Position numbers and translations under genes: made by a program
Assembly (NCBI GenBank): GCA_031285125.1
Contig: JAITWT010000031.1
Location: 1-52,685 of the forward strand
DNA length: 52,685 bases
Direction of reading: 5' to 3'
DNA from: Burkholderiaceae bacterium
GTDB lineage: Bacteria; Pseudomonadota; Gammaproteobacteria; Burkholderiales; Burkholderiaceae_C
Notes under the pieces: generated by a model
Told to the model about the DNA's origin: nothing
What the model saw: only the letters and a program-made list of their open reading frames with translations
Database searches by the model: none
Shown: positions 1 through 52,685 of the stretch, piece after piece
Position numbering within the stretch: the stretch's first letter is position 1
Layout of the letters: every line of letters begins with the position of its first letter

Positions 1-1
1 C

Positions 2-133
2 GTCACCGGCTGGCGCGGCGCGCTGCAAATGCGCGAAGGCCAACGCCACGCCTGGAGCCGCCTGCCCGTCACCCTGGCCCCCATCCTGCCCGGCGCGCTG
101 CCGGTGTTGCAGTGGCTGGCGCAGGAGGGGTGA
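2..133 (+). CDS. 3' end of an unidentified gene entering from the left edge (partial)
   Basis: Frame is open from the window edge. Nearly all codons end in G/C, as in neighbouring genes. TGA at 131-133. Too short to name. Confidence 0.4.
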   Translation, partial: VTGWRGALQMREGQRHAWSRLPVTLAPILPGALPVLQWLAQEG

Positions 134-527
134 GCGCGGGTACTGGCCCGGCAGGACGGCGGTTTTGAGTCTCTGGCGGGCTGAGTTTTAATCAATTTAG
201 CAAAGACATCATCCCGCCTTGCCGCGCGCTCGTTTTGTGGGCGGGCGTCAAACTGACTGCGCCGGGATGGCGTTCCTTATCGGGTTTGGGCTTGGCCTGG
301 ATTGAAGCGCCAGACCCAAAATAGTTGGCGATAACTGTATATAATCAACGGTTTGACCAAAATCGAACAGGGTGTAGAGCCGGATACGGTCAAAGTTGTA
401 AGTCCGGTTCTTAGGGAGAGGGTCCAGTAATGGATTGTCACTACCCGCCATCCTGAAAAATGCACGGTGCGCGCAGTTCCAGCGTGCGCCGCAAGTCAAA
501 TATTCCCTCGGAACAAGGAAACACATC

Positions 528-794
528 ATGATTGCTACTTCGGCCAAAGCCGGAATCATCAAGGACAACGCCCGCGCCGCCAACGATACCGGCAGCCCGG
601 AAGTCCAAGTCGCGTTGCTGACGGCACGTATCAACGAGCTGACCCCCCACTTCAAGACCCACGCCAAGGATCACCATGGCCGCCGCGGTTTGTTGCGCAT
701 GGTCAGCCGGCGTCGCAAGCTGCTGGACTATCTCAAATCCAAGGACAGCGACCGCTATACCGCGCTGATCAGCAAGCTGGGGCTGCGTAAGTAA
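528..794 (+). CDS. rpsO: 30S ribosomal protein S15
   Basis: 88-aa product [70 protein letters not shown] is a typical S15. ATG at 528 is preceded by AAGGAAA. The ORF-track start at 435 is an upstream extension. Confidence 0.95.
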
Positions 795-812
795 CCCCAG
801 ATTGTTTACAAA

Positions 813-847
813 GCGCCTGAGTTGGACCCCTGGCTCAGGCGTTTTTT
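813..847 (+). terminator. Rho-independent terminator after rpsO
   Basis: GCGCCTGAG (813-821) pairs with CTCAGGCG (834-841) and is followed by TTTTTT (842-847). Confidence 0.75.
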
Positions 848-881
848 ACTTTGGAGCGGCTCTTGCTGCAGATCGAAGCTG

Positions 882-924
882 TGTCATTCCAGAGAAGCCT
901 GAAGCCGGGTTTCGCTGGAATGGC
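882..924 (+). promoter_or_regulatory. Long hairpin in the pnp 5' leader (possible RNase III/autoregulation stem)
   Basis: TGTCATTCCAG (882-892) pairs with CTGGAATGGCA (914-924) in an 11-bp stem with one G-U pair. It lies 77 nt upstream of the pnp ATG. The E. coli pnp leader is known to carry an RNase III-cleaved hairpin. Confidence 0.35.
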
Positions 925-1000
925 ATCGTGTTCTGCTCGATAGCGCTCCGTTTTCACCGGGTTTGACCCGACGCGTTCTCATATTTCTAAAGGAACAGAC

Positions 1001-3286
1001 ATGAGCCTCTTCAACAAAGTCACCAAAACCTTCCAGTGGGGCGATAGGACAGTCGTCATGGAAACGGGCGAGATTGCACGCCAAGCCACTGGCGCGGTAC
1101 TGGTCAACATCGAGGGCACCGTGGTGCTGGCCACGGTGGTGGCTTCCAAGACCGCCAAGCCGGGGCAGGATTTTTTCCCGCTGACGGTCGATTACATCGA
1201 GAAAACCTACGCCGCCGGCAGAATACCGGGCAGTTTTTTCAAGCGCGAGGCCAAGCCCAGCGAACTCGAAACGCTGACTTCGCGTCTGATCGATCGCCCG
1301 ATTCGTCCGCTGTTCCCCGAGGGTTTCTACAACGAAGTGCATGTGGTGATCCACACCGTGTCTTTGAACCCCGAGGTGGATGCCGACATCGCCGCACTGA
1401 TCGCCAGCAGCGCCGCGCTCTCGGTTTCGGGTATTCCGTTCAACGGCCCGATTGGCGCGGCCCGTGTGGGCTATGACAATGGGCAGTATGTGCTCAACCC
1501 CAGTCCGAGCGCGCGCAAGAACTCGCAGATGGATCTGGTGGTCGCGGGGACCGAGGCGGCTGTGCTGATGGTTGAATCCGAGGCCCTGCAATTGCCCGAA
1601 GAGGTCATGCTCGGGGGCGTCGTGTTCGGCCACGAGCAGGCCAAGATCGCCATCGACGCGATTCACGAATTGGTCCGCGATGCGGGCAAGCCCGCGTGGG
1701 ATTGGCAGCCGCCGGCCAAGGACGAAGCCTTTATCGCCAAGGTCACGCAACTGGCTGAAGACAAGCTGCGCGCGGCCTACCAAATTCGCGGCAAGCAGGC
1801 GCGCACGCAAGCGCTGCGCGAGGCGTCGGCCAGCGTAATGGAGTCGCTCACGAACGAGGGCCTGGCCTTCGATCCGGTCAAGGTCGAGACGCTGTTGTTC
1901 GAGATCGAAGCGCGCATCGTGCGCAGCCAGATTCTGGCCGGTGAGCCGCGCATCGATGGGCGCGATACGCGCACCGTGCGCCCGATTGAGATTCGCAACA
2001 GCGTGCTGCCGCGCACGCACGGTTCGGCGCTGTTCACGCGCGGCGAAACGCAGGCGCTGGTCGTGACCACGCTGGGCACCGAGCGCGACGCGCAGCGCAT
2101 CGACGCGCTGGCCGGCGAGTTCGAGGATCGCTTCCTGTTCCACTACAACATGCCGCCGTTCGCCACCGGCGAAGTCGGCCGCATGGGTTCGACCAAGCGG
2201 CGCGAAATCGGCCACGGCCGCTTGGCCAAGCGCGCGCTGGTGGCGTGCCTGCCGAGTAAGGACGAATTCCCCTACACCATCCGCGTGGTCAGTGAAATCA
2301 CGGAATCCAATGGTTCGTCGTCGATGGCCTCCGTGTGCGGCGGCTGCCTGTCCATGATGGATGCGGGCGTGCCGATGAAGGCGCATGTGGCCGGTATCGC
2401 GATGGGCCTGATTAAGGAAGGCAACCGTTTCGCGGTGTTGACGGACATCCTCGGCGATGAGGATCACCTCGGGGACATGGATTTCAAGGTGGCGGGGACC
2501 ACCAACGGGATCACCGCATTGCAAATGGACATCAAGATCCAGGGCATTACCAAGGAAATCATGCAGGTCGCGCTGGCCCAGGCCAAGGAAGCGCGGATGC
2601 ACATTTTGGGCAAGATGCAAGCTGCGCTGGGCCAGGCTAAGACCGAGATCAGCAATTACGCGCCCAAGCTGTTCACGATGAAGATCAACCCCGAGCGGAT
2701 TCGTGACGTGATCGGCAAGGGCGGCTCGACCATCCGTCAACTCACGGAAGAAACCGGCACCCAGATCGACATTGCCGAAGACGGCACCATCACCATCGCT
2801 TCCAATGACAGCGCCAAGGCCGATGAGGCCAAGCGCCGCATCGAAGAGTTGACGGCGGAGGTAGAAGTTGGCAAGGTCTATGAAGGCGCTGTGACCAAGT
2901 TGCTGGATTTCGGCGCGCTGGTCAATTTGCTGCCCGGCAAGGATGGTCTGCTGCACATCAGCCAGATTGCGCACGAGCGCGTTGAAAAGGTCAGCGACTA
3001 TTTGAGCGAAGGCCAGATCGTCAAGGTCAAGGTGCTGGAGACCGACGACAAGGGCCGTGTCAAACTGTCGATGAAGGCGTTGACCGAGCGCCCGGCGGGT
3101 TTGCCAGAATACGAGCGGGGTCCGCGCCGTGAGCGCGGCGAGCGCGGCGAGCGCGGGGAACGTTGGTCGCGCGAGCCGCGCGAAGAGCGTCAGCCGCCGC
3201 GCGAGTTCAGCGCCGAACCCGAGGCTCAACAACAGCCGCCGCAGCCTGCTGCGCCGGGCTCGGATGCGGATACATCGCAGGGCTGA
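1001..3286 (+). CDS. pnp: Polyribonucleotide nucleotidyltransferase (PNPase)
   Basis: 761 aa with two RNase PH-like halves, a KH domain ([15 protein letters not shown]) and an S1 domain ([18 protein letters not shown]). It sits in the classic position after rpsO and carries an acidic/Arg-rich C-terminal tail. Confidence 0.97.
3131..3157 (+). repeat. In-frame 9-bp x3 tandem repeat (GAGCGCGGC) in the pnp tail
   Basis: gagcgcggc gagcgcggc gagcgcggg encodes ERGERGERG. Confidence 0.9.
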
Positions 3287-3334
3287 CCGGTGCTTGCGAT
3301 GTTGGATGTATTGGTATAGCGTAGCTGCGGTGGT

Positions 3335-3362
3335 GCGTTCGGCGCAGTCCGAACGCGGTTTT
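3335..3362 (+). terminator. Putative terminator after pnp
   Basis: GCGTTCGG (3335-3342) pairs with CCGAACGC (3349-3356) and is followed by GGTTTTGT. Confidence 0.55.
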
Positions 3363-3412
3363 GTGGCATCGGCCGTTACGCTTACTGCGCGAAGCGCAGA
3401 GTCGGAGGATTT

Positions 3413-4411
3413 ATGAAAGCGATTGAAGTTTCAGCTTACGGCGCTCCCGAGGTGTTACGCGAGGTCGAACGCCCCGATCCGGTCGCGGGTGTGGGCGAAG
3501 TCCTGATCCGTGTGGGTGCGAGCGGCGTCAATCGCCCCGACGTGTTGCAACGCCGGGGAGACTATCCGGTGCCGCCGGGCGCATCCGATCTCCCGGGGCT
3601 CGAAGTGGCTGGCGAGATCGTCGCCGGTGATGCACAGGCGCTTAGCGCCGCCGGGCTGCGTATCGGCGAGCGTGTTTGCGCGCTGGTCGCGGGGGGCGGT
3701 TATGCCCAGTTGTGCGTTGCGCCGGCGGTGCAATGTCTGCCGGTGCCCTCGGGGTGGAGTGATGTTCAAGCGGCTGCGCTGCCCGAGACTTTTTTCACCG
3801 TCTGGAGCAATGTGTTCGAACGTGGGCAGTTGCAACGCAGCGAGACTTTGCTGGTGCAGGGCGGCTCCAGCGGCATCGGCGTGGCCGCGATTCAGTTGGG
3901 CAAGGCCATGGGCGCGCACGTGATTGCCACGGCGGGCAGCGACGAAAAATGCGCAGCCTGCCTGCGCCTGGGCGCTGATCACGCGATCAATTACAAGCAT
4001 GCCGATTTCGCCGTCGAGGTCAAACGCATCACGCAGGGGCGCGGCGCGGATGTCATTCTCGATATGGTGGCCGGCGACTATGTGGCGCGCGAAATCGGTT
4101 GCCTGGCCGATGATGGCCGGCTGGTCCTCATCGCGATGCAAGGCGGCATCAAGTGTGCATTTGACGCCAGCGAGCTGTTGCTGCGGCGCTTGACGATCAC
4201 GGGCTCGACGTTGCGGCCGCGTCCAGTCGCCTTCAAGGGGGCGATCGCCGCCGCGCTGCGCGCGCAGGTCTGGCCTTTGATCGAAGCCGCTCATGTGCGC
4301 CCAGTGATCCACACGACCTTCCCCGCAGGCGGTTCGCCCAGCGGAGCCGCGCAGGCGCATGCGCTGATGGAGTCGAACCGACACATAGGCAAAATCGTGC
4401 TGACTTGGTGA
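3413..4411 (+). CDS. NAD(P)H:quinone oxidoreductase, zinc-free MDR (PIG3/Qor-like) family
   Basis: 332 aa. Contains MKAIEV..GAPEVL..., [15 protein letters not shown], the nucleotide-binding [15 protein letters not shown] and the C-terminal HIGKIVL motif. Confidence 0.85.
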
Positions 4412-4454
4412 ATTCAAGAGAGACTTGAGCATGGATAACAAGAGGGATTTGAGC

Positions 4455-5204
4455 ATGGATAAGAAAAAACTGATTGCAGGCAACTGGAAAATGAATGGCG
4501 GTCTTACGGCCAACGAGGCGCTGATGCGCGCGATCCTGCAAGGCATCGGCGCACCTGCGTGTGATGTTGCCGTTTGCGTCCCCGCGCCGTATCTGGCGCA
4601 GGTACAGGCGTTGACCGCGGGCAGCCCCGTCGCGCTTGGCGCGCAGGATGTTTCGGCGCATGCGCAAGGGGCTTACACCGGCGAACAATCGGCGGCGATG
4701 CTCGGTGACTTCGACGTGCGCTATGCCATCGTCGGCCATTCGGAGCGGCGCCAGTATCACGGCGAAAGCGATGAAACCGTGGCCGCCAAGGCCACAGCCG
4801 CGCTAACGCAGGGCATGACGCCGATTGCCTGCGTGGGCGAGACGCTGGCGCAGCGCGAAGCGGGCGAAACCGAGGCGGTGGTCAAGCGCCAGTTGGCCGC
4901 CATCATCCATGCCAATGGCCGCTGCATCAGCGAAATGGTGGTCGCCTACGAACCGGTCTGGGCCATTGGTACCGGCAAGACCGCCACGCCTGAACAAGCG
5001 CAGGCTGTGCACGCCGTGCTGCGCACACAATTGCGCCACGCGGTGGGCGCGCGCGCCGATCTCGTGCGCATCCTCTACGGTGGCAGCATGAACGCGGGCA
5101 ATGCCGCGCAGTTGCTGGCGCAAGAGGACATTGATGGCGGACTCATCGGTGGTGCCGCGCTCAAGGCGGCGGATTTTCTGCAGATCATCGCTGCCGCGCA
5201 CTGA
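4455..5204 (+). CDS. tpiA: Triosephosphate isomerase
   Basis: [15 protein letters not shown]..., [14 protein letters not shown] and LYGGS motifs. The start is ambiguous because the RBS+ATG region is tandemly duplicated; an alternative in-frame ATG lies at 4431. Confidence 0.9.
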
Positions 5205-5245
5205 GCGCGCCGGCCGTGGATATCGAGTATTTGGAGTTTTAAAGC

Positions 5246-5692
5246 ATGAGCATTTTTTTCGGTCTTTTGGTGGCGGTGCAGGTTCTTTCCGCCGTGGCCA
5301 TGGTGGGCCTGATCCTGTTGCAGCACGGCAAGGGCGCCGACATGGGGGCATCTTTTGGCAGCGGTAGCGCCGGCAGTGTGTTCGGCGCCAGCGGGAGTGC
5401 CAACTTTCTGTCGCGCACAACAGCCGTATTGGCCGTGGTTTTTTTCGGCACGACGCTCGCTCTGGCCTACTTTGGTCATGCGAGTTCGGGGGCCGGCGGC
5501 GGTGATAGCGTGCTCGAGCGTGCGGTCACGGGAGCTGCCGCGCCAGCGGTCCCGGTCGCGCCGGCCGCCGCCCCCGCAATCCCGGCGGCGCCGGCTTCTT
5601 CCATCCCGTCGGGTAACGGCAATGCACCAGCCCCTGGGGCAACCGCGGCGCAAAATCATCCCGCACCTGTAACGCCGATCCCAACAAAGTAA
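5246..5692 (+). CDS. secG: Preprotein translocase subunit SecG (with Ala/Pro-rich C-terminal extension)
   Basis: N-terminal LLILLQHGKGADMGASFGSGSAGSVFGASGSANFLSRTT is the SecG signature. It lies in the conserved tpiA-secG-tRNA-Leu-nuoA context. Confidence 0.85.
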   Translation: MSIFFGLLVAVQVLSAVAMVGLILLQHGKGADMGASFGSGSAGSVFGASGSANFLSRTTAVLAVVFFGTTLALAYFGHASSGAGGGDSVLERAVTGAAAPAVPVAPAAAPAIPAAPASSIPSGNGNAPAPGATAAQNHPAPVTPIPTK

Positions 5693-5832
5693 GGAAACGT
5701 GTTGCAGTTGCTGTTGCGTATCGCGCGGCCCTCCATGGAAGCAGCCGACGGAGGTTTAGAGTAAACTCCGAGAGTTGTCCGGGGCGCCAAGCCACAAGGC
5801 TCCCTCACATGCCATCTGGACAAACTTAAAAA

Positions 5833-5917
5833 GCCGTCGTGGTGAAATTGGTAGACACGCTATCTTGAGGGGGTAGTGGCGCAAGCTGTGCGAGTTCGAG
5901 TCTCGCCGACGGCACCA
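5833..5917 (+). tRNA. tRNA-Leu (anticodon GAG)
   Basis: Folded by hand. Acceptor stem GCCGTCG/CGACGGC, anticodon stem CTATC/GGTAG with loop TTGAGGG, a long variable arm, T-arm GCGAG-TTCGAGT-CTCGC, and an encoded CCA. Confidence 0.9.
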
Positions 5918-5972
5918 GAATGCGTTGCTTGGTAGTTTTTTCTACCAGGCAGCACAAAGTGAAGCAATTGCG

Positions 5973-6332
5973 ATGAACCTCAGCCACTATCTCCCCGTTC
6001 TGTTGTTTATCCTGGTCGGAGGTGCGATAGGGGTCTTGCCTCAAGTCATCGGCTATCTGCTTGGCCCCAACCGGCCCGATGCGGCCAAGAACTCCCCCTA
6101 CGAATGCGGTTTCGATGCTTTCGAAGACGCGCGCATGAAGTTCGATGTGCGCTATTACCTGGTGGCGATCCTGTTCATTTTGTTCGATCTGGAAGTCGCC
6201 TTCCTGCTCCCGTGGGGTGTGGCGTTCAAAGGCATTGGTGCGGTGGGCTTCTGGGCGGGCGTCGTGTTTCTGGCGATTTTGACGGTCGGTTTTATCTATG
6301 AATGGAAGAAGGGCGCCCTGAACTGGGAGTAA
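5973..6332 (+). CDS. nuoA: NADH-quinone oxidoreductase subunit A
   Basis: 119 aa. [13 protein letters not shown]..., SPYECGF and [21 protein letters not shown] motifs. ATG at 5973 lies inside the longer track ORF. Confidence 0.93.
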
Positions 6333-6365
6333 ACCGCCGTCCAACACGAAAAAAAGGTCCCAGGC

Positions 6366-6848
6366 ATGAGCATTGAAGGTGTTTTTAAGAAAGGCTTTGT
6401 CACCACGTCATACGATGCGGTGGTGAACTGGGCCGCGACCGGTTCGATATGGCCCATGACCTTCGGTCTGGCCTGCTGCGCGGTCGAGATGATGCACGCC
6501 GCCGCGGCGCGCTATGACATTGGCCGCTTCGGCGCCGAGGTATTTCGCGCCAGCCCGCGCCAGTCCGATCTGATGATCGTCGCGGGCACGCTGACCAACA
6601 AAATGGCCCCGGCCCTGCGCAAGGTTTACGACCAGATGGCCGAGCCGCGCTGGGTGCTGTCGATGGGGTCGTGTGCCAATGGCGGCGGTTATTACCACTA
6701 TAGCTACTCGGTAGTGCGTGGCTGCGACCGGATCGTGCCCGTCGATGTCTACGTGCCGGGCTGCCCACCGACTGCGGAAGCGCTGATCTACGGGATCATT
6801 CAACTCCAGCAGAAGATACGCCGTACGCAGACCATTGCGCGCGCTTGA
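6366..6848 (+). CDS. nuoB: NADH-quinone oxidoreductase subunit B
   Basis: [17 protein letters not shown] and PGCPP cluster-N2 motifs. Confidence 0.96.
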
Positions 6849-6877
6849 GATGAAACGTCTGCCATACACGCAACGCC

Positions 6878-7495
6878 ATGAGCACTGAATCTGTTGCTAT
6901 CGATCCGCAACTCCTGAAAGATCGCATCGCCGCCGCGCTGGGTGAGCGTGCCCGCGGCATTTCGCTGGCGCTCGGTGAGATTACCGTGACTGTCGATGCC
7001 GCGAGTTATTTGGCGGCGATGCAAGTCCTGCGCGATGCGCCCGATTGCCGTTTCGAGCAACTCATTGATTTGTGCGGCGTCGATTACTTCAGTTACGGCA
7101 ACGAGGCTTGGCAGGGCCGGCCGCGCTTTTGTGTGGTTTCGCACCTGCTGTCGGTGAGCCTGAACCAGCGTGTGCGCGTGAAGGTGTTTTGTCCTGACGA
7201 CGGTTTGCCGGTTGTGCCCTCGGTGTACGCGCTGTGGAATTCGGCCAACTGGTTTGAGCGCGAAGCCTTCGATTTGTACGGAATCGTATTCGAGGGGCAT
7301 CCCGATCTGCGCCGCATCCTGACGGATTACGGGTTCATCGGACATCCGTTCCGCAAGGATTTTCCGCTGACGGGGCATGTTGAAATGCGCTACGACGCTC
7401 AAATGCAGCGCGTGGTCTATCAGCCGGTGACGATCGAGCAGCGCGAAATCACACCGCGCATCGTCCGCGAAGACAACTATGGCGGATTGCACTGA
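6878..7495 (+). CDS. nuoC: NADH-quinone oxidoreductase subunit C
   Basis: 30-kDa subunit motif [25 protein letters not shown]. Confidence 0.95.
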
Positions 7496-8748
7496 TGCCT
7501 GAAATCAAAAACTACACACTCAACTTCGGCCCTCAGCACCCTGCCGCGCACGGCGTGCTGCGCTTGGTGCTCGAGCTCGATGGTGAAGTGGTCCAACGGG
7601 CCGACCCGCACATTGGCTTGTTGCACCGCGCTACCGAGAAGCTGGCCGAATCCAAGACCTACATTCAGGCCTTGCCTTACATGGACCGGCTCGATTACGT
7701 CTCGATGATGAGCAACGAGCACGCCCTTTGTCTGGCGGTCGAGAAGCTGTTGGGGATCGAAGTGCCGTTGCGCGCGCAGTACATCCGCGTGATGTATTCA
7801 GAAATCACGCGCCTGCTCAATCACCTGATGTGGATCGGCTCCCATGCCAACGACTGTGGCAGCTCGACGATGCTGATCTACGCTTTCCGCGAGCGCGAGG
7901 ATTTGTTCGATATGTACGAGGCGGCTTCAGGCGCGCGCATGCACGCGGCCTATTTCCGTCCGGGCGGCGTGTATCGGGATTTGCCTGAAACGATGCCGCA
8001 CTTCAAGGTCAGCAAAATCCGCAGCGCCAAAGGGATGGCGCGGCTGAACGAAAACCGGCAGGGTTCACTGCTTGACTTCATCGAGGATTTTACCCGGCGT
8101 TTCGTCAAGTACCTTGAGGAATACCACACGCTGCTGACCGATAACCGTATCTGGAAGCAGCGTACTGTGGGTATCGGCGTGATTTCACCCGAGCGCGCGC
8201 TCAATATGGGCTTGACCGGGCCGATGCTGCGAGGTTCAGGCTTTGCCTGGGATCTGCGCAAGAAGCAACCCTACGAGGTTTACAGCCAGGTCGATTTCGA
8301 TATTCCCGTGGGTAAGACGGGAGACAGTTACGACCGTTACCTGGTGCGTATGGAAGAGATGGCGCAGTCCAACCGCATCATCGCGCAATGCGTGCAATGG
8401 CTGCGTGCCCATCCGGGGCCGGTGATCACCGAAAACCACAAGGTCGCGCCACCGCACCGCGAGGCGATGAAGACGCACATGGAAGAACTGATCCACCACT
8501 TCAAGTTCTTCACGGAGGGGTTCCACGTCCCCGAGGGCGAAGCCTATGCCGCCATCGAGCACCCCAAGGGCGAGTACGGCATCTACCTCGTCAGCGATGG
8601 CGCCAACAAGCCGTACCGGCTGAAAATTCGTCCGCCTGGATTCCCTCACTTGGCCGCGCTGGATGAGCTCACGCGGGGTCACATGCTTGCTGACACGGTT
8701 GCCGTGATCGGCAGTTTGGATATCGTTTTCGGAGAGATCGACCGATGA
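7495..8748 (+). CDS. nuoD: NADH-quinone oxidoreductase subunit D
   Basis: 49-kDa subunit motif [16 protein letters not shown]. Its ATG overlaps the nuoC stop by 1 nt. Confidence 0.96.
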
Positions 8749-9317
8749 GCGATCACCTCACCCCCCCTTCTGCCGCGGACGTCGCGGCCATTCCAGTCAC
8801 CGCGGCACAGTTGCCCCAGTCCATGCTGGAGCGTTTTGCGCGCGAAGTCGCCAAATATCCTGCCGAGCAGGCACAGTCTGCCGTGATTGCGTGCTTGTCC
8901 ATCGTGCAGCAGCAATTTGGACATGTCAGTGTGCAAGCAGAGGCGGCGGTGGCCCAGTATCTGGGTCTGTCGCCGATCGCCGTGCACGAGGTCACGACTT
9001 TTTACAACATGTACAACCCGCAGCCGGTGGGCAAGTACAAGCTCAACGTTTGCACGAATTTGCCGTGTCAGTTGCGCGAGGGGGTTCATGCGCTGGCGCA
9101 CCTCGAAAAAAAATTGGGCATCCGCATGGGCGAGACCACGCCCGATGGCTTGTTCACGCTCCAGCAAAGCGAATGTCTGGGCGCGTGTGCCGATTCGCCG
9201 GTGATGCTCGTCAACGATCGCATCATGTGCAGCTTCATGAGTAACGACAAGCTCGATGCACTCATTGATGGATTGCGCGCGGCAGCCGGGCAGGCCCAGG
9301 AAGGCGGCCAGTCATGA
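8745..9317 (+). CDS. nuoE: NADH-quinone oxidoreductase subunit E
   Basis: 24-kDa [2Fe-2S] subunit with CTNLPCQL and [15 protein letters not shown]. It shares an ATGA overlap with nuoD. Confidence 0.94.
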
Positions 9318-10672
9318 CGACAATGACTCCCGATCAAGTCCTTGCGCAGTTTGAAGCCACTGGCGCGCAGACCTGTTTTCATGGCCGCCACATTCAGCCG
9401 CAGATCTACAAGGATCTGAACGGCAGCAATTGGCGCCTCAAGGATTACGAAGCGCGTGGCGGCTATCAGGCGCTGCGCAAAATTCTTGCCGAGGGCATGA
9501 CGCCCGATCAAGTCATCGCCGAGGTCAAGGCTTCTGGTTTGCGCGGGCGCGGCGGCGCAGGTTTTCCCACGGGGCTGAAGTGGAGCTTCATGCCGCGCCA
9601 GTTCCCGGGGCAGAAGTACCTCGTGTGCAACGCCGATGAAGGGGAGCCGGGGACCTGCAAAGACCGCGATATCTTGCTGTACAACCCGCACCTCGTGATC
9701 GAGGGCATGGTGATCGGTGCTTTCGCCATGGGCGTCAGCGTCGGCTACAACTATATTCACGGCGAAATTTTTCAGACTTACGAGCGTTTCGAGGCGGCCA
9801 TCGAGGAAGCCCGCGCCGCCGGTTATCTGGGCGACAACATCCTGGGCAGCGCTTTCAGTTTTCAGCTGCACGCCGCGCATGGCTTTGGCGCCTATGTCTG
9901 CGGCGAGGAAACCGGGCTGCTCGAATCGCTCGAGGGGAAAAAGGGCCAGCCCCGCTTCAAGCCGCCCTTTCCGGCCAGCTTCGGCCTGTACGGCAAACCC
10001 ACGACCGTCAACAATGTCGAGACCTTGGCGGCGGTGCCGTGGATCATCTGCAATGGCGCGAAAGCCTATCTGGAATGCGGCAAACCCAACAACGGCGGCA
10101 CCAAGATTTTTTCGGTCAGCGGTGATGTGGAGCAGCCCGGCAATTATGAAATTCCGATGGGAACGCCTTTTGCCAAATTGCTTGAGCTGGCCGGCGGCGT
10201 GCGCGGCGGGCGCAAGCTCAAGGCGGTGATTCCGGGCGGATCGTCCTCGCCGGTGCTGCCTGCGCACATCATCATGGAATGCACGATGGACTATGACTCG
10301 ATCGCAAAAGCCGGCTCCATGCTCGGGTCGGGCGCGGTCATCGTGATGGACGAAACGCGTTCGATGGTGCAGGCGCTGCGCCGCTTGTCGTACTTCTATA
10401 TGCATGAATCCTGTGGTCAATGCACCCCGTGCCGTGAGGGGACGGGCTGGATGTGGCGCTTGGTCGATCGCATTCACAACGGACAGGGCCGGCCCAGCGA
10501 TCTCGCGTTGCTCGACAACGTCGGAGAAAACATCATGGGCCGTACGATCTGCGCGCTGGGCGATGCTGCTGCAATGCCGGTGCGCGCAATGATCAAGCAG
10601 TTCCGCCACGAGTTCGAGGCGCTCATTCCCGGGCTTGCCGCTGCCACCGCAGCGACAGGTGAGAAAGTTTGA
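9314..10672 (+). CDS. nuoF: NADH-quinone oxidoreductase subunit F
   Basis: 51-kDa subunit with [16 protein letters not shown] (FMN/NADH site) and [12 protein letters not shown]. Confidence 0.96.
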
Positions 10673-10686
10673 GGCGGGGAACGGAT

Positions 10687-12879
10687 ATGGTTGAAATCGA
10701 ACTGGACGGCCAAAAGGTCGAAGTTACCGAAGGCAGCATGGTGATGCATGCCGCCGAGAAGGCCGGCACCTACATTCCGCACTTCTGTTATCACAAGAAA
10801 CTCAGCATTGCGGCCAGTTGCCGTATGTGCTTGGTCGAAGTCGAGAAGGTCCCCAAGCCGGTGCCCGCCTGCGCGACGCCCGTGACCAAGGGCATGATCG
10901 TGCATACCCGCACTGAAAAAATCACGCGCGCGCAAAAAACGGTGATGGAGTTCCTGCTCATCAATCACCCGCTGGATTGCCCGGTGTGCGATCAGGGCGG
11001 TGAATGCCAGCTGCAGGATTTGGCGGTCGGCTACGGCGTTTCGAGTTCGCGCTACGACGAGGAAAAGCGCGTGGTCGGGCACAAGAATATCGGCCCGCTC
11101 ATCAGCATGGAAGAGATGAGCCGTTGTATCCACTGCACCCGCTGCGTACGCTTTGGCCAGGAAATCGCCGGCGTCATGGAACTGGGCATGATCAACCGCG
11201 GGGAACATGCGGAAATCACCACTGTGGCGGGCGGTACCGTCGATTCCGAACTGTCCGGCAACATGATCGACATCTGCCCCGTGGGCGCACTGACAAGCAA
11301 GCCTTTTCGCTTCAGCGCGCGCACCTGGGAGCTGTCGCGGCGCAAGTCGGTCAGCCCGCACGATTCGACCGGTGCCAATTTGATCGTGCAAGTCAAGGGA
11401 CAACGTGTGATGCGCGTCGTGCCCTTTGAAAATGAAGCGGTCAACGAATGCTGGATCGCTGACCGCGATCGCTTTTCCTATGAGGCGCTGAGCAGCCCCG
11501 ATCGCTTGACTGCGCCGATGCTCAAGCAGGGCGGTCAGTGGCATGAAGTGGATTGGCAAACGGCGCTCGACTATGTGATTCATGGCCTGCAAAGCATCAA
11601 AGCCGAACACGGTGCACAAAGCATCGGCGCGCTGGTCAGCCCGCACAGCACGCTTGAAGAGCTGTATCTGGCGGCACAACTGGTGCGCGGTCTGGGCAGC
11701 GACAACATCGATCACCGGCTGCGGCAGGCTCAATTCATCCGGACGCCGGGCGTGCGCTGGCTGGGGACTTCGATCGCTCGACTGTCGCAGTTGCAGCGTG
11801 TCTTGGTCGTTGGCTCGAACCTGCGCAAAGACCATCCTTTGTTCGCGCAGCGCATTCGCCAAGCCGCGCGCAAGGGTGCGGCGGTGAGCGTGCTGACTTC
11901 GGCGGCGTTGTTGCCGAGCCGTGATGCCTGGGCGATGCCGCTGGCGACGGCACGGGTCGTCGAGCACGACCGCTGGCTCGATGGTTTGGGGCAGATTGCC
12001 GCGGCCATTGCGCGCGTTACCGGCGCCGCGCTGCCGTTTTCCAGCACGAGCGAGCCCGATGACAACGCCCAGGCGATCGCGCAATCACTCCTGTCTGGCG
12101 AGCATAAAGCGATTCTGTTGGGCAATGCCGCTGCGCACCATGCACAGGCCGATGCGTTGCTGGCGCTGGCCAACTGGATCGGCGCGCAAACCGGCGCCAG
12201 CGTGGGTTATTTGACCGAGGCGGCCAATACCGTGGGGGCCCAGTTCGTTGGCGCGCAGCCGCAGGGCGAGGGTTGGGATGCGGGACGGATGCTGGCGGGC
12301 GGCTTGCAAGCGGCGCTGCTGCTCCATTGCGAGCCGCAGCGCGATTCAGCGGCGCAAGCAGGCGCGGCGGCGGCCTTGGCGAAAGCGCAAATGGTCGTCA
12401 CGCTCAGTCCATTCAAGACAAATCTTGAATTCAGCGATGTGCTGCTTCCGATCGCGCCGTTCACCGAAACACCGGGCAGTTTTGTCAACGCCGAAGGCCG
12501 CCTGCAAAGCTTCCACGCGGTGGTTCAGCCCTTGGGGGCGACCCGCCCGGCCTGGAAAGTGCTGCGCGTGCTCGGCACCCTGCTGAATTTGCCCGGCTTT
12601 GCGTTTGAAACCATCGCAGAGGTGTTGGCCCAAGCGCGTGATTCACGCGGCGCGTTGCCCGAAGGCGCCACACACCTGCCCGAGCAATGTCTGAATAATG
12701 CCAGTCAGGCTGATGTTGCCGCCGCTTGGGCAGCGCACACCAGCACCGTGGCTGCCCCTGTGACCGCGCCCATCTACCAACTCGATGGTCTCGTACGGCG
12801 TGCACCGTCCTTGCAACGCACGGCCGATGCGCGCCAGGCGGGCCACCCCGCAGCGCACAAAGAAGGAGCAGCAACGTGA
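10687..12879 (+). CDS. nuoG: NADH-quinone oxidoreductase subunit G
   Basis: 75-kDa subunit with [33 protein letters not shown] and [13 protein letters not shown] at 10687 is preferred over the TTG at 10669. Confidence 0.93.
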
Positions 12880-13958
12880 TGGATTCCTTCTACAACTGGG
12901 GCAATGGTTTGGTCGCCGCGGGCTGGTGGACGGCCGGCGGCTGGCCCGTGGTATGGGCGCTGATTAAAATTATTTGCGTCCTGGTGCCGCTGCTGGTTGC
13001 GGTGGCCTATTTGACGCTGTGGGAGCGTAAGTTTCTCGGCTTTATTCAGGTGCGCCATGGCCCCAACCGCGTCGGTCCGTGGGGTCTCTTTCAGCCTTTT
13101 GCCGATGCCTTCAAGCTGCTGGTCAAGGAGCTGATCGATCCCAGCGCTGCGGCTTCCAATCGGGGGTTGTTCCGCCTTGGCCCGGTACTGGCGATCATGC
13201 CGGCGCTGGCGGCTTGGGTGGCGATTCCCTTCGGGCCCGAGGCCGTTATCGCCAACGTCAACGTTGGGTTGCTGCTCATCATGGCGATCACCTCGATCGA
13301 GGTGTATGGAGTCATCATCGCCGGTTGGGCTTCAAATTCGAAATATCCTTTTCTTGGTGCGTTGCGTGCATCGGCGCAAATGGTCAGCTATGAAATCGCC
13401 ATGGGCTTTTGCTTCGTGGTGGTCATCATGGTCTCGGGCAGCATGAATCTGGGCGAAATCGTCGCCTCGCAGGGCAAGGGGATCGCCGCCAGCATGGGCC
13501 TGGGATTGCTTTCCTGGAACTGGCTGCCGCTGTTGCCGATCTGCGTCGTCTACATGATTTCCGGCGTCGCCGAAACCAACCGTCACCCTTTCGACGTGGT
13601 CGAGGGCGAGGCCGAGATTGTTGCCGGTCACATGGTCGAGTATTCGGGCATGGGCTTCGCCATCTTCTTCCTCGCGGAGTACGCCAGCATGTGGCTGGTG
13701 TCGGCGCTGGCGGTGCTGATGTTCCTGGGCGGCTGGCTTGCGCCGTTTGATTTCTTGAACTTCATTCCGGGTTGGATCTGGCTGGCGATCAAGATTCTCA
13801 TCATGGTGTCGCTGTTCATCTGGATCCGCGGTACTTTCCCGCGCTTCCGGTATGACCAGATCATGCGCTTGGGCTGGAAAATCTTTATTCCCGTCACTCT
13901 CGTGTGGCTGCTGGTGGTCGGCATCTGGATGCAGACCCCGTGGAACATCTGGAAATGA
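12879..13958 (+). CDS. nuoH: NADH-quinone oxidoreductase subunit H
   Basis: MDSFYNWG... start overlaps the nuoG stop. Contains [26 protein letters not shown]. The track ORF start at 12726 is a spurious extension. Confidence 0.94.
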
Positions 13959-13972
13959 GGGCAGGCGATGCT

Positions 13973-14479
13973 ATGACCACCACATCTTCACCTTTTTCGC
14001 TTAAGAACTTTTTCAAGAGCTTCATGCTCGTGGAATTGTTCAAGGGCATGGCCTTGACCGGCCGCTACGCGCTACGCCCCAAGTTCACGGTGCAGTATCC
14101 TGAGGAAAAAACGCCGTTGAGCCCGCGCTTTCGTGGGCTGCACGCGTTGCGCCGTTATGACAATGGCGAGGAGCGCTGCATCGCCTGCAAGCTGTGCGAG
14201 GCGGTTTGTCCCGCAATGGCGATCAGTATCGAATCGGCCGTGCGCGAAGATGGCACACGCCGTACCACGCGCTACGACATCGACTTGAGCAAGTGCATCT
14301 TCTGCGGTTTTTGCGAAGAAAGCTGTCCGGTCGATTCAATCGTCGAGACGAATATCTTTGAATACCATGGTGAAAAGCGCGGAGATCTGTATTTCACCAA
14401 AGACATGCTGCTGGCCATCGGCGATCGCTACGAAAAAGAAATCGCAGCAGCCAAGGCGGCAGACGCCCCTTATCGTTGA
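13973..14479 (+). CDS. nuoI: NADH-quinone oxidoreductase subunit I
   Basis: Two 4Fe-4S motifs, [12 protein letters not shown] and [15 protein letters not shown] at 13973 gives the usual length of about 168 aa. Confidence 0.93.
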
Positions 14480-14498
14480 TTAACGCCGAGTTCGTCCC

Positions 14499-15155
14499 AT
14501 GGATATCAAAACCGGCTTTTTCTATTTGTTCTCGGTGCTGCTGTTGGTGGCGGCCTTCCGAGTCGTGACCGCGCGCAATCCGGTGCACGCGGCGCTTTAT
14601 CTGATGCTGGCTTTCTCGCAGGCCGCCGCCGTGTGGCTGCTGCTGGAGGCTGAGTTTCTCGCCATCGCGCTGGTCCTGGTGTATCTGGGCGCGGTGATGG
14701 TGCTGTTCCTGTTCGTCGTGATGATGCTCGATATCAATGTCGAGAGTTTGCGCGATGGCTTCTGGAAGAATTTCCCGCTTGCCGCCACCGTGGGCGTGAT
14801 CATCGCGCTGGAAATGGCCTATGTGCTGATGGGCGGGTTTCACGACAGCAGTGCCATCGCGCCCGACCAAGCATTGACGGCTGCCGCGCAGGGCTCGAAT
14901 GTCAAGGCGCTGGGGTTGCTGATGTACAGGGATTACGTCTACCCGATCCAGATTGCCGCGGTGATTCTGTTGGTGGCGATGATCTCCGCCATCGCATTGA
15001 CGCTACGCCGTCGTAAAGACAGCAAGTTCATCGATCCCAAAGATCAGGTTCACGTCAAGGCGTCCGATCGTCTGGTCGTCATGAAAATCGCGCCGACCGC
15101 ACCCGCCCGCCAACCCGATCAGCAAAGCGTCGATAACGCGAAGGAGCAGGCATGA
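14499..15155 (+). CDS. nuoJ: NADH-quinone oxidoreductase subunit J
   Basis: Polytopic membrane protein in the conserved operon position. Contains [13 protein letters not shown] and [16 protein letters not shown]. Confidence 0.92.
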
Positions 15156-15460
15156 CACTGACCTTGGGCCACTATCTGACGCTGGGGGCGATCTTGTTCG
15201 CGCTGGCGGTGATCGGAATTTTTCTGAATCGCAAAAACCTCATTGTGCTGCTGATGTGCATTGAATTGATGCTGCTGGCGGTGAATATGAATTTTGTCGC
15301 CTTCTCCCATTATTCGGGCGATTACCACGGACAAATTTTTGTGTTCTTCATTCTCACGGTGGCAGCAGCCGAATCGGCCATCGGCCTGGCGCTGCTGATG
15401 CTGCTGTTCCGCAACAGATCGACGATTCATGTCGATGAAATCAACTCGCTCAAGGGTTGA
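15152..15460 (+). CDS. nuoK: NADH-quinone oxidoreductase subunit K
   Basis: 102 aa with three TM helices. Contains [12 protein letters not shown] and [14 protein letters not shown]. Confidence 0.94.
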
Positions 15461-15485
15461 ATCGCACAAGAACAAGAGCAAAACC

Positions 15486-17510
15486 ATGAGTGCAACGCTT
15501 TCTGCTTCTACGTTGCTGGCGGTTCCGCTGGCGCCCCTCATCGGCTCGGCCATTGCCGGGATTTTCGGTACTCAAATGGGCGGCAATTTGATCGGCCGCC
15601 GCATGACGCATTCCCTGGCTATTCTGGGGGTATTGATCGCTTTTATCATTTCGGCGCTCACGCTGCATAGCGTGATCGTCGATGGCGCCCGATTCGACGC
15701 GACGATCTACCACTGGATGACCATCGGCGCTTTGAAGATGGAGGTGGGCTTTTTCGTCGATGGCTTGACCGCCATGATGATGTGCGTTGTGACTTTCGTC
15801 TCTCTGATGGTGCACATCTACACCATTGGCTATATGGCTGACGACGAAGGGTACAACCGGTTTTTTGCCTACATTTCGCTGTTCACTTTTTCCATGTTGA
15901 TGCTCGTGATGAGCAACAACATGCTTCAATTGTTTTTCGGCTGGGAGGCGGTCGGCCTGGTGTCGTACTTGCTGATCGGTTTTTGGTTCAAGCGGCCCAC
16001 GGCAATTTTCGCCAACCTCAAAGCGTTTCTGGTCAACCGGGTCGGCGATTTTGGTTTCCTCCTGGGCATTGGTCTGATCGCCGCTTACGCCGGCACACTC
16101 AATTACCACGAAGTTTTCGCGCAGGCGAATACGCTCGCCGCGCAAGGATTTCCGGGGACGAATTGGCAGCTCATGACGGTCATTTGCATTTGCCTGTTCA
16201 TCGGCGCGATGGGCAAGAGCGCGCAATTCCCGCTGCATGTGTGGCTGCCTGATTCGATGGAAGGCCCCACGCCAATCTCCGCGCTGATTCACGCGGCCAC
16301 CATGGTGACGGCCGGGATCTTCATGGTCGCGCGGATGTCGCCCTTGTTTGAATTGAGCGATACCGCGTTGAGCTTCGTCCTCGTAATTGGCGCGATCACC
16401 GCGCTGTTCATGGGCTTCCTGGGCATCGTCCAAAACGACATCAAGCGCGTCATTGCTTATTCGACGCTCTCACAACTGGGCTACATGACGGTTGCGCTGG
16501 GCGCTTCGGCCTATTCGGTGGCGGTGTTTCACTTGATGACGCACGCCTTTTTCAAGGCGCTGCTGTTCCTGGCGGCGGGTTCGGTCATCATCGGCCTGCA
16601 TCACAACCAGGACATGCGCTGGATGGGCGGCGTGCGCAAGTACATGCCGGTGACATGGATCACTTTCCTGGTGGGCTCGCTGGCGCTCATTGGCACGCCG
16701 CTGTTCTCGGGTTTTTATTCCAAGGACAGCATCATCGAGGCGGTCAAGGCCAGCCACCTCGCCGGTTCTGGTTTTGCCTATTTCGCTGTGTTGGCGGGGG
16801 TTTTCGTTACGGCTTTTTATACGTTCCGAATGTATTTTCTGGTGTTTCATGGCAAGGAGCGCTACGACCAAAACCCCGAGGCGCACCATGGCCATGACGC
16901 GCATGGCGCGCATCATGGCGGACACAGCAGGCCGCACGAGTCCCCTTGGGTGGTGTGGTTGCCGCTGGTGCTGCTGGCGATTCCTTCCGTCATCATCGGT
17001 GCCATGACGATCGAGCCGATGCTTTTGGGCAGCTTCTTCAAGGATGCCATCTTCGTTGATGCGGCGCGTCATCCGGCAATGCATGAATTGACCGAGCACT
17101 TCCATGGCGTCGGCGCGATGGCCTTGGAGGGCTTGAAAGGCTGGCCTTTCTGGTTGGCGCTGGCGGGTGTGGTGCTGACGTACTACATGTACCTCATCAA
17201 CCCGGTCGTGCCTGCAGCGATCAAGCGCGCGTTCTTGCCGATCGATGCGCTGCTTGAAAACAAGTACTACCTGGACTGGTTCAACGAAAACGTGATCGCC
17301 CGGATGACGCGCGCGATCGGTACCGGCCTGTGGAAGGGCGGCGATCAGGGCCTGATCGATGGTGTTGTCGTCAACGGTTCATGGAAGGTGGTCGGTTTCA
17401 TCTCCAGCGCCGTGCGCCGGATTCAGTCGGGTTTTCTTTATCACTATGCCTTCGGGATGCTTTTAGGCTTATTCATCCTGATGTCGTATTTCGTTTGGTT
17501 TAGGCGATGA
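15486..17510 (+). CDS. nuoL: NADH-quinone oxidoreductase subunit L
   Basis: Antiporter-like subunit with FGWEAVGLVSYLLIGFW, SAQFPLHVWLPDSMEGPTP and YSTLSQLGYM. ATG at 15486. Confidence 0.94.
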   Translation: MSATLSASTLLAVPLAPLIGSAIAGIFGTQMGGNLIGRRMTHSLAILGVLIAFIISALTLHSVIVDGARFDATIYHWMTIGALKMEVGFFVDGLTAMMMCVVTFVSLMVHIYTIGYMADDEGYNRFFAYISLFTFSMLMLVMSNNMLQLFFGWEAVGLVSYLLIGFWFKRPTAIFANLKAFLVNRVGDFGFLLGIGLIAAYAGTLNYHEVFAQANTLAAQGFPGTNWQLMTVICICLFIGAMGKSAQFPLHVWLPDSMEGPTPISALIHAATMVTAGIFMVARMSPLFELSDTALSFVLVIGAITALFMGFLGIVQNDIKRVIAYSTLSQLGYMTVALGASAYSVAVFHLMTHAFFKALLFLAAGSVIIGLHHNQDMRWMGGVRKYMPVTWITFLVGSLALIGTPLFSGFYSKDSIIEAVKASHLAGSGFAYFAVLAGVFVTAFYTFRMYFLVFHGKERYDQNPEAHHGHDAHGAHHGGHSRPHESPWVVWLPLVLLAIPSVIIGAMTIEPMLLGSFFKDAIFVDAARHPAMHELTEHFHGVGAMALEGLKGWPFWLALAGVVLTYYMYLINPVVPAAIKRAFLPIDALLENKYYLDWFNENVIARMTRAIGTGLWKGGDQGLIDGVVVNGSWKVVGFISSAVRRIQSGFLYHYAFGMLLGLFILMSYFVWFRR

Positions 17511-17535
17511 GCGCCAGCACGGGAGAAAAATACAA

Positions 17536-19011
17536 ATGGGTCAGCTGAGCCTTGCCATTTGGATGCCGATCGCTTTCGGCGTCGTGCTGCTCGCGTTTGG
17601 GCGCGACCGCTACGCCAACAGCGTGCGCTGGGCGGCATTAATCGGGTCGATCGTCAGTTTTCTGGTGACGATCCCGCTGTATCTGCACTTTCAGGCCGGG
17701 ACTGCGAACATGCAGTTCGTTGAGCATGTGCTGTGGATTGCACCCTTCAACATCCACTATGCCCTCGGTATCGATGGCCTCTCGCTGTGGTTTGTGTTGC
17801 TGACGGCTTTCATCACGATGATCGTGGTGATTTCGGCTTGGCAGTCCATCACCGAGCGCGTCAATCAGTACATGGGCGCTTTCCTGATCCTGTCGGGGTT
17901 GATGATCGGCGTATTCAGCGCGCTGGACGGGATGCTGTTCTATGTCTTCTTCGAGGCAACGCTCATCCCGATGTACCTCATCATCGGCGTCTGGGGCGGC
18001 CCGAACCGGATCTACGCGGCGTTCAAGTTCTTCCTTTACACCTTGCTCGGGTCGCTGCTGCTGCTGCTGGCATTGATCTATCTGTACAAAATTTCCGGCG
18101 GCAGCTTCAACATTCTGGTGTGGCACGGCGTGAAGATCGGCCGCACTGCGCAGACCTTGCTGTTCTTCGCTTTCCTGGCGGCGTTCGCGGTCAAAGTGCC
18201 GATGTGGCCGGTGCACACTTGGCTGCCCGATGTGCACGTGGAAGCGCCCACGGGCGGCTCGGTGATTCTGGCGGCCATCATGCTCAAACTGGGCGCATAC
18301 GGCTTCCTGCGTTTTTCTCTGCCCATCGTGCCCGATGCCTCACATGAATGGGCATGGCTGATGATTACGCTGTCGCTGATTGCAGTGATCTACGTTGGCC
18401 TGGTGGCGCTGGTGCAAAAAGACATGAAAAAACTCGTGGCCTATTCTTCGGTCGCGCACATGGGTTTTGTGACGCTGGGCTTTTTCATCTTCAGTGATCT
18501 GGGTGTTTCCGGCGGCTTGGCGCAGATGATTTCGCACGGTTTTGTCTCGGGCGCGATGTTCCTGTGTATCGGCGTGCTGTACGACCGCATGCATTCGCGC
18601 CAGATTGCCGACTATGGCGGCGTGGTCAACACCATGCCCAAGTTCGCCGCTTTTGCATTGCTGTTTTCAATGGCCAATTGCGGTTTGCCCGGAACGGCCG
18701 GGTTTATCGGCGAATGGATGGTGATTTTGGGCGCGATCAAAGCCAACTTCTGGCTGGGTCTGGGTGCAGCCACAGCGCTGATTTGGGGCGCAGCCTACAC
18801 ACTGTGGATGTACAAGCGCGTCTATCTCGGTGCGGTGGGCAATGAGCGCGTGGGCAAGCTCCGGGATATCAATGGCCGCGAATTTTTCATACTCGCGCTG
18901 TTGACGATTGCTGTGCTAGGAATGGGGCTCGATCCCAAACCTGTCACTGACCTGATGAACCCCTCGGTTAGTTATCTGCTGCAACATGTTGCAGCCTCCA
19001 AATTGCCTTGA
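17536..19011 (+). CDS. nuoM: NADH-quinone oxidoreductase subunit M
   Basis: Antiporter-like subunit with FAVKVPMWPVHTWLPDVHVEAPT and AYSSVAHMGFV. Confidence 0.94.
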   Translation: MGQLSLAIWMPIAFGVVLLAFGRDRYANSVRWAALIGSIVSFLVTIPLYLHFQAGTANMQFVEHVLWIAPFNIHYALGIDGLSLWFVLLTAFITMIVVISAWQSITERVNQYMGAFLILSGLMIGVFSALDGMLFYVFFEATLIPMYLIIGVWGGPNRIYAAFKFFLYTLLGSLLLLLALIYLYKISGGSFNILVWHGVKIGRTAQTLLFFAFLAAFAVKVPMWPVHTWLPDVHVEAPTGGSVILAAIMLKLGAYGFLRFSLPIVPDASHEWAWLMITLSLIAVIYVGLVALVQKDMKKLVAYSSVAHMGFVTLGFFIFSDLGVSGGLAQMISHGFVSGAMFLCIGVLYDRMHSRQIADYGGVVNTMPKFAAFALLFSMANCGLPGTAGFIGEWMVILGAIKANFWLGLGAATALIWGAAYTLWMYKRVYLGAVGNERVGKLRDINGREFFILALLTIAVLGMGLDPKPVTDLMNPSVSYLLQHVAASKLP

Positions 19012-19037
19012 GTCCACGCTGAACAAGAGAACGACAC

Positions 19038-20582
19038 ATGATTGACAAACTCAGCTGGGTCACGATTTATCCCGAACTGGTGCTGCTCATCATGGGCTGC
19101 TTTATCGCATTGACCGACTTCGGGCGGACCAATGCGCGCCGCAGCCGCAGCTATGGGCTGACACTGGGCACGCTGGCCGTGGTGGTGGTGCTGACCGCGT
19201 GGCAAGCGTGGCAAGCTTCCACCCTGGTCGGCTCGACGTATTACGGTTTTGGAGACGGCTCCGGCTCCCGCTCCAATGGGCTGGTGGTCATGGATGCCAT
19301 GGGCAGCTGGCTCAAATGTTTCGCAGCGCTGGCGCTGATGGTCGGCCTGGTCTATGGCCGTCCCTACGCGGCGGATCGCAACATGCTGCGCAACGGGGGC
19401 GAGTTGTTCACACTCAGCCTGTTCGCGCTGCTGGGTATGTTCGTGATGATCTCGGGCAATAACTTCGTGATGATCTACCTGGGCCTGGAACTTTTGACTC
19501 TGTCCAGCTATGCCTTGGTGGCGCTGCGCCGTGACCACCCGCTTTCCAGCGAAGCGGCCATGAAATATTTCGTCCTTGGCGCGATGGCCAGCGGTTTTCT
19601 GCTCTATGGCTTGTCGATGATGTACGGCGCCACCGGCTCGCTGGATATCAATGCTGTCTACGCCTCGCTCAGCTCACACGAGGGAAGCCCTCAGGTCCTG
19701 GTTTTTGGACTGGTGTTTGTGGTTGCGGGTCTGGCATTCAAAATCGGCGCGGTGCCCTTCCATATGTGGGTGCCTGATGTGTACCAGGGCGCACCCACGG
19801 CGGTGACGCTGCTGATCGGTTCAGCCCCTGAGTTGGCGGCCTTTGCCATCATCATTCGTCTGCTGGTCGTAGGCTTCCAGCCCTTGACTTTCGATTGGCA
19901 GCAAATGCTTGCGTTGCTGGCGATTGCTTCGTTGCTGGTCGGCAACCTGGCGGCGATCGCGCAGACCAACCTCAAGCGCATGCTGGCGTATTCAGCCATC
20001 GCGCAAATGGGCTTCATGCTGCTGGGGTTGACCGCTGGGATCGTCAACGGTGATGCGAGCAATGCCTGGCGTGCCTACAGCGCCTCGATGTTCTACGTCA
20101 TCACCTATGTGCTGACCACGCTGGCGACCTTCGGCATCATCATGCTGCTGGCGCGCGAAGGCTTTGAGAGCGAGGAAATTGCTGATTTGGCGGGCCTGAA
20201 CCGGCGCAGCCCGCTGTACGCCGGGGTGATGGCGATTGCCATGTTTTCCCTCGCAGGCATTCCGCCGATGGTGGGCTTTTATGCCAAGCTGATGGTGCTG
20301 CAAGCGCTGATCAACTCAGGACAGATGGCATATATCGTCCTGGCCGTGTTCGCTGTACTGATTTCTTTGGTTGCAGCTTTTTACTATCTGCGCGTGGTCA
20401 AGGTGATGTACTTTGATGAACCCAGCAGCACGGCCGCCCCAGCAGCCATCGTCGCGCCGCGCCAGGTGCGTGTGGTGCTCGCGCTCAACGGTGCCTTGAT
20501 CCTGATTCTGGGCATCGTCCCCGGCGGCTTGATGAGTTTGTGCATGAAGGCCATCATCAACTCACTGACGACGACGAGTTGA
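19038..20582 (+). CDS. nuoN: NADH-quinone oxidoreductase subunit N
   Basis: Antiporter-like subunit with FKIGAVPFHMWVPDVYQGAPT and AYSAIAQMGFM. It is the last gene of the nuo operon. Confidence 0.94.
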   Translation: MIDKLSWVTIYPELVLLIMGCFIALTDFGRTNARRSRSYGLTLGTLAVVVVLTAWQAWQASTLVGSTYYGFGDGSGSRSNGLVVMDAMGSWLKCFAALALMVGLVYGRPYAADRNMLRNGGELFTLSLFALLGMFVMISGNNFVMIYLGLELLTLSSYALVALRRDHPLSSEAAMKYFVLGAMASGFLLYGLSMMYGATGSLDINAVYASLSSHEGSPQVLVFGLVFVVAGLAFKIGAVPFHMWVPDVYQGAPTAVTLLIGSAPELAAFAIIIRLLVVGFQPLTFDWQQMLALLAIASLLVGNLAAIAQTNLKRMLAYSAIAQMGFMLLGLTAGIVNGDASNAWRAYSASMFYVITYVLTTLATFGIIMLLAREGFESEEIADLAGLNRRSPLYAGVMAIAMFSLAGIPPMVGFYAKLMVLQALINSGQMAYIVLAVFAVLISLVAAFYYLRVVKVMYFDEPSSTAAPAAIVAPRQVRVVLALNGALILILGIVPGGLMSLCMKAIINSLTTTS

Positions 20583-20736
20583 TGGTGTGTGTCCTGCCAC
20601 GCCGGGGCTGCTCGAAAACAGCAAGGGCGTGGCCTTGAAGGCGGGTTTTGCTGGGGTATCAGGGACCGCTGGGCGCCCAGGCGGTTCAGGTACTGTCTCT
20701 GTTGATCTGCCTTTTGACGCCATGAACACGATCCAT

Positions 20737-20778
20737 ACCACGAGCGCCACACCATGAGCGCCATACCATGAGCGACAA
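20737..20778 (+). repeat. 3 x 14-bp tandem repeat spanning the NUDIX gene start codon
   Basis: The units are accacgagcgccac / accatgagcgccat / accatgagcgacaa. The third unit supplies the ATG at 20768. Confidence 0.85.
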
Positions 20779-21382
20779 GCGTCTGGAAGAAACCCGTATC
20801 AGCAGCGAACTGTTGTTCGAGGGCTGCTTTCTTCATGCGCGGCGCGATCAGGTGCGTTTGCCCGATGGCGGACAAACCGTGCGTGAGTACATCGTTCATC
20901 CAGGTGCCGTGGTGATCGTGCCCTTGCTCGACGATGGGCGCCTGGTGCTGGAGCGCCAGTACCGCTACCCGCTGGAGCGAATCATGGTCGAACTCCCGGC
21001 GGGCAAGCTCGATGCGGGTGAAGATCCACTGCTTTGCGGCCAGCGCGAACTGCGCGAGGAAACCGGCTACAGCGCCCGCGAATGGGCGCGCGCGGGAGTG
21101 ATGCACGTGGCCATCGCGTATTCGACCGAAGTGATCCACATCTACTTCGCACGCGGACTCATCTCAGGGCAACGCCGGCTTGATGAAGGCGAATTCCTGG
21201 ATGTCTTCGCCGCCACGCCGGAGGAATTTTTCCGCTGGTGCCGCGACGGCGTGATTACCGACGCAAAGACGCTCAGTTGTGCCTTGTGGCTTCAGAACGT
21301 CCTGGGCGGAACCTGGGCGCTCGATTGGCATGCCGCCGATCATCCCCCGTCCATCGCTGAAAATCACGGGCCAAACCCGTAA
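20768..21382 (+). CDS. NUDIX hydrolase (ADP-ribose pyrophosphatase-like)
   Basis: Nudix box GKLDAGEDPLLCGQRELREETGY. A gene of this type commonly follows nuoN in Burkholderiales. Confidence 0.85.
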   Translation: MSDKRLEETRISSELLFEGCFLHARRDQVRLPDGGQTVREYIVHPGAVVIVPLLDDGRLVLERQYRYPLERIMVELPAGKLDAGEDPLLCGQRELREETGYSAREWARAGVMHVAIAYSTEVIHIYFARGLISGQRRLDEGEFLDVFAATPEEFFRWCRDGVITDAKTLSCALWLQNVLGGTWALDWHAADHPPSIAENHGPNP

Positions 21383-21399
21383 CCGCGGCAAATAGCAGT

Positions 21400-21852
21400 A
21401 TGAAGGTTCTTGATTTGCAGTGCGCCCAAGGCCATGGTTTCGAGGGCTGGTTTGCTTCGGGCGAGGAGTTCGAAACGCAATCGGCGCGCGGGCTGGTCGA
21501 GTGCCCCGTATGCAGCGATCGAGCCATTTCCAAACGCTTGTCTGCACCGCGTCTGAACCTGGGCAAGAGTAAGCCGCAGGCGGCTTCAGAGGCTCCAGAG
21601 GCCCCATCGCCCGATGGCGCTGATCTGGCCCTGCAGGCGCATTGGATCCGTAGCGTGCGTGAAGTGCTCTCCTGTACCGAAGACGTGGGTGATCGCTTCG
21701 CTGACGAAGCCCGCAAAATCCACCAAGGCCAGGCTGCCGAGCGGGGGATTCGAGGGCACGCCACGCCGGAGCAAACGCAAGCGCTGCTTGACGAAGGGAT
21801 CGATGTCATGCCATTGCTGGTCCCCGAGAACCTCAAGGAAACGCTCCAGTAA
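21400..21852 (+). CDS. DUF1178 family zinc-ribbon protein
   Basis: MKVLDLQCAQGHGFEGWFASGEEFETQ...VECPVCS is the characteristic DUF1178 N-terminus. Confidence 0.75.
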   Translation: MKVLDLQCAQGHGFEGWFASGEEFETQSARGLVECPVCSDRAISKRLSAPRLNLGKSKPQAASEAPEAPSPDGADLALQAHWIRSVREVLSCTEDVGDRFADEARKIHQGQAAERGIRGHATPEQTQALLDEGIDVMPLLVPENLKETLQ

Positions 21853-22073
21853 TTGCATTTCCATATCAAAGAGGCCTTTGCCGGCTTCGCTTGCCGTGCG
21901 ACAGCACGGTCTGCGCAACGCCATCGCGCGCGGACTTGATTTAAAACGCTTAATCAGCAGCGCCCTTGATCCGGCCACTGGCGCTGCATTTGATTCCATT
22001 TTCGTTCGAAACGATAGAAATGATCCCGATTCCATCGTTCCCGCAAAGCGTCGATTGGGCGCGCTGGCCTGAC

Positions 22074-22098
22074 TCCCTCCCCCGCTGGGGGAGGAGGG
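22074..22098. repeat. GC-rich imperfect palindrome (CTCCCTCCCCCGCTGGGGGAGGAGG)
   Basis: Read directly from the sequence. It is REP-like and sits in the 450-bp DUF1178/methyltransferase spacer. Confidence 0.6.
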
Positions 22099-22171
22099 CT
22101 GGGGTGGGGGTCGCGCGCTGTTTGGCATAGGCGCTGTCTGTATTTCCAAGCGCCGCAAGCCCCCATCCCTG

Positions 22172-22192
22172 CCTTCCCCCAAAGGGGGAAGG
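22172..22192. repeat. Perfect 9-bp stem hairpin CCTTCCCCC-AAA-GGGGGAAGG
   Basis: Read directly from the sequence. It is a second GC-rich palindrome about 75 bp after the first. Confidence 0.7.
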
Positions 22193-22302
22193 AGAAAAGC
22201 AAACGCGCCAAGTCTGTTCTTGCTGCGTTGAACGAGAAATCGAATCACATATACCAACACGCGCATCCGTGGATGCGCCGATCTCGATAGGACAATTGGT
22301 CA

Positions 22303-23574
22303 ATGCACCCGAAAGCCTTGCTCGATGCGGCAGCCGAACTGGTTGCGCGCGTCCTGAAATTTGATCATCCTGCCGACACGGTGGTCTCGCGTTACTTTCG
22401 TGAACGCCGCGAGCTCGGCCAGCGCGAGCGGGCCACGCTGGCTGCAACCGCCTATGTCGTGCTGCGCAAAAAGCTGCTGTTCGCGCACCTTGCGCACTCG
22501 GGCAGCGGTGCGCACGAGCGGCGGCTGGCGATCCTTGGGTTTCATGCGCCGCGCGAGTTTTTGCTCAGTGCGCTTGATGAGCAAGAACGGCGCTGGCTTG
22601 CGGCTTGCGATGCGCTCAGTCCGGATGAGCTGTTTGACCGCCATCATCACAACCTGCCCGAATGGCTGGCCGAGCCCCTGCGGCAGCAACTGGGCGCTGA
22701 ATTTCCGGCATTGGCGCAAGCCTTGCTTGAAAGCGCGCCGCTTGATCTGCGCGTCAATGTCTTGACCGACAAGCGCGCCGATGTGCAAGCCGAGCTTGAA
22801 CTGGCGGCTATTCACGCCACGCCGACGCCTTGGTCGCCCTGGGGTTTGCGTGTACGCAATAAGCCTGCATTAACGCGCCTGAGCGCCTTCGCACGCGGCG
22901 CCATCGAAGTGCAGGACGAAGGTTCGCAACTGCTGGCTCTGCTGCTGGACGCACGGCGCGGCCAGATGGTGGCCGATTTTTGTGCGGGCGCAGGCGGCAA
23001 GACCTTGGCGATAGGTGCCGCCATGCGCAACACCGGGCGTCTGTACGCCTTCGATACCTCGGCGCACAGGCTCGATGCCCTCAAGCCTCGGCTGGCGCGC
23101 AGTCACCTGTCAAACGTGCACCCGACGGTCCTTGCGCATGAACGTGACGAGCGCGTCAAACGCCTCGCGGGCAAGCTCGACCGCGTGCTGGTCGATGCAC
23201 CCTGCTCGGGCCTGGGGACCTTGCGGCGCAATCCCGATCTCAAATGGCGCCAGTCGCCTGAGTTGGTGCGCGAATTGGCCGTCAAGCAGGCCTTGATTCT
23301 CGCCAGTGCAGCGCGTTTGCTCAAATCTGGCGGGCGGCTGGTCTACGCGACGTGCAGCGTCTTGCCTGAAGAAAATGAAGCCATTGCACAAGCCTTTGGC
23401 GCGGCGCACCCGGATTTCCAGCCCTTGGAGGCGTGCGACGTGCTGGCTGATCTGAAAGTAGCGCAGCCTGAAAGCCTGTGCGCGGGCGGCGAATCCGGTG
23501 GCCGTTACCTGCACTTATGGCCGCACCGGCACGGGACGGACGGTTTTTTTGCCGCCGTATGGCAACGGCGTTGA
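22303..23574 (+). CDS. RsmB/NOP-family RNA (cytosine-C5) methyltransferase
   Basis: 423 aa with a NusB-like N-terminal part, the SAM motif DFCAGAGGKT, and catalytic LVDAPCSGLGTLRRNPD and YATCS. Confidence 0.85.
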   Translation: MHPKALLDAAAELVARVLKFDHPADTVVSRYFRERRELGQRERATLAATAYVVLRKKLLFAHLAHSGSGAHERRLAILGFHAPREFLLSALDEQERRWLAACDALSPDELFDRHHHNLPEWLAEPLRQQLGAEFPALAQALLESAPLDLRVNVLTDKRADVQAELELAAIHATPTPWSPWGLRVRNKPALTRLSAFARGAIEVQDEGSQLLALLLDARRGQMVADFCAGAGGKTLAIGAAMRNTGRLYAFDTSAHRLDALKPRLARSHLSNVHPTVLAHERDERVKRLAGKLDRVLVDAPCSGLGTLRRNPDLKWRQSPELVRELAVKQALILASAARLLKSGGRLVYATCSVLPEENEAIAQAFGAAHPDFQPLEACDVLADLKVAQPESLCAGGESGGRYLHLWPHRHGTDGFFAAVWQRR

Positions 23575-23610
23575 AGGCGATGGGGTACTTGCCCTGGCTG
23601 GGGAGGCAAT

Positions 23611-23641
23611 AAAAAAACCGCCAAGTTATGGCGGTTTTTTT
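23611..23641. terminator. Bidirectional rho-independent terminator (methyltransferase / rpmG convergent)
   Basis: AAAAAAACCGCC-AAGTTATG-GCGGTTTTTTT has A-run and T-run flanks. Confidence 0.8.
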
Positions 23642-23667
23642 GTGCGTCAAGCCTAAACGGGCTCAGC

Positions 23668-23838
23668 TTATTTGAGCTTGGTTTCCTTGTACTCGACGTG
23701 CTTGCGCGCCTTCGGGTCGAACTTCATGATCGAGATCTTGTCGGGCGTGGTTTTTTTGTTCTTGCTGGTGGTGTAAAAGTGACCGGTTCCGGCGGTCGAT
23801 TCCAGCTTGATCTTTTCGCGGCTGCCTTTGGTTGCCAT
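23668..23838 (-). CDS. rpmG: 50S ribosomal protein L33
   Basis: Hand translation of the minus strand gives [56 protein letters not shown] (56 aa). This is below the ORF-track length cutoff. It lies 12 nt downstream of rpmB. Confidence 0.93.
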
Positions 23839-23850
23839 AGTGGTACTCCT

Positions 23851-24084
23851 TTACGCTTGACCGCGTGCGCGCAAATCGGCGAGCACGGCGTCGATGCCAT
23901 TCTTGTCAATCAGTCGCAGTGCCGCGCTCGAGACGCGCAGGCGCACCCAGCGATTTTCGCTTTCGACCCAAAAACGGCGGTATTGCAGGTTCGGCATGAA
24001 CCGGCGCTTGGTTTTGTTGTTGGCGTGGGAAACATTGTTGCCCACCATCGGGCCTTTGCCCGTTACTTCGCAGACGCGTGCCAT
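23851..24084 (-). CDS. rpmB: 50S ribosomal protein L28
   Basis: [34 protein letters not shown]... is a canonical L28. Confidence 0.95.
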
Positions 24085-24515
24085 GAGGCGCTCATTCCTT
24101 TAAACAGCCGGCACCCGTGGCAAGCCAATGGCTTGTGAGGAACTCGAGGTTCCCAATGGGGTGGGTTACGGCTTGACCTCGCCAGAAACGGCTGGCGGGA
24201 ACCCGTGGTCGACGTTCATTGCCGACAGAACTCTTGATTATATAGTTTTTTGGGGATTTCCTCATCATCGCCTTATCGTCCCATCATTTCCCCGCCATCG
24301 GCACGATTGGATATGCGCACCGGTTCGACCGTCCGTTGTGCCGGCTGGCGATTTCCCGATTCGACGGCCATGCGCTTGCCCAATGATGCAGGGAAAGGGT
24401 GACCGGCATCGCTGCATTTCGCGCTTCGCCTCCCATTGCGAACCCGGGCGCGCCCGTTCGCGCCGATTCGTATACAGGTTCCCAAGGTCAACGCCAAGTT
24501 GGGCACAATAGTCCA

Positions 24516-25289
24516 ATGAGTACCACCCGCCACGAACTTTTGACGGCTTTTGATCTCCTGCTCAGCCCTGAGCGGTTCCATGATTACGGCCCCAACGGTC
24601 TGCAAGTCGAGGGGCGCGTGCCAGTGCACAAAATCGTCTCGGGCGTGACCGCCTCGCGCGCGCTGATTGAAGCGGCGATTGCCGTCCAGGCCGATGCGAT
24701 CTTCGTGCATCACGGCCTGTTTTGGCGCGGCCAGGATGGGCGCGTGACCGGCTGGATGAAGCAGCGGCTGGCGTTGTTGTTGGCCCACGACCTGAACCTG
24801 TACGCCTACCACCTGCCGCTGGATGCGCACCCCGAGCTGGGCAACAACGCCCAGTTGGGACTGAAGCTGGGCCTGAGCCCCCATCCGGGTGCGGCGGGGC
24901 GCTTCGGCGAGCATGAGTTGGGGTTTATCGGCACGAGCGCGGAGGGCCTGCCCTGGAGCAGCGCCAAAGCGCTGGCGGCGCATGTGCAAAAGCTGACGCA
25001 GCGCCCGGTGACCGTGGTTGAAGGCGCCTCCCGGCCGATTCGCACGGTGGCGTGGTGCAGCGGCGGCGCGCAGGATTGGTTCGAGGCGGCGATTGCCGCT
25101 GGCGCCGACGCTTTTATCACGGGTGAGATCTCGGAACCGCAAACGCATCTGGCGCGTGAGACGGGGGTGGCCTTTCTGGCCTGCGGTCACCATGCAACCG
25201 AGCGCTACGGCGCTCCCGCAGCGGTCGCGCATGTGGCCGCGCAGCTGGGTATCGCGCACGAATTCATCGATATCAACAATCCGGCGTGA
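24516..25289 (+). CDS. Nif3-like dinuclear metal centre protein (YbgI / GTP cyclohydrolase 1 type 2 family)
   Basis: 257 aa with YGPNGLQVEG, DAIFVHHGLFW, YHLPLDAHPELGNN and GHHATERYG. ATG at 24516 lies inside the longer track ORF. Confidence 0.85.
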   Translation: MSTTRHELLTAFDLLLSPERFHDYGPNGLQVEGRVPVHKIVSGVTASRALIEAAIAVQADAIFVHHGLFWRGQDGRVTGWMKQRLALLLAHDLNLYAYHLPLDAHPELGNNAQLGLKLGLSPHPGAAGRFGEHELGFIGTSAEGLPWSSAKALAAHVQKLTQRPVTVVEGASRPIRTVAWCSGGAQDWFEAAIAAGADAFITGEISEPQTHLARETGVAFLACGHHATERYGAPAAVAHVAAQLGIAHEFIDINNPA

Positions 25290-25434
25290 ATGCACTGGGA
25301 ATGAAACGTACCCTCAGCCTCGCGCACTTCTTCGCGGGGCTCGGGCGCGCGCCCTCCGGGGCGCCATTCCAGCGGTCCGGTTGGCTGCGCCAGGATGGCA
25401 GGTCGGGGCTGTGCCGGTTTGATGCAACACGGAT

Positions 25435-26508
25435 ATGAGCGTACCCATCGCAATGAACGTACCCATCGCAATCACCCAGGGCGACCCGGCGGGGATCGGC
25501 CCAGAAATCATTGTTCAGGCTTTCCGCGACGCGCCCGAGGCGCTGCGCGGTTGTTTCGTGGCCGGCGATGTCACCGTGATGCGGCGCGCCTGCCGTGTGT
25601 TGGCGCAAGCCGGCGCGTCAATCGGGCGCTCAGGACTGCGCCTTCCGGTGGCGCGGATCGAAACGCCCGCCGAGGCGCTCGATACGCCACCGCGCTGCGT
25701 GCCGGTGTTGCAAGCGGTCGATCCGGTCGCCGAAGCCGATGTGCCCTTGGGCCAGATCAGCGCCGCCGCCGGGCGCGCGGCGGGTGATGCGGTGGTCTGG
25801 GCGGCGCGCGCGGCGCTACGCGGCGAAATCGCTGCGCTCGTCACCGCGCCGCTGCACAAGGAAGCACTGGCTGCGGCTGGATTTTCATTTCCAGGCCACA
25901 CGGAGTTGTTGCAAGCCGAAGCGGCCGCGCATTGGGGGCGCAGCGTCGCGCAAACGCCGGTGCGCATGATGCTGGCCAACGACGAATTGCGCACGGTGCT
26001 GGTGAGCATTCACATCCCGCTGCGCGCCGCGATCGACGGCCTGAGCGCCGAGAACATCGGGGAGACCCTGCGCATTACCCACGAATCCCTGAGGCGCCTG
26101 CTCGGCCGTGCGCCGCGCATCGCCGTCGCCGGCCTGAACCCGCACGCCGGCGAGGGCGGCCTGATGGGCAGCGAGGAGCAGCGCATCATTGTCCCGGCCA
26201 TCCAAGCGGCGTGCGGCGCGGGGATCGACGCGCACGGGCCGTATCCGCCTGACACCGTCTTCATGCGCGCGCGCGCCAGAAACGGCGCGCCTGGCGAATT
26301 CGACGTGGTCATCGCCATGTACCACGACCAGGGGCTGATTCCGGTCAAATACCTGGGCATCGAACAGGGCGTGAACGTCACGCTCGGCCTGCCGCTGCTG
26401 CGCACCAGCCCCGACCACGGCACCGCCTTCGACCTCGCTGGCACGGGCCGGGCCAGCCCGGCCAGCCTGTTGGCCGCACTGCACATGGCGCGCCAAGCGC
26501 TGCACTGA
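25435..26508 (+). CDS. pdxA: 4-hydroxythreonine-4-phosphate dehydrogenase
   Basis: ITQGDPAGIGPEI, FPGHTELL, AGLNPHAGEGG, MYHDQGLIPVK and TSPDHGTAFD. The start is ambiguous (25435 or 25453) because of an 18-bp duplication. Confidence 0.92.
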   Translation: MSVPIAMNVPIAITQGDPAGIGPEIIVQAFRDAPEALRGCFVAGDVTVMRRACRVLAQAGASIGRSGLRLPVARIETPAEALDTPPRCVPVLQAVDPVAEADVPLGQISAAAGRAAGDAVVWAARAALRGEIAALVTAPLHKEALAAAGFSFPGHTELLQAEAAAHWGRSVAQTPVRMMLANDELRTVLVSIHIPLRAAIDGLSAENIGETLRITHESLRRLLGRAPRIAVAGLNPHAGEGGLMGSEEQRIIVPAIQAACGAGIDAHGPYPPDTVFMRARARNGAPGEFDVVIAMYHDQGLIPVKYLGIEQGVNVTLGLPLLRTSPDHGTAFDLAGTGRASPASLLAALHMARQALH

Positions 26509-26554
26509 GGCGGCGTTCAACCTGGAAACGGCGGTTTTTAGTCTTGCAAAGACT

Positions 26555-27397
26555 TCAGCCTGCCTTGACGGCCTCTCCAACACCGGGGGGAGCGGGGCAA
26601 ACGGACCGCGCCGCGCGCAACCAGCCCAGCCCTTGGCGGGTGCCGTGCGCGGGACGGTATTCGCAGCCGATCCAGCCGGCCCAATGGCCAGCGGCGGCAA
26701 TCTGGTCAATCACGCTGAACAGATAGGGGAAGTTCAGCTCGCCCGCGTCGGGCTCGTGGCGTTGCGGCACCCCGGCGATTTGCAAATGACCGACGCGGCC
26801 TGTGGGCAGATACTGGCGCAGTTGGGTCGTCACGTCGCCCTCCATGATCTGGCAGTGGTACAGGTCCATCTGCACCTTCAGATTTGGCGCGCCCGCTTCT
26901 TCGAGTATCGCGTGCGCCTGGGCCTGCCGGGTCAACAGGTAGCCTGGCATGTCGCGCGTGTTGATGGGTTCGATCAGCAGCTCGACGCCTTCGCGCGCGG
27001 CCTCGGCGGCCGCCCAGCGCAGGTTGGACAGGTAAGTCGGCAGCACCGATTCAGGCGCCACGCTTTCAGGCACGCGTCCGGCCATGACGTGAATGCGCGG
27101 GCAAGCCAGTGTCTGTGCGTAGCGCAGCGCCTGCGCGATGGCGGCGCGAAATTGCGCTTCGCGCCCCGGCAGCGCCGCCAGTCCGCGCTCACCGCTGTTC
27201 CAATTTCCGGGGGAGGCGTTCAACAGCACCTGGCGCAAACCGTTGCCGGCCAGCCGCGCGGCGATTTCGGCGGCGGGCCAGGCGTAGGGAAAGAGGCATT
27301 CGACCGCCTCGAAACCATCGCGCGCGGCGGCCTCGAAACGATCGAGAAAGTCCCATTCGCCATAGAGCATCGATAGATTGGCCGCAAAGCGGGGCAT
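26555..27397 (-). CDS. Hydroxypyruvate isomerase family protein
   Basis: [33 protein letters not shown]... indicates a TIM-barrel sugar-phosphate isomerase/epimerase family member. A GTG at 27412 is an alternative start. Confidence 0.85.
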
Positions 27398-27421
27398 GGC
27401 AGATTCGCTCACACTTTGTTT

Positions 27422-28555
27422 TCACTGCTTGGGCCACAAGACCCACAAATACAGCGGTTGATTGATGCTGGCGGCCAGGCGTCCGGCTTCGGCGCCGGTG
27501 CCGGCGAAGTAATCGGCGCGCACGGCGCCGGTGATGGCGCTGCCGGTGTCTTGTGCAACCACCAGCTTTTGCAGCCGGAGCGCACCATTGGAGACCAGCC
27601 AGACCGGCGTGCCGTAAGGAATGCTGGCGCGATCAACGGCGATCGAGCGCCCCGCTGTCAGCGGCACGCCTTGCGCGCCCGTGGGGCCTTCACTGAAGTC
27701 GGCGCCGGACAGCGGCTGCTCCTGAAAGAACACATAGCGCGGATTGCTCCACAACAATTGGTCGACGCGCTGCGGGTTCTGTGCCGCCCACACTTTCACC
27801 GCGTCAGGCCAGGGCGCAATGCGGGTCACGCCTTGCGCGCGCAGCCATTGCGTGATGCTGCGGTAAGGCTGATCGTTGGTGCCCGCGTAACGCAGCCGCA
27901 CGGTGCGCTGCGTGCCATCGGGCTCGGTCAGGAGCAGGCGCCCAGAGCCCTGAATATGCAGCATCATGGCGTCGATGGGATCGGCCAGCCAGGCGATTTC
28001 GTGTCCGCTCAAAGCCGCTTGCACCTGCGGCAGGGTTTCAATCTGCTGGCGCGTGAACCAGCGTGGGCGCTCCGTCAAATCGGCCGGTGGTGTGTACAGC
28101 GGTACCGTGAAAGCGCCTCTGCGCGTGCGCATGGCCGTAAAGACCGGCTCGAAATAACTGGTCAGCAGGCCCTGGCGCTGACCGGAGAGCGATTCGATGC
28201 GGTAGGGTTGCCAGTGCGCGGCCAGCCAAGCGCGTTGCTCGCTGGCGCTGGCCAGCGTCAGGTTGCGTAAGTCGTCGCACAGCGGCGCGATGGCGGCATT
28301 CGGACGCATGCAGTTGGTCAACATCACGCCCCAGCCTTGGGCGACCGCTCTGTCGTCAAAACCCGGCAGATCACTCCACGCCACCGGCACCCAACGGCTT
28401 TTCGGGTGTGCCAGCGAGCCGCCTAAAACGTCGGTTGAGTCGGTTGATTCAGCGCCGGGCGGGGTGGATGAGCAGCCGGCCAGTGCAAGGATGGCCGCGG
28501 TGGTGACGGCCACAGCCAAGCGTGCACCGATCCGGCGCAAGAGTTTTATGTCCAT
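27422..28555 (-). CDS. mltA: Membrane-bound lytic murein transglycosylase A (lipoprotein)
   Basis: Lipobox LALAGC follows MDIKLLRRIGARLAVAV. MltA and 3D domain motifs are present (SYFEP..., GSG, QDTGSAITGAVRADYFAGTG). ATG at 28555. Confidence 0.88.
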   Translation of the reverse strand: MDIKLLRRIGARLAVAVTTAAILALAGCSSTPPGAESTDSTDVLGGSLAHPKSRWVPVAWSDLPGFDDRAVAQGWGVMLTNCMRPNAAIAPLCDDLRNLTLASASEQRAWLAAHWQPYRIESLSGQRQGLLTSYFEPVFTAMRTRRGAFTVPLYTPPADLTERPRWFTRQQIETLPQVQAALSGHEIAWLADPIDAMMLHIQGSGRLLLTEPDGTQRTVRLRYAGTNDQPYRSITQWLRAQGVTRIAPWPDAVKVWAAQNPQRVDQLLWSNPRYVFFQEQPLSGADFSEGPTGAQGVPLTAGRSIAVDRASIPYGTPVWLVSNGALRLQKLVVAQDTGSAITGAVRADYFAGTGAEAGRLAASINQPLYLWVLWPKQ

Positions 28556-28650
28556 GACGCCCGATTGTGCTTGAGCCGTGCACAGGCTGGAGTGCCTGGG
28601 CGTACCGCAAAGTCGCGGCATGAAGAGGGGCACGGGAGGGGTCGCTGGAA

Positions 28651-28695
28651 CAGTTTGGGTTGAGATGTGTACAACGCCTCTTGCACTCTGCTTAC
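28651..28695 (+). repeat. Direct repeat copy 1 (CAGTTTGGGTTGAGATGTGTACAAC plus weaker tail)
   Basis: 23/25 identical to 38996-39020, with looser similarity continuing about 20 nt. It coincides with the 5' truncation point of the methylase stub. Confidence 0.8.
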
Positions 28696-28998
28696 GTCGC
28701 ACACGACCTGAGCGCCTGGGCGCAAGACTTGGGCTACGACGGCCCGTCCTTCCCCTTCAACCCCGACCGCCGCGCCACCCTGCGCGCCGAACTCGACGCT
28801 TACTACGCCAAACTCTATGGCCTTACCCGCGACGAACTACGCTATATCCTCGACCCCGCCGACATCATGGGCGCCGGCTACCCCAGCGAAACTTTTCGCG
28901 TTCTCAAAGACAAGGAAATGCGAGAATACGGCGAATACCACACTCAAAGGTTGGTGCTGGCGGCGTGGGATAAATTGGAATCAGGAGATTTGGCATGA
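28660..28998 (+). pseudogene. 5'-truncated remnant (C-terminal ~95 aa) of a large DNA methyltransferase / type IIG-like restriction-modification protein
   Basis: There is no ATG, only a TTG inside the repeat. The tail ...RATLRAELDAYYAKLYGLTRDELRYILDPADIMGAGYPSETFRVLKDKEMREYGEYHTQRLVLAAWDKL matches from memory the conserved C-terminal tail of large fused N6-adenine methylase/restriction enzymes. Nothing upstream encodes the catalytic domains. Confidence 0.55.
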
Positions 28999-29432
28999 GT
29001 GCCCTACCATTTACTGACCGTGAATTAAAGCGGGCATGGCGTGAGCTATCAACCATCGCAACGCCGTCTGCTGGAATCTCTCGTGAAAATCCACATCGTT
29101 TACTGCTTTTCTATGCAGTGGAGTGTGGCTTGAAAGCTGCGTGGCTCAAGCAACAAAGACGTACTCTATTCGACAGCGATGACATCGAAATGACAGGACA
29201 CAGCTTGCGCAAGATACTCAAAGACTTGAAAGTTGGTTTCGATCTCTCGTTGCCTCAAAATCTTCGATTAAATTCTGTCAATCACAATAAAACGGAAATT
29301 CCCCGCAATGGTGATTTTGATGATCTGCATCAGGTATGGCGCTATGGTGGAAAATGCCTGACACCTACCGATAAGGATTGCGAAAAAAGATTGCAAAAAG
29401 TGCTGAACTGGATTCATGGAGAATTGAAATGA
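28995..29432 (+). CDS. 145-aa hypothetical protein with a HEPN-like helical pattern
   Basis: AT-rich ORF whose ATG overlaps the upstream stop (ATGA). It shows the spacing E43-x2-LKA48 ... H69-S-L71 ... R116-Y117 reminiscent of classical HEPN domains (aEkaLKA ... H-x-L ... RYp). Confidence 0.6.
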   Translation: MSALPFTDRELKRAWRELSTIATPSAGISRENPHRLLLFYAVECGLKAAWLKQQRRTLFDSDDIEMTGHSLRKILKDLKVGFDLSLPQNLRLNSVNHNKTEIPRNGDFDDLHQVWRYGGKCLTPTDKDCEKRLQKVLNWIHGELK

Positions 29433-32182
29433 ATGAATATCAACCGATGACAGAGCGTTTACTGACATGGCTGGATGTGGAACGCTTGCTCAAAAAGGTG
29501 ACTGAGCTATGGGCGCGACTGCCTAAGGATGTATGGAGCATTGATTGTTTTTCCGAGGGAATGGAAATACGCCTGGCCTCTGATTCAGTCAATCAAGTGG
29601 ATGAGTGGCTGTCAAAAACCTTTTGTGGCGTCTATCAGCGAGAGCCGCGAGCTATTCGCTTGCGTATTGGCTCCACACTGTACCCGATCGAATTGGTAGA
29701 GGAACAAGGCAGGGTGACAGCAACACAAAGCTACCCCTTGTGGCGCGATGTCGCCTATTTGCCTGACATCAGGGAAAATGATCTGCCAAATGATGTACCG
29801 GAATCGCACGAACCTCGTTTGCCACAACGCTTTGTTGAGGGACCAGATCTGGTTTCTTTTCATTCTTTCAAAGGAGGCGTGGGACGTACTACCGCTCTGA
29901 TGACCTATGTTGCGGCTTGCTTGCAAGATGCCAGCAAAGATGTCAAGAAAATTCTGGTGGTGGACGCCGATCTGGAGGCTCCAGGGATCAGTTTTTGGCT
30001 CGATGACAGCAATCGTCCAACTGTGTCTTTTGTGCAGTTGCTTGAGGCACTGCACTACCCGCCTGCGGGGTTGTGTGCAAGCTTGGATTTTTTCGCCGAT
30101 GAGTTGAGAAAAACGTCATTGAGTTTCGGTGGATTACAGCGAGAGCTGTTTGTTTTGCCTGCGGCACTGGATTTGATTGAAATTCAGGATATGCCTGTTA
30201 CTCCCGAACATTTGGCTCGAAATCCGGAAAACCATTGGCAGCTCAGTGATCATTTGCATGCATTAGGAAAGCGTCTAGGTGTTGATGCTGTTTTCATTGA
30301 TTTGCGTGCTGGCCTGAGTGAATTGGCAAGCCCGATTTTATTCGATCCACGTATTGATCATTTTTTTGTTAGCACGGTGGCTCCTCAGTCTATTTTGGGC
30401 ATGAAAGAGGTTTTGTGCCGCCTGTATGCAAATAATCGGCAGTTACCACAAAATTGGCAGGAAGATGCACGTCCTACTGTTATCTTGAGCTTGCTAACCA
30501 AAGAACTGCGCGATTCCGAACACTATGAAAGTGCATTGAGAAAACTGGGGGCGGCATACCCTGACTATTCTGAGGAGGATTCATTGACTCCATCAGTGCA
30601 GTGGCTGGAGGCCGAGTTTATGAGCACACTGATGTCCATTGCCTCAATACGCGAAGCTTTGGACATTTTGCCTCAGTCCAGTCGCTTGTTTTCAAGCGCC
30701 AAGGAGTGGGCAACTTCGCTATATGCTCCATCAACTCAATCATCGTCACAAGTTACCAGCACAAACTCATTCAACGCATCATCGAGACAACAACAAGCAA
30801 AAAAATTGTCGAAGGCTTGTCAAGCAGCCGAATTTGCAGAAGGTGGACAGGAAAGCCCCATCCTTGCCACAGAGCCACTGCTTAACCTTGGCAAACACTA
30901 TTCCAGCAATCTGCCAAGTATATTGATGATAGGTGCAAAAGGTGCAGGCAAGACATTTATTTTCCGTCAAGTAGTTCAATCCAGAACATGGCGAACTTTT
31001 TTAGGTAAACTTGGTTTTGATTCAGAAAATATTGTCAATGCTACTATTTTCCCTGTGTTGTGGTCTGATAATATTGAAGACAAACCCAATGGAGAAATAA
31101 AAATATCTCAAGGTTGTACGCTTGAATCAATCGAAGGCAACAAGGACAAATTGCTGAGCAAAACTGTTTTGCGCAATAAAATTAATTCGCAACTCAAAAG
31201 CAGATCAAAAAACTGGGATGACTTCTGGGATAAATTGATTACCGCCCAATTGGGCGTAGCCACTGGTGGATTAAAGGCGGTTAATAAACTTTTGATAAAA
31301 AAATCTGCTCGCATGATTTTTGTGTTTGACGGCATTGAGGATGCTTTCAAAGATGCTGCTGATTTGCTATCTGCCGAGGCTATTGACGCTTTGTTGAGGC
31401 TGCCCAATCGTGTGAGCGAACTACAAAATCGTCATCTTGGTGTCATAGTTTTTGTGCGGGCGGACTATGTACAAACAGTAATTCGGCAAAATTTGGGACA
31501 ATGGTTACAGCGATTCGAACCATTCAGATTGCAATGGAATGCAGAAAGTTTCTTGAGACTGGCATATATGTTGAGCAGTCACGCAAATGTCATTCCATCT
31601 GGAAAACCCGCCGAATCTCTGCGTCTGGATGAATTAAAATCCGAGCTTGAGCAATTGTGGGGGAAAAAACTGGGTCGCGAACAATCCAAAGAAGCGCACT
31701 CTGCTCGTTGGGTATATACGGCCTTGTGTGACCTCAGGGGGAATGTGCAGGCTCGTGACTTGGTGCGTTTCTTGAAAATTGCCGCTGATGAAGAGTCCAA
31801 GAAAACAGTGCAGACATGGACAGATCGTTTGTTGACACCCGAATCGATGCGCAAAGCCATTCCAGCTTGTAGCACAGGGAAAGTTGAGGAAGCCAAAGCT
31901 GAAATTGCGCCACTCAAAAGATGGGTTGAACTAATGAATGAAAAAAATATTCACAGCCTCAAAGTACCATTTAGTGCTCAGCAGGCTGGTTTGGATGCGA
32001 CTTTGCTAAATGCCTTGCAAGAGCTAGGTGTAATCTATGAAGATAAGGATGGAAAATTGGGAGAAGAGCGCCTGTTCTTGCCCGAAATTTATCGAACTGG
32101 CTTGGACTTTGAGACTTCTGCGGCTGGACGACCGCGTATGCAAGCCTTGCTGAAGAAAAATATCGGAGTCATACCGCTGTAA
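29429..32182 (+). CDS. 917-aa dual P-loop NTPase: unknown N-domain + ParA/MinD-like ATPase with KGGVGR-type Walker A + Ser/Gln linker + second AAA/STAND-like P-loop NTPase + C-terminal helical (wHTH-like?) region
   Basis: ATG at 29429 overlaps the stop of the 145-aa ORF (ATGA). The first module has SFKGGVGRTT (nt 29870-29893), VVDADLEAPG and AVFIDLRAG. The second has GAKGAGKT (nt 30932-30955), the Walker B-like MIFVFDGIED (from nt 31313) and VIVFVRAD. The ORF-track start at 29378 is an upstream extension. Confidence 0.7.
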   Translation: MNEYQPMTERLLTWLDVERLLKKVTELWARLPKDVWSIDCFSEGMEIRLASDSVNQVDEWLSKTFCGVYQREPRAIRLRIGSTLYPIELVEEQGRVTATQSYPLWRDVAYLPDIRENDLPNDVPESHEPRLPQRFVEGPDLVSFHSFKGGVGRTTALMTYVAACLQDASKDVKKILVVDADLEAPGISFWLDDSNRPTVSFVQLLEALHYPPAGLCASLDFFADELRKTSLSFGGLQRELFVLPAALDLIEIQDMPVTPEHLARNPENHWQLSDHLHALGKRLGVDAVFIDLRAGLSELASPILFDPRIDHFFVSTVAPQSILGMKEVLCRLYANNRQLPQNWQEDARPTVILSLLTKELRDSEHYESALRKLGAAYPDYSEEDSLTPSVQWLEAEFMSTLMSIASIREALDILPQSSRLFSSAKEWATSLYAPSTQSSSQVTSTNSFNASSRQQQAKKLSKACQAAEFAEGGQESPILATEPLLNLGKHYSSNLPSILMIGAKGAGKTFIFRQVVQSRTWRTFLGKLGFDSENIVNATIFPVLWSDNIEDKPNGEIKISQGCTLESIEGNKDKLLSKTVLRNKINSQLKSRSKNWDDFWDKLITAQLGVATGGLKAVNKLLIKKSARMIFVFDGIEDAFKDAADLLSAEAIDALLRLPNRVSELQNRHLGVIVFVRADYVQTVIRQNLGQWLQRFEPFRLQWNAESFLRLAYMLSSHANVIPSGKPAESLRLDELKSELEQLWGKKLGREQSKEAHSARWVYTALCDLRGNVQARDLVRFLKIAADEESKKTVQTWTDRLLTPESMRKAIPACSTGKVEEAKAEIAPLKRWVELMNEKNIHSLKVPFSAQQAGLDATLLNALQELGVIYEDKDGKLGEERLFLPEIYRTGLDFETSAAGRPRMQALLKKNIGVIPL

Positions 32183-32210
32183 GCATTGAGACTGCTTCAG
32201 TTCCAACCGC

Positions 32211-32978
32211 ATGAACCCCCTCCAGCGCACCCTGATCGAAAAAGCCGGCCACGACAACGGCTTCGAGCACGTGCTGCCATCCACCGAAACCGTCACCTTG
32301 GCATCCGCCCGCCATCGCACCCGCGCCGAGGTTTCCCTATCCCCATCGAATGAATTCGACACCCGTTTCCAATCGGCATCCCCCGCGCTGTTATCAGAAT
32401 TACGGCGCAGCTTCGGCGACGGCATAAAGAACGCCGCCTCATTCCACGCCGCCACGCTGGCCGACCTGTCTCAACTGCTGCGCCGCGCTGCCCGTTTGTC
32501 GCAGGCGCTGCCCAATCAGGCAGAACGCGACTACCAAACCGCCGTGCAACAAGCGCTGGCCCAGTTGCCGCCCGGCAGCCAGGGGACCGAAATCGAACGC
32601 ATGGCGCGCCAGCGCATCGGCCAGGACCGCTACCGCGCCGCCATGCTCGACTACTGGAGCGGCGTCTGCGCCGTCACCGGCGTGGCGATTCCCGAAGTGC
32701 TACGCGCCAGCCATGCCAAGCCGTGGGCCGAATGCGAGAGCGATGCCGAACGGCTGGACGCCTTCAACGGCTTTTTGCTGGTGGCCAATCTCGATACCCT
32801 GTTCGACCGTTTTCCCATCAGCTTTGACGGTGTCTGGCATCTGCTGATCAGCGACTGCCTATCCCCAAACGATCGGCAGGGACTTGAAATTCATCCAGAA
32901 ATGAAACTGCGCTGGCTGACCCGCGAGCACCAACATTACCTACAGTGGCACCGCGAGCATTTCCTGCTCGGCGTTTGA
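32211..32978 (+). CDS. HNH endonuclease (HNH_2-type, restriction-endonuclease-like)
   Basis: 255 aa and GC-rich. Contains RIGQDRYRAAMLDYWSGVCAVTGVAIPEVLRASHAKPW...NGFLLVANLDTLFDRFPISF, which fits the HNH_2 pattern (GQ..FR...L..Y...CA.TG......L.A.HI.P......NG..L...LH.LFD.G.I). Confidence 0.75.
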   Translation: MNPLQRTLIEKAGHDNGFEHVLPSTETVTLASARHRTRAEVSLSPSNEFDTRFQSASPALLSELRRSFGDGIKNAASFHAATLADLSQLLRRAARLSQALPNQAERDYQTAVQQALAQLPPGSQGTEIERMARQRIGQDRYRAAMLDYWSGVCAVTGVAIPEVLRASHAKPWAECESDAERLDAFNGFLLVANLDTLFDRFPISFDGVWHLLISDCLSPNDRQGLEIHPEMKLRWLTREHQHYLQWHREHFLLGV

Positions 32979-33287
32979 TCGAAGGAACGAACCCATATGG
33001 CCAAGGCCGAGGCAAGGGTGGAAGAAGAATTAGTTCTGCTGTTATTCGCGGTGAACCAGGTACCAGGGCTACCATCGGTCAGAGACGTGTATTCGGGACA
33101 GGAACTGACTGTATGCAGGTTGACCTGCTGAGCGGGATTGACTAGCGTGGAGCACACAGGCACGCAGTGATTGTGACCGCGACTGCGTGTGATTGCGACT
33201 GTGCCGGCCTGGGCCAACATCGACTTATCGACGGGTGCCGGGATCGACGCGTCCCCGGGCAGCGGGCCAAGCCCGTGCGAACGGCCC

Positions 33288-34172
33288 TCAAATCGCCAGC
33301 CCCTTGAGATACGCCCGGAACGAATCGCTAATTTCGGGGTGCTGCAGGGCCAGTTCGACGGTGGCCTGCAAAAAGCCGTCCTTGCTGCCGCAGTCGTAAC
33401 GCACACCCTGGTAGGTGTAGGCATGGACCGGCTCTTGCGCGAGCAGCGCGGCAATCCCATCGGTCAATTGAATTTCACCGCCTGCCCCGCGAGGTTGCTG
33501 GCGAATTTTGGAAAACACCGCTGGCGTCAGGATGTAACGGCCCGCCACGGCCAGACGCGAGGGCGCGGTTTCAGGGCTGGGTTTTTCAATCATGCGCGTG
33601 ACGCGCGTCAGGTGCTCACCCGCCGGTTCGCCCGCGACGATGCCGTAGCGGTTGACCTGATCGAGCGGCACCTCCTGCACCGCGAGTACCGAGTGCCCGC
33701 CGGTGCGCGCGTAGACATCGACCATTTGCCCCAGCACGGATGCGCTGGGATGGGGGCCGACCATCAGATCGTCAGCCAGCAATACCGCAAACGGTTGATC
33801 GCCCACGAGGTGTTCGGCGCACAGCACCGCATGTCCCAAGCCCAGCATCCGCGGCTGACGCACGTAGGAGCAGGTCATGTCCTCGGGCATGACCGAGCGC
33901 ACGATCCGCAGCAGCGTGGTCTTGTGGCTGGCTTCGAGCTGGCTTTCGAGCTCGTAGGCGGTGTCGAAATGGTCTTCGATGGCACGCTTGTTGCGGCCGG
34001 TGACAAAGATCATGTCGCGGATGCCGGCGGCGTAAGCCTCCTCGACCGCGTATTGGATCAAGGGCTTGTCGACCACCGGCAGCATCTCCTTGGGCTGGGC
34101 CTTGGTGGCCGGCAGGAAGCGGGTGCCAAAACCGGCAACGGGGAATACGGCTTTACGAATCGGTGTGTGCAT
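33288..34172 (-). CDS. galU: UTP-glucose-1-phosphate uridylyltransferase
   Basis: [46 protein letters not shown]... is a canonical GalU of 294 aa. The track ORF extends spuriously to 34664. Confidence 0.93.
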
Positions 34173-34198
34173 GGGATGGGATCTTGTTAGCGTGAGTT

Positions 34199-34366
34199 TT
34201 AGAACCTGTTTACGATCTGAAATGGCCCACGCAGATGCCTTTTCGGGAGGGGGTGCAAGGCGCGGCGCGCAGCCCATAGCCAGCGCTATGGGCCAGCGTT
34301 GCAACGCCGCAGACCGCCCAAGCCCCGCACCCGCACGCCCGTGCCGGGATCGTAAACAGGTTCTTA
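34199..34366. repeat. Complete ~165-bp REP/MITE-like element bounded by 17-bp terminal inverted repeats AGAACCTGTTTACGATC
   Basis: 34201-34217 is the exact reverse complement of 34348-34364. The interior carries the palindrome GCCCATAGC-CAGC-GCTATGGGC. It lies in the divergent galU/prlC spacer. Confidence 0.8.
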
Positions 34367-34401
34367 GGACAGTATGCCGTGATGCCGTAAAGTGCCCGCC
34401 C

Positions 34402-36495
34402 ATGAGCACTCCTCCCCCCACTCCCCCTGTTTCCCCGGTTTCCCCCGCCAACCCCCTCCTGGACTTCACGGACCTGCCGCTGTTCGACCAGATTCGCCCG
34501 GAACATGTCGCCCCCGCGATCGACGCCCTGCTGACCGAAGCCGAAACCGCACTCGAACAAGTCACAGCGCCCGCCTTCCCCGCCGAATGGGCGGCGCTCA
34601 GCCGGACTTTGGATGTGGCGACCGAGCGTCTGGGCCGCGCCTGGGGCGCCGTCAGCCACCTCAACGCCGTGGCCGATACGCCCGCGCTGCGCGCCGCCTA
34701 CAACGCCGCGCTGCCGCGCGTGACCGTGTTCTGGACGCGCCTGGGTTGCGACGAGCGCCTGTATGCCAAATACAAAACGATCGACCCCGCCACGCTCAAC
34801 CTTGAGCAGCACCAAGCGCGCCAGAACGCCCTGCGCGATTTCGTGCTCGGCGGCGCCGAACTGCACGGCGCGGCGCGCGAACGCTACGCCCAGATTCAGG
34901 AGCAACTGGCCGAGCTGAGCCAGAAGTTCAGCGAAAACACGCTCGACGCCACCGACGCCTTCGCCCATTACGCGCACCTGGACGAACTCGCAGGCCTGCC
35001 CGCGGACGTGGTCGCCGCCGCCCGAGCCGCCGCACAAGCCGAAGACAAGGCGGGCTACAAACTCACGCTGCAAATGCCCTGCTACCTGCCGGTCATGCAG
35101 TTCGCCCGCAACAGCGCACTGCGCGAAAAGCTCTACCGCGCCTATGTCACCCGCGCCAGCGAGCTGGGTGACCCCAAGCTGGACAACACCGCGCTCATCA
35201 GCGCCATCCTGCAACTGCGGCAGGAAGAAGCGCAGCTGCTCGGCTACGCCAATTACGGCGAACTCTCGCTCGCCCCGAAGATGGCGCCCTCGCCCGCACG
35301 CGTGCTCGATTTCCTGCGCGACCTGGCCGCGCGCGCCCATCCTTTCGGTGCGCGCGATGTCGCCGATCTGCGCGCCTTTGCCGCCCGCGAACTGGGCCTG
35401 GCCGACCCGCAGCCCTGGGATTGGAGCTACATCGGCGAAAAGCTCAAGCAGGCGCGCTACGCCTTCAGTGAAGAGGAGCTGCGCCCCTACTTCCCCGCGC
35501 CCAAGGTCCTCGCGGGGCTGTTCCAAGCCGTCGAAGCCTTGTTTGAAGTCCGCATTCGCCGCGACAACGCGCCGGTCTGGCACCCCAGCGTCGAGTTCTA
35601 CCGCATCGAGCGCAGCGGCCAACTGATCGGCCAGTTCTACCTCGACCCCTCGGCGCGCGCGGCCAAGCGCGGCGGCGCCTGGATGGACGACGTGCGCTCG
35701 CGCTGGCGGCGCCCTGACACCGGCGCCTTGCAAACGCCGGTGGCGCAATTGGTGTGCAACTTCGCCGCCGGCGCGCAGGGCAAACCGCCGCTGCTCACGC
35801 ACGAGGACGTCCTCACCCTGTTCCACGAATTCGGCCACGGCCTGCACCATTTGCTCACGCAAGTCGATGAGCATGATGTCTCAGGCATCAGCGGCGTCGA
35901 GTGGGATGCGGTCGAACTGCCGAGCCAGTTTATGGAAAACTTCTGCTGGGAATGGGAAACGCTGCACCGCATGACGGCCCATGTCGACACCGGGGAGCCG
36001 CTGCCGCGCGCGCTTTACGACAAAATGATCGCCGCCAAAAACTACCAAAGCGGCATGCAAACACTGCGCCAGGTCGAATTCGCGCTCTTCGACATGCGCC
36101 TGCACAGCGAAATCGACGCCCGCCAGCTCGATCACACCGGCCAGCGCGTGCGTGAACTGCTGGCGCAAATTCACGCCGAAGTCGCCGTACTGCCCGCGCC
36201 CCCCTTCGCGCGCACGCCCAACACCTTCAGCCATATCTTCTCGGGCGGCTACGCGGCCGGCTATTACAGCTACAAATGGGCGGAAGTCCTCAGCGCCGAC
36301 GCCTACGCGGCCTTCGAGGAAAGCGTCGACCCCCAAGGCCGGCACAGCCTGGAGACCAGCCGCCGCTACCGGCAGGCCATTCTGGAAGCTGGCGGCAGCC
36401 GCCCGGCGATGGAATCGTTCAAAGCCTTTCGCGGACGCGAACCGCAATTGGATGCGCTATTGCGGCACCAGGGGATGGCGGAAAAGGCCGGATGA
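34402..36495 (+). CDS. prlC: Oligopeptidase A (M3 family zinc metallopeptidase)
   Basis: 697 aa with the HEFGHGLHH zinc motif and M3 family features throughout. ATG at 34402 lies inside the longer track ORF. Confidence 0.9.
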
Positions 36496-36601
36496 AGCCG
36501 CTCACTCGAACGCACCCGTTACTCGATAATTACGGACCACGCGCCACTTTCCACCCTTGTTTCCCCGCACCAAGGCGCACGCGCTGGTGCGCATATCCCT
36601 C

Positions 36602-38152
36602 ATGACCGATTCCACACCCGCCTCCACGCCTGCCGCGTCCACCGCCACCGCACCTGAGGACAACCAGCTCATTGCCGAGCGCCGCGAGAAGCTCAAGGCG
36701 CTGCGCCAGGCGCAGGCGCAAGGCCAGGGCCCGGCCTTTCCCAACGATTTCAAACCCGCCGACCATACCGGCGCGCTGCTGGCGCGGTATGGCGGGCACA
36801 GCGCCGAATCGCTCGAAGCGCAGCCGGTAACAACCCGCGTGGCGGGCCGGATGATGCTCAAGCGCGTCATGGGCAAGGCCAGCTTCGCCACGCTGCAAGA
36901 CGCCAGTGGCCGCATCCAGCTTTACGTGCAGCGTGATCTGATCGGCGATGCGGCGTATGCCCGCTTCAAACACTGGGATTTGGGCGACATCGTCGGCGCC
37001 GAAGGCGCGGTGTTCAAAACGCGCACCGGCGAGCTGTCGATCAAGGTCACGGCGCTGCGCCTGCTGACCAAGAGCCTGCGTCCGCTGCCCGACAAATTTC
37101 ACGGCATGGCCGATCAGGAGCAAAAGTACCGCCAGCGCTACGTGGACCTCATCACCGACGAGCAGGCGCGCGCGCGCTTCATCACCCGCAGCCGCACGGT
37201 CGCGGCGGTGCGCGAATTTATGGTCAGCCACGATTTCCTCGAAGTCGAGACGCCGATGCTGCATCCGATTCCGGGCGGCGCCAACGCCAAGCCGTTCAAA
37301 ACGCACCACAACGCGCTCGATCAGGAGATGTTCCTGCGCATCGCGCCCGAGCTGTACTTGAAGCGGCTGATCGTCGGCGGCTTCGAGCGCGTGTTCGAGA
37401 TCAACCGCAGCTACCGCAACGAAGGCATCTCGGTGCGCCACAACCCCGAGTTCACGATGATGGAGTTCTACGCGGCCTACTGGAATTACCGCGATCTGAT
37501 GGACTTCACCGAGACGCTGATCCGCGCGATCGCTGACAAGGCGGCCGGCCGGCAGCAGTTGACGTACCAAGGCAAGGCCGTGGATTTGAGCCAGCCCTTC
37601 GAGCGACTCACGATCCGCGAGGCGATCAGCAAGCACACCGAGGCCGGCGCGAACGTGGACGACGCGGCGTGGCTCATCAACGCATTGCGCAAACTCGGCC
37701 TGAGCGAGGAGAAAGACAAACTCTCGCAACGCAGCCTGGCCGCGTTGCAAGTCATGTACTTCGAGGAAACGGTCGAAGAAAAGCTCTGGCAGCCGACCTT
37801 CATCATGGAGCACCCGACCGAAATCTCGCCGCTGGCGCGCGCCAACGACGAGCGCCCCGAGGTGACGGAGCGCTTCGAGCTCTACATCACGGGCCGCGAA
37901 TTCGGCAACGGCTTCAGCGAGCTCAACGACGCCGAAGACCAGGCCGCGCGCTTCCAGGCCCAGGCCAGCGCCAAGGACGCCGGGGACGACGAGGCGATGT
38001 ACTACGATGCCGACTTCGTGCGCGCGCTTGAATACGGCATGCCGCCGGCCGGCGGTTGCGGCATCGGCATCGACCGGCTGATGATGTTGCTGACCGATTC
38101 GCCGAGCATTCGCGACGTGATTCTGTTCCCCGCGCTGCGGCGCGAGCATTAA
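36602..38152 (+). CDS. lysS: Lysine-tRNA ligase (class II)
   Basis: [17 protein letters not shown], an OB-fold, and class II motifs ([43 protein letters not shown]). Confidence 0.95.
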
Positions 38153-38168
38153 TTACGCAGAAAACCGC

Positions 38169-38987
38169 ATGCCACGCAAACACTCCGCAGCGTCTGATTT
38201 TCTTTGGCAAGACCGGGATAAACAAGAATACGTTTACGCCTTCAATCCCCGGATTGAATGCTTGACGATGATCCAGCGCGCGCCAACCGTTGCACTGGAC
38301 ATCGGCTGCGGCAGCGGCGGCGTCGGCCATGCCCTGCGGCAACTCTTTCCTCACTGCGAGCTGTGGGGCTGCGAACTCGAGAGCACCGCCGCACAACAAG
38401 CGCGCGAGCATTTCGACCATGTGGTCGAACAGGACGTTGAAAGCGTCGATTTCTCCGCGCTCGGCCTGAAAAAACCGTTTGACCTGGTCTGCCTGTTCGA
38501 CGTGCTCGAACATCTGTTCAACCCCTGGCAACTGCTGCACAACTTGCTGCCGCGCATTGCAACCGATGCGCATCTGCTGGTCAGCCTGCCCAATGTATCG
38601 AATATTGCGCTGCTGTACGACGCACTGCAGGGCTTTTGGAAATACCGCCGCGCCGGGCTGCTGGACTTTACACACCTGCGTTTTTTCACCGACTACGATG
38701 CGCGCAAGATGTTCTACCAGACGGGCTACCGGGTGCTGAACCACCAGGTGTCCTTGCTGGGCCGCGGCAAGGATATTTACAACCAATACGCCGACGCCGC
38801 TTTCCCGGGGGCGCTGACGATTGGCGACCTGTCGCTGCAGGTTAAATCAAAGACACATTTGCTGCACCTGTGCGCCGACCAAAACCTCTACCTCATCACG
38901 CCGCACCACGGTGAATTGACCCACGCGGCGGAGCGCGAGCTGGCCTCAAATGACTATCCGCGGATCTATGCGTTTGGTGAGGACTAA
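38169..38987 (+). CDS. Class I SAM-dependent methyltransferase (substrate unknown)
   Basis: Motif I ALDIGCGSGGVG and motif FDLVCLFDVLEHLFNP. Confidence 0.75.
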   Translation: MPRKHSAASDFLWQDRDKQEYVYAFNPRIECLTMIQRAPTVALDIGCGSGGVGHALRQLFPHCELWGCELESTAAQQAREHFDHVVEQDVESVDFSALGLKKPFDLVCLFDVLEHLFNPWQLLHNLLPRIATDAHLLVSLPNVSNIALLYDALQGFWKYRRAGLLDFTHLRFFTDYDARKMFYQTGYRVLNHQVSLLGRGKDIYNQYADAAFPGALTIGDLSLQVKSKTHLLHLCADQNLYLITPHHGELTHAAERELASNDYPRIYAFGED

Positions 38988-38995
38988 ACCTAGAG

Positions 38996-39040
38996 CAGTT
39001 TTGGTTGAGATGTGCACAACCACAACTCCTCCTGCAAGTG
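38996..39040 (+). repeat. Direct repeat copy 2 (CAGTTTTGGTTGAGATGTGCACAAC plus weaker tail)
   Basis: 23/25 identical to 28651-28675. It starts 9 nt after the methyltransferase stop. Confidence 0.8.
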
Positions 39041-39042
39041 CC

Positions 39043-39113
39043 GTCATTGCGAGCGTAGCGAAGCCATCCAGTTCACAGCACACTGGATTGCTTCGCCTTC
39101 GGCTCGCAATGAC
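39043..39113. repeat. 71-nt palindromic hairpin element (GTCATTGCGAGC...GCTCGCAATGAC)
   Basis: The outer 12-bp arms are perfect. The inner arms GCGAAGCCATCCAG/CTGGATTGCTTCGC carry one mismatch. Confidence 0.8.
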
Positions 39114-39237
39114 GAAAGTCATTGAAAATTTGTAATCGACTCAACAAAAGATGCTCTAGAAGCGGTAGTTGACCGGTAGTTGACCGGCAGTTGGCCGCTG
39201 GTTATCTTCATGGAAGCCGCATGAATATTGGCTTGCG

Positions 39238-40329
39238 CTATTTCTCCACCCATTCACGCGCCCGGCGGTAAGCCGGCGAATCGGCCAGCGCCTCCCACGC
39301 CAAGGCGGGCCGGCACGGCAACAGGGCGCGACGGCGTGCTTCGCTGCGCCGGTCGGGCCGCCAGCGGCCTTCATGCTCGGCGCGCACCATGCCTTCGAGC
39401 AACGTGTCGAGTTCAGCGCCGCCGTTCAGGCTTTTGTTGCAAAGCAGCGCCAGATCACAGCCCGCATCCAGCGCGGCCAAGGCGGCTTCGGTGTAATCGA
39501 GCCGCTGGCCATCGATGAAGCGGGCGGCTTCCATGCCCAGATCGTCGCTGAAGATGGCGCCCTCGAAACCCAGCCGCGTGCGCAGAATGTCTTGCAGCCA
39601 GCGGCGCGAAAAGCCGGCGGGGCGCGCATCGACACGCGCGTAGATCACATGCGCGGGCATGACCGCGCTCAGGCTGCCGGCGAGCCATTCGAAAGGCCGC
39701 GCATCGTCGGCCAAAATCGCGCGCAGCGAACGGCGGTCGATCGGGATGGCGACGTGCGAATCGGCCTGGACGTAGCCATGCCCCGGAAAATGCTTGCCGC
39801 AGCAGCCCATGCCGGCACGCAACATGCCGTGCGCGAGACTTTGCGCCAGCAGGGCGACCACGCGCGCATCGCGGTGCAAGCTGCGATCCCCGATCACACT
39901 GCTGCCGCCATGATCGAGGTCGAGCACCGGCGCGAAGCTGAAATCGACACCGACCGCACGCAATTCGCTGGCCAGGACGAAGCCGCAGGCCTCGGCCCTT
40001 TGCACGGCGTGCATCGGATCAAGCATCCACGCCTGGCCGAGCGCGCGCATCGCGGGCAGGTGCGTGAAGCCATCGTCACGGAAACGCTGCACGCGCCCGC
40101 CTTCGTGATCGACAGCAATGAGCACATCGGGGCGCAGCGCTTTGATCTGCGCGTTGAGCTCGCCCATCGCCGCGCGGCCCTGCCCGCCGCCTTGCCCGCC
40201 GCCTTGCCAATTGCGCGCGAAATGGATCACACCGCCCACGTGCGGATCGGTCAGACGGCGACGGTCATCGGCGCTTAACGCAGGGCCGGCAATGTCGATG
40301 ATGAGCGGGGCATGCAAATTAGCGCTCAT
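39238..40329 (-). CDS. nagZ: Beta-N-acetylhexosaminidase
   Basis: 363 aa with [14 protein letters not shown] and [11 protein letters not shown] at 40329 lies within the longer track ORF. Confidence 0.9.
40178..40208. repeat. In-frame 12-bp tandem repeat inside nagZ
   Basis: ccctgcccgccg ccttgcccgccg ccttgcc encodes GGGQGGGQG on the minus strand. Confidence 0.85.
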
Positions 40330-40741
40330 TCGGGGAGCCCCCTTCTTTTTTCTCCACGACCACAAAACTGGCCGCGTAATCGTTTTCATCGGTGATGCTG
40401 ACATGGGCACGCAGTGCGCGCGCCTCGAACCATGCCTTGAGCACGCCATGCAGCACGATCATGGGCTGCCCGCTGGGCAGCTTGGCGATTTCGCACAACT
40501 GCCACCCCATCGGCATTCGCATCCCCAGGCCGATCGCTTTGCTGAACGCTTCCTTGGCCGAGAAGCGCGTGGCCAGATAGCGCACGCCACGCTGCGGCCA
40601 ACGCGCGCCGCGCGCTTGCCAAGTGAGAAACTCGCCATCGGCCAGCACCCGGCGCGCGAAATGCTCACCGTGGCGTTCAAGCGCCTGGGCCATGCGGCGA
40701 ATATCGCAAATGTCGGTGCCTATACCGTAGATCGCACTCAT
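40319..40741 (-). CDS. acpS: Holo-[acyl-carrier-protein] synthase
   Basis: [17 protein letters not shown]...[10 protein letters not shown]. Its 3' end overlaps the nagZ start by 11 nt. Confidence 0.92.
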
Positions 40742-40765
40742 GGTCAGAGGGTGTGGCGGCCAGGG

Positions 40766-40794
40766 CCGTTTGAGATCGTAAACAGGTTCTTAGC
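40766..40794 (-). repeat. Solo copy of the AGAACCTGTTTACGATC repeat family (reverse orientation)
   Basis: The reverse complement reads TAAGAACCTGTTTACGATCTCAAACGGC. It fills most of the 55-bp pdxJ-acpS gap. Confidence 0.8.
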
Positions 40795-40796
40795 GG

Positions 40797-41597
40797 CTAC
40801 CCAGCAGCCGCTGCGATGCAACACAGGTATTCGCGCACAGCGGCGGTATAGCCCAGTTCAAGCGCATCGGCGATGAAGGCATGGCCGATCGACACCTCGC
40901 GTACACCCGGCACGGCGCGCAGGAATTCGGTCAGATTGTCGCGGCTGAGGTCATGCCCGGCGTTGACTTGCAGGCCCGCCGCCTGCGCGGCGCGCCCGGC
41001 TTGAACATAGCGGCGCAACACGGCATCGGCTTCGGGCGTGCCGCGCGAGGCCGCATAGCCCTCGGTGTACAACTCGACACGATCGGCGCCGGCGGCCTTG
41101 GCCGCGGCCATGGCCAACGGGTCGGGATCCATGAACAGGCTCACGCGCGCGCCCAGCGCTTGGGCCTGCGCAATCAGCGGGCGCAGGCGTTGTGCATCGG
41201 ACGGGAAGCTCCAGCCGTGGTCGCTGGTGAACTGATCTTCAGTATCGGGCACGAAGGTGACTTGGTGCGGGCGCAACGCACGCACAAAATCCATCAGATT
41301 GTGAAAGGGATTGCCCTCGATGTTGAATTCGGCGCGCGGCCAATCGCGCGCGAGCAGCGCGGACAGATCGCGCACGTCTTGCGCGCGGATGTGGCGCTCA
41401 TCGGGACGCGGGTGCACCGTGATGCCCTGCGCGCCCGCTTGCAAGCATTGCGTGGCCGCGCGCAGCACGCTGGGAATACCCAGGTGGCGCGTGTTACGCA
41501 CCAGCGCGACTTTGTTGACGTTGATGGACAGCGCCGTGCCCACCGCAGGGAAAACCGTTGGAACAGCAGAAGTCACCGTATCACTCACCGTATTCAT
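40797..41597 (-). CDS. pdxJ: Pyridoxine 5'-phosphate synthase
   Basis: 266 aa with [35 protein letters not shown] and NAGHDL. Its ATG overlaps the recO stop (ATGA). Confidence 0.92.
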
Positions 41598-42394
41598 AGA
41601 GATTGCAATTCTTTCATCATCTGCCGCGTGCGTAGCGTGGCGGCGCCGCAATGGTAGAGGAGCACGGCGCGCAACTGGGTCCGCAACGCCGCATTGGCCC
41701 CTGGCGGCAGCGTAGCGACGATGCCCATCAGCGCGGACCAGGGGGTCGGCCGAGGACGATTCAAAGTCAACGGCGCAACATCGCCAAGCGCCCCTTGCAG
41801 CGCGCACCAAGCGGCGCCATCGAGCGCGCTTTCCCCGGGCGCTGCCTCGCGCAGCCCCTGTTCGGCCAGCAGTGCATAGCGCTCATCCTCATGCAATGGC
41901 GCCAGCGTGGCGGTCTGCACATCAAGCGCGGGCAACAAACCGGTCTCGCGCAACAGCAGCAATTCAAAGGACCTCAACGCGCAGGAGCGCGCCACGCCTT
42001 GTGCCGGCTCCGGACCCGGCGTGGCCAGCACGCCAACCGCGCCCGCATAGGCATCGAACAGCGCCTCGTGCGGATCGTCGCGCGCGAGCAGGCGCAGCAG
42101 CAGTTCGTTGAGGTAGTAGCCCGACAGCAGCGCCTCGCCGATGGGCATGACCTGCCTGCCCATCCACTCAGCGCCCTTGAGCGCGCGGATTTCACCCTCA
42201 CCGCCAAAAGCAATTTGTAAAGGCTGCAACGGCAAAAGCACGGGCCGGAAATTGGAACTCGGGCGCTTGACCCCCTTCGCCGCCAGGGCGATACGGCCGT
42301 GGTGACGGGTGAATATTTCCAGAATCAGGCTTGATTCGCTCCAGTCATAGCGATGGAGCACGAAAGCAGGTTCGTGGGTGACACGCTTGGCCAC
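41594..42394 (-). CDS. recO: DNA repair protein RecO
   Basis: [40 protein letters not shown] is the RecO N-terminal OB-fold signature. GTG start. It lies in the era-recO-pdxJ context. Confidence 0.88.
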
Positions 42395-42419
42395 GGGGAC
42401 GCTGACCCAGGGTTACGGA

Positions 42420-43403
42420 TTACTCATAGCCGAAGGAGCGCACGCGGGCCTCATCATCAGCCCAGCCCGAACGCACCTTGACCCACAGCTCGATGAACAC
42501 TTTGGCGTCCAGCATCTGCTCGAGCTCCTGCCGCGCTTCGGTGCCGATGCGCTTGATGCGCTCGCCATGCTCGCCAATCACCATCGCCTTGTGACCGTCA
42601 CGATCAACGATGAGGGTGGCGGCGATGCGCAACAATCGTTTCTGGCCCTTCTTTTGCGGCGCCTCTTCCTCGAAACGGTCCACCACCACCGTGCAGGTGT
42701 AGGGCAATTCGTCGCCGGTCAGGCGAAACAGCTTCTCGCGCACCACTTCGCTGACGAGGAAGCGCTCGCTGCGATCGGTCAATTCGTCTGGCCCGTACCA
42801 CCAGGGCTGCACGGGCAGGTATTTCTCGCAGATCGCCAGCAGGCGCCGCACATCGCCCGAGTTCTTGGCCGACATCGGCACATATTCGGCAAAGGCGCGG
42901 CGCTGCTGCATTTGCTTGAGCCACGGCGCCAGCTCCGCGCGGCGATGGATGTGATCGAGCTTATTGGCCACCAGCAGCACCGCAATGTCCGGCCCCAGGC
43001 GGGCCAGCACCTGCTCGTCGGCGGGCGTGAAACGGCCGGCTTCGACGACGAACAAAATTAAATCGACATCGGTCACTGCGCCCAGCACGGTTTTGTTGAG
43101 CGCGCGGTTCAGCGCATTGCCATGACGCGTCTGAAAGCCCGGCGTATCAACGAAGACAAACTGCGCCGCGCCCGCCGTGCGAATGCCGGTGATGCGATGG
43201 CGCGTGGTTTGCGCCTTGCGCGAGGTGATGCTGAGTTTTTGCCCGACGAGCGCGTTGAACAAGGTCGATTTACCGACGTTGGGCCGGCCGGCGATAGCAA
43301 TCAGCCCACAACGCTGCGCGGCGTCTGCGCTCGCATCTGCGCTCGCATCTGCGCCCGCTTCATCGGCCGCATCGGCTCGATCAGGTGTGTCAGGAGCGCT
43401 CAC
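42420..43403 (-). CDS. era: GTPase Era
   Basis: G1 motif [10 protein letters not shown], then DTPG and NKLD, and a C-terminal KH domain. GTG at 43403 is preceded by AAAGGAGA and overlaps the rnc stop (GTGA). The track ORF start at 43547 is rejected. Confidence 0.9.
43324..43358. repeat. In-frame 12-bp tandem repeat in the era 5' region
   Basis: tctgcgctcgca x2 plus a partial copy encodes (ADAS)n in the N-terminal extension. Confidence 0.85.
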
Positions 43404-44200
43404 GCCTTGTCTCCTTTGCGCGTTTTCGGCGCCGGCGCCGGCGGTGCCTTTAGCCGTACCAGCATGGCCGCTGCCGCGGCCTGTTCGCCGGCCCGGCGCG
43501 AACCGCCGATACCGCGCTCGGCCCAGCCGCGTTCGCTGACTTCGCATTCGACATCAAAGGTCTGCTTGTGCGCGGCGCCCAAGGTCGCCACCACGCGGTA
43601 AACCGGCAACTGCATCTTGTGGCCTTGCAGCCATTCCTGCAATTCGGTTTTCGGATCCTTGGCGGCAGCGGGCATGTCTGGATTGATTTCGACCGACTCA
43701 TAGAACCGATGCACCAACGCTTGGGCGGCGGCATAACCGGCGTCCAGGTAGACCGCGCCAATCACGGCCTCCAGCGCATCGGCCAAGATCGACGGGCGGC
43801 GCGGACCGCCGGAGCGCACTTCGCCTTCACCCAGGCGCAGCAACGGCGACAGTTCCAGGTCTAAGGCGAGGCGATGCAACGTTTCCTGCCGCACCAGATT
43901 GGCGCGCACACGCGAGAGGTCGCCTTCGGGCATTTCGGCCAGACGCAGGAACAGCAGGTGCGAAACCGCAAGGTTGAGCACCGAATCGCCGAGAAATTCG
44001 AGCCGCTCGTTGTGATCGGACGAAAAGCTGCGATGCGTGAGCGCACGCTGCAACAGGCGCGGGTCGGCGAAGCGATAGCCGAGCCGATCCTGCAGATCCT
44101 GCAATGCGGCCAGCACACCAGTGGCCAAGCCCGCGGTGCTCGATGGGCTTGCTTTCACATCGCCCCCCCGATTTCCTTGGTTGCCCGCCGTCTCCAGCAC
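43400..44200 (-). CDS. rnc: Ribonuclease III
   Basis: [20 protein letters not shown] and [11 protein letters not shown] signatures plus a C-terminal dsRBD. The start is uncertain (GTG at 44200 or GTG at 44158). Confidence 0.92.
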
Positions 44201-44372
44201 GTATTCATCCTGGCAGCGGCCATTGCGGTGGACTCCTTACGCGCTTTCACGCGCGCCTGATGCACGTTACAGCGTCGCCCGTTCTGACAGGCATCCGCCC
44301 GCCGCGTCCTTGCGCCTGGCCTGGAACGCCGATCGCGGCACTGACGGGCATATTCAACCACCGTTTCTAGAT

Positions 44373-45344
44373 TCAATGGAAAGGGCCGATACGTTTGAGG
44401 TCACTGAAATTCATCGCGATAAAGAAAGCCTTACCAACGATATTGCGATCCGGCACGAACCCCCAGTAGCGCGAATCTTCCGAATTGTCGCGATTGTCAC
44501 CCATCATGAAATACGCGCCCGGCGGCACCTTGCAGATCACGCCATCGTAGCTGTATTGACAATTTTCACGATGTTCGAAAGGTAAAACGGCCGACTCCGG
44601 AACACCCGGCGGGTACATGTCCGTGTTGAGCATGCGATGCTCACGTTCACCCAAAGTTTCACTGAACTGCTGACGGTAGCCGTGTTCCTCTTCATTGGAA
44701 TAGTCGGGCAGCGGGGTTTCATTGACCGGCTGGCCATTGATCGTCAAGCGCTTGTTCAAGTAGGCCACTTCGTCACCCGGCAAGCCAACGACCCGCTTGA
44801 TGTAGTTCTCGCTGAGATTGAGCGGATAACGGAACACCACCACATCGCCACGCTGGAGCGGATGACCGTTGGTGAGTTTGGTGTAGATCACGGGCAGGCG
44901 CATGCCATAGGTGAATTTGTTGACAAGGATGAAATCCCCGGTCAGCAGCGTCGGCGTCATCGAACCCGAAGGAATTTTGAAGGGTTCAGCGATAAAAGAG
45001 CGCAGCAGGAAGACCACCAAAATGACCGGGAACAACCCCGCCGTCCAATCCAGCCACCAAGGCTGCATCAGCAAATGCTCCTTGGCCTTCGGATCGGCCG
45101 TATCGACCTGGGTGATGCCCTGGCGCGCCAGGCTTTCATTGCGCTGCGCGAGCGAGCCCTCAAGCTTGGCGGCGGCGGCGCGGCGGCGCGGCAGAAAATA
45201 AAAACGCTCGGCCAGCCAGTACAGCCCCGTGACCACGGTCGCTATAAACAGCAGCAGCTCAAAATTACCTTGGACAGCGCCAAATAGCCAAGCACCGATA
45301 TAGCCGACAAACGCGGCCAGAACTATGAAAGTGAGAACGGGCAT
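44373..45344 (-). CDS. lepB: Signal peptidase I
   Basis: IPSGSMTPTLLTGD, RGDVVVF and GDNRDNSEDSRYWGFVP. Confidence 0.93.
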   Translation of the reverse strand: MPVLTFIVLAAFVGYIGAWLFGAVQGNFELLLFIATVVTGLYWLAERFYFLPRRRAAAAKLEGSLAQRNESLARQGITQVDTADPKAKEHLLMQPWWLDWTAGLFPVILVVFLLRSFIAEPFKIPSGSMTPTLLTGDFILVNKFTYGMRLPVIYTKLTNGHPLQRGDVVVFRYPLNLSENYIKRVVGLPGDEVAYLNKRLTINGQPVNETPLPDYSNEEEHGYRQQFSETLGEREHRMLNTDMYPPGVPESAVLPFEHRENCQYSYDGVICKVPPGAYFMMGDNRDNSEDSRYWGFVPDRNIVGKAFFIAMNFSDLKRIGPFH

Positions 45345-45363
45345 ATGTAAAACTTCAGGACAT

Positions 45364-47178
45364 TCAGTCTTCGACTTGCAAGATCGCCAGGAAGGCTTCC
45401 TGCGGCACCTCGACGGTACCGATTTGTTTCATACGCTTCTTGCCCGCCTTTTGCTTTTCGAGTAGTTTGCGCTTACGGGTGATGTCACCCCCGTAGCACT
45501 TTGCTAATACATTCTTACGCAAAGCTTTGATTGTCTCACGCGCAATGATGTTCGAACCGATCGCCGCCTGGATGGCAACGTCGTACATCTGGCGGGAGAT
45601 GATTTCGCGCATTTTCGCGACCACCGCCCTCCCCCGGAACTGCGCCTGCGTGCGGTGCACGATGATCGACAGCGCATCGACCTTGTCACCGTTGAGCAAA
45701 ATGTCTACTTTGACAACGTCCGAGGCGCGGTATTCCTTGAACTCGTAATCCATCGAGGCGTAACCGCGGCTGATCGATTTAAGCTTATCGAAAAAATCCA
45801 GCACGATTTCGGCCAGCGGCATCTCGTAGCTGAGCATCACCTGGCGGCCGTGGTAAGCCATATTGATTTGTACGCCGCGCTTCTGGTTGGCCAGCGTCAT
45901 GACCGGGCCGACGTATTCCTGCGGCATATATAAGTGCACGGTGACGATCGGTTCGCGGATTTCAGCCAGCCGGCCCGTATCGGGCATCTTGGACGGGTTT
46001 TCGACCATGAGGACCTGATCGTCGTTCTTGAGCACCTCATAGACCACGCTCGGAGCGGTCGTAATCAGATCCTGGTCGAACTCGCGCTCCAGCCGCTCCT
46101 GCACGATTTCCATGTGCAGCAGCCCCAGAAAGCCGCAGCGAAAACCGAACCCCAGCGCCTGGCTGACCTCGGGTTCGTAATGCAAGGAGGCGTCGTTGAG
46201 CTTGAGCTTTTCCAGCGCGTCGCGCAAAGCGTCGTACTCGCTGGCCTCGGTCGGGTACAAGCCGGCGAACACCTGCGGCTGGATTTCCTTGAAACCGGGC
46301 AACGCTTCGGTCGCGGTGAAGGCCGCGCCGCCGGTACCGGCGCGCACGGCGGTTACGGTATCGCCAACGCGCGCGGCCTGCAACTCCTTGATGCCTGCGA
46401 CGATGTAGCCCACTTCACCCGCTTCCAGCGCTTCGCGCGGCTGGTTGGCTGGCGTGAATACACCCAAACCATCGGCGATGTAGGTCGCCCCGCTGGCCAT
46501 CATCTTGATGCGCTCGCCCTTGGGCAGACGGCCATCGACCACGCGCACCAGCATCACGACACCCACATAGGAGTCGAACCAGCTGTCAATAATCATGGCG
46601 CGCAATGCCGCCTGCGGATTGCCGCGCGGCGACGGCACTTTGGAGACGATCGCTTCCAGCACCTCCTCGATGCCCTCACCGGTCTTGGCCGAGCAAGCAA
46701 TCGCAGCGCTGGCGTCGATACCGATCACGTCCTCGATTTCGGCCTTGGCGGCATCGGGGTCGGCCTGCGGCAGATCCATCTTGTTGAGCACGGGCAACAC
46801 CTCGACGCCCAGATCGAGCGCGGTGTAGCAATTGGCCACCGTCTGCGCCTCGACGCCCTGACTGGCATCGACCACCAGCAGCGCGCCTTCACACGCCGAC
46901 AACGAGCGCGAGACTTCGTAAGAAAAGTCCACGTGCCCGGGGGTGTCGATCAAGTTGAGGTTGTAGATCTGCCCATCGCGCGCCTTGTATTGCAATGCGG
47001 CGGTCTGCGCTTTGATAGTTATCCCCCGCTCGCGCTCGATGTCCATCGAGTCGAGTACCTGCGCTTCCATTTGGCGCTCGGCCAAACCGCCGCAGCGCTG
47101 GATGAGGCGATCGGCCAGCGTGGATTTGCCGTGGTCAATATGCGCGATGATTGAAAAGTTTCTGATGTGCTTCATCAA
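45364..47178 (-). CDS. lepA: Translation elongation factor 4 (LepA)
   Basis: [33 protein letters not shown] and the LepA-specific C-terminal domain. Confidence 0.96.
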
Positions 47179-47671
47179 CGGGAAAGGTTAACTGCTTGAA
47201 TTGCCTTGCGCACGCGATGATACGGGCAAGAAAAAGGGCGCGTCCATGGAAGACGCGCCCCGAACCAACAAGCAATGGCAACTGCATGAGTTGGAGCTTC
47301 ATTGTAGGCAAAAGGGCGCGTGCGTACAGGATTTGAGCTGCGATCAGAGCGTTGTTGTGGGTTCCCAGCAACCAAGTTATCAACAAATTATCCACAGATT
47401 CATGGGATGCTTTTTGTACAACTTGTGGACGCTCTGTGGAATCCAGGTGGACGGTCAGAGGATATCTCGCATAGTGAACAAAATTCTTGCTCTTATACCT
47501 TACATGGCAGTTAGGATCAGCGCATCCTAACAAAATTGTTGTTAGCCCAAAATATGTTAGTGCGCGCTGACACTATCAAAAGGGCTTGGACAGTGAAAAT
47601 TTTTTGGCCCTCCAGTTTGCCGATCCGCGCGGCCCCGCTTCCAGCGAAACACCCGTCGCTCAGCGCAGCGG

Positions 47672-47690
47672 CTTAGAACCTGTTTTCATC
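47672..47690 (+). repeat. Degenerate copy of the AGAACCTGTTTACGATC repeat family
   Basis: CTTAGAACCTGTTTTCATC. Its last bases form the parC stop codon (TGA on the minus strand, 47689-47691). Confidence 0.6.
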
Positions 47691-50067
47691 AAGCCAACCG
47701 TACCACCCCCACGGGCTTGAACCCCCAATCGGCGGCTTTGCCTTTGCGTCCGCGCGCGGCGCGCGCATTGTTCAGGCTACGCACTTCGAGCATTTCCACA
47801 CGCGTTTTGCCGCCGCGGCCCACGCCCTGGATGCGCACGCTGCGGGCATAGGCTGCCGCGCCGGCCAGGGCATCGTTGGCATCGAGGGCGATCAGCATCA
47901 GGCCGCGCCCGCCTTTGGGCAGCGTCTTGAGTTCCTCGATGGCGAAACTGAGAATACGTCCGCCCGTGGAGGCGCAGCACACGTGCGTGGCCATCGGCAG
48001 GGGCTCGCCACCGCCCGGGCCGGCATTGGCGCCCCCCACCAGCGAGGGGCGGCACAACTGCTCACCATCGCCGACATCGACAAACGCCTTGCCGCCACGC
48101 AGGCGTGAGCTCATGTTTTCGACGCTGGCGATGAAGCCGAAACCGCGCGTGCCCGACAGGAGCAGCTGCGCCCCCGGCGCGCCGGCGTAGTAATGCACGG
48201 GTTGCGTTCCCGCCTCCAGCTCGATCAGCGACGTGACCGGCTGACCATCGCCGCGCGCACCCGGCAGTTGTGCCACCGGCACGCTGTAGACGCGCACACT
48301 GCGATCCTTGGCGGTGCCGAAGATCAGCAAGGTGTCGACGGTGCGGCATTCGAAGACGCCGTAGAGCGCATCGCCGGACTTGAAACTGTATTGGACCGCC
48401 TCGCTCGACCAGCCTTTTTGCGCGCGCACCCAGCCTTTTTCCGAGACGATGACGGTGACCGGTTCATCGAGCACTCGCATTTCGACGACGGCACGCTTGT
48501 CGGCCTGGATCAGCGTGCGGCGTGCATCGCCGAAAGTTTTGGCATCTTGCTCGATCTCCTTGATGAGCAAACGCCGCAGGGTCGCCGGGCTGCCCAGAAT
48601 TTCTTCGAGCTTTTTCTGCGCCTCGCGCAGCGACTTGAGCTCCTGCTCGATCTTGATGGCTTCAAGCCGCGCCAACTGGCGCAGCCGGATTTCCAGAATG
48701 TCCTCGGCCTGGCGTTCACTGAGTTTGAACCGCGCGATCAACGCGGCCTTGGGCTCCTGCGCGTTGCGGATGATGGCAATCACCTCATCAATGTTGAGCA
48801 GCACCAGTTGCCGCCCTTCGAGGATGTGGATGCGGTCGAGCACCTTGTCGAGCCGGTGGCGCGAGCGCCGCTGCACGGTCTGTTCACGAAAAGCGATCCA
48901 TTCGAGCAAGATCTGCCGCAGCGACTTCTGTACCGGGCGGCCATCGATTCCGACCATCGTCAGATTGACCGGCGCGGAGCTTTCCAGCGCGGTGTGCGCC
49001 AGCAGCGTGGTGACGAATTCATCCTGGGCGATGCGCGAAGTCTTGGGCTCGAAAACCAGGCGCACCGGCGCGTCCTTGCTCGATTCGTCGCGCACGCCAT
49101 CGAGCACCGCAAGCACAGCGGCCTTCAGTTGCACCTGCTCGGCGCTGAGGGCTTTCTTGCCGGCGCGGACCTTGGGGTTGGTGAGCTCCTCGATTTCTTC
49201 GAGCACTTTTTGCGTACTCACGCCCGGCGGTAATTCGTACACGACCACCTGCCACTGACCGCGCGCCAATTCTTCGACCTTCCAGCGCGCGCGCACCTTC
49301 AGCGAGCCGCGCCCGCTGCGGTACACCTCGGCGATGTCGTCGGCGCTGCTGATGATTTGTGCGCCGCCCGGATAGTCGGGGCCGGGAATGAGCGCGGCCA
49401 GTTCTGCATCGTTGATCTTGCCGTTGCTTTTGATGAGCGCCACGCACGCGCCGGCGACCTCGCGCAGGTTATGGCTCGGAATCTCGGTGGCCAGGCCGAC
49501 GGCGATACCGCTGGCGCCGTTGAGCAGATTCAAGGGCAGCCGCGCCGGCAGCAAGCGCGGCTCCTCGGTGGAGCCGTCGTAGTTTGGAATGAAATCGGCC
49601 GTCCCCTCGTCGATCTCGTCAAGCAACAGCGCGGCAATGCGCGCCAGCCGCGTCTCGGTATAGCGCATGGCGGCCGGGCCATCGCCGTCGCGGCTGCCGA
49701 AGTTGCCCTGCCCGTCGATCAGCGGGTAGCGCTGCGCGAAATCCTGCGCCATGCGCACCAGCGCGTCGTAGGCGGCCTGGTCGCCGTGCGGATGAAAGCG
49801 GCCCAGTACGTCGCCGACCACGCGCGCGCTCTTGACCGGCTTGGCCCCCGTCGCACCCTGGGCGCCGCCAAAGCCCAACCCCATGCGCGCCATGGCGTAC
49901 AGGATGCGCCGCTGCACCGGCTTCTGGCCATCGCACACATCGGGCAGCGCGCGGCCCTTGACCACGCTCAGGGCATATTCAAGATAGGCGCGCTGCGCAT
50001 AGTCGGCCAAGGTCAGGCTATCTTCGTTGTCGGGAACAGTCAGCTCAAGCGTCGATTGAGAATCCAT
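47689..50067 (-). CDS. parC: DNA topoisomerase IV subunit A
   Basis: 792 aa with [33 protein letters not shown] and AAMRYTE (catalytic Tyr region). Its size and pairing with the adjacent 660-aa B subunit fit ParC rather than GyrA. Confidence 0.9.
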
Positions 50068-50304
50068 GAAAAAACCAAACGGGGCTTGATGCAGCGAGGA
50101 TCGCCGCCTCCAGCCCCTTTCCTTGTTTACGCGGCTCGCGCCGCAAAGTTTTGTTGCGCAGAGGTGATGTTGAGCCGCCGATCACCGCGCCCACACAGCA
50201 CCAGAAGCACCAGAGATACCACAGGATAACCGCGCTCACGATCGACCGCAAAATGCCCCCGGGATGCGCCAACAAGCCTCCTCTGGGCTGGCTGAGCAGA
50301 CGCC

Positions 50305-50347
50305 GTGGATTCGTGTGATTCGTGTGATTCGTGTGATTCGTGTGATA
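50305..50347. repeat. 9-bp tandem repeat (GTGATTCGT) about 4.5 copies
   Basis: gtggattcgt gtgattcgt gtgattcgt gtgattcgt gtgata, in the parE-parC spacer. Confidence 0.9.
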
Positions 50348-50365
50348 AGAGACCCAGCGCACCGA

Positions 50366-52348
50366 TCAAATATCCACCTCGACCTCATCCGCGCGCAATT
50401 CCATCAACTCGCGCCGTGCGGCGGCTTCGCCCTTGCCCATGAGTTTGGTCATCTCCCCCTGGGTTTGGCCGAAATCCCAACGGCCCAGCCGCACCTGCAG
50501 CAGACGGCGCGTATCGGGGTTGAGCGTGGTCTCCCACAACTGCTCGGCGCTCATTTCGCCCAGCCCCTTGAAGCGGCTGATGGTCCATGCGCCTTCGCGC
50601 ACACCGTCCTTGCGCAGTTTGTCCAGAATGGCCGCAAGTTCACCTTCATCGAGCGCATAGACCTTGGCGGCCGGTTTCTTGCCGCGCGCGGGCGCATCGA
50701 CACGAAACAGCGGCGGCTTGGCAACGAACACATGTCCGGCCTCGATCAACTTGGGGAAGTGGCGGAAAAACAGGGTCAACAGCAGCACCTGAATGTGCGA
50801 GCCATCGACATCGGCATCGCTGAGGATGCAAATCTTCCCGTAGCGCAGCCCGGAAAGATCGGGCGTATCGCCCGGCCCGTGCGGATCGACGCCCATGGCC
50901 ACCGCAATATCGTGCACCTCGGTGTTGGCGAACAGCCGGTCGCGCTCGACCTCCCAGGTGTTGAGCACCTTGCCGCGCAACGGCAGGATCGCCTGGAGTT
51001 CCTTGTCGCGGCCCATCTTGGCGCTGCCGCCCGCTGAGTCGCCCTCGACCAGGAACACCTCGTTGTGCGCAATGTCGCGGCTCTCGCAATCGGTGAGCTT
51101 GCCCGGCAGCACGGCCACGCCCGAGCCCTTGCGTTTTTCCACCTTCTGCCCGGCGCGCTGGCGCGTTTGCGCGGCCCTGATCGCCAGTTCGGCGAGTTTC
51201 TTGCCGTACTCGACATGCTGATTGAGCCACAACTCCAGCGCCGGACGCACGAAGCCGGACACCAGCCGCACCGCGTCGCGCGAATTCAGCCGCTCCTTGA
51301 TCTGGCCCTGGAATTGCGGATCGAGCACCTTCGCGCTCAACACGTAGGAGGCGCGGCCAAACACATCCTCGGGCATCAGCTTGACGCCCTTGGGCAACAG
51401 CGCGTGCAGATCAACAAAACTCTTGATGGCGCCAAACACACCGTCGCGCAAGCCGCTGTCGTGCGTGCCTCCGGCGCTGGTCGGAATCAGATTGACATAG
51501 CTCTCGCGCACCGTCGCGCCGTCCGCGGTGAACGCCAGGCACCATGCCGCGCCCTCGCCTTCGGCGAAATTGTCGGCGTCGCTGTCGGCATAGCCCGCCC
51601 CCTCGAACAGCGGAACCACCGGATCACCGCCGAGGGTCTGCGTCAGGTAATCGCGCAAACCGCCCTGGTAGCGCCACTGTTGGCGTTCCCCGGTTTTCTC
51701 GTTGGAAAGCGTCACCGCAAGCCCCGGCATCAGCACGGCCTTACTGCGCAGCAGATGCGTCAGCTCGGCCATCGGCAGCGCGGGCGACTCGAAATATTTC
51801 GGATCGGGCCAGGCGCGCACGATCGTGCCCTGCTTGCGCGAACCGGCTTCGGCCTTCGAGACCTGCAGCTTCTCGGCCACATCGCCATCCGCAAAGACGA
51901 TCCGCGCCACCTTCCCCGCGCGCAATGACTGCACCTCCAGCCGCCGCGACAGCGCATTGGTCACGCTCACGCCCACGCCGTGCAGACCGCCCGCGAAGTT
52001 GTAGGCCCCGCCCGCGCCTTTGTCGAACTTGCCCCCCGCGTGCAGCCGCGTGTACACCAGCTCGATCACGGGCGCTTTCTCCTCGGGGTGCATCCCGAAC
52101 GGAATGCCGCGGCCATCGTCGGCCACGCTCACCGAACCATCGGCGTGCAGCGTCACCTCGATCTTCTGGGCAAAACCCGCCAGCGCCTCGTCGGCCGCGT
52201 TATCGATGGCCTCCTGAATAATGTGCAACGGGTTGTCGGTGCGGGTGTACATCCCCGGGCGCTGCTTGACCGGCTCCAGCCCCTTGAGGACGCGGATCGA
52301 CGCTTCCTCATAAATACTTGCTTGATTGCTTGCTTGTTTGATTGCCAT
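50366..52348 (-). CDS. parE: DNA topoisomerase IV subunit B
   Basis: 660 aa with LEPVKQRPGMYT, GLHGVG, and the Toprim motifs EVFLVEGDSAGGSAK and LSDADVDGSHI. The length fits ParE rather than GyrB. Confidence 0.9.
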   Translation of the reverse strand: MAIKQASNQASIYEEASIRVLKGLEPVKQRPGMYTRTDNPLHIIQEAIDNAADEALAGFAQKIEVTLHADGSVSVADDGRGIPFGMHPEEKAPVIELVYTRLHAGGKFDKGAGGAYNFAGGLHGVGVSVTNALSRRLEVQSLRAGKVARIVFADGDVAEKLQVSKAEAGSRKQGTIVRAWPDPKYFESPALPMAELTHLLRSKAVLMPGLAVTLSNEKTGERQQWRYQGGLRDYLTQTLGGDPVVPLFEGAGYADSDADNFAEGEGAAWCLAFTADGATVRESYVNLIPTSAGGTHDSGLRDGVFGAIKSFVDLHALLPKGVKLMPEDVFGRASYVLSAKVLDPQFQGQIKERLNSRDAVRLVSGFVRPALELWLNQHVEYGKKLAELAIRAAQTRQRAGQKVEKRKGSGVAVLPGKLTDCESRDIAHNEVFLVEGDSAGGSAKMGRDKELQAILPLRGKVLNTWEVERDRLFANTEVHDIAVAMGVDPHGPGDTPDLSGLRYGKICILSDADVDGSHIQVLLLTLFFRHFPKLIEAGHVFVAKPPLFRVDAPARGKKPAAKVYALDEGELAAILDKLRKDGVREGAWTISRFKGLGEMSAEQLWETTLNPDTRRLLQVRLGRWDFGQTQGEMTKLMGKGEAAARRELMELRADEVEVDI

Positions 52349-52401
52349 CGGGGAATTTTAAAAAACGCAAGATCCCCGTCATCGCGGCCCCCTCAAACCT
52401 T

Positions 52402-52564
52402 GGGAACCTCTGAACAACTCCCCGCGAGTGGACGCGCCCGGATTCGGGATGGGCTGCGAGGCGCAAAGCACAGCGATACCGGGCGGTATCGCGAGCATTT
52501 GCAACGAAGCAGACCGCCCGAATCCGGGATGCGACCGCCGCGTCGGAGTTGTTCAGAGCTTCCC
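52402..52564. repeat. 163-nt long-hairpin palindromic element
   Basis: The outer arms are GGGAACCTCTGAACAACTCC (52402-52421) and GGAGTTGTTCAGAGCTTCCC (52545-52564). The nested arms are CCCGGATTCGGG/CCCGAATCCGGG. The central hairpin is GCGATACC-GGGC-GGTATCGC (52473-52492). Confidence 0.8.
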
Positions 52565-52685
52565 TTAGAACCTGTTTACGATCTCAAATGGCTCACGTTG
52601 GGCCGCAATCGGGATGAGTGGGTGGCCCATGGCGCGCCGCATGGGCTGGTGCCCATGCAAGCGACTGGGCCGCCCAATCGCCCGA
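52564..52685 (+). repeat. Further copy of the AGAACCTGTTTACGATC-type element, truncated by the window end
   Basis: CTTAGAACCTGTTTACGATCTCAAATGGCTCAC matches the left end of the 34199 element at most of the first 30-odd nt. An internal CCCATGG/CCATGGG-type palindrome follows. Confidence 0.7.

Follow-up and report, generated by a model that had tools for sequence, protein, structure and literature searches.

The 52,685-nt stretch of Burkholderiaceae DNA analysed here (the window) carries a foreign two-gene cassette, genes A and B. We propose that this pair is probably a self-contained, horizontally mobile anti-phage or anti-MGE module, lodged in what is left of the 3′ part of an ARMADA-type-I (DISARM-related) operon. 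We infer the defence function from genomic context, as well as the role that each protein would play and the outcome. A first-pass annotation had suggested a candidate defence or conflict system; context, protein folds and homology to the PADLOC candidate PDC-M28 favor this suggestion, with the function itself still read from context.

A foreign cassette between mltA and galU

Base composition changes exactly across genes A and B, with GC at 0.46 instead of about 0.65 and GC at third codon positions (GC3) at 0.42 instead of 0.77. Taken singly, gene A has a GC of 0.443 and a GC3 of 0.411, and gene B has values of 0.458 and 0.432. In 400-nt windows, GC is 0.64-0.70 outside the cassette, drops to 0.38-0.51 from about 28.9 to 32.2 kb, and then recovers. 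The abrupt drop at 28995 and recovery near 32190 that had been described from hand counts are thus reproduced by both measures, as is the loss of G/C third-position bias, since GC3 is 0.77-0.83 in the neighboring mltA, galU, prlC and pdxA-like genes. The methylase stub upstream of A and the HNH gene downstream of B are host-like (GC3 of 0.69 and 0.75, respectively).

The whole insert spans 28.6-33.3 kb and is bordered by mltA and galU. As initially reported, it contains no integrase or transposase, and no flanking repeats were found around it. The closest MltA proteins reach only 62-72% identity, and conserved synteny is absent. Both 4-nt ATGA overlaps noted at first reading are present: TGGCATGAGTGC at 28995 joins the stop of the methylase remnant to the start of A, and TGAAATGAATGA at 29429 joins A to B. 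We place the start of B at the ATG at 29429 rather than at the TTG at 29378 given in the mechanical ORF list, because the methionine encoded at 29429 (M1) is invariant across homologues.

Table 1. Features of the insert, in window coordinates
Feature	Positions	Strand	Detail
PglX/DrmMI-like N6-adenine methylase remnant	28669..28995	+	last 109 codons of a gene of about 1,320 aa
Gene A	28995..29432	+	145-aa protein, predicted divergent HEPN fold
Gene B	29429..32182	+	917-aa double NTPase, coupled to A via ATGA overlap
ParA/MinD-fold domain of B, KGGVGR variant	29843..30421	+	residues 139-331; NCBIfam NF047398
Variant Walker A KGGVGRT	29870..29890	+	from translation; signature K148 kept, P-loop lysine replaced by invariant R153
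Second NTPase of B, STAND/ORC-Cdc6-like AAA+	30917..31912	+	residues 497-828; Sll1717 family
Classical Walker A GAKGAGKT, second NTPase	30932..30955	+	K508 invariant (50 homologues)
Walker B region FVFDGIEDAF, second NTPase	31319..31348	+	D634, E637 and D638 invariant
HNH_2 endonuclease, 255 aa	32211..32978	+	Pfam PF13391, E=3e-10; PADLOC HNH and type II REase models

A double NTPase and its small partner

Gene B has more than 1,400 homologues, with 65-72% identity among the 120 matches listed, which come from Beta- and Gammaproteobacteria. The N-terminal NTPase scores 153 bits against NF047398 (cutoff 90), and Foldseek matches it to ParA (3ea0; E=2e-5, TM 0.68) and also to Soj, MinD and BcsQ. 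These results support the earlier description of the large protein as a ParA/MinD-type ATPase fused to a second P-loop NTPase. The arginine that replaces the canonical P-loop lysine in the first domain is invariant across 50 homologues. In the second NTPase, NCBIfam NF047389 reaches 65.9 bits, under its cutoff of 75, and the weak Pfam matches (AAA_16, nSTAND_NTPase5 and NACHT) all lie below gathering thresholds; Foldseek finds ORC/Cdc6, the BrxC N-terminus (9zll) and NLRP3. Its Walker B region resembles the NACHT/STAND hhhhDGxDE pattern. We could recognise neither a nuclease nor any other effector domain in B, a point that we count against a defence module.

The fold of the N-terminal NTPase, together with the automatic source annotations of B homologues ("ParA family", "MinD-like", "BcsQ"), could point to ParA-type housekeeping or element maintenance, such as a role in partitioning or positioning DNA, or in polysaccharide control of the BcsQ/BY-kinase kind. 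We regard this as very improbable. B scores 13.8 bits against ParA_partition (cutoff 180) and 22.5 against VirC1 (cutoff 313). Moreover, the P-loop lysine is replaced, a STAND/ORC-like NTPase is fused to the ParA-fold domain, the pair is patchily distributed through horizontal transfer and has an anomalous GC, and no ParB, centromere, cellulose or capsule genes lie near the pair in any sampled locus.

For protein A, the search gave 476 close homologues and, when clustered at 50% identity, 558 clusters; its structure model (AF2) has a pLDDT of 93. The best Foldseek matches of this model are the HEPN proteins 1ufb, 1wol and 4nqf, which are weak (E at least 0.25, TM about 0.5), and HEPN-MNT structures (8xeh, 6m6u, 8yuf) are also among the weak matches. 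Family-wide invariant residues are Y40, E43, K47, H69, R116, Y117 and G118. The alignment of relatives contains no conserved Rx4-6H motif, R104 and H112 being conserved in the close subfamily only, and Pfam HEPN touches just 2 of 64 relatives. These weak fold and HMM signals suggest for A a HEPN fold that has diverged strongly, HEPN-like but only weakly so. The small HEPN-like partner proposed at the outset therefore stands in this attenuated form, and we count the missing motif and the weak assignment against a defence module.

Genomic settings and the enclosing operon

Our context sample is small, with 12 loci comprising 11 independent contexts and the window. A lies immediately upstream of B wherever the locus covers that side, a strict pairing in which start and stop codons overlap by 4 nt in nearly all cases. 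In Ralstonia, the order is kept at 33-38% identity, with the pair split by an IS5 element. In each of the 11 loci measured, the cassette has a lower GC than its host. In P. aeruginosa the pair sits at a prophage end near an integrase; elsewhere it follows a type I R-M system and a HATPase_c_3 gene within a Tn7-like island, forms Tn7-like cargo adjoining RES and T5orf172 genes, or lies on an ICE adjoining AbiEi or next to Phd and Fic genes. The defence-type setting put forward in the first-pass annotation thus recurs, with R-M, Tn7-like, ICE, prophage and ARMADA-like neighbors among the 12 loci. At further loci the pair is inserted precisely between housekeeping genes, and several of these copies have no defence neighbors, which we count against a defence module.

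The stub and the HNH gene, initially taken as a defence-type neighborhood, are not incidental; they are the remains of one operon, between which A and B are nested. The methylase remnant shares 75-77% identity with the C-terminal ends of intact methylases (1,317-1,349 aa) in loci L012 and L016, and 66% in L014. Compared over its whole length, the window HNH shares 55-63% identity with the HNH encoded after the methylase, or after the A-B pair, in the same three loci. The remnant and the HNH are the third and terminal genes, respectively, of one ARMADA-type-I/DISARM-like operon lineage, and the HNH is intact in the window although the methylase is lost. In L014/15 and L016/17 the order is a YprA-like helicase (MZB/DUF1998), an SNF2 helicase, a PglX-like methylase, A, B and HNH. 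In A. caldus, SNF2, methylase and HNH genes follow one another without A and B, which are therefore a facultative insert at the methylase/HNH junction.

ARMADA Type I has the gene order YprA-like, SNF2, methylase (10.1101/2025.09.15.676423). The loci related to the window share with it, and with class 1 DISARM, a YprA-like DUF1998/MZB helicase in first place, followed by a BrxHII/RapA/DrmD-like SNF2 helicase and, as in ARMADA Type I, a PglX/DrmMI-like methylase. In contrast, the window retains only the end of the methylase, and the HNH gene and the A-B pair fall outside the published ARMADA definition. Pfam detects no C-terminal Vsr nuclease on the YprA-like protein.

This close embedding raises the question of whether A and B serve ARMADA-type-I as accessory or regulatory subunits, for example by loading or controlling the methylase, HNH or helicases, the window copy being a leftover. 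In intact operons, an ATGA overlap joins the methylase stop to the start of A, and HNH directly follows B; the second NTPase of B also resembles BrxC, the ORC-like core ATPase of BREX. Methylase-tail relics precede A even in prophage, ICE and Tn7 cargo, which marks the methylase 3′ end as the ancestral address. Nevertheless, we hold such a role to be unlikely: most sampled copies have no ARMADA gene, the orthologous operon has methylase then HNH without the pair, the composition of A and B differs from the surrounding operon in L014, L016 and the window, and the ARMADA description (10.1101/2025.09.15.676423) includes no such component.

The host operon is clearly decayed, and in the window the sequence upstream of A showed no sigma-70-like promoter. 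The latter counts against a defence module, and both would suit a window copy that is inert, left over from a decayed island and with no current function. We consider this reading of the window copy quite improbable, as both ORFs are full length, A keeps every residue invariant among 47 homologues and B every residue invariant among 50 (both P-loops included), HNH is also intact, and the GC has not ameliorated, which suggests that the pair arrived recently and has not undergone long decay.

Relation to known systems and proposed mechanism

The original annotation matched the pairing to no named system. In fact, the N-terminal half of B matches PDC-M28B (E=2e-16; the match is local and covers about 60 residues in the window's copy) and the C-terminal half PDC-M28C (E=3e-15), and PDC-M28A is matched by 9 of 64 A relatives (best E=2e-4), although its model does not detect the window's own A. 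PDC-M28 is a PADLOC phage-defence candidate (cassette CAS_00115, three families) from the guilt-by-embedding approach, which draws on genes located inside operons of BREX, DISARM or type I R-M systems (Payne et al. 2024, bioRxiv 10.1101/2024.01.29.577857). The nesting of A and B as an optional insert in an ARMADA-like operon is the situation that this approach exploits, so that both share discovery by embedding, as well as counterparts for all three components. In PDC-M28, however, the B and C genes are separate, whereas here they are fused. We therefore view the pair as a gene-fused, divergent relative of PDC-M28. An existing tool does list a related system, but PDC-M28 is itself a prediction, and we found no mention of it in the literature.

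Similarly to Avs/bNACHT proteins and BrxC, the second NTPase of B combines a classical Walker A with a DGxED-type Walker B, in line with its weak Pfam matches and structural neighbors, and a STAND-type sensor/switch logic for B is plausible. Unlike STAND/NLR anti-phage NTPases, B lacks a C-terminal repeat sensor (TPR, LRR, WD40), and no nuclease, protease or TIR effector is fused to it; a predicted ParA-like pseudo-ATPase takes the N-terminal "effector" position. Inactive MinD/ParA-like domains, including fusions to AP-ATPases (STAND), occur in NTP-dependent conflict systems (Kaur et al. 2020, PMC7159879). Compared by description, these share with B a predicted impaired MinD/ParA fold, a STAND-type NTPase and a conflict context, but they belong to vWA-MoxR/VMAP or peptide-processing systems of actinobacteria or multicellular bacteria, with no HEPN partner or R-M embedding described.

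MNT-HEPN (MntA-HepT) likewise pairs a small HEPN-fold protein with a nucleotide-using partner, which there is a nucleotidyltransferase and here a P-loop NTPase; A also lacks the Rx4-6H catalytic motif. Regulation by modification is known in MntA-HepT, and the invariant Tyr117 beside the invariant Arg116 of A would suit such control. A toxin-antitoxin or addiction module could follow this logic, with toxin A neutralised by the ATPase antitoxin B through nucleotide-dependent binding or a modification such as phosphorylation, chiefly stabilising carrier islands and elements. The same logic has been proposed for dyads of MAE_18760-family HEPNs and ParA/Soj-like ATPases, predicted as toxin-antitoxin pairs (Anantharaman et al. 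2013, PMC3710099). Both are conflict-linked two-gene sets of a small HEPN-type protein and a ParA/Soj-fold NTPase; tight translational coupling, fixed pairing, frequent carriage on prophage, ICE and Tn7-like elements, and adjoining Phd/Fic, AbiEi and CbeA genes also resemble toxin-antitoxin systems. In the 2013 dyad, however, the ATPase gene is upstream and lacks the extra STAND/ORC-like NTPase, and MAE_18760 HEPNs carry Rx4-6H (PMC3710099, Table 1), which A does not. With this reversed order, an antitoxin of two NTPases and 917 aa that is extravagant for simple addiction, no demonstrable RNase motif in A, and chromosomal copies that persist without an element to stabilise, we judge addiction possible but rather unlikely; toxin-antitoxin and abortive-infection roles can also coexist.

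For the preferred anti-phage or anti-MGE module, we envisage B as an NTP-driven sensor and switch. The STAND/ORC-like AAA+ module, with Walker A and B intact, would bind ATP and an infection cue and then oligomerise. The ParA/MinD-fold module, with its P-loop lysine-to-arginine change, is probably a nucleotide-binding, poorly hydrolysing dimerisation or DNA-binding device and may link the switch to A. Held in a fixed ratio with B by translational coupling, the small HEPN-fold partner A may be the effector, acting as an RNase-like or nucleotide-binding toxin, or else the regulated partner of an effector, and activation would lead to growth arrest or abortive infection.

Base composition and host operon

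The first-pass annotation had described an AT-rich two-gene cassette with abrupt edges, and the GC scan and the per-gene GC and GC3 values agree on a foreign insert. In sliding windows, GC content falls from 0.64–0.70 to 0.38–0.51 across about 28.9 to 32.2 kb and recovers afterwards. The methylase stub upstream and the HNH gene downstream are host-like in composition, so that the anomaly is limited exactly to gene A (encoding 145 aa) and gene B (917 aa). Both of the 4-nt ATGA overlaps reported earlier are found in the sequence: one links the stop codon of the methylase remnant with the start codon of A, and the other links A with B. Since M1 is invariant in 50 homologues, the true start of B is the ATG at 29429.

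Features discussed in the text, with coordinates and base composition
Feature	Locus	Coordinates	GC	GC3
Gene A	window	28995-29432 (+)	0.443	0.411
Gene B	window	29429-32182 (+)	0.458	0.432
mltA, galU, prlC, pdxA-like gene	window		~0.63-0.70	0.77-0.83
Methylase stub	window	28669-28995	0.58	0.69
End of methylase gene (last ~40 nt)	window	28955-28998		
HNH_2 nuclease gene	window	32211-32978	0.625	0.75
Non-coding gap, HNH gene to galU end	window	32979-33287	~0.55	
Milder GC dip	window	24000-24600	0.57	
ORF downstream of the milder dip	window	24399-25289		
Methylase-tail relic upstream of stand-alone A+B (prophage)	L002	~9525-9570		
Methylase-tail relic upstream of stand-alone A+B (ICE)	L019	~9525-9570		
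Methylase-tail relic upstream of stand-alone A+B (Tn7-like cargo)	L018	~9525-9570		
643-aa HATPase_c_3 gene, Aeromonas caviae	L010	7600-9531		
Phd/YefM-VapC pair, Acidithiobacillus caldus SM-1 megaplasmid	L012	4749-5383		
IS5-family transposase between A-like and B-like genes, Ralstonia pseudosolanacearum megaplasmid	L013	6932-7888		
Second IS4/5 transposase, just downstream	L013	10759-11583		
Complete Wadjet system, metagenomic contig	L014	13902-20683		
Mic1_05, Microcystis phage Mic1	L022	4016-4636		

In the window, no site resembling a promoter was detected upstream of A, and a search around the insert for repeats, direct or inverted, and for att-like sites returned chance-level matches only. 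On the right, the foreign insert ends somewhere inside the non-coding gap of about 310 nt that follows the HNH gene; GC there is below that of the surroundings, and neither repeats nor att-like features were seen. We note a second, milder dip elsewhere in the window, against a background of about 0.68.

The genes flanking the pair belong together. The stub comprises the last 109 codons of an N6 methylase of about 1,320 aa and is 75–77% identical to intact genes, while the HNH gene is 55–63% identical, over its full length, to HNH genes ending the same operons elsewhere. In a metagenomic contig (L014/15) and in Halothiobacillus (L016/17), the operon opens with a YprA-like DEAD/Helicase_C/MZB(DUF1998) helicase, followed by an SNF2 helicase, the methylase, A, B and the HNH gene; these methylases (1,335–1,349 aa, Eco57I/MmeI/PglX-like) share an ATGA overlap with A. 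ARMADA Type I systems have a helicase-first order with PglX-like and BrxHII/DrmD-like partners (bioRxiv 10.1101/2025.09.15.676423), and the L014 and L016 operons match their succession of YprA-like DUF1998 helicase, BrxHII/RapA-like SNF2 helicase and PglX-like methylase. In NCBIfam and PADLOC, the operon proteins score as DrmD-like, DrmMI-like and DruE-like below threshold, as expected for a DISARM relative. Pfam gave no Vsr match at E≤0.01 in the C-terminal 886–921 residues of the YprA-like helicases, an assignment that is structure-based in the ARMADA paper.

Of that succession of helicases and methylase, the window keeps the methylase tail alone. We therefore find that it holds the 3' wreck of an ARMADA-I-like operon, with A and B nested between methylase tail and HNH gene. 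The pair is indeed flanked as first described, but the flanking genes are parts of one broken operon and not an incidental defence neighbourhood. The HNH_2 nuclease gene is itself intact, though its operon's methylase is reduced to a remnant; it is unexpected to find an HNH nuclease orphaned from its presumed cognate methylase, and the protein may be inactive alone or not methylation-gated.

Within the operon, A and B behave as a separately acquired insert. They are less GC-rich than the surrounding operon in all three loci compared (window, L014 and L016), and an orthologous operon on the Acidithiobacillus caldus megaplasmid carries the SNF2 helicase, methylase and HNH genes without A and B. 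That operon, together with the many stand-alone copies of the pair described below, weakens the reading of A and B as an accessory of ARMADA-I, which we regard as quite unlikely.

Architecture of proteins B and A

The prediction that the large protein fuses a ParA/MinD-type ATPase to a second P-loop NTPase is borne out by NCBIfam and Foldseek alike. In NCBIfam, residues 139–331 of B are a "KGGVGR-motif variant AAA ATPase" (NF047398; 153 bits against a cutoff of 90) and residues 497–828 a "P-loop ATPase, Sll1717 family" (65.9 bits, slightly below the cutoff of 75). The AlphaFold2 model (mean pLDDT 71.6) contains two folds by Foldseek. The first is of the ParA/Soj/MinD/BcsQ type (3ea0, E=2e-5, TM 0.68), with Soj, MinD and FlhG also matching; the second is an ORC/Cdc6-type AAA+ fold, with further matches to the BREX ATPase BrxC (9zll) and to NLRP3. 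Pfam returned sub-threshold matches to AAA_31, VirC1 and CbiA for the first domain, and AAA_16 (E=0.001), nSTAND_NTPase5 (E=0.005) and NACHT (E=0.084), all below gathering scores, for the second. A PDB sequence search with B yielded nothing meaningful.

The first domain shares with ParA/MinD (SIMIBI) ATPases its fold and the signature lysine, which is the invariant K148 in the P-loop KGGVGRT. The canonical P-loop lysine (GK[ST]), however, is replaced by an invariant arginine, R153, and this K-to-R substitution is the defining trait of NF047398. The partition model ParA_partition gives B 13.8 bits against a cutoff of 180, and a ParB gene beside the pair was found in none of 12 loci. A ParA-type housekeeping role is contradicted by these HMM scores, the substituted lysine and the missing ParB partner, and we consider it extremely unlikely.

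The second domain carries a classical Walker A (GAKGAGKT) and a Walker B (FVFDGIEDAF), both invariant; the latter resembles the NACHT-type hhhhD[GD]xx[DE] pattern. While both Walker motifs are shared with STAND/NACHT-like NTPases, other hallmarks differ. Scores stay below the curated model cutoffs; the model shows a helical region and a small alpha/beta C-terminus where a C-terminal repeat sensor was sought, and no repeats; and at the N-terminus a 92-residue domain precedes the ParA-like module, with no effector domain found.

Protein A had been called a small HEPN-like partner. Pfam (at E≤0.1), NCBIfam, PADLOC and PHROG returned no match for the window's A, and a PDB search with the A-family profile gave nothing meaningful. 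Its confident model (pLDDT 93) is a helical bundle with a beta-hairpin inserted at residues 89–107. The best Foldseek matches are the HEPN proteins 1ufb, 1wol and 4nqf and HEPN-MNT toxins, all of them weak (E of at least 0.25, TM 0.47–0.54). An exhaustive profile search places A in a family of 558 clusters at 50% identity, nearly all of them stand-alone proteins of about 140 aa. Over 64 diverse members, the only invariants are Y40, E43, K47, H69 and R116-Y117-G118. We considered R104-x7-H112 as a stretched HEPN motif and rejected it: it is invariant in close homologues, but neither residue is kept family-wide, and the wider family therefore has no conserved Rx4-6H motif. The Pfam HEPN model PF05168 is matched by two of the 64 relatives (E about 0.003). 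Consequently, "HEPN-like" is acceptable as a statement of fold, without implying RNase activity; the canonical motif and a general Pfam HEPN match did not hold up. That the window's pair is an inert relic is contradicted by its intact ORFs, which keep every invariant residue, and this explanation is very unlikely.

Conservation and movement of the pair

Homologues of B number more than 1,400, with the 120 listed being 65–72% identical and spread over many genera of Beta- and Gammaproteobacteria; those of A number 476. In every locus that covers the upstream side, all fetched via B, A lies directly upstream of B, almost always with the 4-nt overlap. The pairing is kept even at 33–38% identity on a Ralstonia megaplasmid, with an IS5 transposase between the two genes. 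This intervening ORF had been considered as a third gene of the system and was rejected on being identified as the transposase. A second insertion element lies just downstream, and this R. pseudosolanacearum copy is probably inactivated.

The search of plasmids returned, as full-length matches, the distant Ralstonia megaplasmid copies only, and a scan of genome contigs with B alone returned one partial locus. None of 5,426 complete E. coli genomes carries the module, which may explain why E. coli-centred screens missed it. Close copies were likewise absent from 50,697 phage records, where the sole match was a 206-aa P-loop protein of Microcystis phage Mic1. This protein, Mic1_05, is annotated as "ParA family protein"; at 25% identity over B residues 482–706, it resembles the second (Sll1717/STAND-like) P-loop of B and not the ParA-like one, and its gene lies on its own, between structural and replication genes. 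The protein may be a phage-borne mimic or simply unrelated. For MltA, the closest proteins reach 62–72% identity to that of the window; around their mltA genes both galU and the cassette are missing, and synteny is not kept.

Genomic contexts were gathered by exact-protein look-ups in a sample of 12 loci, without a statistical background. Among them, the defence-type setting proposed earlier recurs in prophage, ICE, Tn7-like and R-M contexts. In P. aeruginosa the pair lies at a prophage end, after the lysis genes and near an integrase; in Halomonas within an ICE, beside AbiEi; in Ralstonia in Tn7-like cargo, beside RES and T5orf172 genes; and in Aeromonas in a Tn7-like/resolvase island, downstream of hsdR-M-S and an HATPase_c_3 gene. 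Another copy adjoins Phd, DUF6036 and Fic genes, and tight insertions occur between ileS and metH, after the FBPase gene and after gyrB. The GC content of the cassette is lower than that of its locus in all 11 loci measured. We note that the A. caviae HATPase_c_3 (GHKL/MORC-like) gene, which follows hsdR-M-S and directly precedes A, is matched only weakly in PADLOC, as a type II REase; it may be another R-M-embedded defence gene.

The end of the window's methylase gene encodes ...AWDxLxSGxLx*, together with an AGGAG ribosome-binding site and the ATGA overlap. A relic of this tail is present upstream of A in the P. aeruginosa prophage and the Halomonas ICE; the Ralstonia Tn7-like cargo has a degenerate version. 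Since these relics travel with the pair, the methylase 3' end is probably the ancestral address of the module, which suggests that the module spread out from this site or was exchanged by recombination there.

Kinship to PDC-M28 and proposed function

Genes embedded in operons of Hma, BREX, DISARM and type I R-M often prove to be defence systems, and 145 predicted candidates (PDCs) of this kind were released in PADLOC-DB v2 (Payne et al., bioRxiv 10.1101/2024.01.29.577857). Residues 1–450 of B match PDC-M28B, a ParA-like ATPase (E=1.9e-16, 58 bits), locally over profile positions 127–184 of 438; the homologue in the Ralstonia locus L013 covers positions 123–372. Residues 451–917 match PDC-M28C, a second P-loop ATPase, in three stretches (E=3.3e-15), and the homologues in L013, L016 and L010 match both families. 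PDC-M28A gave no match for the window's A even at E≤1, and was matched by 9 of the 64 diverse A members (best E=2e-4); the window's A is too diverged for recognition. Whereas PDC-M28 consists of three separate genes, in the window the B and C families are fused into one ORF, as they are in every homologue sampled. Judged by profile matches, the pair is a divergent PDC-M28 relative with its two ATPase genes fused. The first-pass statement that it matches no named defence system thus holds for characterised systems, none of which was found, but not for predicted candidates.

Two earlier computational observations are thematically close: a dyad of HEPN(MAE_18760) and a ParA/Soj ATPase, predicted as a toxin-antitoxin pair (Anantharaman et al. 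2013, PMC3710099), and the occurrence, in conflict systems, of STAND NTPases with fused, inactive MinD/ParA-like domains (Kaur et al. 2020, PMC7159879). A literature search for KGGVGR, Sll1717, PDC-M28 and HEPN with ParA-like anti-phage proteins returned nothing on this family, which also goes unmentioned in the papers on ARMADA, the STAND survey and the modularity network. The NCBI name of the B family describes its motif only, and its PADLOC entry is the candidate PDC-M28 only.

The overall reading of an uncharacterised candidate defence cassette is thereby supported and refined by nesting in an ARMADA-I remnant, kinship to PDC-M28 in fused form and a weak, non-canonical HEPN character. We lean towards a defence function for A and B. 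Beyond the fold assignments, we infer each step of the mechanism: B would be an NTP-dependent sensor or switch, with the STAND/ORC-like module retaining an intact catalytic site and the K-to-R ParA-fold module serving as a nucleotide-binding dimerisation or DNA-binding device. A would be a stoichiometrically coupled HEPN-fold partner, either effector or regulated subunit, and the outcome would be growth arrest or abortive infection. A toxin-antitoxin or addiction module is a less probable account, although mechanistically compatible with the defence view.

The combination of a ParA fold with a P-loop arginine, a STAND/ORC-like NTPase and a HEPN fold lacking the RNase motif fits no characterised defence mechanism. 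Taken jointly, these features allow a bolder and rather doubtful proposal, a mechanistically new immune module in which the ParA/MinD-fold pseudo-ATPase (K-to-R P-loop) is the output device of the STAND/ORC-like sensor. The pseudo-ATPase might then bind DNA or the division machinery in a nucleotide-dependent way or, alternatively, modify the invariant Tyr117 of the Rx4-6H-less HEPN partner in the manner of a BY-kinase, controlling that partner's activity. If so, the pair would be the founding characterised member of a PDC-M28/KGGVGR superfamily, and would illustrate how cassettes are exchanged in ARMADA systems where the methylase and HNH genes meet.

Should the pair defend against phage, it would offer a first functional handle on a large, widespread and little-known protein family, and "guilt-by-embedding" would extend to the newly described ARMADA systems. 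The insertion slot is pinpointed to the stretch from the methylase stop codon to the HNH gene. In the A. caldus operon, a Phd/YefM-VapC toxin-antitoxin pair lies between the SNF2 helicase and the methylase; it is another embedded cassette, distinct from A and B, in this ARMADA-like operon family. The metagenomic L014 region is a multi-system defence island, with a complete Wadjet (DUF3375/JetA, JetB/MksE, JetC, JetD) immediately downstream of the operon that carries A and B.

Follow-up and report, generated by a model that had tools for sequence, protein, structure and literature searches.

A split, three-gene relative of the gene pair described here is already catalogued in PADLOC as PDC-M28 (A, B and C), a phage defence candidate; PDC systems are unpublished candidates (PMC11811056), and in the literature on KGGVGR, Sll1717 and PDC-M28 we found neither experimental studies of the family nor a functional study of the module. 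PDC-M28 A (138 positions) is a small protein, B (438 positions) corresponds to an N-terminal region and the KGGVGR ParA-like module of our large protein, and C (480 positions) to its second P-loop module. The separate profiles for the two ATPases imply separate genes, whereas both modules reside in a single polypeptide in the window, i.e., the whole stretch of 52,685 nucleotides from a Burkholderiaceae bacterium (contig JAITWT010000031.1) that was analysed. Among the PADLOC models, the large protein of the window matched B only locally (aa 138–198, 55.8 bits) and missed C, and its small partner missed A; the large proteins of two related loci (L020 and L098) matched both B and C, and the partners from Klebsiella, Microcystis and L020 matched A weakly (E about 2e-3). 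The window protein scores above the cut-off of the NCBIfam model NF047398 and contains the eponymous motif, but this model covers a domain of 190 positions only, and its name is silent on the function, on the partner and on the N-terminal domain and fused second NTPase.

Two further predictions come near to this architecture. In the passages of Anantharaman et al. (2013) that concern it, a dyad of a HEPN protein (MAE_18760 family) and a ParA/Soj-like ATPase is predicted to be a toxin-antitoxin system, in which the HEPN protein would be an RNase toxin and the ATPase would serve as its nucleotide-dependent antitoxin (PMC3710099). By gene arrangement it resembles our pair, since a small HEPN-type gene adjoins a SIMIBI ATPase gene and the prototype is from Microcystis; the MAE_18760 family is listed there as retaining the Rx4-6H motif, however, which the window partner lacks, and those passages contain no mention of a fused STAND module or of a K-to-R change in Walker A. 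Kaur et al. (2020) described MinD/ParA-like domains, predicted to be inactive, that are joined to STAND (AP-ATPase) proteins in NTP-dependent conflict systems, and read them as immunity or programmed-death machinery (PMC7159879). The combination is alike by description, but their examples are vWA-MoxR ternary and actinobacterial peptide-processing systems, with no HEPN-like partner or two-gene cassette. With Avs and bacterial NLR-like STAND proteins the window protein shares a P-loop switch, a DG-x-ED Walker B, an Arg-containing sensor strand and the defence-island context; unlike them, it has no C-terminal repeat or sensor domain past its winged-helix-like end in the AlphaFold model, carries a ParA-like module in the N-terminal "effector" position and has an obligatory, separate small partner. 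The terms ParA and KGGVGR are absent from a 2026 STAND survey (PMC13581612).

Counterparts of the arginine in Walker A have been made in the laboratory by mutating ATPases that act in partition or positioning. P1 ParA K122R binds ATP, dimerises, still binds non-specific DNA and is irreversibly locked onto ParB, with an in vivo phenotype worse than the null, and McdA K15R has been described as an ATP trap (PMC8684754). In both, the same lysine is changed to arginine beside an intact signature lysine, and the mutants lock onto their partner with no hydrolysis-driven release (PMC8684754). In the window family, by contrast, the arginine is the wild-type residue and is accompanied by an invariant Arg293.

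The large gene (29429..32182, + strand) translates into 917 codons and a TAA with 0 internal stops. Its frame is already open from a TTG at 29378 in the ORF list, but translation probably starts at the ATG at 29429, since this ATG and the stop (TGA) of the upstream ORF overlap by 4 nt (ATGA). Translation, profile searches, the alignment of homologues and the AlphaFold model show a single chain built of four parts, which begins with an alpha/beta domain and a module of ParA/MinD fold and continues, after a linker, with an NTPase of the STAND class and a helical plus winged-helix-like end. The fusion of a ParA/MinD-type with a STAND ATPase in the 917-aa protein, for which an earlier note had argued from the sequence, is therefore confirmed; a frameshift in the linker, which that note had held possible, was not found, and homologues align collinearly from about residue 10 to about 916 as a single stretch. 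Checked on the translation and the alignment, all motif positions quoted in the note were correct, and the RefSeq names it had given ("KGGVGR-motif variant AAA ATPase" and Sll1717 family) both exist and apply, the Sll1717 score being below cut-off.

The first module (aa 139–432; 29843..30724, +) is ParA/MinD-like, as had been proposed, by its NF047398 score (153.3 bits over aa 139–331, cut-off 90) and by Foldseek. The 50 best Foldseek matches in the PDB all belong to the ParA/MinD class (SIMIBI) of ATPases and reach a TM of 0.73; they include ParA, MinD, FleN, FlhG, Soj, ArsA, NifH and HypB, and TM to MinD/ParA is 0.70–0.73. The deviant Walker A lies in SFKGGVGRTT (aa 146–155; KGGVGRT, aa 148–154, at 29870..29890, +), where Arg153 takes the place of the canonical P-loop lysine; Walker A' (D179-A-D181-L-E183) lies in VVDADLEAPG (aa 177–186) and Walker B/switch II (D291-L-R293) in AVFIDLRAG (aa 287–295). 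We counted conservation over 132 full-length representatives of 50%-identity clusters: K148, D179, D181, E183 and D291 are each found in 132/132 and T154 in 131/132, and Arg293, two residues past the Walker B aspartate, is invariant. The module thus retains the signature lysine, Thr154 and the aspartates of both Walker A' and Walker B, while the P-loop lysine is replaced by arginine in 131 of the 132. An effect of the K-to-R change that favours binding or dimerisation over hydrolysis would be consistent with the published ParA mutants.

The second module (aa 482–917) is a STAND-class NTPase in which the residues of Walker A and Walker B and those resembling sensor 1 are all intact. Its nucleotide-binding domain (aa 482–700; 30872..31528, +) comprises GAKGAGKT (aa 502–509; Walker A, G502-AKGAGK508-T), MIFVFDGIED (aa 629–638; Walker B, D634-G-I-E637-D) and VIVFVRAD (aa 672–679; sensor-1-like R677, and D679); K508, D634, R677 and D679 are each present in 132/132 representatives. 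That it is a separate P-loop NTPase, as suspected, is supported by a sub-threshold match to NF047389 (Sll1717 family; 65.9 bits over aa 497–828, cut-off 75), by sub-threshold matches of 19 diverse relatives to NACHT, nSTAND1, nSTAND3, AAA_16 and AAA_22, and by the expected strand-helix order in the model. Judging by the residue counts, R153 and the two nucleotide sites are under purifying selection. A helical domain with a putative winged-helix-like end (aa 705–917; 31541..32179, +) was delimited by secondary structure and invariant columns and has a conserved basic tail (G-R901-P-R903 ... L907); a C-terminal winged helix would be compatible with the secondary structure of the AlphaFold model.

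The first 140 residues had been noted as free of recognisable motifs, which holds insofar as NCBIfam and Pfam profile searches gave no family match for aa 10–93. This segment (29456..29707, +) is nevertheless predicted to be a folded alpha/beta domain (pLDDT 80–87; H14-24, E35-40, E45-49, H54-68, E75-77, E84-91), unassigned to a fold family, and has a conserved TWxD motif with T13, W14 and D16 invariant in 50 sequences. It is followed by a linker (aa 94–138; 29708..29842, +) that varies in length among aligned homologues and is mostly of low confidence (pLDDT <50 at aa 94–102 and 115–128), with a conserved YPLWRD at aa 102–107. The Ser/Gln-rich linker between the ATPases (aa 433–460; 30725..30808, +) was placed correctly, coinciding with an AlphaFold segment of pLDDT <50 (aa 435–450), and is variable among homologues.

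Within a large family of proteins, the ParA-like/STAND fusion is the rule and not a rare event. More than 120 full-length homologues are collinear at 65–72% identity, and the fused architecture occurs in >300 clusters (50% identity) of Proteobacteria and Cyanobacteria, in members with as little as 27% identity. Full-length homologues with 65–70% identity from Pseudomonas, Aeromonas, Ralstonia, Acidovorax and Microcystis carry the RefSeq label "KGGVGR-motif variant AAA ATPase." The distribution is patchy and strain-specific.

The overlapping upstream ORF encodes a small partner of 145 aa (28995..29432, +). In 92 of 100 related loci, the gene immediately before the large one, in the same orientation, is its homologue; of the other eight loci, five run into the end of a contig, two do not belong to the family and one (L050) is a true absence. 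The 4-nt stop/start overlap recurs in 60/90 loci, and pairwise identities of partner and large protein are correlated (r = 0.88, 64 unique loci). The two genes are thus translationally coupled, adjacent and co-diverging. At L050 and L028 the large gene is present but no intact partner accompanies it, an observation compatible with a toxin/regulator pair though no proof of one; a partner-only locus was not seen among the related loci examined. Seven residues of the partner (Y40, E43, G45, K47, H69, R116 and Y117) are invariant in 67 unique sequences; the canonical Rx4-6H motif is not present in the partner. There was no significant match to Pfam or PDB sequences, and the AlphaFold model (pLDDT 90.5) gave weak Foldseek matches to the HEPN structures 1ufb and 1wol (best HEPN match E 0.58, probability 0.72); relatives in UniRef are named "HEPN domain-containing." The invariant Ex3K, His and Arg-Tyr point to a non-canonical HEPN domain, as do the weak fold matches, although we regard the assignment as weak.

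The pair stands out by its base composition (GC 0.44–0.46 vs 0.61 overall in the window; GC3 0.41–0.43 vs ∼0.75), and its GC is more than 3 points under that of the flanks in 45/60 loci and above it in 0/60. Upstream, a GC-rich remnant (28672..28998, +) preserves roughly the final 100 codons of an N6-adenine DNA methyltransferase-like gene, and its stop overlaps the partner's ATG; it is 62–76% identical to the C-terminal parts of the upstream genes at L022, L026 and L030, and the L022 gene contains GNPPW. A GC-rich HNH_2 endonuclease-like gene (32211..32978, +; Pfam HNH_2 3.4e-10, PADLOC HNH and type II REase models) begins 28 nt downstream, with homologues directly downstream of the pair at L026, L027 and L030. 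Elsewhere the pair is found at a prophage end between lysis genes and integrase (Pseudomonas aeruginosa), with type I restriction-modification and HATPase_c_3 genes beside Tn7-like genes (Aeromonas caviae), downstream of gyrB (Roseateles) and flanked by IS elements (Klebsiella). The module is hence AT-rich relative to its hosts and moves among prophages, restriction-modification loci, transposon regions and chromosomal hotspots. A partial copy is also borne by a phage: gene 05 of Microcystis phage Mic1 is 60% identical to aa 471–693 of the Microcystis host protein, with Walker A destroyed (GAKGAGKT to GEDVAKKT), 17 aa deleted and the sensor-1 Arg changed to His. Judged by sequence, such a crippled copy would fit the pattern expected of a decoy against a defence protein.

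The pair looks like a widespread, mobile module, predicted to act in anti-phage defence or as toxin-antitoxin. We consider it most likely to be a self-contained, horizontally mobile two-gene conflict module, an anti-phage system of the abortive-infection type, and give this reading a probability of roughly 0.55. The KGGVGR module would be a natural "ATP trap" forming the ATP-bound nucleotide-sandwich dimer typical of ParA/MinD; binding ATP, dimerising and hydrolysing poorly, it would therefore be a latch or scaffold and not a motor. The STAND module would act as a nucleotide-driven switch that changes its oligomeric state upon an infection cue. Since a C-terminal repeat sensor is lacking, sensing would have to fall to the small protein or, in the large one, to the N-terminal domain or the ParA module. 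The small protein would be the effector, probably a non-canonical HEPN RNase with Glu-x3-Lys, His and Arg-Tyr as its site, kept inactive by the large protein and, once the switch fires, released or assembled into active dimers.

A possible though clearly less probable explanation is an addiction module that senses no phage and mainly stabilises the mobile elements carrying it, the large ATPase neutralising a HEPN-like RNase toxin by nucleotide-dependent binding or modification. This is what Anantharaman et al. (2013) predicted for their HEPN and ParA/Soj dyad, as far as the passages on it go (PMC3710099), and the tight translational coupling, the existence of large-gene-only but not partner-only loci and the location on prophages and islands would all suit it. 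A 917-aa antitoxin with a STAND switch is, on the other hand, far more elaborate than simple neutralisation would call for, and the crippled STAND domain copy on a phage points to direct phage conflict. The addiction and defence readings overlap, because many toxin-antitoxin systems also act as defence. It seems rather unlikely that the ParA-like module is itself the effector, with triggered, hydrolysis-deficient ATP-bound dimers coating the nucleoid or blocking the division or partition machinery until the cell arrests, and the small protein only an adaptor, sensor or inhibitor. Kaur et al. (2020) do place predicted-inactive MinD/ParA-like domains, including those of STAND proteins, among cell-division-related effectors (PMC7159879), the DNA binding and worse-than-null phenotype of P1 ParA K122R (PMC8684754) agree with such a role, and the partner has no canonical HEPN RNase motif; yet six of its seven invariant residues (all except G45) are polar or aromatic and resemble an active site, not an adaptor surface, and in the ParA module no determinants of DNA or membrane binding were identified.

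We hold it to be improbable that the pair serves a restriction-modification-like system as an accessory and is functional only with both the methyltransferase and the HNH endonuclease. One or both of these genes are very close to the pair in the window and at L022, L026, L027 and L030, and the four window frames lie on one strand with overlaps or the 28-nt gap between them, but the arrangement occurs in only about 5 of ∼90 loci, no third gene is conserved family-wide, the flanking genes differ from the pair in GC, and the window methyltransferase has decayed to its end while the pair is intact. Least probable of all is an ATPase with a housekeeping role in positioning or regulation, which the automatic names (MinD-like, BcsQ-like, ParA family) and the ParA/MinD fold of the first module would suggest. 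Against it speak the patchy, strain-specific distribution, the low GC and the variable neighbourhoods, in which ParB, MinE and cellulose-synthase genes were not seen where examined, and scores of the window protein below the gathering scores of the Pfam ParA-type models.

Against the favoured reading of a mobile conflict module, members of the family are seldom carried by phages or plasmids, with 2 loci in IMG/VR and a full-length copy in only 2 of 5 matching plasmid records. In favour of it, the genes flanking the pair match a range of PADLOC models, namely REase_II, MTase_II, HNH, GajB, LmuB, DrmD, BrxH, IetA, PbeA and mad3/8.

The large gene (29429-32182, forward strand) translates into 917 residues, ends with TAA and contains no internal stop. 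In the ORF list its frame is open upstream to a TTG at 29378, and we took the ATG at 29429 as the start because it shares ATGA with the TGA of the preceding ORF, a stop/start overlap that is the usual mark of translational coupling. The earlier note had described a single polypeptide with two P-loop modules, and this description holds: there is one ORF, and over its full length the protein aligns collinearly with more than 120 homologues at 65-72% identity and with representatives down to 27% identity, which rules out two genes separated by a frameshift in the linker. Translation and alignment likewise returned every motif at the position proposed for it, i.e., SFKGGVGRTT (residues 146-155, with Arg153), VVDADLEAPG (177-186) and AVFIDLRAG (287-295) in the first module and GAKGAGKT (502-509), MIFVFDGIED (629-638) and VIVFVRAD (672-679) in the second, as well as the Ser/Gln-rich stretch at residues 433-460. 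In an AlphaFold2 model built from 50 homologues (mean pLDDT 81.6, pTM 0.73), a folded alpha/beta domain (residues 10-93) and a poorly ordered linker (94-130) precede the first nucleotide-binding module (139-432), which is followed by a disordered linker (435-450), a second P-loop domain (482 to about 700, with strands at 497-502, 539-544, 629-633 and 670-677), a helical region (705-838) and, last, a unit of helices and strands that would fit a winged helix (845-912). Foldseek was run on this full-length model, and ParA matches dominate the result, which therefore gives no fold class for either terminal domain. The extreme C-terminus carries a conserved basic G-A-R-P-R tail (residues 901-903 correspond to nucleotides 32129-32137).

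The first module was confirmed as ParA/MinD-like. Residues 139-331 match the NCBIfam family NF047398 (KGGVGR-motif variant AAA ATPase) with 153.3 bits against a cut-off of 90, covering profile positions 2-188 of 190, and the top 50 PDB matches of the model in Foldseek are all ATPases of the ParA/MinD class (SIMIBI), including ParA, MinD, FleN, FlhG, Soj, ArsA, NifH and HypB (best matches with E down to 4.4e-6 and target-normalised TM 0.70-0.73). Pfam models of the ParA type stayed below their gathering scores (AAA_31 22.8 vs. 27, VirC1 20.8 vs. 24, CbiA 18.5 vs. 25.4), and a PDB sequence profile search with the whole protein gave marginal ParA matches only. The Walker A motif reads K148-G-G-V-G-R153-T154, i.e., KGGVGR[ST] and not KGGxGK[ST]. 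Among the 132 full-length representatives from which conservation was counted, the signature lysine K148 is kept in all, and R153, which replaces the canonical P-loop lysine of GK[ST], in 131, the remaining one having lysine. T154 is found in 131, while D179 and D181 (Walker A'), E183 and D291 (Walker B) are present in all 132. Two residues after the Walker B aspartate follows R293 (D-L-R-A-G; residues 291-293, nucleotides 30299-30307), which is kept in 131 of the 132; MinD has D-S-P-A-G at this position. From the alignment R293 is a second family-specific arginine, in the switch II position, and by analogy to the arginine/lysine fingers of ParB and MinE either R293 or the C-terminal G-A-R-P-R tail could act on the first nucleotide site.

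The second module proved to be a P-loop NTPase separate from the first, as had been proposed, on the evidence of its NCBIfam relative, of STAND/AAA matches throughout the family and of the strands in the model. Residues 497-828 align with positions 31-363 of the 454 in the profile NF047389 (P-loop ATPase, Sll1717 family) and score 65.9 bits (E 3.6e-18). The module is clearly related to this family, though its score lies below the curated cut-off of 75. Both RefSeq names that the earlier note had given therefore exist; the KGGVGR name applies formally, the Sll1717 name only as that of a sub-threshold relative. Walker A is G502-x4-G507-K508-T509 and Walker B D634-G635-x-E637-D638, and R677 is probably the sensor-1 arginine, judging from its place on strand 670-677. 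Conservation among the 132 representatives is again nearly complete (G502 and K504 131 each, G505, G507 and K508 132 each, T509 130; D634 and G635 132 each, E637 130, R677 and D679 132 each). Such conservation means that purifying selection acts strongly on both nucleotide sites and that the K-to-R change is fixed; the fusion of the two modules and Arg153 are both traits of the family. The first module does not look like a decaying pseudo-ATPase, since the signature lysine, the Mg-binding threonine and the Walker A' and Walker B aspartates are all kept. Pfam matches of the window protein are faint (NACHT 13.1 bits, nSTAND5 17.1, AAA_16 19.9), and matches below threshold recur among 19 diverse relatives, with AAA_22 in 16, AAA_16 in 12, NACHT in 12 (best 2.6e-6), nSTAND1 in 9 (best 8.3e-8), nSTAND3 in 7 and NPHP3_N in 4. 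A PDB sequence profile search with the second module returned no STAND chain; its matches were confined to a designed repeat protein and noise of the Ras type. From the weak matches found family-wide, the DG-x-ED Walker B and the arginine on the fourth strand of the model, we assign this module to the STAND class. A C-terminal repeat or sensor domain is missing, as the protein stops at residue 917, immediately behind the winged-helix-like unit.

When 1.84 billion cluster representatives were searched, 1084 clusters reached E ≤ 1e-3 and 303 reached E ≤ 1e-30; proteins of 850-950 residues that align from around residue 10 to residue 916 make up nearly all of the best 150. A profile search showed Cyanobacteria to be rich in the family (Dolichospermum, Nostoc, Calothrix, Microcystis, Crocosphaera), and it added Klebsiella, Enterobacter and Methylomonas to the Beta- and Gammaproteobacteria that the initial search had returned.

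The large gene is accompanied by a small one, its partner (28995-29432, forward strand, 145 residues), with which it shares 4 nt. Homologous small genes precede the large gene in Pseudomonas aeruginosa, Aeromonas caviae, Roseateles, Klebsiella and Microcystis, with identities to the window partner from 70% down to 42%, and in 92 of the 100 loci then collected a partner HMM matched the ORF that directly precedes the large gene in the same orientation. The eight misses comprise five truncated contigs (L005, L032, L038, L057, L068), two genes from outside the family (L018, the Microcystis phage Mic1, and L020, an IMG/VR contig) and one true absence, L050 (5800-6622), where no partner ORF lies within 360 nt upstream of the large gene. 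Stop and start overlap by 4 nt at 60 of 90 loci, and at most others the two codons lie within a few nt of each other; pairwise identities of partner and large protein correlate with r = 0.88 across 64 unique loci. Conversely, a search started from the P. aeruginosa partner had a gene for 919-922 residues downstream at all nine places shown. At locus L028 (3773-6607) a deletion, whose junction spans the similar strings RLLLF and RLLTW, has joined the first 41 residues of the partner to the large protein at about residue 13. L028 and L050 are two natural derivatives in which an intact partner is missing.

We call the partner HEPN-like tentatively, since objective support is weak and the canonical Rx4-6H motif is absent. 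Its AlphaFold model (pLDDT 90.5) is mostly helical with an inserted hairpin, and Foldseek matched it weakly to the HEPN structure 1ufb (E 0.58, probability 0.72, TM 0.44-0.49) and, at E 1-5, to 1wol, 1wty and HEPN-MNT complexes. Several relatives are named "HEPN domain-containing protein" in UniRef. Pfam gave no usable match on 20 close and 23 diverse partners, one of the 23 touching the HEPN model at E 0.31, and PDB sequence profile searches with the partner returned nothing meaningful. Invariant in 67 unique partner sequences are Y40, E43, G45, K47, H69, R116 and Y117, among them the Ex3[KR] motif E43-x3-K47 on helix 34-53. Rx4-6H is not conserved: Arg116 is followed by Tyr-Gly, and His112, which is Asn in some members, precedes it. 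Anantharaman et al. (2013, PMC3710099) list Ex3K as a second motif often seen in HEPN domains and describe the HEPN-T and AbiV families as having an alternative histidine rather than Rx4-6H. By inspection, the pattern of the partner (Ex3K, a separate histidine, Arg-Tyr) resembles this alternative.

The pair stands out from its surroundings as a low-GC island: its 3.2 kb have 44-46% GC vs. 61% for the window, and both genes have a GC3 of 0.41-0.43 vs. about 0.75 for the other genes of the window. At 60 related loci where 4 kb or more of flanking sequence is available, GC of the pair is on average 6.8 points below that of the flanks; it lies more than 3 points below them in 45 and never above them by that margin. 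In P. aeruginosa the pair sits at a prophage end with lysis genes on one side and an integrase on the other. Many P. aeruginosa assemblies (loci L001-L004 and L101-L109) have it at one fixed place of the prophage, after a GH19 endolysin cassette, and in L001 a DUF6896 gene and the integrase follow downstream of it; this is an accessory ("moron") position. In Aeromonas it is found in a type I restriction-modification locus with a HATPase_c_3 protein, beside Tn7-like genes, in Roseateles downstream of gyrB, in Klebsiella among IS elements and in Microcystis near genes for a Dam-like methyltransferase and BrnT. Phage genomes and plasmids proper rarely carry the family. When 149 non-redundant flanking proteins from 78 loci were compared with PADLOC (E ≤ 1e-8), the matches, which are a tally and not an enrichment, included REase_II, HNH, MTase_II, GajB, LmuB, DrmD, BrxH and IetA, and further PbeA, mad3, mad8, PD-Lambda-5_B and others.

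Upstream of the pair in the window (28672-28998, forward strand) lies an N6-adenine DNA methyltransferase-like gene, GC-rich and reduced to a remnant of about its last 100 codons. It adjoins a divergent MltA gene, and its stop still overlaps the ATG of the partner; homologues of this gene reach the 5' contig end in two related loci, L022 (carrying GNPPW) and L026. Downstream of the pair (32211-32978, forward strand), 28 nt after the large gene, follows an HNH_2 endonuclease-like gene, GC-rich unlike the pair, with homologues directly downstream of the pair in L027 (60% identity), L026 (51%) and L030 (37%).

A truncated relative of the large protein is encoded by Microcystis phage Mic1 (MN013189.1, the locus L018). 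Its gene Mic1_05 (4016-4636, 206 residues, annotated as ParA family protein) matches residues 482-706 of the window protein, is the top structural match in BFVD (TM 0.82) and shares 60% identity with the family member of Microcystis aeruginosa over residues 471-693. In the phage protein the Walker A GAKGAGKT has become GEDVAKKT, 17 residues are deleted and the arginine of the sensor strand is changed to histidine. It looks like a captured, dead nucleotide-binding domain and is thus a candidate anti-defence decoy. A host-derived, truncated and disabled domain in a phage of the same host genus is the pattern expected of a decoy against a defence protein, and Mic1_05 therefore lends circumstantial support to a role of the pair in defence.

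Comparison with catalogued systems pointed to PDC-M28, one of the PDC systems, which are unpublished candidates (PMC11811056). The window large protein matches its B component locally (1e-15, residues 138-198), with no match to C at E ≤ 0.1, and the window partner has no match to A. The family member of locus L098 matches both B and C, and so does a 945-residue KGGVGR protein of the IMG/VR contig L020 (7192-10514; B 4.6e-29, C 2.5e-21). Partners from L020, Klebsiella and Microcystis match A weakly, at about 2e-3; in L020 this is a 161-residue protein with the strings ECIIKYA and ELRYEY, which precedes the KGGVGR gene. L020 is more distant, and the pairing of a KGGVGR ATPase with a small HEPN-like gene therefore reaches beyond the family. 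In our reading, PDC-M28 is a related system whose parts are split over a small protein, a KGGVGR ATPase and a second ATPase, and the window pair is the two-gene form in which the ATPases are fused.

The arginine of the first module corresponds to the classic ATP-trap mutation of ParA-family ATPases, K-to-R at the canonical lysine. Published mutants of this kind bind ATP and dimerise with no turnover, and P1 ParA K122R keeps ATP binding, dimerisation and DNA binding and is locked on ParB because its hydrolysis cannot be stimulated (PMC8684754). By analogy, the KGGVGR module would act as a dimerisation latch that depends on nucleotide and turns over little, with the STAND module as the switch and the small protein as the effector that is held or released. 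A more far-reaching reading, to which we give a probability of about 0.35, is that the pair is an uncharacterised anti-phage system whose control logic is new: a ParA dimerisation latch that is hydrolysis-dead by nature, fused to a sensor-less STAND switch, would gate a non-canonical HEPN-type RNase encoded by the small gene, and cyanophages would already counter it with a stolen, dead copy of the STAND nucleotide-binding domain that poisons assembly.

A pure toxin-antitoxin (addiction) module is an unlikely competitor of the defence reading. A dyad of a HEPN protein (MAE_18760 family) and a ParA/Soj ATPase has been predicted to be such a module, with the ATPase as antitoxin (Anantharaman et al., 2013, PMC3710099). 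According to that paper, however, the MAE_18760 family keeps Rx4-6H, whereas the window partner is without it, and a tie between the two, sought also through cluster names, was not established. That the ParA-like domain might itself be the effector seems improbable to us. MinD/ParA-like domains predicted to be inactive have been described on the effector side of conflict systems, including a STAND ATPase with one (Kaur et al., 2020, PMC7159879). Still less do we expect the pair to be an accessory of a methyltransferase-HNH system: it may be embedded in a restriction-like system of this kind in one sub-clade, to which this flanking is confined, and among about 90 loci no third gene is conserved across the family.

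The large protein is a member of a family that is not categorically new, because RefSeq already names it, its split relative is listed as a defence candidate and its logic is foreshadowed in two papers; we found no functional study of it in the literature. It is a large family, with at least 300 clusters at 50% identity, and an unusual combination of parts that is common in clinically and ecologically important bacteria, being carried by pathogens (P. aeruginosa prophages, Klebsiella, Enterobacter, Aeromonas, Burkholderia) and by bloom-forming cyanobacteria (Microcystis, Dolichospermum, Nostoc). As a natural experiment, it bears on the behaviour of a ParA/MinD ATPase whose P-loop lysine is permanently replaced by arginine, and it may show how a STAND switch works without a repeat sensor. 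If the pair is a defence system, it would represent a new principle of effector control, relevant to phage therapy against P. aeruginosa lysogens and to cyanophage-host dynamics, and the decoy-like gene of Mic1 provides a ready handle on this reading.

A scan for promoters and terminators around the operon gave nothing above shuffled expectation. Small ORFs of low GC3 at 13079-13750 turned out to be an artefact of ORF picking, the real gene there encoding a NuoH-like membrane protein (12726-13958). A run of NADH-quinone oxidoreductase (nuo) genes extends from 10669 to 20582 on the forward strand of the window.
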